From assembly GCA_041581335.1 (NCBI GenBank), contig JBFIDG010000002.1, positions 1 through 35,436 on the forward strand: a stretch of DNA of 35,436 nucleotides. Direction: 5' to 3'. Shown here one piece after another: positions 1 to 35,436 of the stretch. The position numbers and the translations under genes are program-made. This DNA comes from Thermoplasmatota archaeon. Lineage in GTDB: Archaea > Thermoplasmatota > E2 > JACPAO01 > JAHFTW01. The notes under the pieces are model-generated. The model saw nothing but the letters and a program-made list of their open reading frames with translations. It was not told the origin of the DNA and did no database searches. How positions within the stretch are numbered: the first letter of the stretch is position 1; every line of letters begins with the position of its first letter.

Positions 1-175
1 CCGTGGCCTCTTGACCTGTCCGCGTGGACTTCTCTTGCAGATCACTGCTGGTACTGATGAGTACACCAGCCGCGATCGCGGCGACCAGGACAGTGGCAAT
101 GAACACGATCATCGTGCCAATACCCACCTGGGCTTCTTCGTTGAGCGTCAAGCTCTTTTTGCGACGGGGGTCCAT
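1..175 (-). CDS. arlB: archaellin (archaeal flagellin), 5' part only; the gene runs off the left edge
   Basis: Not in the ORF track because there is no stop in the window. The reverse-strand ATG at 175 gives [58 protein letters not shown]. This is a short basic leader followed by the class III signal and hydrophobic N-terminal helix (QVGIGTxIVFIAxVLVAAxAAxVLI) typical of archaellins. Confidence 0.8.
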
Positions 176-282
176 GGGGATCACCAATCGGGATGTCGAC
201 TGGACCACGCAATAACCTGCGGTTTTGGTCAAAAGGTCATGACGGGCGACCGGCCCATCATACCTGGTCCCAATCCGGCCCT

Positions 283-750
283 TCACCAATCCTGCAGCGC
301 CGAGATGATCCCGGCATCGCCCGACATCAGCAGATCTTCCATGTCTTTGCTGATAGCCACCGCCTCCGCATCGTCGGGCGAGCTGGTCGCCGCGGCACAG
401 AACGCATTGTATGCGTTCTCGATGAGCGTGATGAGCGGCCGATGCACGGGAACTTGGACCCCGGGGGCCACGGGGGCCCCACATTGCACTCTGGCCATAC
501 CGAGCCAAGCCAGACCCTCCTGGAAATGCGCCTCGCCATGGCGAGGGGCGCGGGCGACCGCATCTTGGGCGGCGCGCAGGGCGGGCACGTAGTCGCCGAT
601 GGCCATGTGCAACATCGCGCGGCGCAGCAACAGGTGCGGCGAAGCACCACGACGGCGTATCTCGACCTCCACAGCAGCCATCTGCTCGAAGCAACGGACG
701 TAATCGGTCTCGATGATGCGCGTCGGGTCGAGGGTATGGTCGGTGGACAT
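283..750 (-). CDS. hypothetical helical (TPR-like?) protein upstream of the archaellin gene
   Basis: 155-aa ORF with an ATG start and host-like codon bias, co-oriented with the archaellin gene. I recognise no family motif. The segments [44 protein letters not shown] look like helical repeats. Confidence 0.55.
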
Positions 751-854
751 GGGGACCTATGATGGAGGTCGTCGCTGACGCCCTATCAACCCGTCTTCAG
801 TGGTGAAGCGGACGTGGCATCGTGGGGCCTGATGGGCCGTGGGCCGCTGCGTCC

Positions 855-1043
855 CTAGGCTGCGCCTTCGCCGGGGCGCAAGTGCTTCTCAAAGTACGCC
901 TCTAGCGCATCGGACATGGTCTGGCTCAGAGATGTCCCCGTCAGCAGACGGTGGCGGTGCAGGCGCAGGTGCAACGACAGGGGGACGTGCACCTTGAACT
1001 CGCGCATCCGATCCAGATCCTCCTCGGTCGTTTCGCGAATCAT
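855..1043 (-). CDS. ribbon-helix-helix (CopG/Arc/MetJ-like) DNA-binding protein
   Basis: 62 aa. FKVHVPLSLHLRLHRHRLL (beta strand) followed by TSLSQTMSDALEAYFEK (helix) fits the RHH pattern. It is a paralogue of the ORF at 1243..1473. Confidence 0.65.
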   Translation of the reverse strand: MIRETTEEDLDRMREFKVHVPLSLHLRLHRHRLLTGTSLSQTMSDALEAYFEKHLRPGEGAA

Positions 1044-1242
1044 GAGTAATCGGATGCAACCTTCACTTGCACCCTATTAGAGGAACCGTCTCGGTCCTCG
1101 GCCACCAGACAACAGTTCTCCCCTGCTGGACGAACGGCAACGGGGACTCGGGACCAATTGGCCTCGCGGGACCGGGGTATAAGAAAATTTGGGGTTCTGG
1201 TGATATATCCTGAAACGACCGAGTAATGCTTGTGCTCCGGCG

Positions 1243-1473
1243 ATGTCGGAGAGGAAAGTGAACAAAATGTTGAACGCAGACGCCCTTATGGGGATCAAGA
1301 AGCCAGATATGAACGAAATGAAGGAGGTCAAGGTGAAGCTCCCGGTCCGCCAGCTGTTGAAGCTACACTACATGAAGCTCACAAGCAGCCGCACCTTCTC
1401 CGACGTCGTTTCCGAGGCGCTGACCGAATACTTCACCGAGATCGACCCTCGCCGTGAAGTCCCCAACGAATAG
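1243..1473 (+). CDS. ribbon-helix-helix protein, paralogue of 855..1043, divergently transcribed
   Basis: 76 aa; shorter in-frame starts are possible. VKVKLPVRQLLKLHYMKLTSSRTFSDVVSEALTEYFTE aligns position by position with the core of the 855..1043 protein. Confidence 0.6.
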   Translation: MSERKVNKMLNADALMGIKKPDMNEMKEVKVKLPVRQLLKLHYMKLTSSRTFSDVVSEALTEYFTEIDPRREVPNE

Positions 1474-1475
1474 GA

Positions 1476-1507
1476 CGGGTGAGACGCCCGCTTTTTCCCT
1501 CTTTTTA
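1476..1507 (+). terminator. putative archaeal oligo-T terminator after the RHH gene
   Basis: A weak CGGG/CCCG hairpin directly after the stop codon is followed by two T5 runs (1492-1496 and 1502-1506). Confidence 0.4.
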
Positions 1508-1729
1508 TTGATGCGCGGCGCCAGCCAGTCCCATGGGCGGCGCCGCAGCGTGCGGCAGGCCCGCAACCACCCTCGGACCGTGCCCCGCGCGGCCGGTCCG
1601 GATGGAGTGCCCTCGCCCGGCGCGCGATGGGCCCCCGCCGCCCAAGCTGCCGTCGCACGGGCAGGCCCTGTGCCACAGGCATCATTATGCGCGGCGCCGG
1701 ACTGGAGCACCACAGGCGACGTGGCAGCC

Positions 1730-2329
1730 ATGCTCGAATTCCATGAACTCCAGGAGACCCAGGCACCCCCCGCGCGCCTCGTGGAGCTTCTGCAGGCGTT
1801 CAAGGAGGTCCTGGCAGCCGACGGCATGGCCTCGATGGACGAGTACGGCGACATGTTGAAGTGGGCCCTGCCGGGCAAGGACGGCATCTGCCGCTACTTC
1901 CACGTCTTCCATCCCGACTACTGTTCCTTCAGTGACCAGTTCTTCGGAACCATCCATTACCACGGCGGCTGGATCCGCGGCACGGTGCTGCTTGGCCACA
2001 TGGAGCATTACACCTACGAGGCCCGCAAGGCCCCGGATGGCGACCGCTTCCTGGCCGGCGAGGCATACCACCTCACGAAGCACACGCGCCAACAAGGCGC
2101 CGGCACCGCATACGCACTGCCCGCCATGGTACCGCACTGGCTCAAGCCGACGGAGCTGACGCTGACCTACTTCGAAGAAGAGGACAACGAGCGTATGGGC
2201 GACCTGGTGAACCCAGCGTCGACGACGACCGACGAACACGTCTGGGAACAGGAGCACGCGGATGCGTTGCTGCCGACATTGTTGGCGATGATCGATGAGC
2301 GCATCGCGGCATTGACCATCGTGGCGTAG
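1730..2329 (+). CDS. hypothetical protein
   Basis: This is the 3' two thirds of track ORF 1454..2329. The first 92 codons are R/P/A-rich junk. A plausible protein starts at ATG 1730 (MLEFHELQETQAPPARLVELLQAFKEVL...). No recognised family. Confidence 0.55.
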   Translation: MLEFHELQETQAPPARLVELLQAFKEVLAADGMASMDEYGDMLKWALPGKDGICRYFHVFHPDYCSFSDQFFGTIHYHGGWIRGTVLLGHMEHYTYEARKAPDGDRFLAGEAYHLTKHTRQQGAGTAYALPAMVPHWLKPTELTLTYFEEEDNERMGDLVNPASTTTDEHVWEQEHADALLPTLLAMIDERIAALTIVA

Positions 2330-2453
2330 GCCGCTGCGAGCACCGGCGAAACAACCGTCGACGCCACGCATTTGTGACTCAACGACGGCGGGCAAAAATC
2401 CCGCCAGGACCCAGCAAAGATTGATCCGCCGGCCACTTGCGACAGGAGCGAAC

Positions 2454-2477
2454 AGGAGGGGCACCCACCGGGAGTTG
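2454..2477 (-). repeat. degenerate copy (21/24) of the tRNA-Glu 3' end plus 6 nt of flank
   Basis: Plus strand AGGAGGGGCACCCACCGGGAGTTG (2454-2477) versus AGGAGGTGCTCCCACCGGGATTTG (2567-2590). Same orientation, 113 nt apart. Confidence 0.7.
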
Positions 2478-2572
2478 GGCGACGAGAGGGAGCGAAGCGA
2501 CGCTCCGTCGCCAGCGAGCCACGCGAGCGGACAGCCCGGTGAGGGTACCGCGCGAACGAAGAGAAAAGGAGG

Positions 2573-2645
2573 TGCTCCCACCGGGATTTGAACCCGAGTC
2601 GAAGCCTTGAAAGGGCTTCATGATTGGCCACTACACCATGGGAGC
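2573..2645 (-). tRNA. tRNA-Glu (anticodon UUC)
   Basis: The reverse complement GCTCCCATGGTGTAGTGGCCAATCATGAAGCCCTTTCAAGGCTTCGACTCGGGTTCAAATCCCGGTGGGAGCA folds as a cloverleaf. Acceptor is GCTCCCA/TGGGAGC, the anticodon loop is CTTTCAA and the T loop is TTCAAAT. No encoded CCA. Confidence 0.9.
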
Positions 2646-2701
2646 GGATGGGCCCCACCGGGGCGGGACAGGCGGCCCACAAAGGGACCCGTCATAACCG
2701 T

Positions 2702-3079
2702 TTAGGATGGAATCGGCTGGTTCACGGGGGCTTCGCAGGCCCTGCAGACGGCCCTCGGTTTGTAGTTGAAGGCGCCGCAGCCGCTGCATGATTCGCCGAT
2801 CGGACAGCGGCCTTCGTAGTCTTCTGGCACCGCGCGGCGGAAGATGAACCAGCGACTCACGGGGATGATGAGCATCAGGCCGCCGATCATGCCCAGGAAC
2901 ATGCCAAGGCCGATGCGCGGGCCGGCCACCATGCCGTCGGTCCCCGGGCCGCTGGCGAGCATGTAGACGCCGCCGATGGCGAGGGCGAGGCCCCATGCGA
3001 TCGTGCGCAGGTTCACAGGTGGGCCCAGCCGAAGGCCTTCTTGCGTGTTGTGGCGCCAGCCGTGCACATATCTGCGCAT
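2702..3079 (-). CDS. small membrane protein with a C-terminal zinc ribbon
   Basis: 125 aa. Two hydrophobic spans (IAWGLALAIGGVYMLA and IGLGMFLGMIGGLMLIIPV) are followed by CPIGESCSGC...CRAC. Confidence 0.6.
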   Translation of the reverse strand: MRRYVHGWRHNTQEGLRLGPPVNLRTIAWGLALAIGGVYMLASGPGTDGMVAGPRIGLGMFLGMIGGLMLIIPVSRWFIFRRAVPEDYEGRCPIGESCSGCGAFNYKPRAVCRACEAPVNQPIPS

Positions 3080-3172
3080 TCAAACGACCTGACCAATAGG
3101 CTTAAAAACAAATGACCGAGGGTTTTGGCGGTTTTGTGACGGCCAGCCGGCCAAAGCAAGCGAACGGCGGCC

Positions 3173-3188
3173 GCCCCTACGGGCCGCC
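3173..3188 (+). repeat. 16-mer GCCCCTACGGGCCGCC, copy 1
   Basis: Exact copy of 3250-3265. Both copies are followed by NNCGAACA. Copy 1 lies inside a GGCGGCC/GGCCGCC hairpin. Confidence 0.8.
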
Positions 3189-3249
3189 GCCGAACATCGC
3201 CCCGCGCCAACGCAGACCGAAGCATCGCTCGCTCCGCTCACGCGCCGAC

Positions 3250-3265
3250 GCCCCTACGGGCCGCC
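3250..3265 (+). repeat. 16-mer GCCCCTACGGGCCGCC, copy 2
   Basis: Exact copy of 3173-3188, 77 nt downstream, in the tRNA-Met leader. Confidence 0.8.
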
Positions 3266-3274
3266 TTCGAACAA

Positions 3275-3288
3275 CGGGCTCATAACCC
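3275..3288 (+). repeat. 14-nt exact copy of the tRNA-Met anticodon arm
   Basis: CGGGCTCATAACCC also occurs at 3340-3353 inside the tRNA. The upstream copy ends 22 nt before the tRNA start. Confidence 0.8.
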
Positions 3289-3310
3289 ATCAGCCCTCGC
3301 CACTGCCCAC

Positions 3311-3385
3311 GGGACCCTAGCTTAGTCCGGTCAGAGCAGCGGGCTCATAACCCGCCGGTCAGCGGTTCGAATCCGCTGGGTCCCA
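3311..3385 (+). tRNA. tRNA with CAU anticodon: elongator tRNA-Met, or tRNA-Ile2 if C34 is modified
   Basis: GGGACCCTAGCTTAGTCCGGTCAGAGCAGCGGGCTCATAACCCGCCGGTCAGCGGTTCGAATCCGCTGGGTCCCA is a perfect 75-nt cloverleaf. G1-C72 argues against the archaeal initiator, which has A1-U72. Confidence 0.9.
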
Positions 3386-3396
3386 CTCACCACATC

Positions 3397-3966
3397 GTGC
3401 GCATCGACAGAACGGCACCCGCATCTCCGCGCGGCGCTCCTGTTTCACTAGCAAGACCTCTTCCATGCGGGGCCCAGTCCCGCCCCGTGAAGGTCACGGT
3501 GAAGGCCGTCCTCCCGTACCCGCCCGACGCCGTCTTCGACTTCGTGGCCGACATGCGCAACGATGTGCTATGGATCCCCTTGGTCCATGACGTGGTCCAA
3601 GTGGACGGCGATCGCCCAGGCACCGGCGCGACCTACCGGTTCACCCAGCACATGGGCCGGCACGAACTGGAGATGACATCCACGGTGACGCGCTATGAGC
3701 GGCCGCGGCTCCTGGCATGGACGACCGACCATGAGGCCGTGGAGCACGCGGCAACGATGACGTTCTTGCCCCACTCACGCGGGACGAAACTCGTGCAGAC
3801 GACCCGGGAACGATGGCGCTTCGCCCCCCTTTGGTTGCGGCTTCTTGGGCCCAGGATCATCAGGAAACAGTTGCGCCGTCAGTTCGCCCTGTTGGGCGAG
3901 GCGCTGGCAAAGGAAAGAAGGGAAGAGGAGAACGCGTCGAATCACTTGGATTCGAATTCGGCGTAG
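3397..3966 (+). CDS. SRPBCC (START / polyketide cyclase-dehydrase-like) superfamily protein
   Basis: [33 protein letters not shown]...GATYRF...[19 protein letters not shown]...MTFLP..GTKLV matches the usual SRPBCC pattern. The GTG at 3397 is the outermost start and the true start may be further inside. Confidence 0.65.
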
Positions 3967-4094
3967 CCGCACTTGCCGCACGATTGGCGGTCGTCGTGCT
4001 TGGCCATGAACGCGCCGGGGCCGCACTTGGGGCAGGCCTTGCGGAGGCGTTCGAGCTTGTCGCCATCGACCTTGTAGAGAGCGTGGATCCCCAT
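3942..4094 (-). CDS. rps27ae: 30S ribosomal protein S27ae (eS31)
   Basis: Below the ORF-track size cutoff. The hand translation is [50 protein letters not shown], with a CxxC...CxxC zinc ribbon. It starts 2 nt after the rps24e stop, which is the conserved archaeal gene order. Confidence 0.85.
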
Positions 4095-4095
4095 G

Positions 4096-4401
4096 TTATT
4101 CGCTCTCCTTCTTCTTGTCCTGGAACAGGTTGTTGCGCTTCAGGAAGTGTTCGCGCTCCTGGGAGCGGGCGGCGTCGGCGCTGCTGTAGGCGCGGGCGCT
4201 GCCGCGGGTAGCGGCGCGGCCGGTGGCGCTTTCCATCATCGCGATGACGACGTTGTCGGTCTTGACGCCGATCTGGGCGGCGACGAGTTGGCGGACCTGA
4301 ACGCGGTTGGGCGTCGACTCGCCATCGTGCTTGATGACGAAGGAGACGTCCTTCCGGCTGAACAGGGCATTGTCCAGTTGCTTGGTGATTTCGATGTCCA
4401 T
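4096..4401 (-). CDS. rps24e: 30S ribosomal protein S24e (eS24)
   Basis: [46 protein letters not shown]...VVI matches the eS24 family pattern. Its position upstream of rps27ae agrees. Confidence 0.9.
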
Positions 4402-4594
4402 GTGTACACCTCAGCCAACCCCCGAGGGGGCGGGCGTCCCGGGTGGGACAGGGTCGCCGAGCCGATGATGCATATAAGTGCCATGGGGACCGCCGAATCA
4501 TCGACCAAACTTCATGGTGCGACACCCGATGACCATGGGGATGCCCAGATTCTGGCACGCAGGGATCGCGGCGCCGGCGCTGGTCGACCGACCG

Positions 4595-4957
4595 ATGCGC
4601 ATCGGCGTCCTCGAGGACAGTCCGACCACGCACACCCTCCTGCGGGCGTGGCTAGAGGAACGCGGGGGCTTCATCGTCACCGACCAGACCCACAGCATCC
4701 AGGAAGCGGTGCGATGGATGGACTCCGAGGACCTGGACGCAGTCCTGGTGGACTGGCACCTGCCCCACGGGGACGGCTGGGCCCTGGCGCAAGCGCTCAA
4801 AGATGCCCGGCCCGGCGTGCAGGTCTTCATTTACACCAGTGAGAAGGAGCCCACGTTGCGACCGCACGGGGTGCATTGGTTGGACAAGGTGGCGTTGGCC
4901 CGGTGGCCGAGCCTCATCCATGAAGCGGTGGCCCAAGACGAGCCGAGCCAGGCATAG
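4595..4957 (+). CDS. single-domain response regulator (CheY-like receiver)
   Basis: MRIGVLEDSP...LDAVLVDWHLPHGDG...VQVFIYTS...WLDK carries the acidic pair, the phospho-acceptor Asp, and the Thr/Ser and Lys positions. The track ORF starts at GTG 4478. ATG 4514 and ATG 4595 are alternatives; 4595 fits the domain boundary best. Confidence 0.7.
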   Translation: MRIGVLEDSPTTHTLLRAWLEERGGFIVTDQTHSIQEAVRWMDSEDLDAVLVDWHLPHGDGWALAQALKDARPGVQVFIYTSEKEPTLRPHGVHWLDKVALARWPSLIHEAVAQDEPSQA

Positions 4958-4963
4958 TCAGGC

Positions 4964-5503
4964 TCAGGCCATGGCGGCGACCAGTGCAGCGATCTTGGCC
5001 TTCAGAGCGGCCGTGGCGGCGCAGACGACGACACCCCTACCAGGCATCCCATAGAGGACGATGGCGCCCTCCGGGGCTTCGATGAAGCAGGGAATACCGA
5101 GCAGGTCCTCTTCGCCGTCGACGACGATGCGCGTCGTGACCCCAGCGGGTTGGCCCAGGGCTTCGCGGACCGCATCCCAGGCTTCCCGCGTCACCATGGC
5201 GGCGGGGTTCTCGACCCGAATCTCGCGGTCGCCCCAGCCGCCGAGCCGCCGTCGCAGCTCTGGGTCCTCGCCGCCGCGCAGCGTCTTGTAGTCACATACG
5301 AAGAGCCGTGGCGTGATGCCCAGATCCTGGAGCGTCGTACTCACAATGTCGCCGACCGCTAGGACGATGTCCCCGGCGTCGAGCATCAGACCGAGCGTGG
5401 CCGTGTCGACGACCGGGCCCCATGGCTCGGAGAGTGCCGGGCGCAGATGCTCCGGCAGGGTGTAGGCCGTCTGTGGCCGCAGGTCGGCGCCACGCGCCGT
5501 CAT
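4964..5503 (-). CDS. DUF359/UPF0218 family protein (archaeal GTP-dependent dephospho-CoA kinase family)
   Basis: IVLAVGDIVS and IVVDGEEDLLGIP are the signature blocks of this family. Its position between spt4 and rps24e is the conserved archaeal synteny. ATG 5503 avoids overlap with the upstream ORF; ATG 5533 is the alternative. Confidence 0.8.
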   Translation of the reverse strand: MTARGADLRPQTAYTLPEHLRPALSEPWGPVVDTATLGLMLDAGDIVLAVGDIVSTTLQDLGITPRLFVCDYKTLRGGEDPELRRRLGGWGDREIRVENPAAMVTREAWDAVREALGQPAGVTTRIVVDGEEDLLGIPCFIEAPEGAIVLYGMPGRGVVVCAATAALKAKIAALVAAMA

Positions 5504-5507
5504 GGAC

Positions 5508-5699
5508 TCAGACCGGGACCCACGACTCGCCATCGAGGCGGTAGTGGCGGCGGACGACGTTCCAGGCGGCTTTCTCAGCGTGGGATTCGCTGGAGCGCCA
5601 TCCGAAGTCCTTGTTGTATTCCTCGACCCACATGCGCTGAGCGTCGTCGGGCAGGGCCTTGACGGGCTTAGGCAGCTTGTCTTCGAGGCTGAGCGTCAT
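5508..5699 (-). CDS. ChaB-like small protein
   Basis: 63 aa. LPKPVKALPDDAQRMWVEEYNKDF...SESHAEKAAWNVVRRHYRLDGESW resembles the ChaB domain pattern (LP..V...LP..AQ.i....fN......e..A.kvAWaaVK..Y...d..W). Confidence 0.55.
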   Translation of the reverse strand: MTLSLEDKLPKPVKALPDDAQRMWVEEYNKDFGWRSSESHAEKAAWNVVRRHYRLDGESWVPV

Positions 5700-5701
5700 G
5701 T

Positions 5702-5881
5702 TTACCGGACCTTGAGAGCGTACGAGCCAGGCTTGGTGATGTTCATCGCCTCTGCCATCTGGCTGTTCTCAGGGTGGACAACCGTGAGGATGCCGCTCCA
5801 GTTCTTGCTCATCGGGTCGCCGCAGTTAGGGCAGATGGCCTCTTCCGCGAGGAAGTGGCAGGTCTTGCAGGCACGCATCAT
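5702..5881 (-). CDS. spt4: transcription elongation factor Spt4 (RpoE'')
   Basis: Below the ORF-track cutoff. The hand translation is MMRACKTCHFLAEEAICPNCGDPMSKNWSGILTVVHPENSQMAEAMNITKPGSYALKVR. It has the CxxC...CxxC zinc ribbon followed by W.G...v..PE.S..A motif of archaeal Spt4, and lies directly downstream of rpoE'. Confidence 0.85.
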   Translation of the reverse strand: MMRACKTCHFLAEEAICPNCGDPMSKNWSGILTVVHPENSQMAEAMNITKPGSYALKVR

Positions 5882-5893
5882 GGGATGGGCCCC

Positions 5894-6466
5894 CTAAGCA
5901 GCGGCCTCGCCTTCGCGAGCCCGCATGCGGTCGTCTTCGATCCACTCGAACTTGCCGAGGCCGGGCTGACGCATGGTCAGTCCGATCTTGGATTCGCGCG
6001 GGGACAGTTCGTTCAGGCTGGCCGTGACGACACGGGCCCGGACGTTGTCGCCGACATCGACGAAGCGGCCGGATTCCTTGCCGACGAGGCGCTCGTTGTG
6101 CACGTCAGCGGTCATGAAGTCGTTCATGACCTGGCTCATGTGGACAAGCGCGTCAAGCGGGCCGATGTGGACGAAGGCACCGAATTCGACGACTTCGGCG
6201 ACAATGCCATCGACGACCTCTTGGCCGTCGGGCTTGAACGCGAGTGCGTCGAAGGTGACCTTCTGGTAGATGGCGCCGTCACCGTGGATGACGTTGCCCT
6301 GCCCATCAGGCTGGACGTTCGTGGTGAGCACGGTGATCCCGTGCCCTTTCGTAAGACGGCCCTCGAACGATTCCTGCACCAGTAGTGCGATGGTCTCGGT
6401 CAGGTCGTCGGTCATGCGTTCCGGCGGGATCCGCACGGTGTCGCTCATTTGGATGATACGGTACAT
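5894..6466 (-). CDS. rpoE: DNA-directed RNA polymerase subunit E' (Rpo7)
   Basis: MYRIIQMSDTVRIPPERM...FKPDGQEVVDGIVAEVVEFGAFVHIGPLDALVHMSQV...VGDNVRARVV. The N-terminal Rpb7-like fold plus an S1 domain is typical of RpoE'. Confidence 0.9.
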   Translation of the reverse strand: MYRIIQMSDTVRIPPERMTDDLTETIALLVQESFEGRLTKGHGITVLTTNVQPDGQGNVIHGDGAIYQKVTFDALAFKPDGQEVVDGIVAEVVEFGAFVHIGPLDALVHMSQVMNDFMTADVHNERLVGKESGRFVDVGDNVRARVVTASLNELSPRESKIGLTMRQPGLGKFEWIEDDRMRAREGEAAA

Positions 6467-6529
6467 CGCTTCCGCTCCCTCAGCAGTTCCGTGCCACAGG
6501 CGCCGCGTTAAAGGTGTTTGGGCTTGTCA

Positions 6530-8263
6530 TCAGTAGTCCGGCTTGGCAGGGCTGGGATCGTAGATCCGGTCGACCGGGTCGCAGCCGGTGCCACTGACGT
6601 CGCGGCTGTCGAAGGTGAACTCGGACTCCTCGAGGAAGTAGTCGGCCATGATCCCGACGATGGCGGTGCCCGTGCCTCCGGTGCCTTGCAGGCGGACCGT
6701 GAAGTCACCGGGTTGCCAGGCGATACCATAGTTGGGTGCCGTGGGGTTGAACGGATCCTTGCGGGGGTCGGCCTTGAACGTGAACTGGTTGTTGACCAGC
6801 GGGGCGTTCTCGACGATGACGCGGCCATCGCCGTCGAGGATATCGACGGTGAGGGACTCCTGCGGGTGGGCCAGCTGCGGGCGCCATTGCAGGTCGACCT
6901 GCATGCTGCGCACGGCGCAGGGCAGACTGATGTTGAACTGGGTGCCGGCATCGACGGCGCCGAGGGTCAGCGGACTGGCGCTGCCCTGGACATCGATCTC
7001 ACGGTTGACGACCACGTCACCCGGGATGGCGAGGGGGCGGACGTAGGGCAGACCACCGAACAGTTCGGCCTTGAAGGGGCGCATGTCGCCGCCTTGGGCA
7101 TCCAGGACGTCCTTGTAGACGATCATGGTGTGGGCGCCGCCCGGGGCCTGTCCGCTGTTGGTAACGTGGTTGTCCACATGGGTGTGGGCGACCCAGATGC
7201 CGGGCTGCGTCATGTCGATGACGAAGTCGTAGCGCTGCGCCGGGCCGATCGTCAGGGTGTCGACGTAGTAGCGGGCGTTGGGGTGGAGCGGGTTGCCGTC
7301 GATGTGGGTGACGTACATGTCGTGGCCGTGGGTGTGGAACGTCTCGACGGTCTCGCCGGCGTTCAGCAACCTCACCCTCACACGATCACCTTCGTTCACC
7401 ACCATCGTGGTGTCCACCATGTCCTCCATGGTGTTGGGGATGCTGCGACCGTTGAGCATCCAGGTGTCTGGCTCTAGGTCCACGGAGGGGTTCTGGCAGT
7501 TCTGCATGCCGCTCATGCCGCAGCCACCGTGCTTGTGGTTGATGTGGGGGTCGGCGACGGTGATCTCGGTGATCTGGACGAACTCGCGCTTCAGCGTGCT
7601 GAAGATGAGCTTGTACTCGGCGTCGATGTCCTTGGGCTCCCAGCGCTGGTCCTGGGGTTCGACGATGAACATGCCGAACAGGCCCTGCATGACGTGGAAC
7701 TGGGTGTCCACGTGGCAGTGGTACCAGAGGGTGCCTGCGCGGCTGGCGACGAACTCGTAGTTGAACGTCTCGCCGGTGCAGGTGCTGTCCTGGTTGACGC
7801 CGGGGACCCCGTCGTCGTCCCAGGGGACGTATTGGCCGTGCCAGTGGATGGTGTGGCAGTGGAAGTGCTGGTTGGCGAAGTCGACCTTGACGAGGTCGCC
7901 TTGTTGGACGCGCAGGGTGGGGGCCGGGACACTACACTTGCCGTTGAGCGACTTGGACAGGTCGGAATCAGGGGCGTTGATGCCGTCGGACTCGATGGGG
8001 TTCCAGTACTCGATGGCGTCCTCAGAGTACTTGTCGCCCGGGGTGGCGGCCTCCATGCAGAAGGCCCACATGTTGGCCATGAAGCCGGGGAAGATCTCGT
8101 GGAACGTCCAGTCGGCGACGCTGGCCTTCAGGTGGACGGTCTTGCCCGTGGGTTCAAAATCCTCACCGGGGACGAAGTCAAAGCCGCCGGTGGCGGGGTT
8201 GAAGCCGAAGCAGCCGGACAGGCCGACGGTCAGGAGCAGGAATGTGGCCAAGAGCCATCGCAT
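6530..8263 (-). CDS. exported multicopper oxidase lipoprotein, two-cupredoxin-domain type, with a C-terminal extension
   Basis: Copper-ligand blocks are HCHTIHWHG, GTLWYHCHVDTQFHVMQGLFG, FHTHGHD and WVAHTHVDNH. The signal and lipobox are MRWLLATFLLLTVGLSGC. The track start at 8320 is a TTG. ATG 8263 gives a canonical signal peptide and sits 25-29 nt downstream of a promoter-like box. Confidence 0.85.
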   Translation of the reverse strand: MRWLLATFLLLTVGLSGCFGFNPATGGFDFVPGEDFEPTGKTVHLKASVADWTFHEIFPGFMANMWAFCMEAATPGDKYSEDAIEYWNPIESDGINAPDSDLSKSLNGKCSVPAPTLRVQQGDLVKVDFANQHFHCHTIHWHGQYVPWDDDGVPGVNQDSTCTGETFNYEFVASRAGTLWYHCHVDTQFHVMQGLFGMFIVEPQDQRWEPKDIDAEYKLIFSTLKREFVQITEITVADPHINHKHGGCGMSGMQNCQNPSVDLEPDTWMLNGRSIPNTMEDMVDTTMVVNEGDRVRVRLLNAGETVETFHTHGHDMYVTHIDGNPLHPNARYYVDTLTIGPAQRYDFVIDMTQPGIWVAHTHVDNHVTNSGQAPGGAHTMIVYKDVLDAQGGDMRPFKAELFGGLPYVRPLAIPGDVVVNREIDVQGSASPLTLGAVDAGTQFNISLPCAVRSMQVDLQWRPQLAHPQESLTVDILDGDGRVIVENAPLVNNQFTFKADPRKDPFNPTAPNYGIAWQPGDFTVRLQGTGGTGTAIVGIMADYFLEESEFTFDSRDVSGTGCDPVDRIYDPSPAKPDY

Positions 8264-8288
8264 ATACCGCCAGTTGGAGAAGGAAGGC

Positions 8289-8303
8289 AAAAGGGTTGTG
8301 GAC
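8289..8303 (-). promoter_or_regulatory. promoter-like box GTCCACAACCCTTTT (sense strand), with TTTTG at -29..-25 of ATG 8263
   Basis: The same CCACAA-N3/4-TTWWG arrangement occurs at the same distance upstream of the genes starting at 9490 and 11433. The spacing fits an archaeal BRE/TATA for a leaderless mRNA. Confidence 0.45.
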
Positions 8304-8332
8304 TCGTCGGGCAAGCCCAAGGGCCTGCTAGA

Positions 8333-9490
8333 CTAAGCGTGGGGGGCTTCGAACAGCACGGCCGGGTCGGTCACGTACGTGTACGTGATGTCCAGGTCGT
8401 AGCTGACGTTGGCACCCGAGCGTAGGTAGACCCAAGCGGTGTAGGAGCCCTGCGTCAGGTAGCCAGCACCCTTGTCCAGGGGCTCGGCGGTGGGGCCGTG
8501 CTTGCTGGAGGTGCCCTTGAGGATCTGGAACTGCAGGTCCGCGGCAGGCCCGGCGGCGCCGCCGTCGCTGCTCAGCGTCGCCTTGACATCGAGGATCGGG
8601 AACTCGATGACGAAGTCGTGGCTGCGCATGTGCTCGGTCTGTTCGAGTTGGCGGGCGGCCTCATCGGCGGCCTCGGGGGCACCATACTGGATGGTGTCGC
8701 TGAACTTGTGCGTGACCGGCTCGGTGATGCGGGCGAAGTCCGTGACGTAGAGGGTCGCGGTCGAGGCCACGTTGGGGTTGGCCGGGTCCTTGGCGGCGAG
8801 GGTGATCTCGTAGATGCCCTTCGTGGCGAAGGCGCCTCGGATGCCGGTCTCTTGGCTGAAGCCGCCGGTGCCGATGTTCTCGCACAGGTCGCCGGTGACG
8901 GTGCGGTCGGCGGCGGGGACGTCGGTGCCGTTCATGACCTGGACGGGGAACGCGGCAGCGGAGCCGGAGCCGAAGGCGACGCCGGGAGGCGGCGGGTGAC
9001 CGCCTTCGGTGGAGATGACGATGTCGCTCTTGCGCTGGCAGAACCACTGCAGGAGCAGCGGGTCGTTCTCGGCGTCGGTGGAGCCGGCGGCGCTGAGGGT
9101 GACCTCTTCGCCGACCTGTACCCAGTTGTTCTCGAGCTCCAGCAGGAAACTGGGTGCAGAGTTCTGGCCGGTGCCGAACTCGATGTTCAGCGGGGCGTGG
9201 ATGGTGGATTCGCCGCCCTTGACGGTGGTGAGCTCGACGCGGAACTTGCCATCGGAGACTCCGTAGATGTGCTCGATGGATTTCGTGGTGAGCATGGGGC
9301 GGCCGTCGCCCATCTTCCACTTGTATTCGTCAGCGGTGACGGTCGCTTCGAGGCGGACGGCTTCGGTCTTGGGATCCGCGGGCATGCCGAGGATCTTGAT
9401 GGCACCGTCTGCCGTGTCGGTCGGTTCTGTGCATCCAGCCAGCGTCACGGCGATCAGGCTGACCACCAGGAACAGGGCACGGGACTCCAT
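8333..9490 (-). CDS. exported lipoprotein with PKD-like domains
   Basis: The signal and lipobox are MESRALFLVVSLIAVTLAGC. The PKD-like signatures are KWKMGDGRPMLTTKSIEHIYGVSDGKFRVELTTV and LSAAGSTDAENDPLLLQWF. Confidence 0.7.
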   Translation of the reverse strand: MESRALFLVVSLIAVTLAGCTEPTDTADGAIKILGMPADPKTEAVRLEATVTADEYKWKMGDGRPMLTTKSIEHIYGVSDGKFRVELTTVKGGESTIHAPLNIEFGTGQNSAPSFLLELENNWVQVGEEVTLSAAGSTDAENDPLLLQWFCQRKSDIVISTEGGHPPPPGVAFGSGSAAAFPVQVMNGTDVPAADRTVTGDLCENIGTGGFSQETGIRGAFATKGIYEITLAAKDPANPNVASTATLYVTDFARITEPVTHKFSDTIQYGAPEAADEAARQLEQTEHMRSHDFVIEFPILDVKATLSSDGGAAGPAADLQFQILKGTSSKHGPTAEPLDKGAGYLTQGSYTAWVYLRSGANVSYDLDITYTYVTDPAVLFEAPHA

Positions 9491-9514
9491 GGCCGCTGGT
9501 TGTTGGCCATCGGC

Positions 9515-9529
9515 TTAAGGGTTGTGGAC
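9515..9529 (-). promoter_or_regulatory. promoter-like box GTCCACAACCCTTAA (sense strand), with TTAAG at -28..-24 of ATG 9490
   Basis: The 13-mer GTCCACAACCCTT is identical to the one upstream of the multicopper oxidase gene. Confidence 0.45.
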
Positions 9530-9603
9530 CCAGCCGCATACATTCCCGGGCCTCGGGAGGAGCGCTCCGATTCCTTCTTACACGCGCGCAGACTCGACGG
9601 CGT

Positions 9604-10488
9604 GTGCGCGTTGTGTTCGTCGGCAAGAACCGTGTCGTGTGGCAACGCGTCCTTCTCTACGTCGTGACGTTCGGCATCACCCGACGCGTCTGGCTGTACC
9701 GGCTCAACAAGGAGATCGACGGGCACGCGGCGCTTGGGATCAACCACCGCCTCAACGTCGCCCTCCTCGTCCTGCCCGTCATCGGGCCATTCATTGTCCA
9801 GTGCCGGACGACGAAGCACCTCAACAACGACCTGCACGCGGACGAGCCGTTGGCGTACGGCCCGACCTGGGCACTCTGCCTGGCCGGTCTCGTGCCGATC
9901 ATCGGCAATGGGTTCTATATCGGCTGGACCCAGGACCGGATGAACAAATACTGGCAACTGCAGCGATCCAATCAGGCCCACGGCATCGACATCGACGTCG
10001 GCCTGGAGAAGGACAAGACGTTCCTCATCGAGCTCGAGGCGGCGCGCCTTGAATCGTATGCCGCGGGCAGCCGCTTCGACCGCAAGCAGCGCAAGCGGGA
10101 AGAGCGCTGGCATGCGCGCGTCCAATCCTTGGAGGCGGTGCGTGGCGAGCGGGAGCAGGTCCGCGCCCTCGGAGGCTCCACCCCGGTCCTGCCGTGGAAA
10201 CGCCCGCACCAGCCGCCGACGACCATCCTGAAGGTCACCTGTGGCCAGTGCTCCACGGCGTTCGACGTCGAGCAGGACCCCTACCACGAGACCCACATCG
10301 TGTGCCCGAAGTGCGAGCTTCGGGAGACCTTGCCTGCCGTGTACGGCGGCGGTGGCATCACGGAGCGCGTCTTGACGGTCGATTGCCCGCAGTGCCAGGC
10401 GTCGTTCAAGACGAAGGCCCCGGAGGACGGCCCCGTCGACATCGTCTGCCCAGAGTGTGGTCTGGAAGAGACCCTCGAGATCGCCTAG
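9604..10488 (+). CDS. membrane protein: DUF4234-like N-terminal domain fused to two tandem zinc ribbons
   Basis: The N-terminus VLLYVVTFGITRRVWLYRLNKEI plus two further hydrophobic spans resembles DUF4234. The C-terminus holds two repeats, KVTCGQCSTAFDV...IVCPKCELRETL and TVDCPQCQASFKT...IVCPECGLEETL. GTG start. Confidence 0.65.
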   Translation: MRVVFVGKNRVVWQRVLLYVVTFGITRRVWLYRLNKEIDGHAALGINHRLNVALLVLPVIGPFIVQCRTTKHLNNDLHADEPLAYGPTWALCLAGLVPIIGNGFYIGWTQDRMNKYWQLQRSNQAHGIDIDVGLEKDKTFLIELEAARLESYAAGSRFDRKQRKREERWHARVQSLEAVRGEREQVRALGGSTPVLPWKRPHQPPTTILKVTCGQCSTAFDVEQDPYHETHIVCPKCELRETLPAVYGGGGITERVLTVDCPQCQASFKTKAPEDGPVDIVCPECGLEETLEIA

Positions 10489-10653
10489 GCACGGGTTCGG
10501 CCCCCCCGATCTTCCCGATACCTGGGCGGTAGCGCCGAAGGCGGCGACCCCGGGATCGGCGCCGGCCACGCCGCAACGAGGATGCGACCTCGATCAGCGG
10601 CCAGCTGGCGGTCCGCCCGGCATGCAACACACCTCGGCCCAGCCACCCACGGT

Positions 10654-11433
10654 TCAGAAGTGCCGGCGCCCTGCGATGATGAAGGCGAGGGCCAGCCCCG
10701 TGGGGAAGGCCAGCAGGATTCCGGCGATGGGGACCACGAAGACGAGCAACAGGGCAGGCACGACGGCGACGACCCCTGCCGCGACGGCGAGACCCCATGC
10801 CTTCAGGCGCAGGCCCATGATGCCGCCCAGCGTCACGAAGGCCGCGAAGAACGCCAGGAAGGCGGCGATGATGCGGGTGGCCGGGACCTGGTCCACGGCG
10901 ACCCATGCAGGCGGCGACGCCGTGTCGACGGTGGCCGTGACCGTCTGGCCGGCGGGCGCATAGAACGACACCGTGACGTTGCTGCCTTGGAGCGTAGCGT
11001 TGCCGAAGGCGACCGCGGAGGACGTCAGGTTGGACCAGCCCCCGACCAGGGTGACGTTGGCCAATGCCTGGCCGTTGGCCCCGGCAAAGGTGACGTTGCC
11101 CGCCGCGGGGGACCCGTCGGTGAGCCAGCGGATGTGCAGGTCGCCGCCGGGTTGGTCACGCAGCAGTTCGACGCCGGTGAAGGCTTCCAGTTGCTCGTCG
11201 TCGAGCTCGGCTGGCGAGACGACGGACCATCCGGCCTGGACCAGGGCGAAGGCCCCCAGCACGGCGAGGATGATGCCACCCATCTGGGCGCGGCGTCGGC
11301 GCGGGTCATGGCGACCTGGCTTGAAGGCGCCTGCGTCGATGGCCTTGCGGGACGCGTTGCCGCAGCGCGGGCAGAATGCGTTGCTCTGCGAATCGTAGCG
11401 ATTCCCACATTCTCCGCAGTCTACCTCTTCCAC
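10654..11433 (-). CDS. membrane protein with an N-terminal zinc ribbon and a C-terminal multi-span region
   Basis: Only the 3' third of track ORF 10654..12552 is credible; the rest is antisense to the EF-Tu-like gene. The GTG at 11433 gives (M)EEVDCGECGNRYDSQSNAFCPRCGN, then a TM span, an exposed domain with N-x-T/S sequons, and three or four TM spans. A promoter-like box lies 23-27 nt upstream. Confidence 0.6.
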   Translation of the reverse strand: MEEVDCGECGNRYDSQSNAFCPRCGNASRKAIDAGAFKPGRHDPRRRRAQMGGIILAVLGAFALVQAGWSVVSPAELDDEQLEAFTGVELLRDQPGGDLHIRWLTDGSPAAGNVTFAGANGQALANVTLVGGWSNLTSSAVAFGNATLQGSNVTVSFYAPAGQTVTATVDTASPPAWVAVDQVPATRIIAAFLAFFAAFVTLGGIMGLRLKAWGLAVAAGVVAVVPALLLVFVVPIAGILLAFPTGLALAFIIAGRRHF

Positions 11434-11456
11434 AGCGGGCCGACATCGAGGGGCTC

Positions 11457-11471
11457 CTAAGCGCTTGTGGC
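11457..11471 (-). promoter_or_regulatory. promoter-like box GCCACAAGCGCTTAG (sense strand), with TTAGG at -27..-23 of GTG 11433
   Basis: Third instance of CCACAA-N3/4-TTWWG at a leaderless-promoter distance. Confidence 0.4.
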
Positions 11472-11520
11472 ATCGGCTGGCGCCGTCGGCGCTATGTATC
11501 GCCTCCATCTCGGCGGATGC

Positions 11521-12480
11521 ATGCCCGGTGTGACCGCCTGTCTGCTCGGAGACCTTGAAGCCCGCCGCGAGGTCGGCAAAGTGGGGACCCAGAGCGACAT
11601 CCACCTCCATGATTACAAGGAGGCTGGACGCGACGTCACCACCATCGTGCCGGCCCGCTACCCCGACCAGCTCAAGTGCCTCAGCTACGCGGTCAACGGC
11701 GCCGAAGCAGCGGTCTTGGTCGTCTCGGCGCTCAACGCCCAGGTCGGCGAGCAGATCCTCGCCGCGGACGCCGCCGGCATCAAGCACGGCATCATCGTGC
11801 TGACCAACTACATCCAGCCCGACCAGCTGAAGCCGCTCCTGAAAGGCACCACGCTCGAGTCCTGGCCGATGCAGACCGAGGCCGACTGGCCCGCCGTCCG
11901 GGCCCACATCGCCGCGGCCCCTGAACAGGTCGTGGAGGGCCCCGTCGTGGTGCCCGTGGACCACCACTTCGACGTCAAGGGCGTCGGCGCGGTCATCCTT
12001 GGCGTCGTCCAGCAAGGGACCCTGAAGAAGGGCGAGACGCTGTACGCTTGGCCGGACAAGGTCATCTGCCCGGTCCGCAGCATCCAGTGCCACGACGTCG
12101 ACGTCCCCACCGCCGTGACGGGCGACCGCGTGGGCCTTGCCCTGCGCAACACCAAGGCCGAGCAGCTCGACCGTGGCATGGTCCTGGCGCCGGCGGATGC
12201 GCCCCTGCACGCGTACAAGTCGGGTGACAAGATCTCTTTCACACTTCACCGCACCAAGTTCAGCAAGGCGCCCCTCGCCGCCGGTAGTGTGCTGCACCTT
12301 GGATTGGGCATGCAGTTCGTGCCGGTCCGCATCGCCGAGGACGCCCCTGGCGCCGGCCAAGAAGGCGTCGTCAAGGCCACCCTCGAGAAGGGCCTCGTGG
12401 TCGCCGATGGCCAGCGCGGCGTCCTTTGGTTCGTGGACGGGGCGCCGCAGCGGGTCGTAGGCTCGGCAAGCTTCGCTTGA
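11521..12480 (+). CDS. EF-Tu/SelB-like three-domain protein with degenerate GTPase motifs
   Basis: VVPVDHHFDVKGVGAVILGVVQQGTLKKGETLYAWPDKVICPVRSIQCHDVDVPTAVTGDRVGLALRN...RGMVL is a clear EF-Tu domain II beta barrel. The preceding 150 aa or so are G-domain-like in length and pattern. They lack GxxxxGK[ST] (LLGDLEARREVG instead), DxxG and NKxD (TNYIQPD instead). Confidence 0.75.
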   Translation: MPGVTACLLGDLEARREVGKVGTQSDIHLHDYKEAGRDVTTIVPARYPDQLKCLSYAVNGAEAAVLVVSALNAQVGEQILAADAAGIKHGIIVLTNYIQPDQLKPLLKGTTLESWPMQTEADWPAVRAHIAAAPEQVVEGPVVVPVDHHFDVKGVGAVILGVVQQGTLKKGETLYAWPDKVICPVRSIQCHDVDVPTAVTGDRVGLALRNTKAEQLDRGMVLAPADAPLHAYKSGDKISFTLHRTKFSKAPLAAGSVLHLGLGMQFVPVRIAEDAPGAGQEGVVKATLEKGLVVADGQRGVLWFVDGAPQRVVGSASFA

Positions 12481-12575
12481 CGAGGCAAGAGCCGCTGTCG
12501 CGCCGACTCGGGCCGTAGGATCCACCACGTTCTGCGACCCCAGCGCTTTCATCGGACCAGCATGTGCTGCGCCCC

Positions 12576-13265
12576 ATGTGCGGCCGCATCGTCTGGCGTT
12601 TCGATCCGGTGCTGCAACAATGGATGAAGTCGTGGCTTGAGGACGAGGAAGCCTACGCCGCGGCGCTCAAGGAGCCAGCGGTCGCAGAAGACCGCTTCAA
12701 CATCAATCCCGGCAGCACGATCCCGGTCGCCCGCGTCGCCGGCGGCAAGCACATCGTCGAGACGCGCAAATGGGCGTTCCCGATGGATGGCCGCTACATC
12801 TTCAACACCCGCATCGAGACCGCGTTCTCGTCGCCCATGTGGCGCAAGCCGATCACCCAAGGACGCTGCCTCGTCCCGGTGACGGGGTTCTACGAATGGC
12901 GACGCCAGGGCAAGGCGAAGGCGCCGTTCTTCGTGCACCGAGCCGATGGGACACCCATGATCCTCGCCGGCGTCTCGGGCTGGCGCGAACATCGCGGCGA
13001 AGAGACGCCCTGCGTGTCGGTCGTCACCACGGAGCCCGCCGGCGTCATGGCGCGCCTGCATGACCGGATGCCCGTCGTCTTGGCGCCCGAAGCGCAGGCC
13101 GCCTGGGCCGCCGCAGACACGCCGCCAGAGGTCCTGCGGGCGCTGGCCCAGCCGGGTGCGGACGTATTGGACGCCTACCCGGTCTCAAGCCGCGTCAACG
13201 ACCAGAGCCACGAAGGCGCCGACCTGGTGCGACCCGTGCCGACCCTGGGCGACCCGCTCGCATAG
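12576..13265 (+). CDS. SRAP (SOS-response-associated peptidase, YedK/HMCES-like) protein
   Basis: It starts MCGR, with the catalytic Cys2. The blocks FNINPGS, TRKWAFP, IFNTRIET, RCLVPVTGFYEW and MPVVL are the family blocks. The track start at 12564 adds four residues that would bury Cys2. Confidence 0.85.
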   Translation: MCGRIVWRFDPVLQQWMKSWLEDEEAYAAALKEPAVAEDRFNINPGSTIPVARVAGGKHIVETRKWAFPMDGRYIFNTRIETAFSSPMWRKPITQGRCLVPVTGFYEWRRQGKAKAPFFVHRADGTPMILAGVSGWREHRGEETPCVSVVTTEPAGVMARLHDRMPVVLAPEAQAAWAAADTPPEVLRALAQPGADVLDAYPVSSRVNDQSHEGADLVRPVPTLGDPLA

Positions 13266-13294
13266 CGCGAAAGGCTCATGGTGCCCCGGCCGCA

Positions 13295-14956
13295 GTGACC
13301 CAGGTGCTCCGCATCGCCTTCGTGTTGACGATCCTCCTGAGTGGGTGTATCGCGTTCCCAGACCCCGGCAGTATCGTCGTCGCACCCCCGCCGTCGAGCG
13401 ACTGGACGATGCCGAGCCACGACCTGCTCGGGTCCCGCGCGGCACCCGATGCTGGCCTCGGCCTCGCAGACATCCCGTCGATGGGGTTGTCGTGGCGTTA
13501 CGACACGGATGGCGCCGTGACCGGTACGCCGACGGTCGCCGATGGACGGGTCCTGTTCGGTACCTGGTCAGGGTCCGTCTACGCGGTGGCGCTCGAGAGC
13601 GGCGACCTGCTATGGCACCGCGACCACGGTGCCCAGGTGGACAGCACCATCACGCAGTGGCAAGGCATCGCCTACGTCAGTGACGCCGCCGGCACCTTGA
13701 CCGCCTTGTCCGCCGAGACCGGGGACATCGTCTGGGCCGTGACGGTGGATGATACCACCTCCGCGCACCTGTATTCCAGCCCCGTCATCTGGGAAAGCGA
13801 CGCGCCGATCCTCGTCGTCGGGGTCGCCTCGGACCAGGAGAGCATCGCCATCCACGGCGACCAGCCGCTGGACTTCCGTGGCAAGGTCGTGGCCTACGAT
13901 GCCCGGACGGGTACCGAACTGTGGCGCACCGTCTTGGTGCCGGAGGGCCAGACCGGGGCGCCCGTGTGGGGCGGCCTCGCCATCGCCGAGGATACGGTGT
14001 TCTTCGGCACCGGCAACGCGTACACAGAGCCGGCAGGGGCACACACCGATGCCATCGTCGCCCTCGATGTCCGCACCGGGGCCATGCGCTGGCACTACCA
14101 GACCATCGACTACGACGTCTTCACCCAGGCCAACCCGATCAATCCAGACCACGATTTCGGGAGCACCCCCTCCATCTTCCCGGCAGGCGACCGACTGCTC
14201 GTCGGCATCGGCCAGAAATCCAGCATCTACTGGGCCGCCGACGCCGCCACCGGGGAGATCGTCTGGAGCCATGGCGAATCCCAGGGCGGAGAGGGCATCA
14301 TCGGCGACAGTGCCTACTGGGACGGCGTCGTGGTCGTGAACCACGCGACCAAGAAGACCACGACCGCCATCGATGCGACGACGGGGCAGACCCTCTGGCG
14401 TCACGATGCGGGTGCGAACCTGTTCTCCGACCCGGCCATCGTGCCCGGGGCCGTGTTCACCGGCGACGGCAACGGCAACGCCAAGGCGCTCTCGTTGCAC
14501 GATGGCAGCGTCCTCTGGGAGGCCGAGACCGGCGCGGGCGCCGTGTTCGGCGGCTTGTCCGTCGCGAGCCGGACCTTGCTCGTGCCCACCGTCGGCGACG
14601 GCTTCTTGTCCGGCACGGGCGCGGTCCTGGCGTTCCGGCCCGGCGGCACTGGCGCGGCGAGCAGCAGCAGCGCCGACGTGCCGCCGGACACCATGCTGCT
14701 GAAGGACTTCAAGTTCGTGCCCGAACGCCTCGAGGTCAAGGCAGGCACCACGGTGCGCTTCGGGAACCTCGACGCAGCATTCCACACCGCCACGTCGGGC
14801 TGGGACAACGGCACCACGTTCGACCTGGCCATCGACGGCGGCGACAGCGCCACATGGACGTTCGACGGACCCGGCACATACGTCGTCTACTGCCGCCCCC
14901 ACGCAGCGTACAACGGCGGCTGGACCGGCATGGTCGGCACCGTCGTCGTGTCGTGA
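13295..14956 (+). CDS. exported lipoprotein: PQQ-like beta-propeller fused to a C-terminal cupredoxin domain
   Basis: The lipobox is MTQVLRIAFVLTILLSGC. Repeated motifs include G.V.G.P.V.DG.V.FG.. , LW and G..vW. The C-terminal block FKFVPERLEVKAGTTVRFGNLDAAFHTA...YVVYCRPHAAYNGGWTGMVGTVVV carries type 1 copper ligands H...C..H....M. Confidence 0.8.
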   Translation: MTQVLRIAFVLTILLSGCIAFPDPGSIVVAPPPSSDWTMPSHDLLGSRAAPDAGLGLADIPSMGLSWRYDTDGAVTGTPTVADGRVLFGTWSGSVYAVALESGDLLWHRDHGAQVDSTITQWQGIAYVSDAAGTLTALSAETGDIVWAVTVDDTTSAHLYSSPVIWESDAPILVVGVASDQESIAIHGDQPLDFRGKVVAYDARTGTELWRTVLVPEGQTGAPVWGGLAIAEDTVFFGTGNAYTEPAGAHTDAIVALDVRTGAMRWHYQTIDYDVFTQANPINPDHDFGSTPSIFPAGDRLLVGIGQKSSIYWAADAATGEIVWSHGESQGGEGIIGDSAYWDGVVVVNHATKKTTTAIDATTGQTLWRHDAGANLFSDPAIVPGAVFTGDGNGNAKALSLHDGSVLWEAETGAGAVFGGLSVASRTLLVPTVGDGFLSGTGAVLAFRPGGTGAASSSSADVPPDTMLLKDFKFVPERLEVKAGTTVRFGNLDAAFHTATSGWDNGTTFDLAIDGGDSATWTFDGPGTYVVYCRPHAAYNGGWTGMVGTVVVS

Positions 14957-15001
14957 CGAGGCGGCGCGTTCAAGTGGCCTCGCCACCATCGCACCCGCGA
15001 T

Positions 15002-16147
15002 ATGGATTTCGAGCTCAACGACGCACAGCGCATGATCCGCGACATGGTGCGCGAATTCGCCCAGAAAGAGATTGTCCCCGTCGCCGGCAAGCACGACCAA
15101 GAACACTCCTTCCCGGTCGAGACCACGAAGCGCATGGGCGAACTCGGCATCCTCGGCATCACGGTGCCCGAAGAATATGGCGGCCCCGGCGCAGACACCA
15201 TCAGCTTCGCCGTCGTCTCGGAAGAGCTGGCCGCTGCATGCGCCAGCCACAGCGTCATCTTCGGCGCCTGCGCCAGCCTGACTTGCAGCCCCATCCTGCA
15301 GTGGGGGACCGAGGAGCAGAAGCACAAATGGCTCCCGGACATCGCCAGTGGCCGCAAGCTCGGCTGCTACGCACTCACCGAGCCGGAGGCCGGCAGCGAC
15401 GCGGGCAGCCTGAAGACCACCGCCAAGCGCGACGGCGATGACTACGTCATCAACGGCCAGAAGATCTACATCAGCAACGGCGCCGTCGCAGACACCTGCA
15501 TCCTGTTCGCCCGCACGGGCACGACGGAGCAAGGCCCCAAGGGCGTCTCCGCATTCATCGTCGACACCAAGAGCCCTGGCTTCACGGTCGGCAAGAACGA
15601 GCACAAGCTCGGCCTCAACGCCAGCTACACGAACCAGTTGTTCTTCGAGGACCTGCGCGTCCCGGCCGAGAACATGCTGGGCAAGGAAGGCGACGGCTTC
15701 AAGGTCGCCATGAGCACCCTCGACACCGGCCGCGTCATGGCCGGCGCCGCCTCGACTGGCATCGCCCGCGCTGCCTACGAAGCGAGCCTCGCCTACGCCA
15801 AGGAGCGCCACCAGTTCGGCAAGCCCATCGCGGCCAATCAGGCAATCCAGTGGAAGCTGGCAGACATGGACGTCGCCATCGAAGCGAGCCGCAACCTGTA
15901 CCTCAAAGCCGCTTGGCTGAAGGACCAAGGCCAACCCTACACCCACGCCGCCAGCCGCGCCAAGGTGTATGGCTCAGAGATGGCCATGAAGACCTGCATC
16001 GAAGCGGTGCAGATCCACGGCGGCAACGGCTACACCAAGGATTACCCCGTCGAGCGCTACATGCGCGACATCAAGATCTTCGAGATCTTTGAAGGCACCA
16101 ACGAGATCCAGCGCATGGTCATCGCTCGGCACCTCTTGGGTGCATAG
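15002..16147 (+). CDS. acyl-CoA dehydrogenase (short/medium-chain, butyryl-CoA dehydrogenase-like)
   Basis: Family-wide similarity over the full length: CYALTEPEAGSDAGS, YVINGQKIYISNG, GFKVAMSTLDTGR, ERHQFGKPI, QIHGGNGYTKDYPVERYMRD and IFEGTNEIQR. Confidence 0.92.
   Translation: MDFELNDAQRMIRDMVREFAQKEIVPVAGKHDQEHSFPVETTKRMGELGILGITVPEEYGGPGADTISFAVVSEELAAACASHSVIFGACASLTCSPILQWGTEEQKHKWLPDIASGRKLGCYALTEPEAGSDAGSLKTTAKRDGDDYVINGQKIYISNGAVADTCILFARTGTTEQGPKGVSAFIVDTKSPGFTVGKNEHKLGLNASYTNQLFFEDLRVPAENMLGKEGDGFKVAMSTLDTGRVMAGAASTGIARAAYEASLAYAKERHQFGKPIAANQAIQWKLADMDVAIEASRNLYLKAAWLKDQGQPYTHAASRAKVYGSEMAMKTCIEAVQIHGGNGYTKDYPVERYMRDIKIFEIFEGTNEIQRMVIARHLLGA
16115..16143 (+). repeat. 29-bp direct repeat, copy 1 (last codons of the acyl-CoA dehydrogenase gene)
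   Basis: ATGGTCATCGCTCGGCACCTCTTGGGTGC is identical to 16207-16235. Confidence 0.9.
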
Positions 16148-16206
16148 CGATGCCTGAGGCCGCAACGCGGCCGAAGGAGACCTTCGTGCACGGCTCGCCG
16201 GGCGCG

Positions 16207-16235
16207 ATGGTCATCGCTCGGCACCTCTTGGGTGC
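16207..16235 (+). repeat. 29-bp direct repeat, copy 2 (intergenic)
   Basis: Identical to 16115-16143. Read in the same frame it again encodes MVIARHLLGA followed by a stop (GCC TGA instead of GCA TAG). Confidence 0.9.
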
Positions 16236-16274
16236 CTGAGCTCACCCCCGCCGCATAGGCACGGCGTTTTTCCC

Positions 16275-17240
16275 ATGCGCCAGGCTGGGACCACCGTGGA
16301 CCCGGGCCCGGTACTGATCGAGGAGACGCGAAGCGGTCGCACGCAGGCATTGCACCACGGCCACGCAGTCCATCTCGCCGCCGACGGCGCCGTGCTGGCT
16401 TCTTGGGGCCTGGTGGAGACCGAGTCCTATCTGCGCTCCGCGCCCAAGCCGTTGCAGGCGATCCCGTTCGCCGAAGTATTGGCGACGCGAGGCGGAGATC
16501 CCCGCGCGCTCGCGCTTGCCTGCGCCAGCCACTCCGGCGAACCTCGCCACATCGAACTGGCCGAGCAGATGCTCGCCTCCGCAGGCCTTGACGCCTCGGC
16601 GCTGCACTGCGCGACCCATCCGCCGATGACCAAGCACAGTGTCCGCAACGCCGGCCCGCAGACCGCCATCCAGAACAACTGCAGCGGCAAGCACGCCGGC
16701 TTCCTGACGGTCTGCGTCGCCAATGGTTGGGATACCGCCACCTACCTCGACCCGGCCCATCCGCTGCAACAGCGCTTCCTGGACCTGTTCCAGCAGGCCA
16801 TCGGCCGTCGGCCGGAGACCGGCACGGATGGCTGCGGCGCGCCGACGTTCTGGACGTCCATCCAGGAACTGGCCAAGACATACCAATGGCTTGACCAGCA
16901 CCCGGTGGGCCGGACCTGCCTGGACGCCATGGCCGATCACCCGGAGCTCGTGGCCGGACAGGAGCGCTTCTGCACGCTCCTGAGCGCCGCCACCAAGGGC
17001 GACTGCGTGGGCAAAGTGGGCGCTGCGGGGCTGTATGTCATCCTGCACCGGCCCTCTGGGGAGGCCCTGGCGGTCAAGGCCGCCGACGGTATCGCGGACG
17101 TGGCCGAGACCCTGGCCGCCAACCTGGCCGTGCGTGCAGGATGGGTCGCTGCGGATGACGAGATCCTTGCCCGCTTCATCGATCGACCCGTCCGCAGTTG
17201 CGCCGGCAAGCGCATCGGCGGCTTCCAGGTCAGGTTGTAG
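16275..17240 (+). CDS. asparaginase II family protein
   Basis: YLRSAPKPLQAIPF, ACASHSGEPRH, NNCSGKHAGFL and DGCGAPTF are characteristic blocks of the L-asparaginase II family (Rhizobium etli type). Confidence 0.8.
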   Translation: MRQAGTTVDPGPVLIEETRSGRTQALHHGHAVHLAADGAVLASWGLVETESYLRSAPKPLQAIPFAEVLATRGGDPRALALACASHSGEPRHIELAEQMLASAGLDASALHCATHPPMTKHSVRNAGPQTAIQNNCSGKHAGFLTVCVANGWDTATYLDPAHPLQQRFLDLFQQAIGRRPETGTDGCGAPTFWTSIQELAKTYQWLDQHPVGRTCLDAMADHPELVAGQERFCTLLSAATKGDCVGKVGAAGLYVILHRPSGEALAVKAADGIADVAETLAANLAVRAGWVAADDEILARFIDRPVRSCAGKRIGGFQVRL

Positions 17241-17271
17241 GGTTCAAGAAGCACCCCGACGTCGGCGCCGC

Positions 17272-17601
17272 GTGGACAGTGCCGTGGAGCCCACCGCCGA
17301 CATCGAGGACCAGCCCAGCGGCCCGGGCATCGTGGCAAAGGAAGGCATCGACCCGACCGTCGTCACGGCATGGATCTTCGTCCTGCTCGGCTTCACCCCC
17401 AACGTCCTCTGGCGCAAGCTACTGGGCTTCGATTACTTCGGACCCCTCGAAGTGTCGGCGATCCTCACCATGGTGGGGGTCCTGTTCGCGTTCATCGCGG
17501 TGCTGCGCAGCGTCGACCTGGGGGATCTCCGTCTGCGCTGGGCTGGCGGCGTCGCATTGGCTTTGGGCCTGATCCGGTTGTTCCTGCTGCCGTTGGTCTG
17601 A
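17272..17601 (+). CDS. small membrane protein; start uncertain
   Basis: This is the 3' part of track ORF 17035..17601 that does not overlap the asparaginase gene. Three hydrophobic spans: VVTAWIFVLLGFTPNVLW, VSAILTMVGVLFAFIAVL and GGVALALGLIRLFLLPLV. GTG 17272 and GTG 17332 are candidate starts. Confidence 0.4.
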   Translation: MDSAVEPTADIEDQPSGPGIVAKEGIDPTVVTAWIFVLLGFTPNVLWRKLLGFDYFGPLEVSAILTMVGVLFAFIAVLRSVDLGDLRLRWAGGVALALGLIRLFLLPLV

Positions 17602-17670
17602 CGGCCGACGGCCGCCCGATTCCACTGACCCCTCCGCCACCCTTACCAACGGGGGCGGACTCGCACGCCC

Positions 17671-19965
17671 GTGGGCCTGACGGACCTCGGCATCGAAGCC
17701 CCCGTGGCCCGCGTATTGGAGGCCCAGGGCATCACCGCCCTGTACCCGCCCCAGGAGGCCGCATGGGCCGCCCTCAAGGACGGCAGCAACGTGGTCGTCA
17801 GCATCCCGACGGCCAGCGGCAAGAGCCTGATCGCATACCTCGCGATCCTGCACCGTTTCCTGGCCACCGGCAAGAAGAGCCTCTTCATCGTGCCCCTGCG
17901 CGCCCTGGCATCGGAGAAGTTCGAAGAACTGCAGGCGTTCAAGGGACTGGGACCCCGCGTCGCCATCGCCACGGGGGACCTGGACGAGAAGGACCCCAAG
18001 CTGGGCACGGCCGACATCATCGTCTGCACCAGTGAGAAGGCGGACAGCCTGCTGCGCCACCGCACCCCATGGGTGGACCAGATCGGCTGCATCGTGACCG
18101 ACGAGATGCACCTCATCCACGACCCCGGCCGCGGACCCACCCTCGAAGTGCTGCTGAGCCGCTTCCGCGCGCTGCTGCCGGAGGCGCAGATCGTCGGCCT
18201 GAGTGCCACCATCAAGAACGCCAACGAACTCGCCGAATGGCTCGACGCCAAACTCATCCTGAGCGAATGGCGCCCCGTAGACCTGCGCGTCGGCACTTAC
18301 CTCCCCAACAATCTCTCCTTCCTTGGGCAGGAGCCCCGCATGCTGGACGGCGCAGGCGACCCCGTGGCCGCCCTCGTCGATGACGCCTTGGCGGCCGGCG
18401 GGCAATGCCTGGTGTTCGTCAGCACCCGCCGGTCGGCGGAAGCCCAAGCGCAGAAGCTCGGTGGGGTCGTCCGCGAACGCCTCAGCTCCGAGCATCTTGC
18501 GCAGCTCGAGGCGGCCGTCTTGGAGATCGAGGGTGGCGAAGACCCGAGCCCCACCGCCAAGAAGCTCGCCAAGTTGTGCAAGGCCGGCGTCGCGTACCAC
18601 ACGGCCGGCCTGGACAACAAACAGCGGCGCTTCGTGGAGCAACAGTTCCGCGCCGGCCTGCTGAAGGTCCTCTGCGCGACGCCGACCCTGGCCGCTGGCG
18701 TCAACACCCCCGCCCGCCGCGTCATCATCCGGGACATGTCGCGATTCCAGATGGGTTCCGGCAACCAGCCCTTGCCCGTCATGGAGGTCAAGCAGATGAT
18801 GGGACGCGCCGGACGGCCCCGCTACGACCCTTACGGCGAAGCGGTGCTGCTTGCGAAGAACGAGGACATGAAGGAGATCCTCGAAGAGGAATACCTGCGC
18901 GGAGAACCGGAGCCGGTGACCAGCAAACTGGCCGCCGACGCCGCGCTGCGCATCCACACCCTGGCGAGCATCGCCGGAGACTATTGCCACAGCGCCGCGT
19001 CGCTGGAGAAGTTCCTTTCACACACCTTCTGGGCCCAGCAAGCGGAGTCGTGGATCATCCGTGACCGCCTGGAAGACACGCTGTGGTTCCTTGAAGAGAA
19101 CGGCTTCGTGGAGATGGACGGAGGCAATGTCAAGGCGACGTTGTTCGGGAAACGCACCAGCGACCTGTACATCGACCCCCTGTCGGCGCTGCGCATGCGC
19201 CAGGCCCTGGAATCCACGCTGGACGTCCCCGGCGACTTCGGCGCCCTGCACGTCATCGCCGGCTGCCCCGACCTGTACCCGCTGTACTTGCGGCAATCCG
19301 ATGGCTGGGTCCAAGAGACCTACTACGAACACTTCCCGCAACTCCTGATCCAAGAAGAGGACCTGGAGGACGCTTTCAGCCACGTCAAGACCGCGTGCCT
19401 GCTGCGGGACTGGATGGAAGAACGCCCCCAACAAGAGGTCGAAGAGCGCTTCAGCATCGGCCCTGGCGACATCCGCATGCGCATCGACTCCGCAGGCTGG
19501 ATGCTGCACGCGTTCCGCGAACTGGCCCGCGCCCTGCGCCCCGACTGGCAACGCCCCATCGGGGACCTGATCATCCGGCTCGAGAACGGCGTCAGGGCCG
19601 AACTCCTGCCCCTGATCCGCCTCAAAGGCGTCGGCCGAATCCGTGCCCGCACCTTGTTCACCGCCGGCTTCCACACGCCGGCCGCACTGAAGACCGCCCC
19701 CGTGGACCGCATCGCCAAGCTCCCTGGTTTCGGCGAAGTGCTGGCCCGTGAGCTCATCAAACAGGTCGGTGGAGACCCTGGGCCAGAGCCGGCCAAACCG
19801 GCCAAGCCGAAGCCGAAGGCTGCGCCCAAGGACGATGCCTCCGCCCCAGAACCTGCTGGGAGACCCAAGCAGGCCCCCAAGGCGGCCACCCCCGATCCGA
19901 CGCCGCCGGCGGACGAGACACCAAAGGGCCAACAAGGACTGGGGCAATGGGGGATGCAACCATGA
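17671..19965 (+). CDS. hel308: Hel308 / Ski2-like DNA helicase
   Basis: Helicase motifs are PTASGKS, DEMH, SAT, FVSTRR, HTAGL and QMMGRAGR. These are followed by the winged-helix, ratchet and HhH domains typical of archaeal Hel308. The last 65 aa or so form a P/A/K-rich tail. GTG start. Confidence 0.92.
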   Translation: MGLTDLGIEAPVARVLEAQGITALYPPQEAAWAALKDGSNVVVSIPTASGKSLIAYLAILHRFLATGKKSLFIVPLRALASEKFEELQAFKGLGPRVAIATGDLDEKDPKLGTADIIVCTSEKADSLLRHRTPWVDQIGCIVTDEMHLIHDPGRGPTLEVLLSRFRALLPEAQIVGLSATIKNANELAEWLDAKLILSEWRPVDLRVGTYLPNNLSFLGQEPRMLDGAGDPVAALVDDALAAGGQCLVFVSTRRSAEAQAQKLGGVVRERLSSEHLAQLEAAVLEIEGGEDPSPTAKKLAKLCKAGVAYHTAGLDNKQRRFVEQQFRAGLLKVLCATPTLAAGVNTPARRVIIRDMSRFQMGSGNQPLPVMEVKQMMGRAGRPRYDPYGEAVLLAKNEDMKEILEEEYLRGEPEPVTSKLAADAALRIHTLASIAGDYCHSAASLEKFLSHTFWAQQAESWIIRDRLEDTLWFLEENGFVEMDGGNVKATLFGKRTSDLYIDPLSALRMRQALESTLDVPGDFGALHVIAGCPDLYPLYLRQSDGWVQETYYEHFPQLLIQEEDLEDAFSHVKTACLLRDWMEERPQQEVEERFSIGPGDIRMRIDSAGWMLHAFRELARALRPDWQRPIGDLIIRLENGVRAELLPLIRLKGVGRIRARTLFTAGFHTPAALKTAPVDRIAKLPGFGEVLARELIKQVGGDPGPEPAKPAKPKPKAAPKDDASAPEPAGRPKQAPKAATPDPTPPADETPKGQQGLGQWGMQP

Positions 19966-20477
19966 TCGATGATGCCGAACTCCAGGTCGCCGCCGTGGGC
20001 GTCCGGGGACCCCTCGTCCTTGACGATGTGCTGTTCATGGCCAAGCGTGCACAGAAGTTCGGACCGCTCCAGGTCGTCCGCGACGACCGCGTCGTCGGCT
20101 TCGACCACATCCGTAGCGCTGCACTCCATGCCACCCGGGCCCTGGCCGAAGGCCGCGCCAAGGCAGACCGGCCCGAAGTGGAGTTCACGCGTTTCCTCGC
20201 GGCCCGCCGCACCATCCGCGAAGCCATCGACCACATCGGGCTCCCCGACGGTGCCCGCACAGGCATCGTCGTCGCCATGGGCGAGATGCGCCACGCCGGC
20301 ATCGAATACTTCTGCGAACAACTCGGCCTCGACATCGACGACGACCTCATCGTGGCCGACGACGCCCACCTCGATGCCTTCGGCATCACGCAGACCCAAC
20401 GGGACGCCACCGACCCGACACTGCATGCTGACCTCGCGCTCGAGGCGGTCGCCGGCGTCGACCTGATGCGTTCTTAG
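19947..20477 (+). CDS. cgi121: KEOPS complex subunit Cgi121-like protein
   Basis: About 170 aa. LQVVRDDRVVGFDHIRSAALHATRALAEGRAKADRPEVEFTRFLAARRTIREAIDHIGLPDG...IVVAM parallels archaeal Cgi121 (for example the ...ATKKHVLHAINQA...EILVRASGQRQIHEAIKIIG..DG pattern). The start overlaps the hel308 stop. ATG 19962 is an alternative. Confidence 0.65.
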   Translation: MGDATMIDDAELQVAAVGVRGPLVLDDVLFMAKRAQKFGPLQVVRDDRVVGFDHIRSAALHATRALAEGRAKADRPEVEFTRFLAARRTIREAIDHIGLPDGARTGIVVAMGEMRHAGIEYFCEQLGLDIDDDLIVADDAHLDAFGITQTQRDATDPTLHADLALEAVAGVDLMRS

Positions 20478-20687
20478 GCGCCGCCGTCCAAGGTACTTGA
20501 AGACCGCTCGGACAAGGGTTGGTGTCGCGCCCTTCACAGTTCTTCAGGCCAGCCTCCCGACGCGTCCACGGGCCAGCCCGCAGAGCGTCCGTTCTATTCG
20601 CGAGGTGAAAGGAAATCATCCTCGCGCCAAGGAGATGCAAGGGGCGTTTGGCAGAGCATTTTTAGTGGCCGCCAAATCGGCGGCGCC

Positions 20688-21350
20688 ATGCGCATGCTCC
20701 CATTCCTCGCCATCATTGGCCTCCTGTTGGCCGGTTGCACCCAGCCCACCGCCACCGACGTCGTCGAAGGCGACGCACCGCAAGACCCGGCAACGGGGGG
20801 CGATGCGGCCGCCGGTGGATCCGGCGATGCGACGGAACCTGGGAGCAACGGGTCCGGGCCCGGCAGCGACGCGGCGCCCCAGGGCAATGATACGGCCAGC
20901 AGCAATGACACAGCTGCGAGCACGCCCAACTGGGCGCCGACGCTCTACCTGCACAAGGACGGCGACCGGCAATGGATGGACGCAACCGCCGACCCCAAGG
21001 GCAGCGTCTCGGGCAGCAACACGCCCACGAGTGAAAACACGTACCACCGCTTCAACTTGGAACCCAGCATCGAAGCCGACCAGACCTTCGGCGACGCCGC
21101 CCTCATCAAGATCCACTGGTCTGTGCAACAGGGCGTCATCGCAGACATGAAACCGGCAGCCCGCCTCATCATCGCCGGCACCATCTACGAAGCCATCGAA
21201 GGCGAGAACGGCCTCGAAGCGCCCCTACCCGACGGCGTCAATGCCGGCCACGAGATCGCCCTCGAGGTCTGCATCTGCGGCTCCGGGTCCGCGACCTCCA
21301 ACTACGTCATCGATTTGGACGAGCGGACGTGGGTCAAGTTCCAGGCCTGA
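20688..21350 (+). CDS. exported lipoprotein with a low-complexity linker; function unknown
   Basis: The lipobox is MRMLPFLAIIGLLLAGC, followed by a G/D/A/S-rich linker and a globular domain of about 135 aa beginning PTLYLH. An ATTTTTA box at 20658-20664 lies 24-30 nt upstream of the ATG, consistent with a leaderless-type promoter. Confidence 0.7.
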   Translation: MRMLPFLAIIGLLLAGCTQPTATDVVEGDAPQDPATGGDAAAGGSGDATEPGSNGSGPGSDAAPQGNDTASSNDTAASTPNWAPTLYLHKDGDRQWMDATADPKGSVSGSNTPTSENTYHRFNLEPSIEADQTFGDAALIKIHWSVQQGVIADMKPAARLIIAGTIYEAIEGENGLEAPLPDGVNAGHEIALEVCICGSGSATSNYVIDLDERTWVKFQA

Positions 21351-21492
21351 GCCCCGACCCGGGGCCCCAGATCGCCGCCGCAGCTTACCAAAAACTGGGC
21401 GCGCGTCGTTGCGCTCATATAGGGGACCTGTGTCGGCGAGTTTGTCCCCGGCGTGCTGGGGACGCGCGCTGGCCTCGGCCGGCTCGCCATAG

Positions 21493-21566
21493 GGTCCCGT
21501 GGGGTAGCTTGGATATCCTGGAAGCTTGCGGAGCTTTTGACACGTGTTCGAATCGCGTCGGGACCG
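21493..21566 (+). tRNA. tRNA-Arg (anticodon GCG)
   Basis: GGTCCCGTGGGGTAGCTTGGATATCCTGGAAGCTTGCGGAGCTTTTGACACGTGTTCGAATCGCGTCGGGACCG. The acceptor is GGTCCCG/CGGGACC, the anticodon arm is GAAGC-TTGCGGA-GCTTT and the T arm is ACGTG-TTCGAAT-CGCGT. The D stem is weak at 3 bp. Confidence 0.85.
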
Positions 21567-21567
21567 C
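21545..21567 (+). repeat. attL-like core: the last 22 nt of tRNA-Arg plus 1 nt
   Basis: TGTTCGAATCGCGTCGGGACCGC is identical to 28383-28405. Confidence 0.9.
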
Positions 21568-21615
21568 TTCCTCTCTCTCCTGTTGGCTCGCCAATAGACC
21601 TCTTCCCAGCCAATC

Positions 21616-21870
21616 CTATGAAACAGCCCGCGAAAACGCCGGCATTTCATATTTGTCAAAACCCTCCCCCAAACGGCCCACCAGGCTACGGAGGTAATTG
21701 TACGTCGTCTCGAGCTTCCCTATCCACGAAGCATTAAGCGCTTCGTCAACCGACTCCGCATCTGGTTGCACGTGGCCGAACAGCGTGGCATGCTTAAGCC
21801 AGGCCAGCCAACCGCCAGCCAGTGGGGACGCTGGGCCGCCCTTAATGAGCGCTGGCCCGAGTTGGGTCAC
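21616..21870 (-). CDS. hypothetical protein (island, left end)
   Basis: 84-aa ORF with a GTG start and reasonable codon pattern. It overlaps the 5' part of track ORF 21766..22104, so only one of the two may be real. No integrase motifs. Confidence 0.3.
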   Translation of the reverse strand: MTQLGPALIKGGPASPLAGGWLAWLKHATLFGHVQPDAESVDEALNASWIGKLETTYNYLRSLVGRLGEGFDKYEMPAFSRAVS

Positions 21871-21879
21871 GCACTTCGC

Positions 21880-22104
21880 ATGAATCCGTCGCTAAGTTCC
21901 AGATTGGAACGCACATCCGGTGACCAAAAAGCATTCGAGGCAGAACTGCGCGCCATCGCCTCCGTCGTCGAGGGGACTGAGGACGCCCGCACGTTTTGGA
22001 TGGAAGAACCAATCATCAGCCCGATTCTGGAAAACATGGTACACTTTGCATCGCTGCCCCGAGCCGCACCCACCCCCGAAACGAAAGCCGCCAAGCCTGC
22101 GTGA
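21880..22104 (+). CDS. hypothetical protein (island)
   Basis: The internal ATG of track ORF 21766..22104 gives a 74-aa product, MNPSLSSRLERTSGDQKAFEAELRAIASVVEG... . This start avoids overlap with the minus-strand ORF. Confidence 0.3.
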   Translation: MNPSLSSRLERTSGDQKAFEAELRAIASVVEGTEDARTFWMEEPIISPILENMVHFASLPRAAPTPETKAAKPA

Positions 22105-23002
22105 GGCCCAGGGGCATACATCCACGAGCCCGCTTGGTCAATTCGAATTCGATTCAGGCGATGGGGTGCTGCGGGCGCCCGCACGAGCCGGCTCTAGCAG
22201 GCGGCAAGCGCCCCGACGCGATAGAACATTGCTAGGTTTAACAAAAAATTAACCACCCTATCGCACGTGTCTCCGGTAGAGCGGCGCGAGCCGACGGGCC
22301 AAAACTGGCCCCAAGGAACGCATCCCGAGCCTCCCCCGCAGCCTAGGCTGACCCCCAGACATACCCAAAACGGCGCCAGACTAGTCTACCGTCGATTAGG
22401 CGTCTCCTAGCCTTAAGATTTGGATTAAGCAGTATCCGTTGTGCCCATCCACACCACGATGCAACCGGCAGCGATGTCGTACCACGGTCCCGCAGCGGAC
22501 AAAACGCCCAACGCCACGCCCAACCCAGAACCGTCCACATCACCACCAACTAGCAGCGCACATTCAATAATTCGCACAGGCCACCGACGTCATTGGGGGT
22601 TGAGTCGAAGCAAGAGCCACGCCAGCAAACCCACCCCGGAGGCCTCCCATGCGTGAAGCAAGATTCGACATCTTCGCCGCAGGCCCACTACGAATGCCCG
22701 ACGGAACCATCCAAACCAACAAGCACCCGACCACACCCACCAAGCTCACAACACCCGGCGCGGAACCCCCTGCAACCAGCTAAGCCCCCTAGTGGTTCAT
22801 GACGGCTCCGACAAAAAGGCCACACGAGAATCGCGAAATTCGCCCCAATCTCGCTTCACCTACTGGCGCTAACGCCCCGGCGCTCGCGCCCAAGCCGATC
22901 CACAAGAGCCCCGCGCCCATTGGCCGCGACGAATCAATCTCACGAACTTAACGCACACACTTAACCCTCAGCCGCCGAATTCCAACCGCAAGGTCGGGTG
23001 TC

Positions 23003-23566
23003 GTGCGAGCCAGCGGAGACGAGACACGGGAGTTGCTGCTGCACATCATCCAGAACAAACCCGGCATCACCAAGAGCAGGCTCCAACAGGAAGCAAGCCT
23101 GGCATGGGGCACAATCAGCTACCACGTCCGAATCCTACAACGCGATGGCCGAATCGACGCATTTCGCCTCGGCAGAACCCTACGACTCGCACCGCGTCGC
23201 TTCAGCAAAGAACTCGAACAAGAAGCCGCCCTAATGGCCCCACTGGCACGCGACATCATCCAAGCCATATCCACCGCCGGCACCCGCGGCACAGCCGATC
23301 TTGCCCGCGCCACTGGCCAATCCGCCCGCCGAGTAGACAACCAACTCGGATACCTCATGGACGCTGGACTCATCGACCGCACCGACGCGTACCACCCACG
23401 CTACGAGCTAAACTCGAAGGGCATGGCAACCGCCCAGAAACTCGGCGCCAACCACCCACCACCCAACAGTGACCAATCGGCCACCCAACAAAATCCAGCC
23501 GTCAACGAACCAAACGGAGCGCACAATCATGAAAACAACCATCATTCTCCTAGCCACCATCCTTAG
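23003..23566 (+). CDS. double winged-helix-turn-helix DNA-binding protein with a His/Asn/Pro-rich tail (island)
   Basis: Two wHTH units: RELLLHIIQNKPGITKSRLQQEASLAWGTISYHVRILQRDGRIDAFRLGR and ARDIIQAISTAGTRGTADLARATGQSARRVDNQLGYLMDAGLIDR. GTG start. Confidence 0.7.
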   Translation: MRASGDETRELLLHIIQNKPGITKSRLQQEASLAWGTISYHVRILQRDGRIDAFRLGRTLRLAPRRFSKELEQEAALMAPLARDIIQAISTAGTRGTADLARATGQSARRVDNQLGYLMDAGLIDRTDAYHPRYELNSKGMATAQKLGANHPPPNSDQSATQQNPAVNEPNGAHNHENNHHSPSHHP

Positions 23567-23924
23567 CCTAACCGCCACCGCCACCCACGGCCAAGCCACT
23601 GGCGGCGCAGTGCTCCAGAGTGCAGTCGACGGCGACACCCTCGACCTTTCGTGGGCCGTGCTCGGCGCCATCGACGAACTGACTCTCCACTGGATCAATA
23701 GCACCGGCACAGAAGGCAGCCTCAGCGTAACGGCCACCGATGGAGGCATCTCCCTCGCAAACCCCGCCGACGCCACCCTCTACATCCTGGAAATCCAGGC
23801 AAACGGTGAAACATCTTTCAGCAACCCGGCAAGCAACTGGCCCCGCTGCGACCCAGAAGGCTGGCTAGCCATCGTCAACCAACCGCCCTTCGTACACGTC
23901 TACTACGACTGCATCCGACCATGA
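23529..23924 (+). CDS. small secreted protein (island)
   Basis: The internal ATG of track ORF 23469..23924 gives the signal peptide MKTTIILLATILSLTATATHG. The start lies inside the 3' tail of the wHTH gene. The stop overlaps the next start (ATGA at 23921-23924). Confidence 0.6.
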   Translation: MKTTIILLATILSLTATATHGQATGGAVLQSAVDGDTLDLSWAVLGAIDELTLHWINSTGTEGSLSVTATDGGISLANPADATLYILEIQANGETSFSNPASNWPRCDPEGWLAIVNQPPFVHVYYDCIRP

Positions 23925-25330
23925 CGCACGCCCGTTTCCACTGCACAACAGCCGCTATTATCATGCTACTAGTCGCACCCGCGGCGGGTGCCGTTAGCCT
24001 CACGGCGGAGTCAGTGGCCATCACAGGCGAAACACTCGACCTCCAAGCGAGCTACGTCCAAATTGACGCCGCCCAAGGACTCGAACCTCCCCGGGCGGAC
24101 GGTATCATCATCGACGGAACCGACATCAGCGTCGAAGCCTGGTACCAAGACTCCGGCGGCACCACCGTCCCAATTTTCCCCGAAACAACGGTCTCCACGC
24201 TTGCAGAAGGCCAAGTGACCGCCGTCGGTGCAGCAATTCAACCAACATTCCAACTCAACGTACTAGCCCCTGACGGGGCCACGATATCAGGTCTCTCAGA
24301 CCTGACCCTCCAGCCCCACTCGCAAAGCCAAGGCGGGTTCCCAGAGTACGTCTGGCAAACCGGAAACGAGTTCAACGTGACCCTCGCCAAGGACCCTCGC
24401 GCCGCCGTACACGCCGCCACGACCATCTCGTTCGACGCCCCATTCACCATGGCATTCTGGAGCTGGAACTTCACAGTCAATGGAGATGCAGAAGCGGCCT
24501 GGAGCGGACAGAGACCACACGGCGAACCCATTGCCGGAAGGCACCCCCAAGGGCTGGACAAACAGCTGCTCGTATTCCATGTCCGCGAAGGCACCGCCAC
24601 CATGCAACTCGATCCACAACACATCGAGCAGCTGTTCATTCGAACCCAGGAATTCCAACTCCAGGGCCAAGTCAACATCAAGCAATCAACGGTAACAGGA
24701 ACACCAGACGGGAGCACGAATCAGAGCTTCGAGGGCAACCTGACAATCAAAACGAGCCGAATCGACAACCACACGCTAAACGCTATCATCGCACAACAGG
24801 AAAGGCCCGGGCTATCCGGCACAGAGCCAATCGAGGCCCCAACAGACCCCATCCGAACCCCCGAAACCCACGACAACGGCAACGCCATGGCTGCACCAAT
24901 CAGCCCTGAATCAAGTACAGCCATACAGGCGCTGATGATTGCAGGACTCGCCATCCTGGCCCTAGGGTTGGTCGCATACGGAACGCGATGGAAACGCCTC
25001 GTAGCCCATTTCTCAGCCCAAGACTACCGCTACGTCGCCCGGCACGCAGCCACATTCCACGCAAGCTCACGCCACGCAGGAGACGCCCAAGTGATGACCA
25101 TGGTGGCAGCAATCAAGCTCGGTCACTACGAAATCGTACGAGACAACTTGGGCCGACTCCCCGACATCGACGCCGGCGCGCGAGCCATTCTCGAGGGGCA
25201 CGCACTCATCGGCCTCGGCCTGATCGACGACGCTCAAAAACTGCTCGACGAATTGCGCTCGACATATGGAACCCGTGAATCCTTGACCCACGCATTGGAG
25301 AGCTCCGACCCCTCTGCAGCGTACGCCTAA
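23921..25330 (+). CDS. type I membrane protein: signal peptide, ectodomain of about 310 aa, one TM span and a helical-repeat (TPR-like) cytoplasmic tail (island)
   Basis: The N-terminal hydrophobic segment is AAIIMLLVAPAAGAVS and the TM span is AIQALMIAGLAILALGLVAYG. The tail includes YRYVARHAATFHAS...AAIKLGHYEIVRDNLGRL...GHALIGLGLIDDAQKLLDEL. Confidence 0.65.
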   Translation: MTHARFHCTTAAIIMLLVAPAAGAVSLTAESVAITGETLDLQASYVQIDAAQGLEPPRADGIIIDGTDISVEAWYQDSGGTTVPIFPETTVSTLAEGQVTAVGAAIQPTFQLNVLAPDGATISGLSDLTLQPHSQSQGGFPEYVWQTGNEFNVTLAKDPRAAVHAATTISFDAPFTMAFWSWNFTVNGDAEAAWSGQRPHGEPIAGRHPQGLDKQLLVFHVREGTATMQLDPQHIEQLFIRTQEFQLQGQVNIKQSTVTGTPDGSTNQSFEGNLTIKTSRIDNHTLNAIIAQQERPGLSGTEPIEAPTDPIRTPETHDNGNAMAAPISPESSTAIQALMIAGLAILALGLVAYGTRWKRLVAHFSAQDYRYVARHAATFHASSRHAGDAQVMTMVAAIKLGHYEIVRDNLGRLPDIDAGARAILEGHALIGLGLIDDAQKLLDELRSTYGTRESLTHALESSDPSAAYA

Positions 25331-25798
25331 AACCCGCCGCGCCCCACCGCTACCCCCAGCCACGGTGCCCCGGCGCACCACCCCTCAGCATCAAACTTTT
25401 GCCGAGCACCGCTCGGCTTAGCAACCCACACCCAGCCCTGTATCCTACGTTATTAGTCGGCAACTAATACGAGTCAGGAACTTGTGTGATCCAGCTGCCC
25501 CCGCGTTGGAAATCGACCTCCACGACGCCATGGCTTTGCCCATGTCTAACGACACCCCACGCCAGCAATCCCATCACACCCCCACAAACCCGGGCATTTA
25601 CCCCGAAAATCCGGCATAGGATTACGGCATGCGCAGGCCGTGCACCAGCCAAATCCGGGGTCAGGGGGACGACCACCAACAAGGACGCGATGCCGCGACC
25701 AGCGACAAGGGGCCACCAATCGTACGAATCTGGCGACGAAGCTTAAGTCACGCCCGTGTTCCCTTCATCTGCCGACCTTCGTGTCGGAATGTGATAAT

Positions 25799-26116
25799 AT
25801 GAAACTGTACCTAATTACGGGAATCTTGCTGCTGTCCGCCCTCGCCGTCGTGCCAAGCGCATCGGCAGCCCAGTGCGCCAGCGCAACCTCCTGCGCGTAC
25901 GACGTCCGGGACCACTGCGGCGGCGGCGCTCTCCTCTCGCAGAGTTGCAGTAACGCCATCTCCAACCTGCCCGAAGGCGCGCAATACCAGGCCCACAACA
26001 CCGCTCAGAACCTGGCTTGCGTGGTCCAGGAGATCCTTAGCCCGGGAAGCGTCTGCCTTGTGCCAGAACCATGCAGGCCTGGCCAAGCGTGCGAAACCAT
26101 CCGCGTGGGACTGTAG
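25799..26116 (+). CDS. small cysteine-rich secreted protein (island)
   Basis: The internal ATG of track ORF 25640..26116 gives the signal peptide MKLYLITGILLLSALAVVPSASA. The mature part of about 80 aa has 8 Cys. Confidence 0.55.
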   Translation: MKLYLITGILLLSALAVVPSASAAQCASATSCAYDVRDHCGGGALLSQSCSNAISNLPEGAQYQAHNTAQNLACVVQEILSPGSVCLVPEPCRPGQACETIRVGL

Positions 26117-26183
26117 AAATACGGCAACCCCCTTCCTTTTCCCCTCCTCCCCACGCGCTTGCGCACCACCGCTCGGTGTATCC

Positions 26184-28205
26184 ATGAAAGTACCGAAATC
26201 GGCCATCCTCGCCGCCATTTTGATTGCCCCACTGGCCATGGGCCAAGCCCCGACGGACGCATGGCTACCACTCGACACAGATCCATCCGGCGACGTCACG
26301 ACGCCGGCGGGCAATCGCCCGGAATTCCAGGCTACCGACCTCAAGTCAATTCAATATCAAGAAACCCCGGCCGCACTTTGGCTCCAAATCACCACCGCCG
26401 GCTTCCCCCAAACGGCCGGCGTCGAAAGCACCCAAGCCAGCTACACCATCGGCTTCGCCGCAGGCAACCAATCATACCGCCTACTAACAACTCGCACGGT
26501 GCCAATACAAGGCGGCGCCCCCGCATACGACGTGACCTTTGAAGCCTACGATGCCGCGCTCGGAGACTACCGTCGCAAGAGCGCGCCAATCGAATTTCAG
26601 GCAGATGAAACGGGCATCCTGTATTACGGCCTGCCCTGGCAAAACATCACCACGGAGCGCGGCCTCCCCCTGGTGCCGGGCAACCAACTCACGGACATCT
26701 CCATCCGAACAGCCAGCGGATACGACGCAATTATCGCAAGCAGCGCCGGGGCCGCCGGCCCCACCCCCACCGCAATCGCCCAGGACCGCATGCCCGACCA
26801 AGGGGAACTCGCCATCACTCTCCAAAGCATCGGCCGCGCCGCGGAAGGCATCATTGCCACCAGCCCCAACCCACTGCGATCAAGCAACGGCGCCCCCACG
26901 ACTTTCCTATTCCCCCTAGTCCTTTCCAACTTCCAGGGCTCGCAAGCCGTACTGGAACTTCTTGCAACGGATTTACCAAATGGTTGGGAGGCCCACCCCC
27001 TAGCCAACCCCATCATCCTCGAAGACCGGCAAAGCGTCGTCACTAGCATTGCCGTCAGCACCACAGGTCACCACCAACATGGCACCCAGCAAGCATTTGA
27101 AGTGCAAGTGCTGCAAGCGGGCGCGCTGCAAGCCAGCATTGAATACACGGTATACTACACTGAGACGGCGCAACCAAGCGGCCACCATCCGACGCTCTAC
27201 CTATACACCGTCGAACGAAGCCGCGGCAACCCCGTGAGCGACGCCGGCGATACCGTCTCCGAGGAGGTTCAAGGGTTCTACTACAATGACGCGTTCATGA
27301 CAACCGCCATTGATGCGGCCGAGGATGCCCAGGTCCCGGTCACCGCCGGGGCCGTGGGCACTCGACACGGCTGGCAGATTCCTTTGACACCATCATTAGG
27401 CCTAGGCCTCGACTTCACTGACGATGCAAGCGAGCTTGTCCTGCCGCTAGAATTGACTAGGGATGGCTCAATCTCACAAGTCCAGCTCGAGGCCGTCGTT
27501 AGCGTTCAGCGAGCAGACGGCCAGTTGAAGCTGGCCTCAGGAAGTCTAGACGTGGGTACCTTCGCCTCGAGCCAGGAGGTCACGATTCCAATTGCCAGGC
27601 TCCCCGGTGTCGACGTAGTAGCATACCAGCCTGGCCAGAACATGGTGCTTACGGTGTTCGCTGATTTCGTCGATCAACCCAACACCGGCCTAGATCTCAA
27701 CCTCATGCCCGGCGGCCGCATCACGTTGCCGCTCGAAGAGTACCAGGACGTCATCCCGGAAGGTTCGTTGAGTTCGTTGTCGTTGAGCGTGGAGCCGCGG
27801 TTCCAACTCGTCAATCCAGGCAGCCGCGTTAACTATCACATGACGGTGAGCGGCCCTGCCGGAGCTGTCGTGGAACTCGATGGACTAGGAGTCCCCGAGG
27901 GCTGGAGGCTGTCGTTCTCGAAGAATCGCCCGACGCTTACCGAAGGCCCCGTACTCGTTACAGTTCAGCTAGAGGCTCCGATAGGCGCCCGCGATGGCGA
28001 CGGGGCATCGTTCTTTGTGCGGGCGTCCCCCAGTGATGGCTCGGCGGCGACTGCCGCCGGCATTCGGGCGGAGGTTGATTCGAGGGCAGAATTGCCTCAG
28101 ATCGATGCGCTGACTGCGCGGGAGAAACAGAGTAGCAGCGTCGCCGCCGTCGCACTTCTATTGATGCTAGCCACCACCACGTGGACCAGACGGGGCAGAC
28201 AATAG
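26184..28205 (+). CDS. large surface protein: signal peptide, beta-sandwich-like repeats and a C-terminal TM anchor (island)
   Basis: The internal ATG of track ORF 26058..28205 gives the signal peptide MKVPKSAILAAILIAPLAMG. The C-terminal anchor is SSSVAAVALLLMLATTTWTRRGRQ. Segments such as LVNPGSRVNYHMTVSGPAGAVVELDGLGVPEGWRLSFS...LTEGPVLVTVQLEAP resemble CARDB/NEW3-type archaeal surface-protein modules; this is inference. Confidence 0.7.
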   Translation: MKVPKSAILAAILIAPLAMGQAPTDAWLPLDTDPSGDVTTPAGNRPEFQATDLKSIQYQETPAALWLQITTAGFPQTAGVESTQASYTIGFAAGNQSYRLLTTRTVPIQGGAPAYDVTFEAYDAALGDYRRKSAPIEFQADETGILYYGLPWQNITTERGLPLVPGNQLTDISIRTASGYDAIIASSAGAAGPTPTAIAQDRMPDQGELAITLQSIGRAAEGIIATSPNPLRSSNGAPTTFLFPLVLSNFQGSQAVLELLATDLPNGWEAHPLANPIILEDRQSVVTSIAVSTTGHHQHGTQQAFEVQVLQAGALQASIEYTVYYTETAQPSGHHPTLYLYTVERSRGNPVSDAGDTVSEEVQGFYYNDAFMTTAIDAAEDAQVPVTAGAVGTRHGWQIPLTPSLGLGLDFTDDASELVLPLELTRDGSISQVQLEAVVSVQRADGQLKLASGSLDVGTFASSQEVTIPIARLPGVDVVAYQPGQNMVLTVFADFVDQPNTGLDLNLMPGGRITLPLEEYQDVIPEGSLSSLSLSVEPRFQLVNPGSRVNYHMTVSGPAGAVVELDGLGVPEGWRLSFSKNRPTLTEGPVLVTVQLEAPIGARDGDGASFFVRASPSDGSAATAAGIRAEVDSRAELPQIDALTAREKQSSSVAAVALLLMLATTTWTRRGRQ

Positions 28206-28382
28206 GGTCCGACCAGCGGCGTCTGCCACACCCCCCGGGCTAATACGGATACGGAGTGGTGCAAGCACAACAAACCCGCCGCGCCGGACACATTAGTTGG
28301 AAAAACGCCCCCACCCGCCTCTCCTGTTGTCATGAGGTTGCGATTTTGGCCCACCCTAATGCCCGATCCCCTCCTGTTGGCC

Positions 28383-28405
28383 TGTTCGAATCGCGTCGGG
28401 ACCGC
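28383..28405 (+). repeat. attR-like core: displaced original 3' end of tRNA-Arg
   Basis: Identical to 21545-21567 and followed after 3 nt by a T7 run. Confidence 0.9.
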
Positions 28406-28408
28406 CTC

Positions 28409-28415
28409 TTTTTTT
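28409..28415 (+). terminator. oligo-T (T7) tract, the likely original tRNA-Arg terminator
   Basis: TTTTTTT lies directly after the distal tRNA 3'-end copy. Archaeal RNA polymerase terminates at oligo-T. The intact tRNA at 21493..21566 has no such tract. Confidence 0.5.
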
Positions 28416-28526
28416 GTCTCCCTCAGCGGAGGCTCCATCTCGACCCCTTTGTTTCCACTCGAGCGCAAGTACTCCTTGGCGGAATCCGGGGAAGCCGTTA
28501 ACCGAGCGCCCGCCTGTCGGCCTCCT

Positions 28527-28667
28527 ATGAGCGACCGAAGGCTGATCGACAGCTACTGCAACTCTTGTGAAGACGTCGCCAAGCACGTCATCCGTCCGGA
28601 TGACCCGGGCTCCTGCGTCTGCACGGTGTGCCACGCGAGCCAGCAATTGATGGTCCCGATCGGTTAG
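28527..28667 (+). CDS. small zinc-ribbon protein (46 aa)
   Basis: MSDRRLIDSYCNSCEDVAKHVIRPDDPGSCVCTVCHASQQLMVPIG has CxxC...CxCxxC and host-like GC3-rich codons. It is an internal start of track ORF 28332..28667. Confidence 0.4.
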   Translation: MSDRRLIDSYCNSCEDVAKHVIRPDDPGSCVCTVCHASQQLMVPIG

Positions 28668-28786
28668 GACCAGAAATCGAGGTCAAGGTCGCCCTTGGCC
28701 TCTTTCTTGCCCTTCTTCTCCTGGCGCTTGGCCGTCAGGTCCTCGACCTCGTCGAGCAGGCTCTTGCGCTTCTTCTCCTCGGGCAT
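28664..28786 (-). CDS. small highly charged protein (40 aa)
   Basis: Below the track cutoff. MPEEKKRKSLLDEVEDLTAKRQEKKGKKEAKGDLDLDFWS has strongly host-like codon usage. Its stop overlaps the stop of the convergent zinc-ribbon ORF. Confidence 0.3.
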   Translation of the reverse strand: MPEEKKRKSLLDEVEDLTAKRQEKKGKKEAKGDLDLDFWS

Positions 28787-29316
28787 AGGGGCTTGCAGGC
28801 TGTCCGCTCTGATTAGCCCTGCCGTCGCCGGCCCGGGGGCCTAGTCGCCTTGCAGTTTGCGTTTGGCCAGTGCGGCCAAACGGCGCCCGGCGGGACTCTG
28901 GCGCAGATTGGCTCCCGGGGGACTGTCTGGCATCTTCTGCCGCTTCGCGGCCATCTGGATGCGTTTCTTGCTCGCATCCTGGTTGCGGCGGACCGTCTCG
29001 CTCACGGCGCCTCCGGCGGTACGGTCGTCGGGTCCATGGGCGGACCACGCGGGCCTCCCAGAAAGGGCCATCGGCGCCGTGGCGACGGTGTGGGCCGGCG
29101 GGAGGCGACCCCAGACGATGCCTGCGCCAAGCCGGCCGCCGGCATGGCGGCCGGGCTCCGGCCTCGGCGCCCAGCCACGCGCACGGTCGGCGTGGCGGCG
29201 GTCGCGAGGGGCCGACACACCGATGTCCAGACCCATAGCGCAAGGCGCCGACGGCCTGCCCGCGGGGCCCGCCCCGACGCGAAACGGCTAATGCCAGCAC
29301 ACCACACCTCCAAGCT

Positions 29317-29949
29317 ATGCCCGCGGTGGTCTTCGACTTCGACGGCGTCATCTGCAACAGCATGGCCCAGCACGCGGCCGCGTACCGGGACCTGCTGAAG
29401 CCATTCGGCATCCCGGTCACTGATCGCCAGATCTACCTGCTCGAGGGCGCCCGCAGCGAGTCCATCATCCAGGACCTCGCCGTGGCCGCGGGCGTCGCTT
29501 TGCAGGACGTGGCCGGGCTGGCGAACGAGAAGCAACGCTTGTTCCGGGAAGCAGGCGCGCCGTCGCTGTACCCGGGCGCCGCATCCCTTGTCGGTTCGGT
29601 GCAGGACCGGACGGCCACGGCGGTCGTCACGGGCACCCGGCTGGAGAACCTGGCGCGCTTGATCCCGGACCTGATGGAGCGCTTCGAGGCCATCATGAGC
29701 CAGGAGACCTACCAGATGGACAAGCCACATCCGGAGCCCTATGCCCGCGCCGCGCAGGCGTTGCGCGTAGACCCTGAGGACTGCATCGCCGTGGAGAACG
29801 CCGTGCGCGGCGTGCAGAGCGCCAAGGCGGCTGGCTACGGCGAAGTGATCGCCATCACCACGACGCTGGCCAGCAACGACCTTGGGGCAGCCGACCTCGT
29901 CGTCCCAGACCACCCGACCTTGCACGCTGCCCTGATGGACAGGCTCTAA
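29317..29949 (+). CDS. HAD-superfamily hydrolase (beta-phosphoglucomutase / phosphatase-like)
   Basis: Motif I is VVFDFDGVI. A cap region follows, then VVTGT (motif II), K (DKPHPEPY) and a motif III-like VENAVRGVQSAKAAG. Confidence 0.85.
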   Translation: MPAVVFDFDGVICNSMAQHAAAYRDLLKPFGIPVTDRQIYLLEGARSESIIQDLAVAAGVALQDVAGLANEKQRLFREAGAPSLYPGAASLVGSVQDRTATAVVTGTRLENLARLIPDLMERFEAIMSQETYQMDKPHPEPYARAAQALRVDPEDCIAVENAVRGVQSAKAAGYGEVIAITTTLASNDLGAADLVVPDHPTLHAALMDRL

Positions 29950-29972
29950 GTCCGGCACACCCATCTGGGGAT

Positions 29973-30452
29973 GTGGCACGGAAGCCGGTCATCGGCGTCA
30001 TGGGCGGACACGCAGTGTCGGGCGACACAGAGATCCTAGCGGAAGAACTAGGGGCCGCCATCGCCAAAGAAGGCTGGATCCTACTCAATGGCGGCCGCGA
30101 CGAAGGCGTCATGCGCGCCTCCGCCAAAGGCGCCCACGAGGCCGGAGGATTCGTCGTGGGCCTCCACCCAGGGATGCGGGATGATGGCGACGTCGCGCCA
30201 CACCTGGATCTGTGCATCTTCACCGGCATCGGGTTCGCCCGCAACATGAGCAACATCCTGACGAGCGACGTCGTCGTGGCGTTGCCTGGCCGCTACGGCA
30301 CACTCAACGAGGTCGCCTACTCGAAGACCTTCGGCAAACCCACCATCCTGTTCGGCTTCCTCGACGAGATGTGGTTCGGCGACGGCGTGACCCGCGTCAA
30401 CACGGTGGATGAATGCATCCAGGCCATCCGGCGGCTCCTGAGGTCAAGCTGA
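29973..30452 (+). CDS. TIGR00725 / LOG-like Rossmann-fold protein
   Basis: IGVMGG........A.ELG..IA..G..LLNGG..GVM.A...GA...GG..VG and ALPG.YGT..E are the family blocks. GTG start. Confidence 0.75.
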   Translation: MARKPVIGVMGGHAVSGDTEILAEELGAAIAKEGWILLNGGRDEGVMRASAKGAHEAGGFVVGLHPGMRDDGDVAPHLDLCIFTGIGFARNMSNILTSDVVVALPGRYGTLNEVAYSKTFGKPTILFGFLDEMWFGDGVTRVNTVDECIQAIRRLLRSS

Positions 30453-30486
30453 GTCGAGCAGACCGCCGGTAACGCGCACCGGATGG

Positions 30487-31581
30487 GTGGCGCCCGCTTT
30501 TCAACCCGGCCGGTTTCGCCGCGCCGTGGCCCTCCGCACGCCGCTATACGCGACCCACGAAGCCGCCGGCGCGACGTTCGTCCCCTTTGCCGGATATGAC
30601 ATGCCGGTGCACTACGGCAGCATCAAGGACGAACACGCCGCCGTCCGCCAGGGCGCCGGCCTCTTTGACGTCAGCCACATGTCGAACCTGTGGGTCGAAG
30701 GCCCCGGCGCTGCGGCCGCCATCGGCGCCGTCACCACGCGCCCCGCGGCCGCCCTGCCACTTGGCAAGGGCCACTACACGTGCATCATGAACGAGGATGG
30801 CACCATCCTCGACGACACCTTCGTCTTCCGCCTGGAAGAGGAACGCTTCCTGGTCATCCCCAACGCTGGCATGAACCGCATCGCGCAGGAGCACATCGCG
30901 GCGCACGCCCAAGACGAGACCGTCGTCTCCGACGAGACCAGCGACTGGGCGATCCTTGCGCTACAAGGCCCCAAGGCACGGGGCATCCTGGCCAGAGCCA
31001 GCACCGATGAGGCCCCCAAGTTCCATCGCATCGCGGTCATGGAGATCGCCCGCGCCGGCTGCCTGGTGAGCGGCACCGGATACACGGGCGAGAAGGGCGT
31101 CGAGATCTACGTTCCAGCCGTCCAGGCGGTCCAGGTCTGGGAGCACCTCATGCACATCGGCGCCGAAGACGGCCTGCGGCCCATCGGCCTGGGCGCCAGG
31201 GATACGCTCCGCCTCGAGAAAGGCTACTGCCTCGCCGGCAACGAGTTCGCCGGAGGCCGCAGCCCCCTCGAAGCCAACCTCGCGTTCTGCATCGACTGGG
31301 ACCATGAGTTCCTGGGCAGGGCCGCCCTGGCCGAACAGAAAGAGACCGACCACGCCCTGTTGTGGGGCCTCGTGCAGGAGAAAGGCATCCCGCGCCATGG
31401 CTACCGCGTGCTCCAAGGCGACGACGACATCGGCGAGATCACCAGCGGCACCCAGAGCCCGACCCTCGGACAAGGCATCGCACTTGCCTACCTGAACGGC
31501 GTGGATGCAGGCGACTTGGTCGACGTGGACATCCGCGGCAGGCGCCAGCCCGCCAAGGTCGTCTCGCCGCCCTTCTGCTGA
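30487..31581 (+). CDS. gcvT: glycine cleavage system T protein (aminomethyltransferase)
   Basis: LRTPLYATHEAAGATFVPFAGYDMPVHY, GLFDVSHM, SGTGYTGEKGVEIY, GLGARDTLRLE and GEITSGTQSPTLG are blocks seen in GcvT proteins. GTG 30526 is an alternative start. Confidence 0.9.
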   Translation: MAPAFQPGRFRRAVALRTPLYATHEAAGATFVPFAGYDMPVHYGSIKDEHAAVRQGAGLFDVSHMSNLWVEGPGAAAAIGAVTTRPAAALPLGKGHYTCIMNEDGTILDDTFVFRLEEERFLVIPNAGMNRIAQEHIAAHAQDETVVSDETSDWAILALQGPKARGILARASTDEAPKFHRIAVMEIARAGCLVSGTGYTGEKGVEIYVPAVQAVQVWEHLMHIGAEDGLRPIGLGARDTLRLEKGYCLAGNEFAGGRSPLEANLAFCIDWDHEFLGRAALAEQKETDHALLWGLVQEKGIPRHGYRVLQGDDDIGEITSGTQSPTLGQGIALAYLNGVDAGDLVDVDIRGRRQPAKVVSPPFC

Positions 31582-31659
31582 AGGCAGCCGCTGCCACATA
31601 TCAGCGCTGCGGGCTTCCGAACGTCTTATACAACCAGAGCCCGAGTCGAGGCCTCAACC

Positions 31660-33006
31660 ATGTACATCATCGTCGGTGGTGCAGGTGAAGTCGGCTTCCA
31701 CGTCGCGCGCGCCCTGCGGGACGAAGGCCATGATGTGGCCGTGGTCGAGGCCGACGCACGGCGGCTTGAGCGCTTGCAGGAACTGGATGTCCTCGCGGTG
31801 CACGGCAACATCGCCAACAAGCGCATCCTCGAAGAGGAGGCCAATGTCCGCGAAGCGGACCTCTTGATCGCTTGCACCGGCGACGACGCGGTGAACATGA
31901 TCGCCGCCGCATTGGCCAAGACGTACGGCGTGCGGACCATCGCACGCATCAACGACAACGAATACCTCAACGTGCCGTACTCCGACGAATACCAGGCCAT
32001 GGGGATCGACATGGCCGTCAGCCCGGAGATGGTCGCGGCGATCCGCATCCGGCGCCTGCTCAAACAGCCCGAGCTCCTCAACGCGGACGTGTTCGCCCAG
32101 GGCAAGGTCCACATCGCCGAAGGCCGGGTCACGAGCGAGGCGTTCGTCGCAGGCAAACAGGTCCAAGAGGTAGAGCCCCCGGCCGGCTTCAACCTCTTCG
32201 CCATCTACCGCGGCGACGATGTCATCATCCCCCGTGGCACGACCCGATTCCAGGTCCACGACCGCCTCCTCATGGCGTTGCTGAGCCCCGAGGTCCTGAA
32301 GGACGTCGAGCCATACATCGGCCGCTTGAAGACCGTCGCTCAGAACAAACCCGTACGCCGTGTCATGATCGCCGGCGCCACGCGCATCGGCGTGCACTTG
32401 GCACGCCTGCTGGAACAGACGAAGCATGACGTCGTGCTGGTCGATCCCGATGCCGAGCGCTGCCGCAGAGCCGGCGAGCGCCTCACCAAGACCCTCATCG
32501 TGCACGGCGACGTGACGGACCGCACCTTGCTCATCCAAGAGAACGTCGACACCTTCGATGCGTTCGTCGCGGCCACACGCGTCGAGGAATACAATGTGCT
32601 GGCGGCGCTGATGGCCAAGCAGCTCGGCGTGCCTATGACGGTCGCCGTCATCAACCAGCCAGAGCTGAAGCAGTTCCTGGAGACCCTCGACATCGACCTC
32701 GCCGTGGCGCCCCGCCTCAGCACCGTCGGCGCCATCCTGAAGCATGTCCACCCGCAGAACGAAGAACTGCAATTGCAGAACCTCGGCGAAGAACGCATCA
32801 TGATCATCCGGGTCCCCGAGAACGCCGGCATCGTCGGCAAGACGATCCAACGGGCCGGCCTGCCACCCCATTCCATCATCGCGGCCATCGTCCGCGGCGA
32901 GGATGTCATCCTGCCTCGCGGCAGGGACACGATCCAAGGCCACGACCTCATCGTCGCCTACGCGCTCACCGAGTCGGTGGAGCGTCTGGAGCGTCTCTTC
33001 CGATGA
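31660..33006 (+). CDS. trkA: Trk potassium uptake system NAD-binding subunit TrkA
   Basis: Two RCK units: MYIIVGGAGEVG (GxGxxG) and RVMIAGATRIG. Each is followed by a TrkA-C domain. Confidence 0.92.
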   Translation: MYIIVGGAGEVGFHVARALRDEGHDVAVVEADARRLERLQELDVLAVHGNIANKRILEEEANVREADLLIACTGDDAVNMIAAALAKTYGVRTIARINDNEYLNVPYSDEYQAMGIDMAVSPEMVAAIRIRRLLKQPELLNADVFAQGKVHIAEGRVTSEAFVAGKQVQEVEPPAGFNLFAIYRGDDVIIPRGTTRFQVHDRLLMALLSPEVLKDVEPYIGRLKTVAQNKPVRRVMIAGATRIGVHLARLLEQTKHDVVLVDPDAERCRRAGERLTKTLIVHGDVTDRTLLIQENVDTFDAFVAATRVEEYNVLAALMAKQLGVPMTVAVINQPELKQFLETLDIDLAVAPRLSTVGAILKHVHPQNEELQLQNLGEERIMIIRVPENAGIVGKTIQRAGLPPHSIIAAIVRGEDVILPRGRDTIQGHDLIVAYALTESVERLERLFR

Positions 33007-34508
33007 AGAACGGCACGGCCGTCGTGACGACCATCGCGGGCGTCATGCGGGCCGCCGGACCGTTCTTCCTTGTCCCGTTCGTCGTCGCCTGGCTGTATGA
33101 CCCCTGGGACATCTCGATCGCGGGGATCCCTGCCCCCAGCACGGCTTTGCTGTTCCTGGCGGCCGGGACCATGACGTCCGCCGTCGGCCACGGCGCGTGG
33201 CTGATCACCCATCCGCGGCGTTACTTCGAGCTCACGGAGAAACAGGGCTACATGGCCGTCGCAGGAGGATGGCTCATGATGTCCTTCGTGGCGGCGCTCC
33301 CCATGCTTGGTGTGCTGCCCAATCCCATCGATGCCTGGTTCGAGGCCATGAGCGGCGTGACGGCGACAGGCGCCACGACGCTGCGTGACATCGAGAGCGT
33401 CGCGCCGAGCATCCTGTTCTGGCGGAGTATGCTGCAATGGCTCGCCGGTTTCGCCATCGTCGTCGTCGGCATCGCATTCTTGACGCGGCTGACCCACGCC
33501 GGAGCCCAGCTGCTCGCGGCCGACGTCACGGCCACCGGCAAACGGTTGCGCCCGCGCATCCCGGAGACCGCCCGTGCCATGGCCCCCCTCTACGGCGGCT
33601 TCACGGTCTTGACCTACGTCGCCTACCTGATCACGATCCGCTTCACCGGGATCAAGCCCGGATGGAAGGCCAGCTTCATGGACGCGGTCGTGCACACGTT
33701 CAGCACCGTCAGCACCGGTGGCTTCAGCAACCACACAAAGAGCCTAGCATACTTCCAGAGCGCCTGGGTCGAGGCCGTCGCCGTGGCGGCCATGCTCGTG
33801 GCCGGAACGAGCTTCGCCCTGATGTACTACGTGCGCAAGGACCCTCGCCACATCTTTGAAGACCGTGAGTGGCGGGCCATGGTCTTCTTCCTGACCGCTG
33901 CATCCATCGGCGCCGTGGGCTTGTTGACGCTCGACGGAGACCCGTTCGCCGAGAGCGTGCGGGCCGGCATCGTCACGGTCGTCAGCATCGCCACGAGCAC
34001 CGGTTTCGCCATCGTCGACCACGACCAATGGCCGACGCTGGCCCGCTCGCTTCTGCTGGTCACCATGTTCGTCGGCGCCATGGCCGGCTCGACCTCCGGC
34101 GGCATGAAGGTGCTGCGCATCGTGCTCCTGCTGAAGGTGGCCCGCCGCGAACTTCGCAAACTCCTGCATCCCAGGGCCATCATGTCCGTCCGCCACGGGG
34201 GCAGAGGCCTGCCGGAGAACACATTGTTGACCATCATCGCGTTCTTCTTCACGTTCATCACGACGTGGATGGTGGGCGCCATCGCATTGATCTCCATGGA
34301 ACCCGCGCTGGGGATCTTCGACGGCGCAGCCGCATCGGCGGCGGCCATCGGCAACACCGGCCCCGCCATGGGCATCGTCGGGCCGTTCGATACGTACGAC
34401 GACCTGCACACGCCGAGCCGCGCCGTGCTGGCCATCTTGATGTGGTTCGGCCGCCTCGAGGTCTTCGCCGTCCTCTTGTTCTTGAGCCCCTCCAGCTGGC
34501 GCAACTAG
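33003..34508 (+). CDS. trkH: Trk potassium uptake system membrane subunit TrkH
   Basis: A polytopic protein with the repeated selectivity-filter-like motifs SGVTATGATT, FSTVSTGGFS, IATSTGFA and MAGSTSGGMK. The start overlaps the trkA stop. Confidence 0.92.
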   Translation: MKNGTAVVTTIAGVMRAAGPFFLVPFVVAWLYDPWDISIAGIPAPSTALLFLAAGTMTSAVGHGAWLITHPRRYFELTEKQGYMAVAGGWLMMSFVAALPMLGVLPNPIDAWFEAMSGVTATGATTLRDIESVAPSILFWRSMLQWLAGFAIVVVGIAFLTRLTHAGAQLLAADVTATGKRLRPRIPETARAMAPLYGGFTVLTYVAYLITIRFTGIKPGWKASFMDAVVHTFSTVSTGGFSNHTKSLAYFQSAWVEAVAVAAMLVAGTSFALMYYVRKDPRHIFEDREWRAMVFFLTAASIGAVGLLTLDGDPFAESVRAGIVTVVSIATSTGFAIVDHDQWPTLARSLLLVTMFVGAMAGSTSGGMKVLRIVLLLKVARRELRKLLHPRAIMSVRHGGRGLPENTLLTIIAFFFTFITTWMVGAIALISMEPALGIFDGAAASAAAIGNTGPAMGIVGPFDTYDDLHTPSRAVLAILMWFGRLEVFAVLLFLSPSSWRN

Positions 34509-34518
34509 GGCAACGGCC

Positions 34519-35436
34519 ATGACCCAGGGCCGACCTGGCCGCGCCATGGAGCCTTGGCTGCCAGAGATGGCGGCCACCATCGCCACCCAGATCAGGGCCG
34601 GCAAGGTGACGGACAAGCAGAGCCTGCAGCAGGCCAAGCAGCGCATCGCAAAGCGCCTCGGCGCCGAGCGGATGCCCCAGGATCCGGAGTTCATCCCGTT
34701 CTTAGACGCCGATGACGCAGCGGCGTGGGGTTTCTTGCTGAAGAAGAAGCCCATGCGCAGCCAGAGCGGCGTGGCGATCGTCGCCGTGATGAGCAGTCCC
34801 GCGGGCTGTCCCCATGGCAAGTGCATCTACTGCCCGGGGGGACCTGATGTGGACGCCCCCCAGTCATACACGGGGTTCGAGCCGAGCACCATGCGGGCCA
34901 AGCGCTATGCCTACGACCCGTACCGGATCGTCCGCTCCCGACTGGGCCAATTGGAGCGCAATGGGCACAGCATCGACAAGATCGAGGTCGTCGTGCAGGG
35001 CGGGACGTTCCCGGCCCGTGAAGAGGCCTACCAGGATTGGTTCATCCACGGCATCTACGAGGCGTGCAACGATGGTCCTGCTGAGGAGGACGTGGAAGGC
35101 ACCTCGACGGTCGAGGAATGGCTCTCGTGGTCTGCCGATGAGCGCCTGGCCCGCCTCAGGGCCGCCATGGCCACGAACGAGTCGACGCGGTGCCGCGTCA
35201 TCGGCCTCACCGTGGAGACCAAGCCGGACTGGTGCTTCGAGCCCCACATCGATGCGATGCTGCGCCAAGGCGCCACGCGCATCGAGCTGGGCATCCAGAC
35301 GCTCAGCGACGAGGTGACCAAGCTCACGCACCGGGGCCATGACGTAGAGGACGCCCGCCACGCCATGCGTGCCGCCCGCGACGCGGGGTACAAAGTGTGC
35401 GTGCACATGATGCCGGGGTTGCCGAGGCCAGCGGCC
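34519..35436 (+). CDS. elp3: Elp3-family radical-SAM / acetyltransferase tRNA modification enzyme, 5' part; the gene runs off the right edge
   Basis: Not in the ORF track because there is no stop in the window. The frame from ATG 34519 stays open to the end of the window. It encodes ...SGVAIVAVMSSPAGCPHGKCIYCPGGP...SYTGFEPSTMRA..YDPY...RL.QL..NGH...KIEVVVQGGTF...VIGLTVETKPDW...GATRIELGIQT, which is the Elp3 radical-SAM core. Confidence 0.85.
   Translation, partial: MTQGRPGRAMEPWLPEMAATIATQIRAGKVTDKQSLQQAKQRIAKRLGAERMPQDPEFIPFLDADDAAAWGFLLKKKPMRSQSGVAIVAVMSSPAGCPHGKCIYCPGGPDVDAPQSYTGFEPSTMRAKRYAYDPYRIVRSRLGQLERNGHSIDKIEVVVQGGTFPAREEAYQDWFIHGIYEACNDGPAEEDVEGTSTVEEWLSWSADERLARLRAAMATNESTRCRVIGLTVETKPDWCFEPHIDAMLRQGATRIELGIQTLSDEVTKLTHRGHDVEDARHAMRAARDAGYKVCVHMMPGLPRPAA

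Follow-up and report, generated by a model that had tools for sequence, protein, structure and literature searches.

The window analysed here, that is, the whole stretch of 35,436 nucleotides, carries an intact tRNA-Arg(GCG) gene on the forward strand at 21493-21567, identified using ARAGORN and scoring 49.6 bits against Rfam family RF00005 in a local scan. A whole-window Rfam gathering scan missed this gene, presumably through its speed filters, and the local scan recovered it. The tRNA is the host target of an integration event and is 93-99% identical to the tRNA-Arg at nine other Thermoplasmatota MAG loci. Its last 22 nucleotides plus one further nucleotide form a 23-mer, TGTTCGAATCGCGTCGGGACCGC, that occurs in exactly two perfect copies on the same strand, at 21545-21567 (attL core) and 28383-28405 (attR core). 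No further match to the 23-mer was found in the window at up to three mismatches, and none of 100 shuffled sequences gave a match. The distal copy is followed by CTCTTTTTTT, as is the tRNA at the empty sites described below, and it alone precedes a TTTTTTT run (28409-28415), the native terminator of the tRNA. The first host gene past the island is a zinc-ribbon ORF of 46 amino acids on the forward strand at 28527-28667.

The sequence-only reading of this locus had proposed that the distal copy is the displaced original 3' end of the tRNA gene, a proposal that predicts an empty site in related genomes. Precise empty sites were indeed recovered from orthologous loci in at least six related Thermoplasmatota MAGs of different species (L005, L001+L002, L007, L008, L006 and L009) and from one metagenome contig (L017). 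At these sites nothing separates the tRNA from CTCTTTTT, the T-run, the zinc-ribbon ORF and a HAD hydrolase, and the flanks are conserved on both sides; in L006 and in the L005 and L007 alignments the zinc-ribbon ORF comes immediately after tRNA-Arg. The direct junction of tRNA-Arg with the T-run identifies the distal repeat as the displaced native 3' end. The 23-mer is not a dispersed repeat, since a search of 185,579 species genomes found it at only nine loci, all of which are tRNA-Arg(GCG) genes of Thermoplasmatota MAGs; it occurred once in JGI metagenomes and was absent from IMG/VR. These data confirm that 6.8 kb of foreign DNA has been inserted at the end of an arginine tRNA gene in an uncultured Thermoplasmatota archaeon. 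The insert is 6,838 bp in length (21568-28405) and exhibits the repeat over an intact tRNA 3' end, the empty site and the deviant composition expected of a tRNA-gene-integrated element, with no integrase of its own.

Composition changes abruptly between the repeats, as had been described. The G+C content is 0.60 within them and 0.67 outside, and inside the island GC skew falls to -0.28 and AT skew rises to +0.40. GC3 is 0.68 for the island against 0.87 for the host (0.65-0.72 for individual island ORFs, 0.78-0.90 for flanking genes), and codons ending in A make up 22% of the total in the island against 7% in the host. The counts originally given for 22681-22740 (27 C, 9 G, 21 A and 3 T) were exact, and every credible island ORF is on the forward strand.

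Adjoining attL is a pyrimidine-rich left arm remnant (21568-21612, forward strand), which is absent from the empty sites. It is followed by the 5'-truncated gene of a KAP-family P-loop NTPase (21613-22104, forward strand; stop-free frame 21622-22104), of which the C-terminal 150 codons or so remain. A phmmer search with this ORF yielded 388 matches at E ≤ 1e-3, with a best non-self value of 1e-18. All matches were the extreme C-termini of longer proteins, mostly of 200-1000 amino acids and many of them fragments themselves, while the full-length matches (600-1000 amino acids) carry PF07693 (KAP_NTPase) and match PifA, QatA and PDC-S20 in PADLOC. The alignment of the ORF is in one frame and confined to the final ~150 residues of KAP NTPases, with homology beginning about 46-65 bp from attL, and tblastn with the N-terminal 450-750 amino acids of KAP NTPases gave no match anywhere in the window. 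Unlike full KAP NTPases, to whose C-terminal region it is homologous, the stump has no P-loop domain; no function of the PifA, QatA or PDC-S20 type can therefore be assigned to it. Reduction of the gene to a C-terminal stump indicates that the element lost sequence next to attL. This ORF abutting attL had been overlooked in the sequence-only reading. Downstream lies a C+A-rich stretch of approximately 900 bp (22105-23002) without a credible ORF, for which no Pfam match in six frames, no Rfam family and no tandem repeats were found; an inverted 11-mer of the att core is located within it at 22212-22222.

The remainder of the island is a cassette of five intact genes, all on the forward strand. 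The first (23003-23566) encodes a 187-amino-acid double winged-helix DNA-binding protein with a low-complexity tail and matches to HTH_24 (2.5e-10), HTH_HVO_0163_N and HVO_A0114. The second (23529-23924), also obtained as an independent gene call on L012, encodes a small protein of 131 amino acids with a hydrophobic N-terminus, read as secreted, for which profile searches gave no family match. The third (23921-25330) encodes a 469-amino-acid protein, predicted from hydropathy to be a single-pass membrane protein. It comprises an N-terminal hydrophobic segment, a beta-rich outer part, a transmembrane helix at approximately residues 331-356 and a conserved cytoplasmic tail of helical repeats; only the C-terminal helical domain was modelled with confidence by AF2. 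After an intergenic stretch (25331-25798), the fourth gene (25799-26116), likewise called on L012, encodes a Cys-rich protein of 105 amino acids without a family match, whose hydrophobic N-terminus in the hydropathy profile suggests that it too is secreted. The fifth (26184-28205) encodes a 673-amino-acid all-beta multi-domain protein in which hydrophobic N- and C-terminal segments are visible, and which is read as a putative surface protein with a signal peptide and a C-terminal transmembrane anchor; a sliding hydropathy scan flagged no segment in this protein. Its AF2 model consists of beta-sandwich domains at low confidence.

The detectable relatives of these proteins are cellular. The trio of winged-helix, 131- and 469-amino-acid proteins is found again in several samples, each time in one and the same chromosomal neighbourhood, the first two being 50% and 53% identical to syntenic products of L018 and the third 41% identical to P0005 over 94% of its length. 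For the 673-amino-acid protein just two homologues were found, both distant (24-27% identity) and located in archaeal chromosomal contexts adjoining ribosomal-protein and ScpAB genes; one of the two weakly matches 'choice-of-anchor T' and 'putative S-layer protein'. Searches of INPHARED, PLSDB, IMG/VR and PHROGs gave no viral or plasmid relatives of the island. The cargo is thus cellular in type, its relatives residing in ordinary chromosomal contexts and not in viruses or plasmids.

The right arm extends from 28206 to 28382 (forward strand). Two direct CTCCTGTTG motifs are found within it, at 28321-28329 and 28371-28379, and a third is present in the left arm remnant at 21577-21585. Four copies of the motif occur in the window, against 0.35 expected; in the circular form three lie within about 90 bp of att, spaced 50 and 44 bp apart.

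An earlier statement that the island has no recombinase, Rep or capsid gene was borne out using Pfam, PHROGs, NCBIfam and PADLOC, none of which gave such a match for the island ORFs. Six-frame scans of the two long non-coding stretches of the island yielded no integrase-like match. If a split integrase of the SSV type were present, its fragments would read across the junctions; as had been noted, the rebuilt circular junction is not crossed by any ORF longer than 118 codons, and the longest stop-free frame there (118 codons) has no integrase similarity. The absence of a recombinase is shown for the island; the analysis covered the 35-kb window, and an integrase might be encoded elsewhere in the genome. 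An exhaustive profile search was made for the left ORF (21613-22104) only. The missing integrase is best explained by deletion next to attL, and 'integrase-less' is here best read as damaged, not as a new mechanism.

The island is carried by a single lineage, represented by two assemblies that are 99.8% identical. Between them, 2 SNPs were found in the 6.8-kb island and 24 in the next 7.0 kb (Fisher p = 1e-5), making the island approximately 10-fold less diverged than the adjoining flank, with a sharp step at attR; the intergenic stretch contains a 7-bp indel at 25695-25701. Assemblies break at tRNA-Arg in L012 and L001/L002, a hint of mixed populations in which some members carry the island and others lack it. 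A tyrosine-integrase-bearing element adjoins the same tRNA-Arg in L003, another Thermoplasmatota MAG. Short scars were observed at tRNA 3' ends (L003, L017 and L018 tRNA-Lys), and decay at tRNA 3' ends is common in Thermoplasmatota.

Of the three possibilities originally offered (a decayed provirus or plasmid, an element mobilised in trans or a minimal element of a new kind), the first is favoured by the truncated KAP gene at attL and the last has gained no support. Segment 21568-28405 is probably the remnant of a larger foreign integrative element whose integrase was lost by deletion beside attL. The donor may have been a lineage of lower G+C content, probably another member of the Thermoplasmatota. 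Site-specific recombination across the 23-bp core, presumably catalysed by a tyrosine recombinase, would have placed the element at the 3' end of tRNA-Arg(GCG), and integration would have duplicated the core as attL and attR. Later, or already in the donor, a deletion may have extended from the ~45-bp left arm to the middle of the KAP-family NTPase gene, removing a stretch that most likely held the integrase and any replication genes. What remained would be the 3' stump of the NTPase gene, some 0.9 kb of C/A-rich non-coding DNA and the intact co-directional cassette. This remainder would not be self-mobile, and its cell-envelope-type module, if expressed as we infer, would constitute host cargo. 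Excision by a cognate integrase acting in trans could still occur, since both att cores and the flanking arm repeats are retained. Several observations weigh against this account. No intact relative combining an integrase, a complete KAP gene and the cassette was found; the deletion is therefore deduced from one truncated gene, and a non-autonomous mobile unit might have carried that gene as a stump beforehand. No stop codon interrupts the stump, and all five genes of the cassette are complete; the element is not visibly rotting and is therefore either young or under selection. Low divergence of the island would also be expected from recent site-specific spread of an already truncated element.

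It is possible, but rather unlikely, that the 6.8-kb structure, as it now stands, is a mobile unit in its own right, non-autonomous, resembling a CIME (cis-mobilizable element) or satellite and moved in trans by an integrase encoded elsewhere, in a helper or the host. The perfect cores, the three direct CTCCTGTTG motifs around att, the SNP contrast changing right at attR, the assembly breaks at the tRNA and the integrase-bearing element in L003 are all consistent with such a unit. However, the circular junction (...CCCCTCCTGTTGGCC-att-TTCCTCTCTCTCCTGTTGGC...) that had been proposed as a search target, a second insertion site and a second host were all sought in assembled genome, metagenome and viral collections and none was found, and there is a single carrier lineage. 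The border gene stump resembles accidental damage more than design, and the SNP contrast may have arisen from MAG consensus flanks in which island-bearing and island-free strains are mixed. The L003 element is located 5' of the tRNA and has nothing in common with the island, which has no similarity to its integrase. An unlikely extension would make the island the first archaeal counterpart of the bacterial CIMEs, still moved between Thermoplasmatota strains by a helper integrase targeting tRNA-Arg(GCG), with the three CTCCTGTTG motifs as arm sites and the envelope cassette as selectable cargo.

Pleolipovirus genomes span a size range that includes about 7 kb, the approximate size of the island. 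An origin as the remnant of an enveloped, pleolipovirus-like archaeal virus, with the cassette specifying virion membrane and spike proteins, would accommodate two large proteins with hydrophobic N-termini and C-terminal transmembrane anchors, two small ones with hydrophobic N-termini, and co-directional genes behind a winged-helix regulator. Such an origin is improbable and weakly refuted: neither the NTPase nor the Rep of the pleolipovirus core is present in the island, four cassette proteins have no PHROG match, tblastn gave no match in 50,697 phage or archaeal-virus records, and no relative was found in IMG/VR even with alignment-derived patterns. Foldseek against BFVD returned only generic beta-sandwich matches (TM-scores 0.07-0.15), and all detectable homologues occupy stable chromosomal neighbourhoods.

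An autonomous minimal element of a new kind, its recombinase hidden among the island ORFs, is highly improbable. Four of the five intact ORFs match no known family and the exhaustive profile search covered only the left ORF, but a hydrophobic segment, taken to be a signal peptide, opens each of those four products, which would be extracytoplasmic or membrane-anchored, and the fifth is the double winged-helix protein, which has no catalytic domain. Relatives of three of the ORFs are chromosomal without att sites, and the truncated border gene marks the element as damaged. That the segment is ancestral and was precisely deleted in other lineages is effectively refuted by the foreign codon usage, the duplicated tRNA 3' end bounding it and the identical junction of tRNA and native T-run in at least six species, even though no empty site was found in the same species and the flanks of the empty-site relatives are only ~67-84% identical at the nucleotide level.

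Several known systems resemble the preferred remnant of a larger element. CIMEs of the Streptococcus ICE/IME systems share with the island an attL/attR-retaining state, seen here at a tRNA gene 3' end. The island would fit the CIME definition in that both att sites are intact, with perfect cores and arm motifs on both sides, and mobilisation in trans is possible. As for a decayed autonomous ancestor, integration and transfer genes are missing from the island and the truncated KAP gene abuts attL, with no intact ancestor found. CIMEs are, however, found in bacteria and descend from conjugative elements, and their movement by accretion with an incoming ICE or IME has been demonstrated, whereas the island host is an archaeon and no mobilisation or tandem partner was seen. 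Archaeal integrated elements with a non-split tyrosine integrase, among them the cryptic integrated elements of Thaumarchaeota, are likewise small, located at tRNA genes, bounded by short direct repeats and composed mostly of ORFans with a winged-helix protein (PMC6563490). Most have att sites under 26 bp (PMC6563490), a range that includes the 23 bp of the island. Their integrase defines these elements and is, in the cryptic integrated elements, the one conserved gene (PMC6563490); the island has none, has a truncated border gene, and was not assigned to the cryptic class. SSV-type (class I) elements with a split 'suicidal' integrase also occupy tRNA 3' ends and cannot excise themselves after integration (PMC7253208, PMC4158269), as here; the int(N) and int(C) fragments reading across attL and attR are absent from the island, and an SSV-type provirus or plasmid was likewise rejected. 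The island appears to be the disabled remnant, of an ordinary sort, of what was once a larger mobile element, and it requires no new category.

Mobile elements of uncultured Thermoplasmatota have barely been described, and the island provides a cleanly delimited example: its borders are exact, several species have the empty site, and another assembly also bears the island. It can serve in MAG annotation and as a site for testing mobilisation in trans. The truncated KAP gene, together with short scars at tRNA ends elsewhere, indicates that tRNA-targeted insertions decay quickly, and the cassette indicates that Thermoplasmatota acquire envelope-protein modules through tRNA-targeted integration.

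The tRNA-Arg(GCG) gene at 21493-21567 was detected by ARAGORN and scored 49.6 bits in a local Rfam scan. It was absent from a whole-window Rfam gathering scan with fast filters, so such filters can lose genuine tRNAs. The 23-mer TGTTCGAATCGCGTCGGGACCGC, which includes the 3' end of this gene, occurs exactly twice in the window, on the same strand, at 21545-21567 (attL core) and 28383-28405 (attR core); no near-match was present in the window, nor did any of 100 shuffles yield a match. A T7 run follows the distal copy only. Between the repeats the GC content falls from approximately 0.67 to 0.60, with a strong skew of C>G and A>T. Island ORFs have a GC3 of 0.65-0.72 and 22% A in third position, compared with 0.78-0.90 and 7% for flanking genes. 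The sequence-only reading had described the direct repeat, the T-run, the abrupt compositional change, the base counts of 22681-22740 (which are exact) and co-oriented island ORFs (the cassette is co-directional); all the facts it stated on the sequence check out. At 22212-22222, 650 bp inside the island, 11 nt of the att core recur as a perfect inverted copy (CCCGACGCGAT), which may represent either chance or a secondary recombinase site.

A scan of 185,579 species, each represented by one genome, recovered the 23-mer at nine loci, each the tRNA-Arg(GCG) of a Thermoplasmatota MAG with one copy apiece. This distribution rules out a dispersed repeat, a possibility that the sequence-only reading had raised against itself, and identifies the host as a Thermoplasmatota archaeon. 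The empty sites it had predicted were found. The MAG locus L005 aligned to the window at approximately 80-83% identity over 18091-21570, then directly over 28383-28785 and 29275-33392, and a direct junction of tRNA to right flank was also present in L001 with L002, L007 and L008. In L006 and L009 the gene order tRNA, zinc-ribbon ORF, small acidic protein and HAD hydrolase is uninterrupted, as is the tRNA-to-right-flank junction of a JGI metagenome contig (L017). The sequence CTCTTTTT... lies directly 3' of the tRNA in all empty sites and is identical to that following attR in the window, in agreement with the proposal that the distal copy is the displaced native 3' end. These comparisons indicate that the segment is an insertion with exact borders, of 6,838 bp with one att copy included. 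In keeping with the host assignment, the left flank encodes an archaeal Hel308-type helicase. In the host left flank, 6530-9490 and 13295-14956 encode a multicopper oxidase, a PKD-domain protein and a PQQ beta-propeller fused to a plastocyanin-like copper domain, an extracellular redox set unrelated to the island.

No same-species empty site was found; the expected empty attB of the host strain is left flank-tRNA-CTCTTTTTTTG-right flank. The expected circular attP junction is CCCCTCCTGTTGGCC-TGTTCGAATCGCGTCGGGACCGC-TTCCTCTCTCTCCTGTTGGC, and a scan of viral, genome and metagenome collections with the 23-mer gave tRNA-Arg loci only. The island occupies the same site in an independent second assembly (L012; GCA_041619475.1, contig JBFKDU010000029), which is 99.76% identical to the window over 14 kb, and short Logan contigs carrying the island were present in three runs (SRR29257391, SRR29257392 and SRR29257424).

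No island ORF matched an integrase, Rep, primase, capsid or packaging protein in Pfam, PHROGs, NCBIfam or PADLOC. When the circular junction was rebuilt, the longest stop-free frame across att was 118 codons, and an SSV-type split integrase can therefore be rejected. The earlier statement that such genes are lacking was thus upheld. The left ORF (21613-22104) was the only one searched exhaustively, using the stop-free plus-strand frame 21622-22104 against 1.84 billion representative proteins. This yielded 388 matches at E ≤ 1e-3 (best non-self 1e-18), every one of which aligned to the final ~130-150 residues of a longer protein. Those relatives that are full-length (600-1000 aa) belong to the KAP family of P-loop NTPases (PF07693) and also match the defence ATPases PifA, QatA and PDC-S20. 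When 149 such proteins were compared with the window by tblastn, homology was confined to 21613-22101 in one frame and their N-terminal 450-750 residues had no counterpart within the window. Since homology is limited to the C-terminal part, the gene is 5'-truncated, and its cut edge lies approximately 46-65 bp from the att core. The distance between the 673-aa ORF and attR is just 177 bp, which leaves no place for the missing part of the NTPase on the opposite side of the element; the truncation therefore reflects a deletion rather than a gene split by attP. KAP homologues are stand-alone genes in unrelated chromosomes, a context that is uninformative. PADLOC matched only full-length relatives of the stump and generic wHTH models, and a defence system was rejected.

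The lost stretch adjoined the intact tRNA. Elements targeting tRNAs often keep the integrase gene next to the intact tRNA. In the other common archaeal layout, described by Makarova et al. (PMC4158269), the integrase lies beside the distal repeat; the distal-repeat side of the island has neither room for nor remnant of one. Of the available explanations for the missing integrase, deletion beside attL was accordingly judged the best. We consider it probable that a larger element integrated site-specifically at tRNA-Arg, and that a deletion, either after integration or earlier in a donor, removed the recombination module together with the 5' part of the KAP gene. The outcome would be an immobile islet in which the envelope cassette is intact.

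Alternatively, the truncated structure may itself be mobilised in trans, which we regard as rather unlikely. Potential helper elements exist in the phylum. A 381-aa tyrosine recombinase (PF00589, E=1e-16) is encoded in the 5380-6737 region of JANQNI010000164.1 (MAG locus L003), 67 bp upstream of the orthologous tRNA-Arg(GCG), and its neighbours are ORFans typical of mobile elements, of 418 aa and 468 aa (Walker A GPPGMAKS). Integrase-bearing elements of the phylum therefore use this tRNA-Arg as a target or hotspot. However, L003 and L004 have the right flank alone in common, which places the L003 element on the 5' side of the tRNA, an unusual geometry, and it has nothing in common with the island. 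In L003, 14 bp of the tRNA 3' end recur 56 bp further downstream. Short duplications of tRNA 3' ends or downstream sequence, 56-106 bp apart, in L003 (6654-6737), L017 (137-310) and L018 (9292-9433, at a tRNA-Lys) resemble scars left by insertions of which almost everything has been deleted.

Other signs bear on mobility. In the circular form three direct copies of CTCCTGTTG surround att (28321-28329, 28371-28379 and 21577-21585; spacing 50 and 44 bp), and the window holds four copies against 0.35 expected; these are candidate arm sites for a recombinase or sites for an accessory protein. In a comparison of the window with L012, the island (21568-28382) differs by 2 SNPs and one 7-bp indel (25695-25701) in 6.8 kb, whereas the host flank (28406-35427, 7.0 kb) differs by 24 SNPs, the first 37 bp past attR, giving a sharp step at attR (Fisher's exact p=1e-5; p=4e-4 after removal of a contig-end cluster). 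This contrast fits recent acquisition in one young sub-lineage or recent site-specific spread, but can equally be explained by MAG consensus flanks that blend strains with and without the island. Contigs break at tRNA-Arg in L012 and in L001/L002, which hints at such mixed populations.

The surviving cassette comprises five plus-strand ORFs (23003-28205), the boundaries of which were identical in independent gene calls on L012. The first encodes a double-wHTH protein (23003-23566) matching HTH_24, HVO_0163_N and HVO_A0114, for which a word-index search returned no close relatives. It is followed by a 131-aa protein (23529-23924), a 469-aa single-pass membrane protein (23921-25330), a 105-aa Cys-rich protein (25799-26116) and a 673-aa all-beta protein (26184-28205). 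The 131-aa and 105-aa proteins have hydrophobic N-termini and were read as secreted; the hydrophobic N- and C-terminal segments of the 673-aa protein were read as a signal peptide and TM anchor. The AF2 models had low confidence (pLDDT 43 for the 469-aa protein and 52 for the 673-aa protein), and Foldseek, a comparison proposed in the sequence-only reading, returned generic multi-Ig matches only (TM-scores 0.07-0.16). The models were read no further than predicted all-beta ectodomains and a helical cytoplasmic tail.

The first three genes (23003-25330) form a trio that is syntenic, at 50%, 53% and 41% identity, in L018 (6790-9120), L023 (1063-3393) and L024, the third member being of ~465 aa. 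In several samples these relatives, which have host-typical GC, sit in one and the same ordinary chromosomal setting, with no att repeats around them. Neither of the two non-regulator genes has a Pfam match, and the cytoplasmic helical tail of the membrane protein is strongly conserved; the trio may be a transmembrane signalling unit. Upstream of the trio in L018, a 364-aa ORF (4642-5634) is made up of six tandem repeats of ~141 nt (47 aa) at 60-98% identity. Homologues of the 673-aa protein were confined to sequences of 24-27% identity that adjoin ribosomal-protein genes and ScpAB; one of them weakly matches 'choice-of-anchor T' and 'S-layer protein'.

A virus remnant is improbable: no match was obtained for island proteins in PHROGs, for the whole island by blastn against phages and plasmids, for the two large proteins by tblastn against phages, or for single proteins and alignments in IMG/VR pattern searches, and a virus or plasmid origin was rejected. 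Because the relatives are chromosomal, these searches empty and the Foldseek matches generic, the cargo reads as a putative cell-envelope-type module with its own regulator, probably from another archaeon and with no recognisable virion module.

Six-frame Pfam scans of non-coding 21568-23010 and 25331-25798 and of the three longest minus-strand shadow ORFs detected no recombinase, the single match being sub-threshold, transglutaminase-like and taken as noise. Comparison of the L003 integrase and its neighbours with the island by tblastn gave noise only (E ≥ 0.03), and a decayed integrase in non-coding DNA was rejected. Approximately 0.9 kb of C/A-rich DNA between stump and cassette contained no ORF, Rfam family or tandem repeats, which discounts a non-coding RNA or iterons, and terminator-like sites were no commoner there than in shuffles. 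An isolated AT-rich, partly palindromic stretch (GGTTTAACAAAAAATTAACC; 22236-22256) in this otherwise GC-rich gap could be a promoter, terminator or unwinding element. An autonomous element with a hidden recombinase is less likely than a virus remnant, and least credible of all is that the segment is ancestral and disappeared from the other lineages.

The island differs from SSV-type elements in lacking the split integrase that defines them, and from the integrase-defined cryptic integrated elements of Thaumarchaeota (PMC6563490) in having no integrase. A CIME is defined by retention of attL and attR with loss of the integration genes (PMC5704250). The island, with both att sites and no integration genes, appears to be in this state, its mobilisation and specific autonomous ancestor being putative. 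It is most likely a decayed integrated element at a tRNA, of a kind already known. To our knowledge, few such elements have been described in the phylum Thermoplasmatota.

Follow-up and report, generated by a model that had tools for sequence, protein, structure and literature searches.

An integrase-less island at a tRNA-Arg gene of a Thermoplasmatota archaeon carries a putative sensing module and surface cargo

The island and its boundaries

The window, by which we mean the whole stretch of 35,436 nucleotides that was analysed, contains a 6.8-kb island (6815 nt) of foreign DNA, which lies at the 3' end of a tRNA-Arg gene of an uncultured Thermoplasmatota archaeon and carries no integrase (Table 1). 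The repeats that bound it, attL and attR, are identical in 25 of 26 nucleotides and share an exact 23-mer (21545-21567 and 28383-28405). The original oligo-T tract (28409-28415) stands directly after attR, with the intact tRNA at the opposite end of the island. The tRNA gene scored 49.6 bits against RF00005 in a local Rfam search and was missed in the gathering run over the whole window. The GC content of the island is 0.59-0.62, compared to 0.66-0.70 in the flanks, and its strand skew is strong. The A/C-rich codon style that an earlier, sequence-only reading had attributed to the island genes is borne out by a lower GC3 (0.65-0.76 versus 0.82-0.90 in the flanking genes) and a higher A3 (0.15-0.26 versus 0.05-0.14). 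The integration at a tRNA gene that it had proposed is likewise upheld by the exact 23-nt repeat, the confirmed tRNA-Arg and the deviant GC and GC3.

Table 1. Features of the island and their positions in the window
Feature	Position	Strand	Description	Source
tRNA-Arg, anticodon GCG	21493-21567	+	Integration target, with the att core in its last 23 nt	ARAGORN
attL	21545-21570	+	TGTTCGAATCGCGTCGGGACCGC (23 nt exact), then T/C, then TC	Repeat family D4
Left 1.4 kb of the island	21571-22939	unassigned	No convincing gene; A/C strand bias stronger than elsewhere on the island	
CTCCTGTTGGC 11-mer	21577-21587	+	Just within the left island end	Repeat family D2
P1 upstream element	22940-22977	+	Common to the window and L004	DNA alignment
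P1	23003-23566	+	187 aa, GTG start, predicted soluble double winged-helix regulator	
P2	23529-23924	+	131 aa, signal peptide, 2 Cys	
P3	23921-25330	+	469 aa, predicted type I membrane protein	
P3-P4 spacer	25331-25798	+	468 nt, parts the two gene units	
P4	25799-26116	+	105 aa, signal peptide, predicted secreted, 8 Cys	
P5	26184-28205	+	673 aa, signal peptide, predicted beta-sandwich string, C-terminal hydrophobic anchor, then TRRGRQ	
attR	28383-28408	+	Copy of the tRNA 3' end	

The left stretch of the island offers a single candidate gene, an orphan ORF on the plus strand (21766-22104). No ORF and no six-frame piece of 21560-23010 has a Pfam match to a tyrosine or serine recombinase, and hence no remnant of an integrase is detectable. 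According to the ORF lists, the att sites are not spanned by a split ORF of the SSV type, the Pfam and ORF survey found neither a replication gene nor an ATPase on the island, and 31% of its length is non-coding. The 11-mer CTCCTGTTGGC recurs at 28371-28381, with a near copy at 28319-28329, and these copies could possibly be arm-type recombinase sites. In having direct repeats of a tRNA 3' end on either side of DNA of foreign composition, the island resembles the tRNA-targeting islands of tyrosine-recombinase elements. However, it is very small, carries cargo only and has neither an integrase nor a detectable remnant of one.

A second assembly (L001) is 99.76% identical to the window. The island differs from it by 2 SNPs in 6815 nt, one non-synonymous and one synonymous, whereas the right flank differs by 24 SNPs in 7045 nt (12-fold fewer in the island; Fisher p = 1.1e-5). 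The distance from the start of L001 to the final base of the att core is exactly 141 nt, which fits a fork at the att site in a k=141 assembly graph, and the contig names in sister MAGs of this series contain k141. L001 crosses attR without a break, which would not be expected if strains with and without the island were simply mixed. Our searches found no empty site, and IMG/VR yielded no attP or circular junction. As an integrase, an empty site and a circular junction were all not found, the mobility of the island is a conclusion about its history.

The three-gene module P1-P2-P3

What the sequence-only reading had stated about the five ORFs at the level of sequence (co-orientation, overlaps, signal peptides, the transmembrane and anchor segments, the eight cysteines) all checks out. 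P1 contains two winged-helix regions, the first at residues 6-73 (Pfam HTH_24, 2.5e-10; HTH_HVO_0163_N, 1.5e-8) and the second at residues 70-129 (HVO_A0114, 7.8e-7; also MarR_2 and ArsR), followed by a C-terminal tail rich in His, Asn and Pro. The element upstream of P1, which is conserved in a second locus (L004), contains two CTTAAC boxes (22947-22952 and 22960-22965), the second of which lies 38 nt 5' of the GTG start; tblastx matches on the upstream side of the P1 start occur in several frames. We regard this element as a candidate promoter or operator.

The P2 gene overlaps P1 by 38 nt, and its stop codon overlaps the start of P3 in the sequence ATGA (23921-23924). P2 matches no family in Pfam, PHROG or NCBIfam, and its relatives share a C-terminal Cys loop, C107...C128 in P2, with the pattern C-x-P-x2-W-x5-PP[FY]V-x5-C-x2-P (alignments A2 and A10).

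The hydropathy of P3 points to a signal peptide, an ectodomain of ~300 residues that is predicted to be beta-rich, a linker rich in Pro, Thr and Glu, a transmembrane segment at ~331-356 and a cytoplasmic tail of ~110 residues. The family is small, with 10 clusters in 1.84 billion representatives and one close homologue in 5.8e9 clusters, and its members (450-554 aa) have the plan of signal peptide, ectodomain, transmembrane segment and helical tail in common (alignment A5, 10 members). A sequon, W-x-W-N-[FLI]-T, is conserved in the ectodomain. The tail, which ends in A-Y-A in the P3 of the window and in [AG]-Y-[SAT] across the family, is kept at ~110 residues down to 18-23% identity, which argues for a cytoplasmic partner.

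The tail appears TPR-like, with three putative repeats. The AF2 models of P3 and P5 are poor overall (pLDDT 43 and 52, respectively), and therefore the assignment rests on the ~110-residue stretch of the tail, which is modelled as helical with a pLDDT of 70-80. In a Foldseek comparison that was made against the PDB only, this stretch superposed on 3-TPR domains with TMt of 0.61-0.67, rmsd of 3.2-4.5 Å and E-values of 0.15-1 (for 2xev, TMt 0.67 and rmsd 3.3 Å). The family profile found the TPRs of SGT1 and AIPL1 in the PDB at E-values of 0.9-1.8. Pfam reports no TPR match in the P3 of the window, and weak ones in three of the 10 family members (best 0.0018).

The association of these three genes recurs in other contigs of Thermoplasmatota. 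A double-wHTH gene adjoins a P3-family gene in all six informative contexts (the window, L004, L018, L021, L022/23 and L024), and the wHTH genes of the latter five are orthologues of P1 (alignment A9). The position of the wHTH gene relative to P3 varies, as it may precede P3, be divergent from it, or follow it with an overlap of 4 nt. In six of seven contexts, a P2-like Cys-loop gene lies directly upstream of P3, usually 0-5 nt apart or overlapping. Two of the contexts (L021 and L024) have native GC and lie among housekeeping genes; the GC of L004 is native too, and neither L004 nor L024 contains att repeats. Judged by these comparisons, P1-P2-P3 is a rare conserved three-gene module that appears restricted to the Thermoplasmatota lineage.

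The P4-P5 unit and the integrity of the cargo

Among the five genes, translational coupling together with joint conservation elsewhere is found only for P1, P2 and P3. The spacer that follows P3, which the sequence-only reading had put at about 470 bp, contains CTTTT and a hairpin, GCCGAGC-acc-GCTCGGC (25396-25417), and an AT-rich palindrome, TATTAGT-cggca-ACTAATA (25451-25469); these elements may act as terminator and promoter. P4 and P5 stand behind this oligo-T and hairpin spacer, and in the other contigs examined they never occur alongside the P1-P3 module. The proposal that the five genes form one operon-like array is thus not sustained.

The cysteines of P4 are at positions 26, 32, 40, 50, 74, 86, 92 and 98. 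No relatives were found in Pfam, PHROG, NCBIfam, IMG/VR or any fetched locus, and P4 is an orphan, a predicted secreted miniprotein rich in Cys.

P5 itself has no Pfam or NCBIfam match. Its homologues, at 24-28% identity, align over 87-88% of its length in two cases (P0002 and P0003) and over ~450-650 residues at most other loci of the family. Of 18 family members, 16 match FixG_C, 14 NPCBM_assoc and 10 Ig_VWA7. The AF2 model of P5 is all-beta. The family occupies 12 GTDB-representative loci, all of them in Thermoplasmatota and on contigs of up to 346 kb, often as tandem paralogues. The neighbours of P5 relatives include ribosomal-protein genes and SMC/ScpAB, contigs of 70-346 kb are among those that carry such relatives, and genes for P1-P4 do not accompany the family. 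By alignment, P5 is a diverged member of this family of surface proteins with predicted Ig-like domains. It has the signal peptide, C-terminal hydrophobic segment and Arg-rich end of the Thermoplasmatota FixG_C/NEW3 (NPCBM_assoc) surface proteins, but is borne on an island, whereas its relatives are chromosomal and often in tandem arrays.

The anchors of the relatives resemble sorting signals, and the family is unnamed. In the relatives, the anchor is preceded by [ST]-P-[GA]-x-G; in P5 this region reads ...EKQSSSVAAVALLLMLATTTWTRRGRQ, and the motif is absent. No match to a PGF-CTERM model was reported for the P5 family. We rejected P5 as an archaeosortase substrate of the PGF-CTERM type, given that the Pro-Gly-type motif before the transmembrane segment and Arg cluster is missing. 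We also rejected NF041740 ('choice-of-anchor T'), which P5 does not match and to which its relatives reach ~15 bits over a partial Ig-like stretch, compared to a cutoff of 70 bits.

The absence of the proline motif in P5, the orphan status of P4, the lack of mobility genes and the large non-coding share would all suit an explanation in which the five ORFs are the decaying, non-functional cargo of a dead island, either pseudogenised or unexpressed. However, pseudogenisation, which the sequence-only reading had itself reckoned with, is not what the two independent assemblies show: all five ORFs are intact in both, and the sole indel on the island in the window/L001 alignment is one of 7 nt (25695-25701) in the P3-P4 spacer. 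Furthermore, P5 keeps all 30 positions that are invariant in the family alignment (A7), and P1-P3 keep their motifs, their start/stop overlaps and the upstream element. Such a dead island is extremely unlikely.

Comparison with viruses and fusexins

The sequence-only reading had likened the cargo to the membrane and spike genes of pleolipoviruses, or to a fusogen. A degraded provirus of this kind, in which P3 and/or P5 descend from spike or fusion proteins, P2 and P4 are small membrane proteins of the virion and P1 is the lysogeny regulator, would account for a small, compositionally foreign, tRNA-integrated element on which a regulator is followed by exported or anchored proteins only. The one-sided strand skew is seen in some rolling-circle elements, and the third of the island without a recognisable gene is compatible with decay. 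The proviruses of Pleolipoviridae are likewise small and tRNA-integrated, and have a large protein that bears a signal peptide and a C-terminal anchor, encoded beside an HTH regulator and small proteins that are secreted or membrane-bound. However, the core partners in that family are VP3, ORF6/7 and an ATPase (PMC10599561), and the island has no counterpart of any of them, nor Rep or an integrase; its putative 'spike' is without a sequence match. In PHROG, P1 matched generic HTH families only and P2-P5 had no match; tblastn of P1, P3 and P5 against 50,697 phage and archaeal-virus genomes (INPHARED) returned nothing, and IMG/VR contained no relatives of P1, P2, P3, P4 or P5. None of the five real ORFs contains a P-loop, and every Walker A string on the island falls in an antisense shadow frame. 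The P5 model, which is of low confidence, found only generic multi-Ig structures in BFVD (TM 0.08-0.15), and TM did not exceed 0.16 in PDB and BFVD together. Finally, the relatives of P5 and of P1-P3 sit in native, non-island chromosomal contexts, which the sequence-only reading had named as evidence against its own viral lead. We therefore consider the provirus very unlikely.

Fsx1 fusexins have three C-terminal transmembrane segments and a HAP2-like fold, and the elements that carry them are rich in DNA-mobilisation genes (PMC9259645). Fsx1 on archaeal integrated elements (PDB 7P4L) and the cargo studied here have in common an exported, anchored protein of ~50-70 kDa on a compositionally deviant element. 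However, P5 has a single anchor, P3 has one transmembrane segment and a soluble tail, and mobilisation genes are absent from the island. By sequence and by the number of transmembrane segments, P5 and P3 were rejected as Fsx1-type fusexins; Pfam gave no HAP2-GCS1 match on the island, and the P5 and P3 family profiles, when run against all PDB sequences including 7P4L, showed no sequence similarity to a solved structure of any kind.

A putative sensing module and its cargo

The most probable explanation, in our opinion, is that the integrase-less island carries two independent units, an extracytoplasmic sensing module (P1-P2-P3) and surface cargo (P4-P5). P3 would be a single-pass receptor, whose beta-rich, glycosylatable ectodomain works with the co-translated P2 as a ligand or co-receptor. 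The cytoplasmic three-TPR-like tail of P3 would bind or control its cognate soluble double-wHTH protein P1, which in turn may act on the conserved element just 5' of its own gene. P5 would be a diverged extra copy of a surface-protein gene. As its alternative, the sequence-only reading had offered a sensing or surface cassette gained by horizontal transfer, in which the wHTH protein and the single-pass TPR protein signal together. The comparisons speak for this alternative, because the wHTH-P3 pairing survives changes of gene order in six of six contexts and the tail superposes on 3-TPR domains, whereas the signalling mechanism, including the P3-P1 and P2-P3 contacts, the direction of signalling and the effect on the cell surface, is one that we infer from the genes.

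The linkage of a regulator and a membrane protein is no proof of a physical pair, and P1 could be a simple local transcription factor. In that case, P2-P3 (and P4-P5) would be plain structural surface or adhesion proteins, which P1 turns on and off, and the P3 tail would not signal. P1-type wHTH genes are indeed numerous and often have paralogues nearby (three in L018, two in L004), one of them adjoins a P5 relative (L013), the conserved N-glycosylation sequon of the P3 ectodomain is typical of surface proteins, and the C-terminal tails of the P1 orthologues are not conserved. However, the conservation of the TPR-like tail and its terminal motif at such low identity speaks against it, as does a wHTH linkage that persists through three gene orders, including the 4-nt overlaps with P3. 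This explanation appears unlikely, albeit one to be taken seriously.

The putative sensing module resembles bacterial systems in which regulators are paired with single-pass sensors, as in ECF sigma/anti-sigma pairs (e.g. RsgI-SigI) or in the wHTH repressor and membrane sensor BlaI-BlaR1. As with P1 and P3, the regulator gene adjoins, and is often translationally coupled to, the gene of a membrane sensor with an extracytoplasmic and a cytoplasmic protein-binding domain. The P1-P3 pairing is kept while gene order varies. However, the host is an archaeon and lacks sigma factors; P1 is a predicted soluble double winged helix, and the putative cytoplasmic domain of P3 is neither a ZAS domain nor a protease but three-TPR-like with a terminal Tyr motif. 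P2, the predicted secreted Cys-loop protein, adds a third conserved partner.

The module of P3, Cys-loop protein and double-wHTH protein was previously undescribed and is defined in this analysis. More tentatively, and with considerable doubt, it might represent an archaeal, Thermoplasmatota-restricted form of three-component transmembrane signalling, in which secreted P2 is the ligand, P3 the receptor, and the TPR tail holds or releases P1. P2 would then perhaps be a self-made signal with its ~25-residue C-terminal Cys loop as the essential part, the HbYX-like Tyr motif at the end of P3 might hand P1 to the proteasome, and the module as a whole would be mobile on tRNA-targeting islands.

The island and its boundaries

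The five co-oriented open reading frames P1–P5 (see table) are present exactly as claimed in an earlier, sequence-only reading. The last 23 nt of the tRNA-Arg gene recur as an exact copy at 28383-28405 (25 of 26 positions agree over 26 nt), and the original oligo-T tract directly follows this distal copy. The two copies of this att repeat, attL on the left and attR on the right, bound a 6.8-kb island whose GC content is 0.59-0.62, compared to 0.66-0.70 outside, and whose GC and AT skews reach -0.28 and +0.40, respectively. The A/C-rich codon style ascribed to the five genes is indeed distinct, as their GC3 of 0.65-0.76 and A3 of 0.15-0.26 depart from the values of eight flanking genes (0.82-0.90 and 0.05-0.14). 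If the element were circularised, the att core would have a copy of the 11-mer CTCCTGTTGGC on either side, an arrangement similar to that of arm-type recombinase sites. The predicted attB junction is the tRNA followed by CTCTTTTTTTG, and the predicted attP junction is CCTGTTGGCC, the core and TTCCTCTCTC.

Features of the island and gene order in contigs that carry relatives of P3
Feature	Position	Description
tRNA-Arg(GCG)	21493-21567	ARAGORN; 49.6 bits against Rfam tRNA in a local search of 300 nt, lost to fast filters in the whole-window gathering run
11-mer CTCCTGTTGGC	21577-21587, 28371-28381, 28319-28329	Just inside both island ends
P1	23003-23566	GTG start, 187 aa, two winged helices (wHTH)
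P2	23529-23924	131 aa, signal peptide, Cys107 and Cys128
P3	23921-25330	469 aa, signal peptide, one TM near residues 331-356, tail modelled as helical
P3-P4 spacer		468 nt, after P3
P4	25799-26116	105 aa, 8 Cys
P5	26184-28205	673 aa, signal peptide, all-beta model, C-terminal hydrophobic segment then TRRGRQ
L004		wHTH (53% to P1), then 131 aa (53% to P2), then P3 homologue
L018		wHTH, then 129 aa, then P3 homologue
L021		87 aa, then P3 homologue, then wHTH; 4-nt overlap
L022/L023		Divergent wHTH, then 71 aa, then P3 homologue
L024		P3 homologue, then wHTH; 4-nt overlap
L019/L020		P2-like, then P3 homologue; contigs short

The same island is present in a second strain (GCA_041619475.1, contig JBFKDU010000029.1, here L001), with 99.76% identity across 14 kb. 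Over the 6815 nt of the island proper (21568-28382), 2 SNPs separate the two strains, a non-synonymous change in P3 and a synonymous one in P5, against 24 over the 7045 nt of the right flank (28383-35427; Fisher p = 1.1e-5). Hence, the island has a younger or separate history. The sole indel between the two sequences, of 7 nt, lies in the P3-P4 spacer (25695-25701). L001 starts exactly 141 nt upstream of where the att core ends (window 21427-21568), and k141 contig names are carried by sister MAGs of the same series. Such a start hints at a k=141 de Bruijn fork at att, and at a coexisting variant in which the tRNA is followed by other DNA. As L001 crosses attR unbroken, we take the fork as a hint only. 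Another contig, L017 from Logan, also stops within the tRNA, at 21541.

Genes for an integrase, a replication protein or an ATPase are absent from the island, six-frame pieces of 21560-23010 gave no Pfam match that would mark an integrase remnant, and the window has no SSV-type ORF across the att sites. In the search for an empty site, exact-protein look-ups of the flanking genes returned only the same two strains, and no syntenic relatives emerged when JGI metagenomes were scanned with GcvT. The attP junction pattern of a circular form was not found in IMG/VR. About 31% of the island is without a gene. Nowhere in the window is the A/C strand bias stronger than in the 1.4 kb of the island adjoining attL (21571-22939), where the GC skew is -0.28 and the AT skew rises to 0.40; this stretch has no convincing ORF, none of its frames matches Pfam, and Rfam yields nothing for it at gathering score. 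For non-coding RNA in the gene-poor parts, there was no Rfam match at gathering score window-wide and none at E <= 1 in 21400-21700 and 28206-28700. No tandem repeats of note were found.

The host is archaeal, with a Hel308-type helicase that has the archaeal domain 4 (17671-19965), and every locus related to the island genes comes from Thermoplasmatota MAGs. The native chromosome of the window also encodes two exported proteins at 6530-9490 (minus strand), a multicopper oxidase of 596 aa and a PKD-domain protein of 385 aa.

A three-gene module recurs outside the island

The earlier proposal that the five genes form one operon-like array did not survive the comparison with other genomes, in which only the P1-P2-P3 module recurs. 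P2 overlaps P1 by 38 nt, and an ATGA is common to the end of P2 and the start of P3. The spacer behind P3 contains CTTTT and a perfect 7-bp hairpin at 25396-25417 and an AT-rich 7-bp palindrome at 25451-25469, elements consistent with P1-P3 and P4-P5 being separate transcription units.

The N-terminal winged helix of P1 matches HTH_24 (2.5e-10) and HTH_HVO_0163_N (1.5e-8), and the second matches HVO_A0114 (7.8e-7), MarR_2 and ArsR. P3 has one close homologue among 5.8e9 clusters (P0004, 41%), and an exhaustive HMMER search of 1.84e9 representatives yielded ten matches. Of these, nine are relatives (full-length or nearly so, or a fragment) and one is an unrelated repeat protein. No relatives of P3 were found in GTDB representative genomes or JGI metagenomes. 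The family shares a signal peptide, an ectodomain of ~300 aa with a conserved W-x-W-N-[FLI]-T sequon, a TM and a helical tail of ~110 aa (residues ~357-469 in P3). In 9 of the 10 proteins in the family alignment (A5), the cytoplasmic C-terminal end is [AG]-Y-[SAT] (window 25322-25330). The penultimate Tyr recalls, by analogy, the HbYX motif that docks activators on the 20S proteasome.

A wHTH gene is linked to P3 or its relative in all six informative contexts, in three different arrangements, and a small secreted protein is encoded immediately 5' of P3 or its relative in 6 of 7. The conserved part of these P2-like proteins is a C-terminal Cys loop, C-x-P-x2-W-x5-PP[FY]V-x5-C-x2-P. The window and L004 share a conserved 38-nt element (22940-22977 in the window) with two CTTAAC boxes, located 5' of the wHTH start. 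The modules of L021 (beside TiaS) and L024 (Nre, acyl-CoA dehydrogenase, P5CR) lie in housekeeping neighbourhoods. At L004 and L024, no att repeats were found and the GC content is native; the module ends within ~110 nt of a tRNA-Lys (9228-9302) in the former and within ~20 nt of a tRNA-Thr (10202-10274) in the latter.

Two of these contigs contain additional double-wHTH genes. At 4553-5647, L004 encodes a secreted 364-aa protein with about seven repeats of L-C-A-x2-Y-V-x3-Y-x-A-x-S-I...F-V-x-C-T, directly 5' of a second, paralogous double-wHTH gene (5731-6327); here too, an exported protein may be paired with a wHTH. In L018, the P2-P3 pair is adjoined by three consecutive paralogous double-wHTH genes (5386-7568), with a subtilase and a giant Big_13 protein encoded in the vicinity, which suggests that the family has expanded locally in envelope-related neighbourhoods.

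P5 belongs to a lineage-wide surface protein family

P5 has two database homologues (24-27% identity), both solitary and chromosomal, one beside L44e/S27e/eIF2-alpha genes and the other after SMC/ScpA/ScpB. GTDB representative genomes contain 12 loci with relatives, all in Thermoplasmatota and on contigs of up to 346 kb, with tandem paralogues in four. None of P1-P4 is found near the relatives in these 12 loci, except for a divergent wHTH (31% to P1) adjacent to the relative in one of them, L013. We found no relatives of P4 in Pfam, PHROG, NCBIfam, IMG/VR or the related loci.

The family alignment of 18 members (A7) has 30 invariant positions, and P5 retains all of them. They include a His/Asp/Glu cluster (PF-H297-x-H299-G, Q330-P-x-G-H334-H335 and L-P-L-x-E519-Y-x-D522), which, judged from conservation, suggests a metal-binding or catalytic site in an otherwise structural-looking surface protein. 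Ig-like domains are frequent in the family (FixG_C in 16 of 18, NPCBM_assoc/NEW3 in 14 and Ig_VWA7 in 10), whereas P5 itself has no Pfam or NCBIfam match. The C-terminal anchor of its relatives consists of [ST]-P-[GA]-x-G, a hydrophobic stretch and RRR, but P5 is without the proline motif. A 'choice-of-anchor T' identity was considered for the family, and its score of 15 bits is so far under the curated cutoff of 70 that it does not indicate membership. The best reading of P5 is that of an additional, diverged copy of a lineage-wide surface protein that arrived with the island.

Viral and other origins

The sequence-only reading had likened the island genes to virus envelope and spike blocks or fusogen cargo, a resemblance that failed in every test that could be applied. 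No specific viral relatives were found in PHROGs or IMG/VR for P1-P5, in INPHARED for P1, P3 and P5 (tblastn) or in BFVD for P5 (Foldseek), and the family profiles of P3 and P5 had no match among PDB sequences. The core partners of pleolipoviruses, VP3, ORF6/7 and an ATPase (PMC10599561), are all absent from the island. Of the hallmarks that PMC9259645 describes for fusexins, namely an ectodomain of the HAP2 type, three TMs and an element that carries mobilisation genes, none was detected here.

A further word-index search with the P5 alignment added no protein to the three already in it. From input alignments of 3 rows for P5 and 2 for P3, AlphaFold2 produced poor models, and hence the exclusion of a viral or fusogen reading does not extend to the fold level. 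Herpesvirus gB and SARS-CoV-2 spike came up in the fold search with P3 at probabilities of 0.01-0.02, which is noise. P5 was modelled as consecutive beta sandwiches (pLDDT 52), and for this low-pLDDT model Foldseek returned only generic multi-Ig proteins from PDB and BFVD (TM 0.08-0.16). Comparison by hhalign revealed no relationship that would point to a common origin of P2, P3 and P5. A plasmid origin was rejected as well, with P5 lacking a match and P1 having one weak match in Natrinema, and so was a defence system, as the sole PADLOC match was between the generic HTH of P1 and Csa3/CasR HTH domains.

A possible signalling route

The other reading offered earlier, an acquired sensing or surface cassette, is supported by the comparative data, except that the conserved unit comprises three genes and not five. 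Linkage and architecture suggest that P3 would be a receptor working with P2 outside the cell, that its TPR-like tail would control the soluble regulator P1, and that P1 would act at the conserved upstream element. In the P3 model (overall pLDDT 43), the tail reaches 70-80 and superposes on three-repeat TPR domains, namely those of YbgF (2xev, TMt 0.67, rmsd 3.3 Å), RPAP3 and HOP TPR1, although the sequence support for TPR is weak. In the main rival explanation, P1 would do no more than regulate a pair of structural surface proteins, and no signal would pass through the tail. The P1-P2-P3 signalling mechanism is hypothetical.

Islands in tRNA genes with surface cargo are ordinary, and systems that pair a regulator with a membrane sensor are of a known kind. 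The novelty lies in the specific module (two families that no curated model covers, a double wHTH, a putative single-pass receptor with a TPR-like tail and a secreted Cys-loop partner), in its restriction to Thermoplasmatota and in its presence on a presumably mobile island. The module families are very rare and without a Pfam or NCBIfam model, and defining the module therefore has annotation value for Thermoplasmatota. Furthermore, 'envelope-only' genes clustered in a tRNA island are not necessarily viral, and here they are probably ordinary cellular surface and sensing cargo that has moved horizontally. Signal transduction across the archaeal envelope has been documented chiefly for two-component systems and a few membrane-bound regulators. 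If the proposed mechanism is true, a secreted protein, a single-pass receptor and a wHTH regulator would constitute a new signalling route, compact and testable, in an uncultured phylum.
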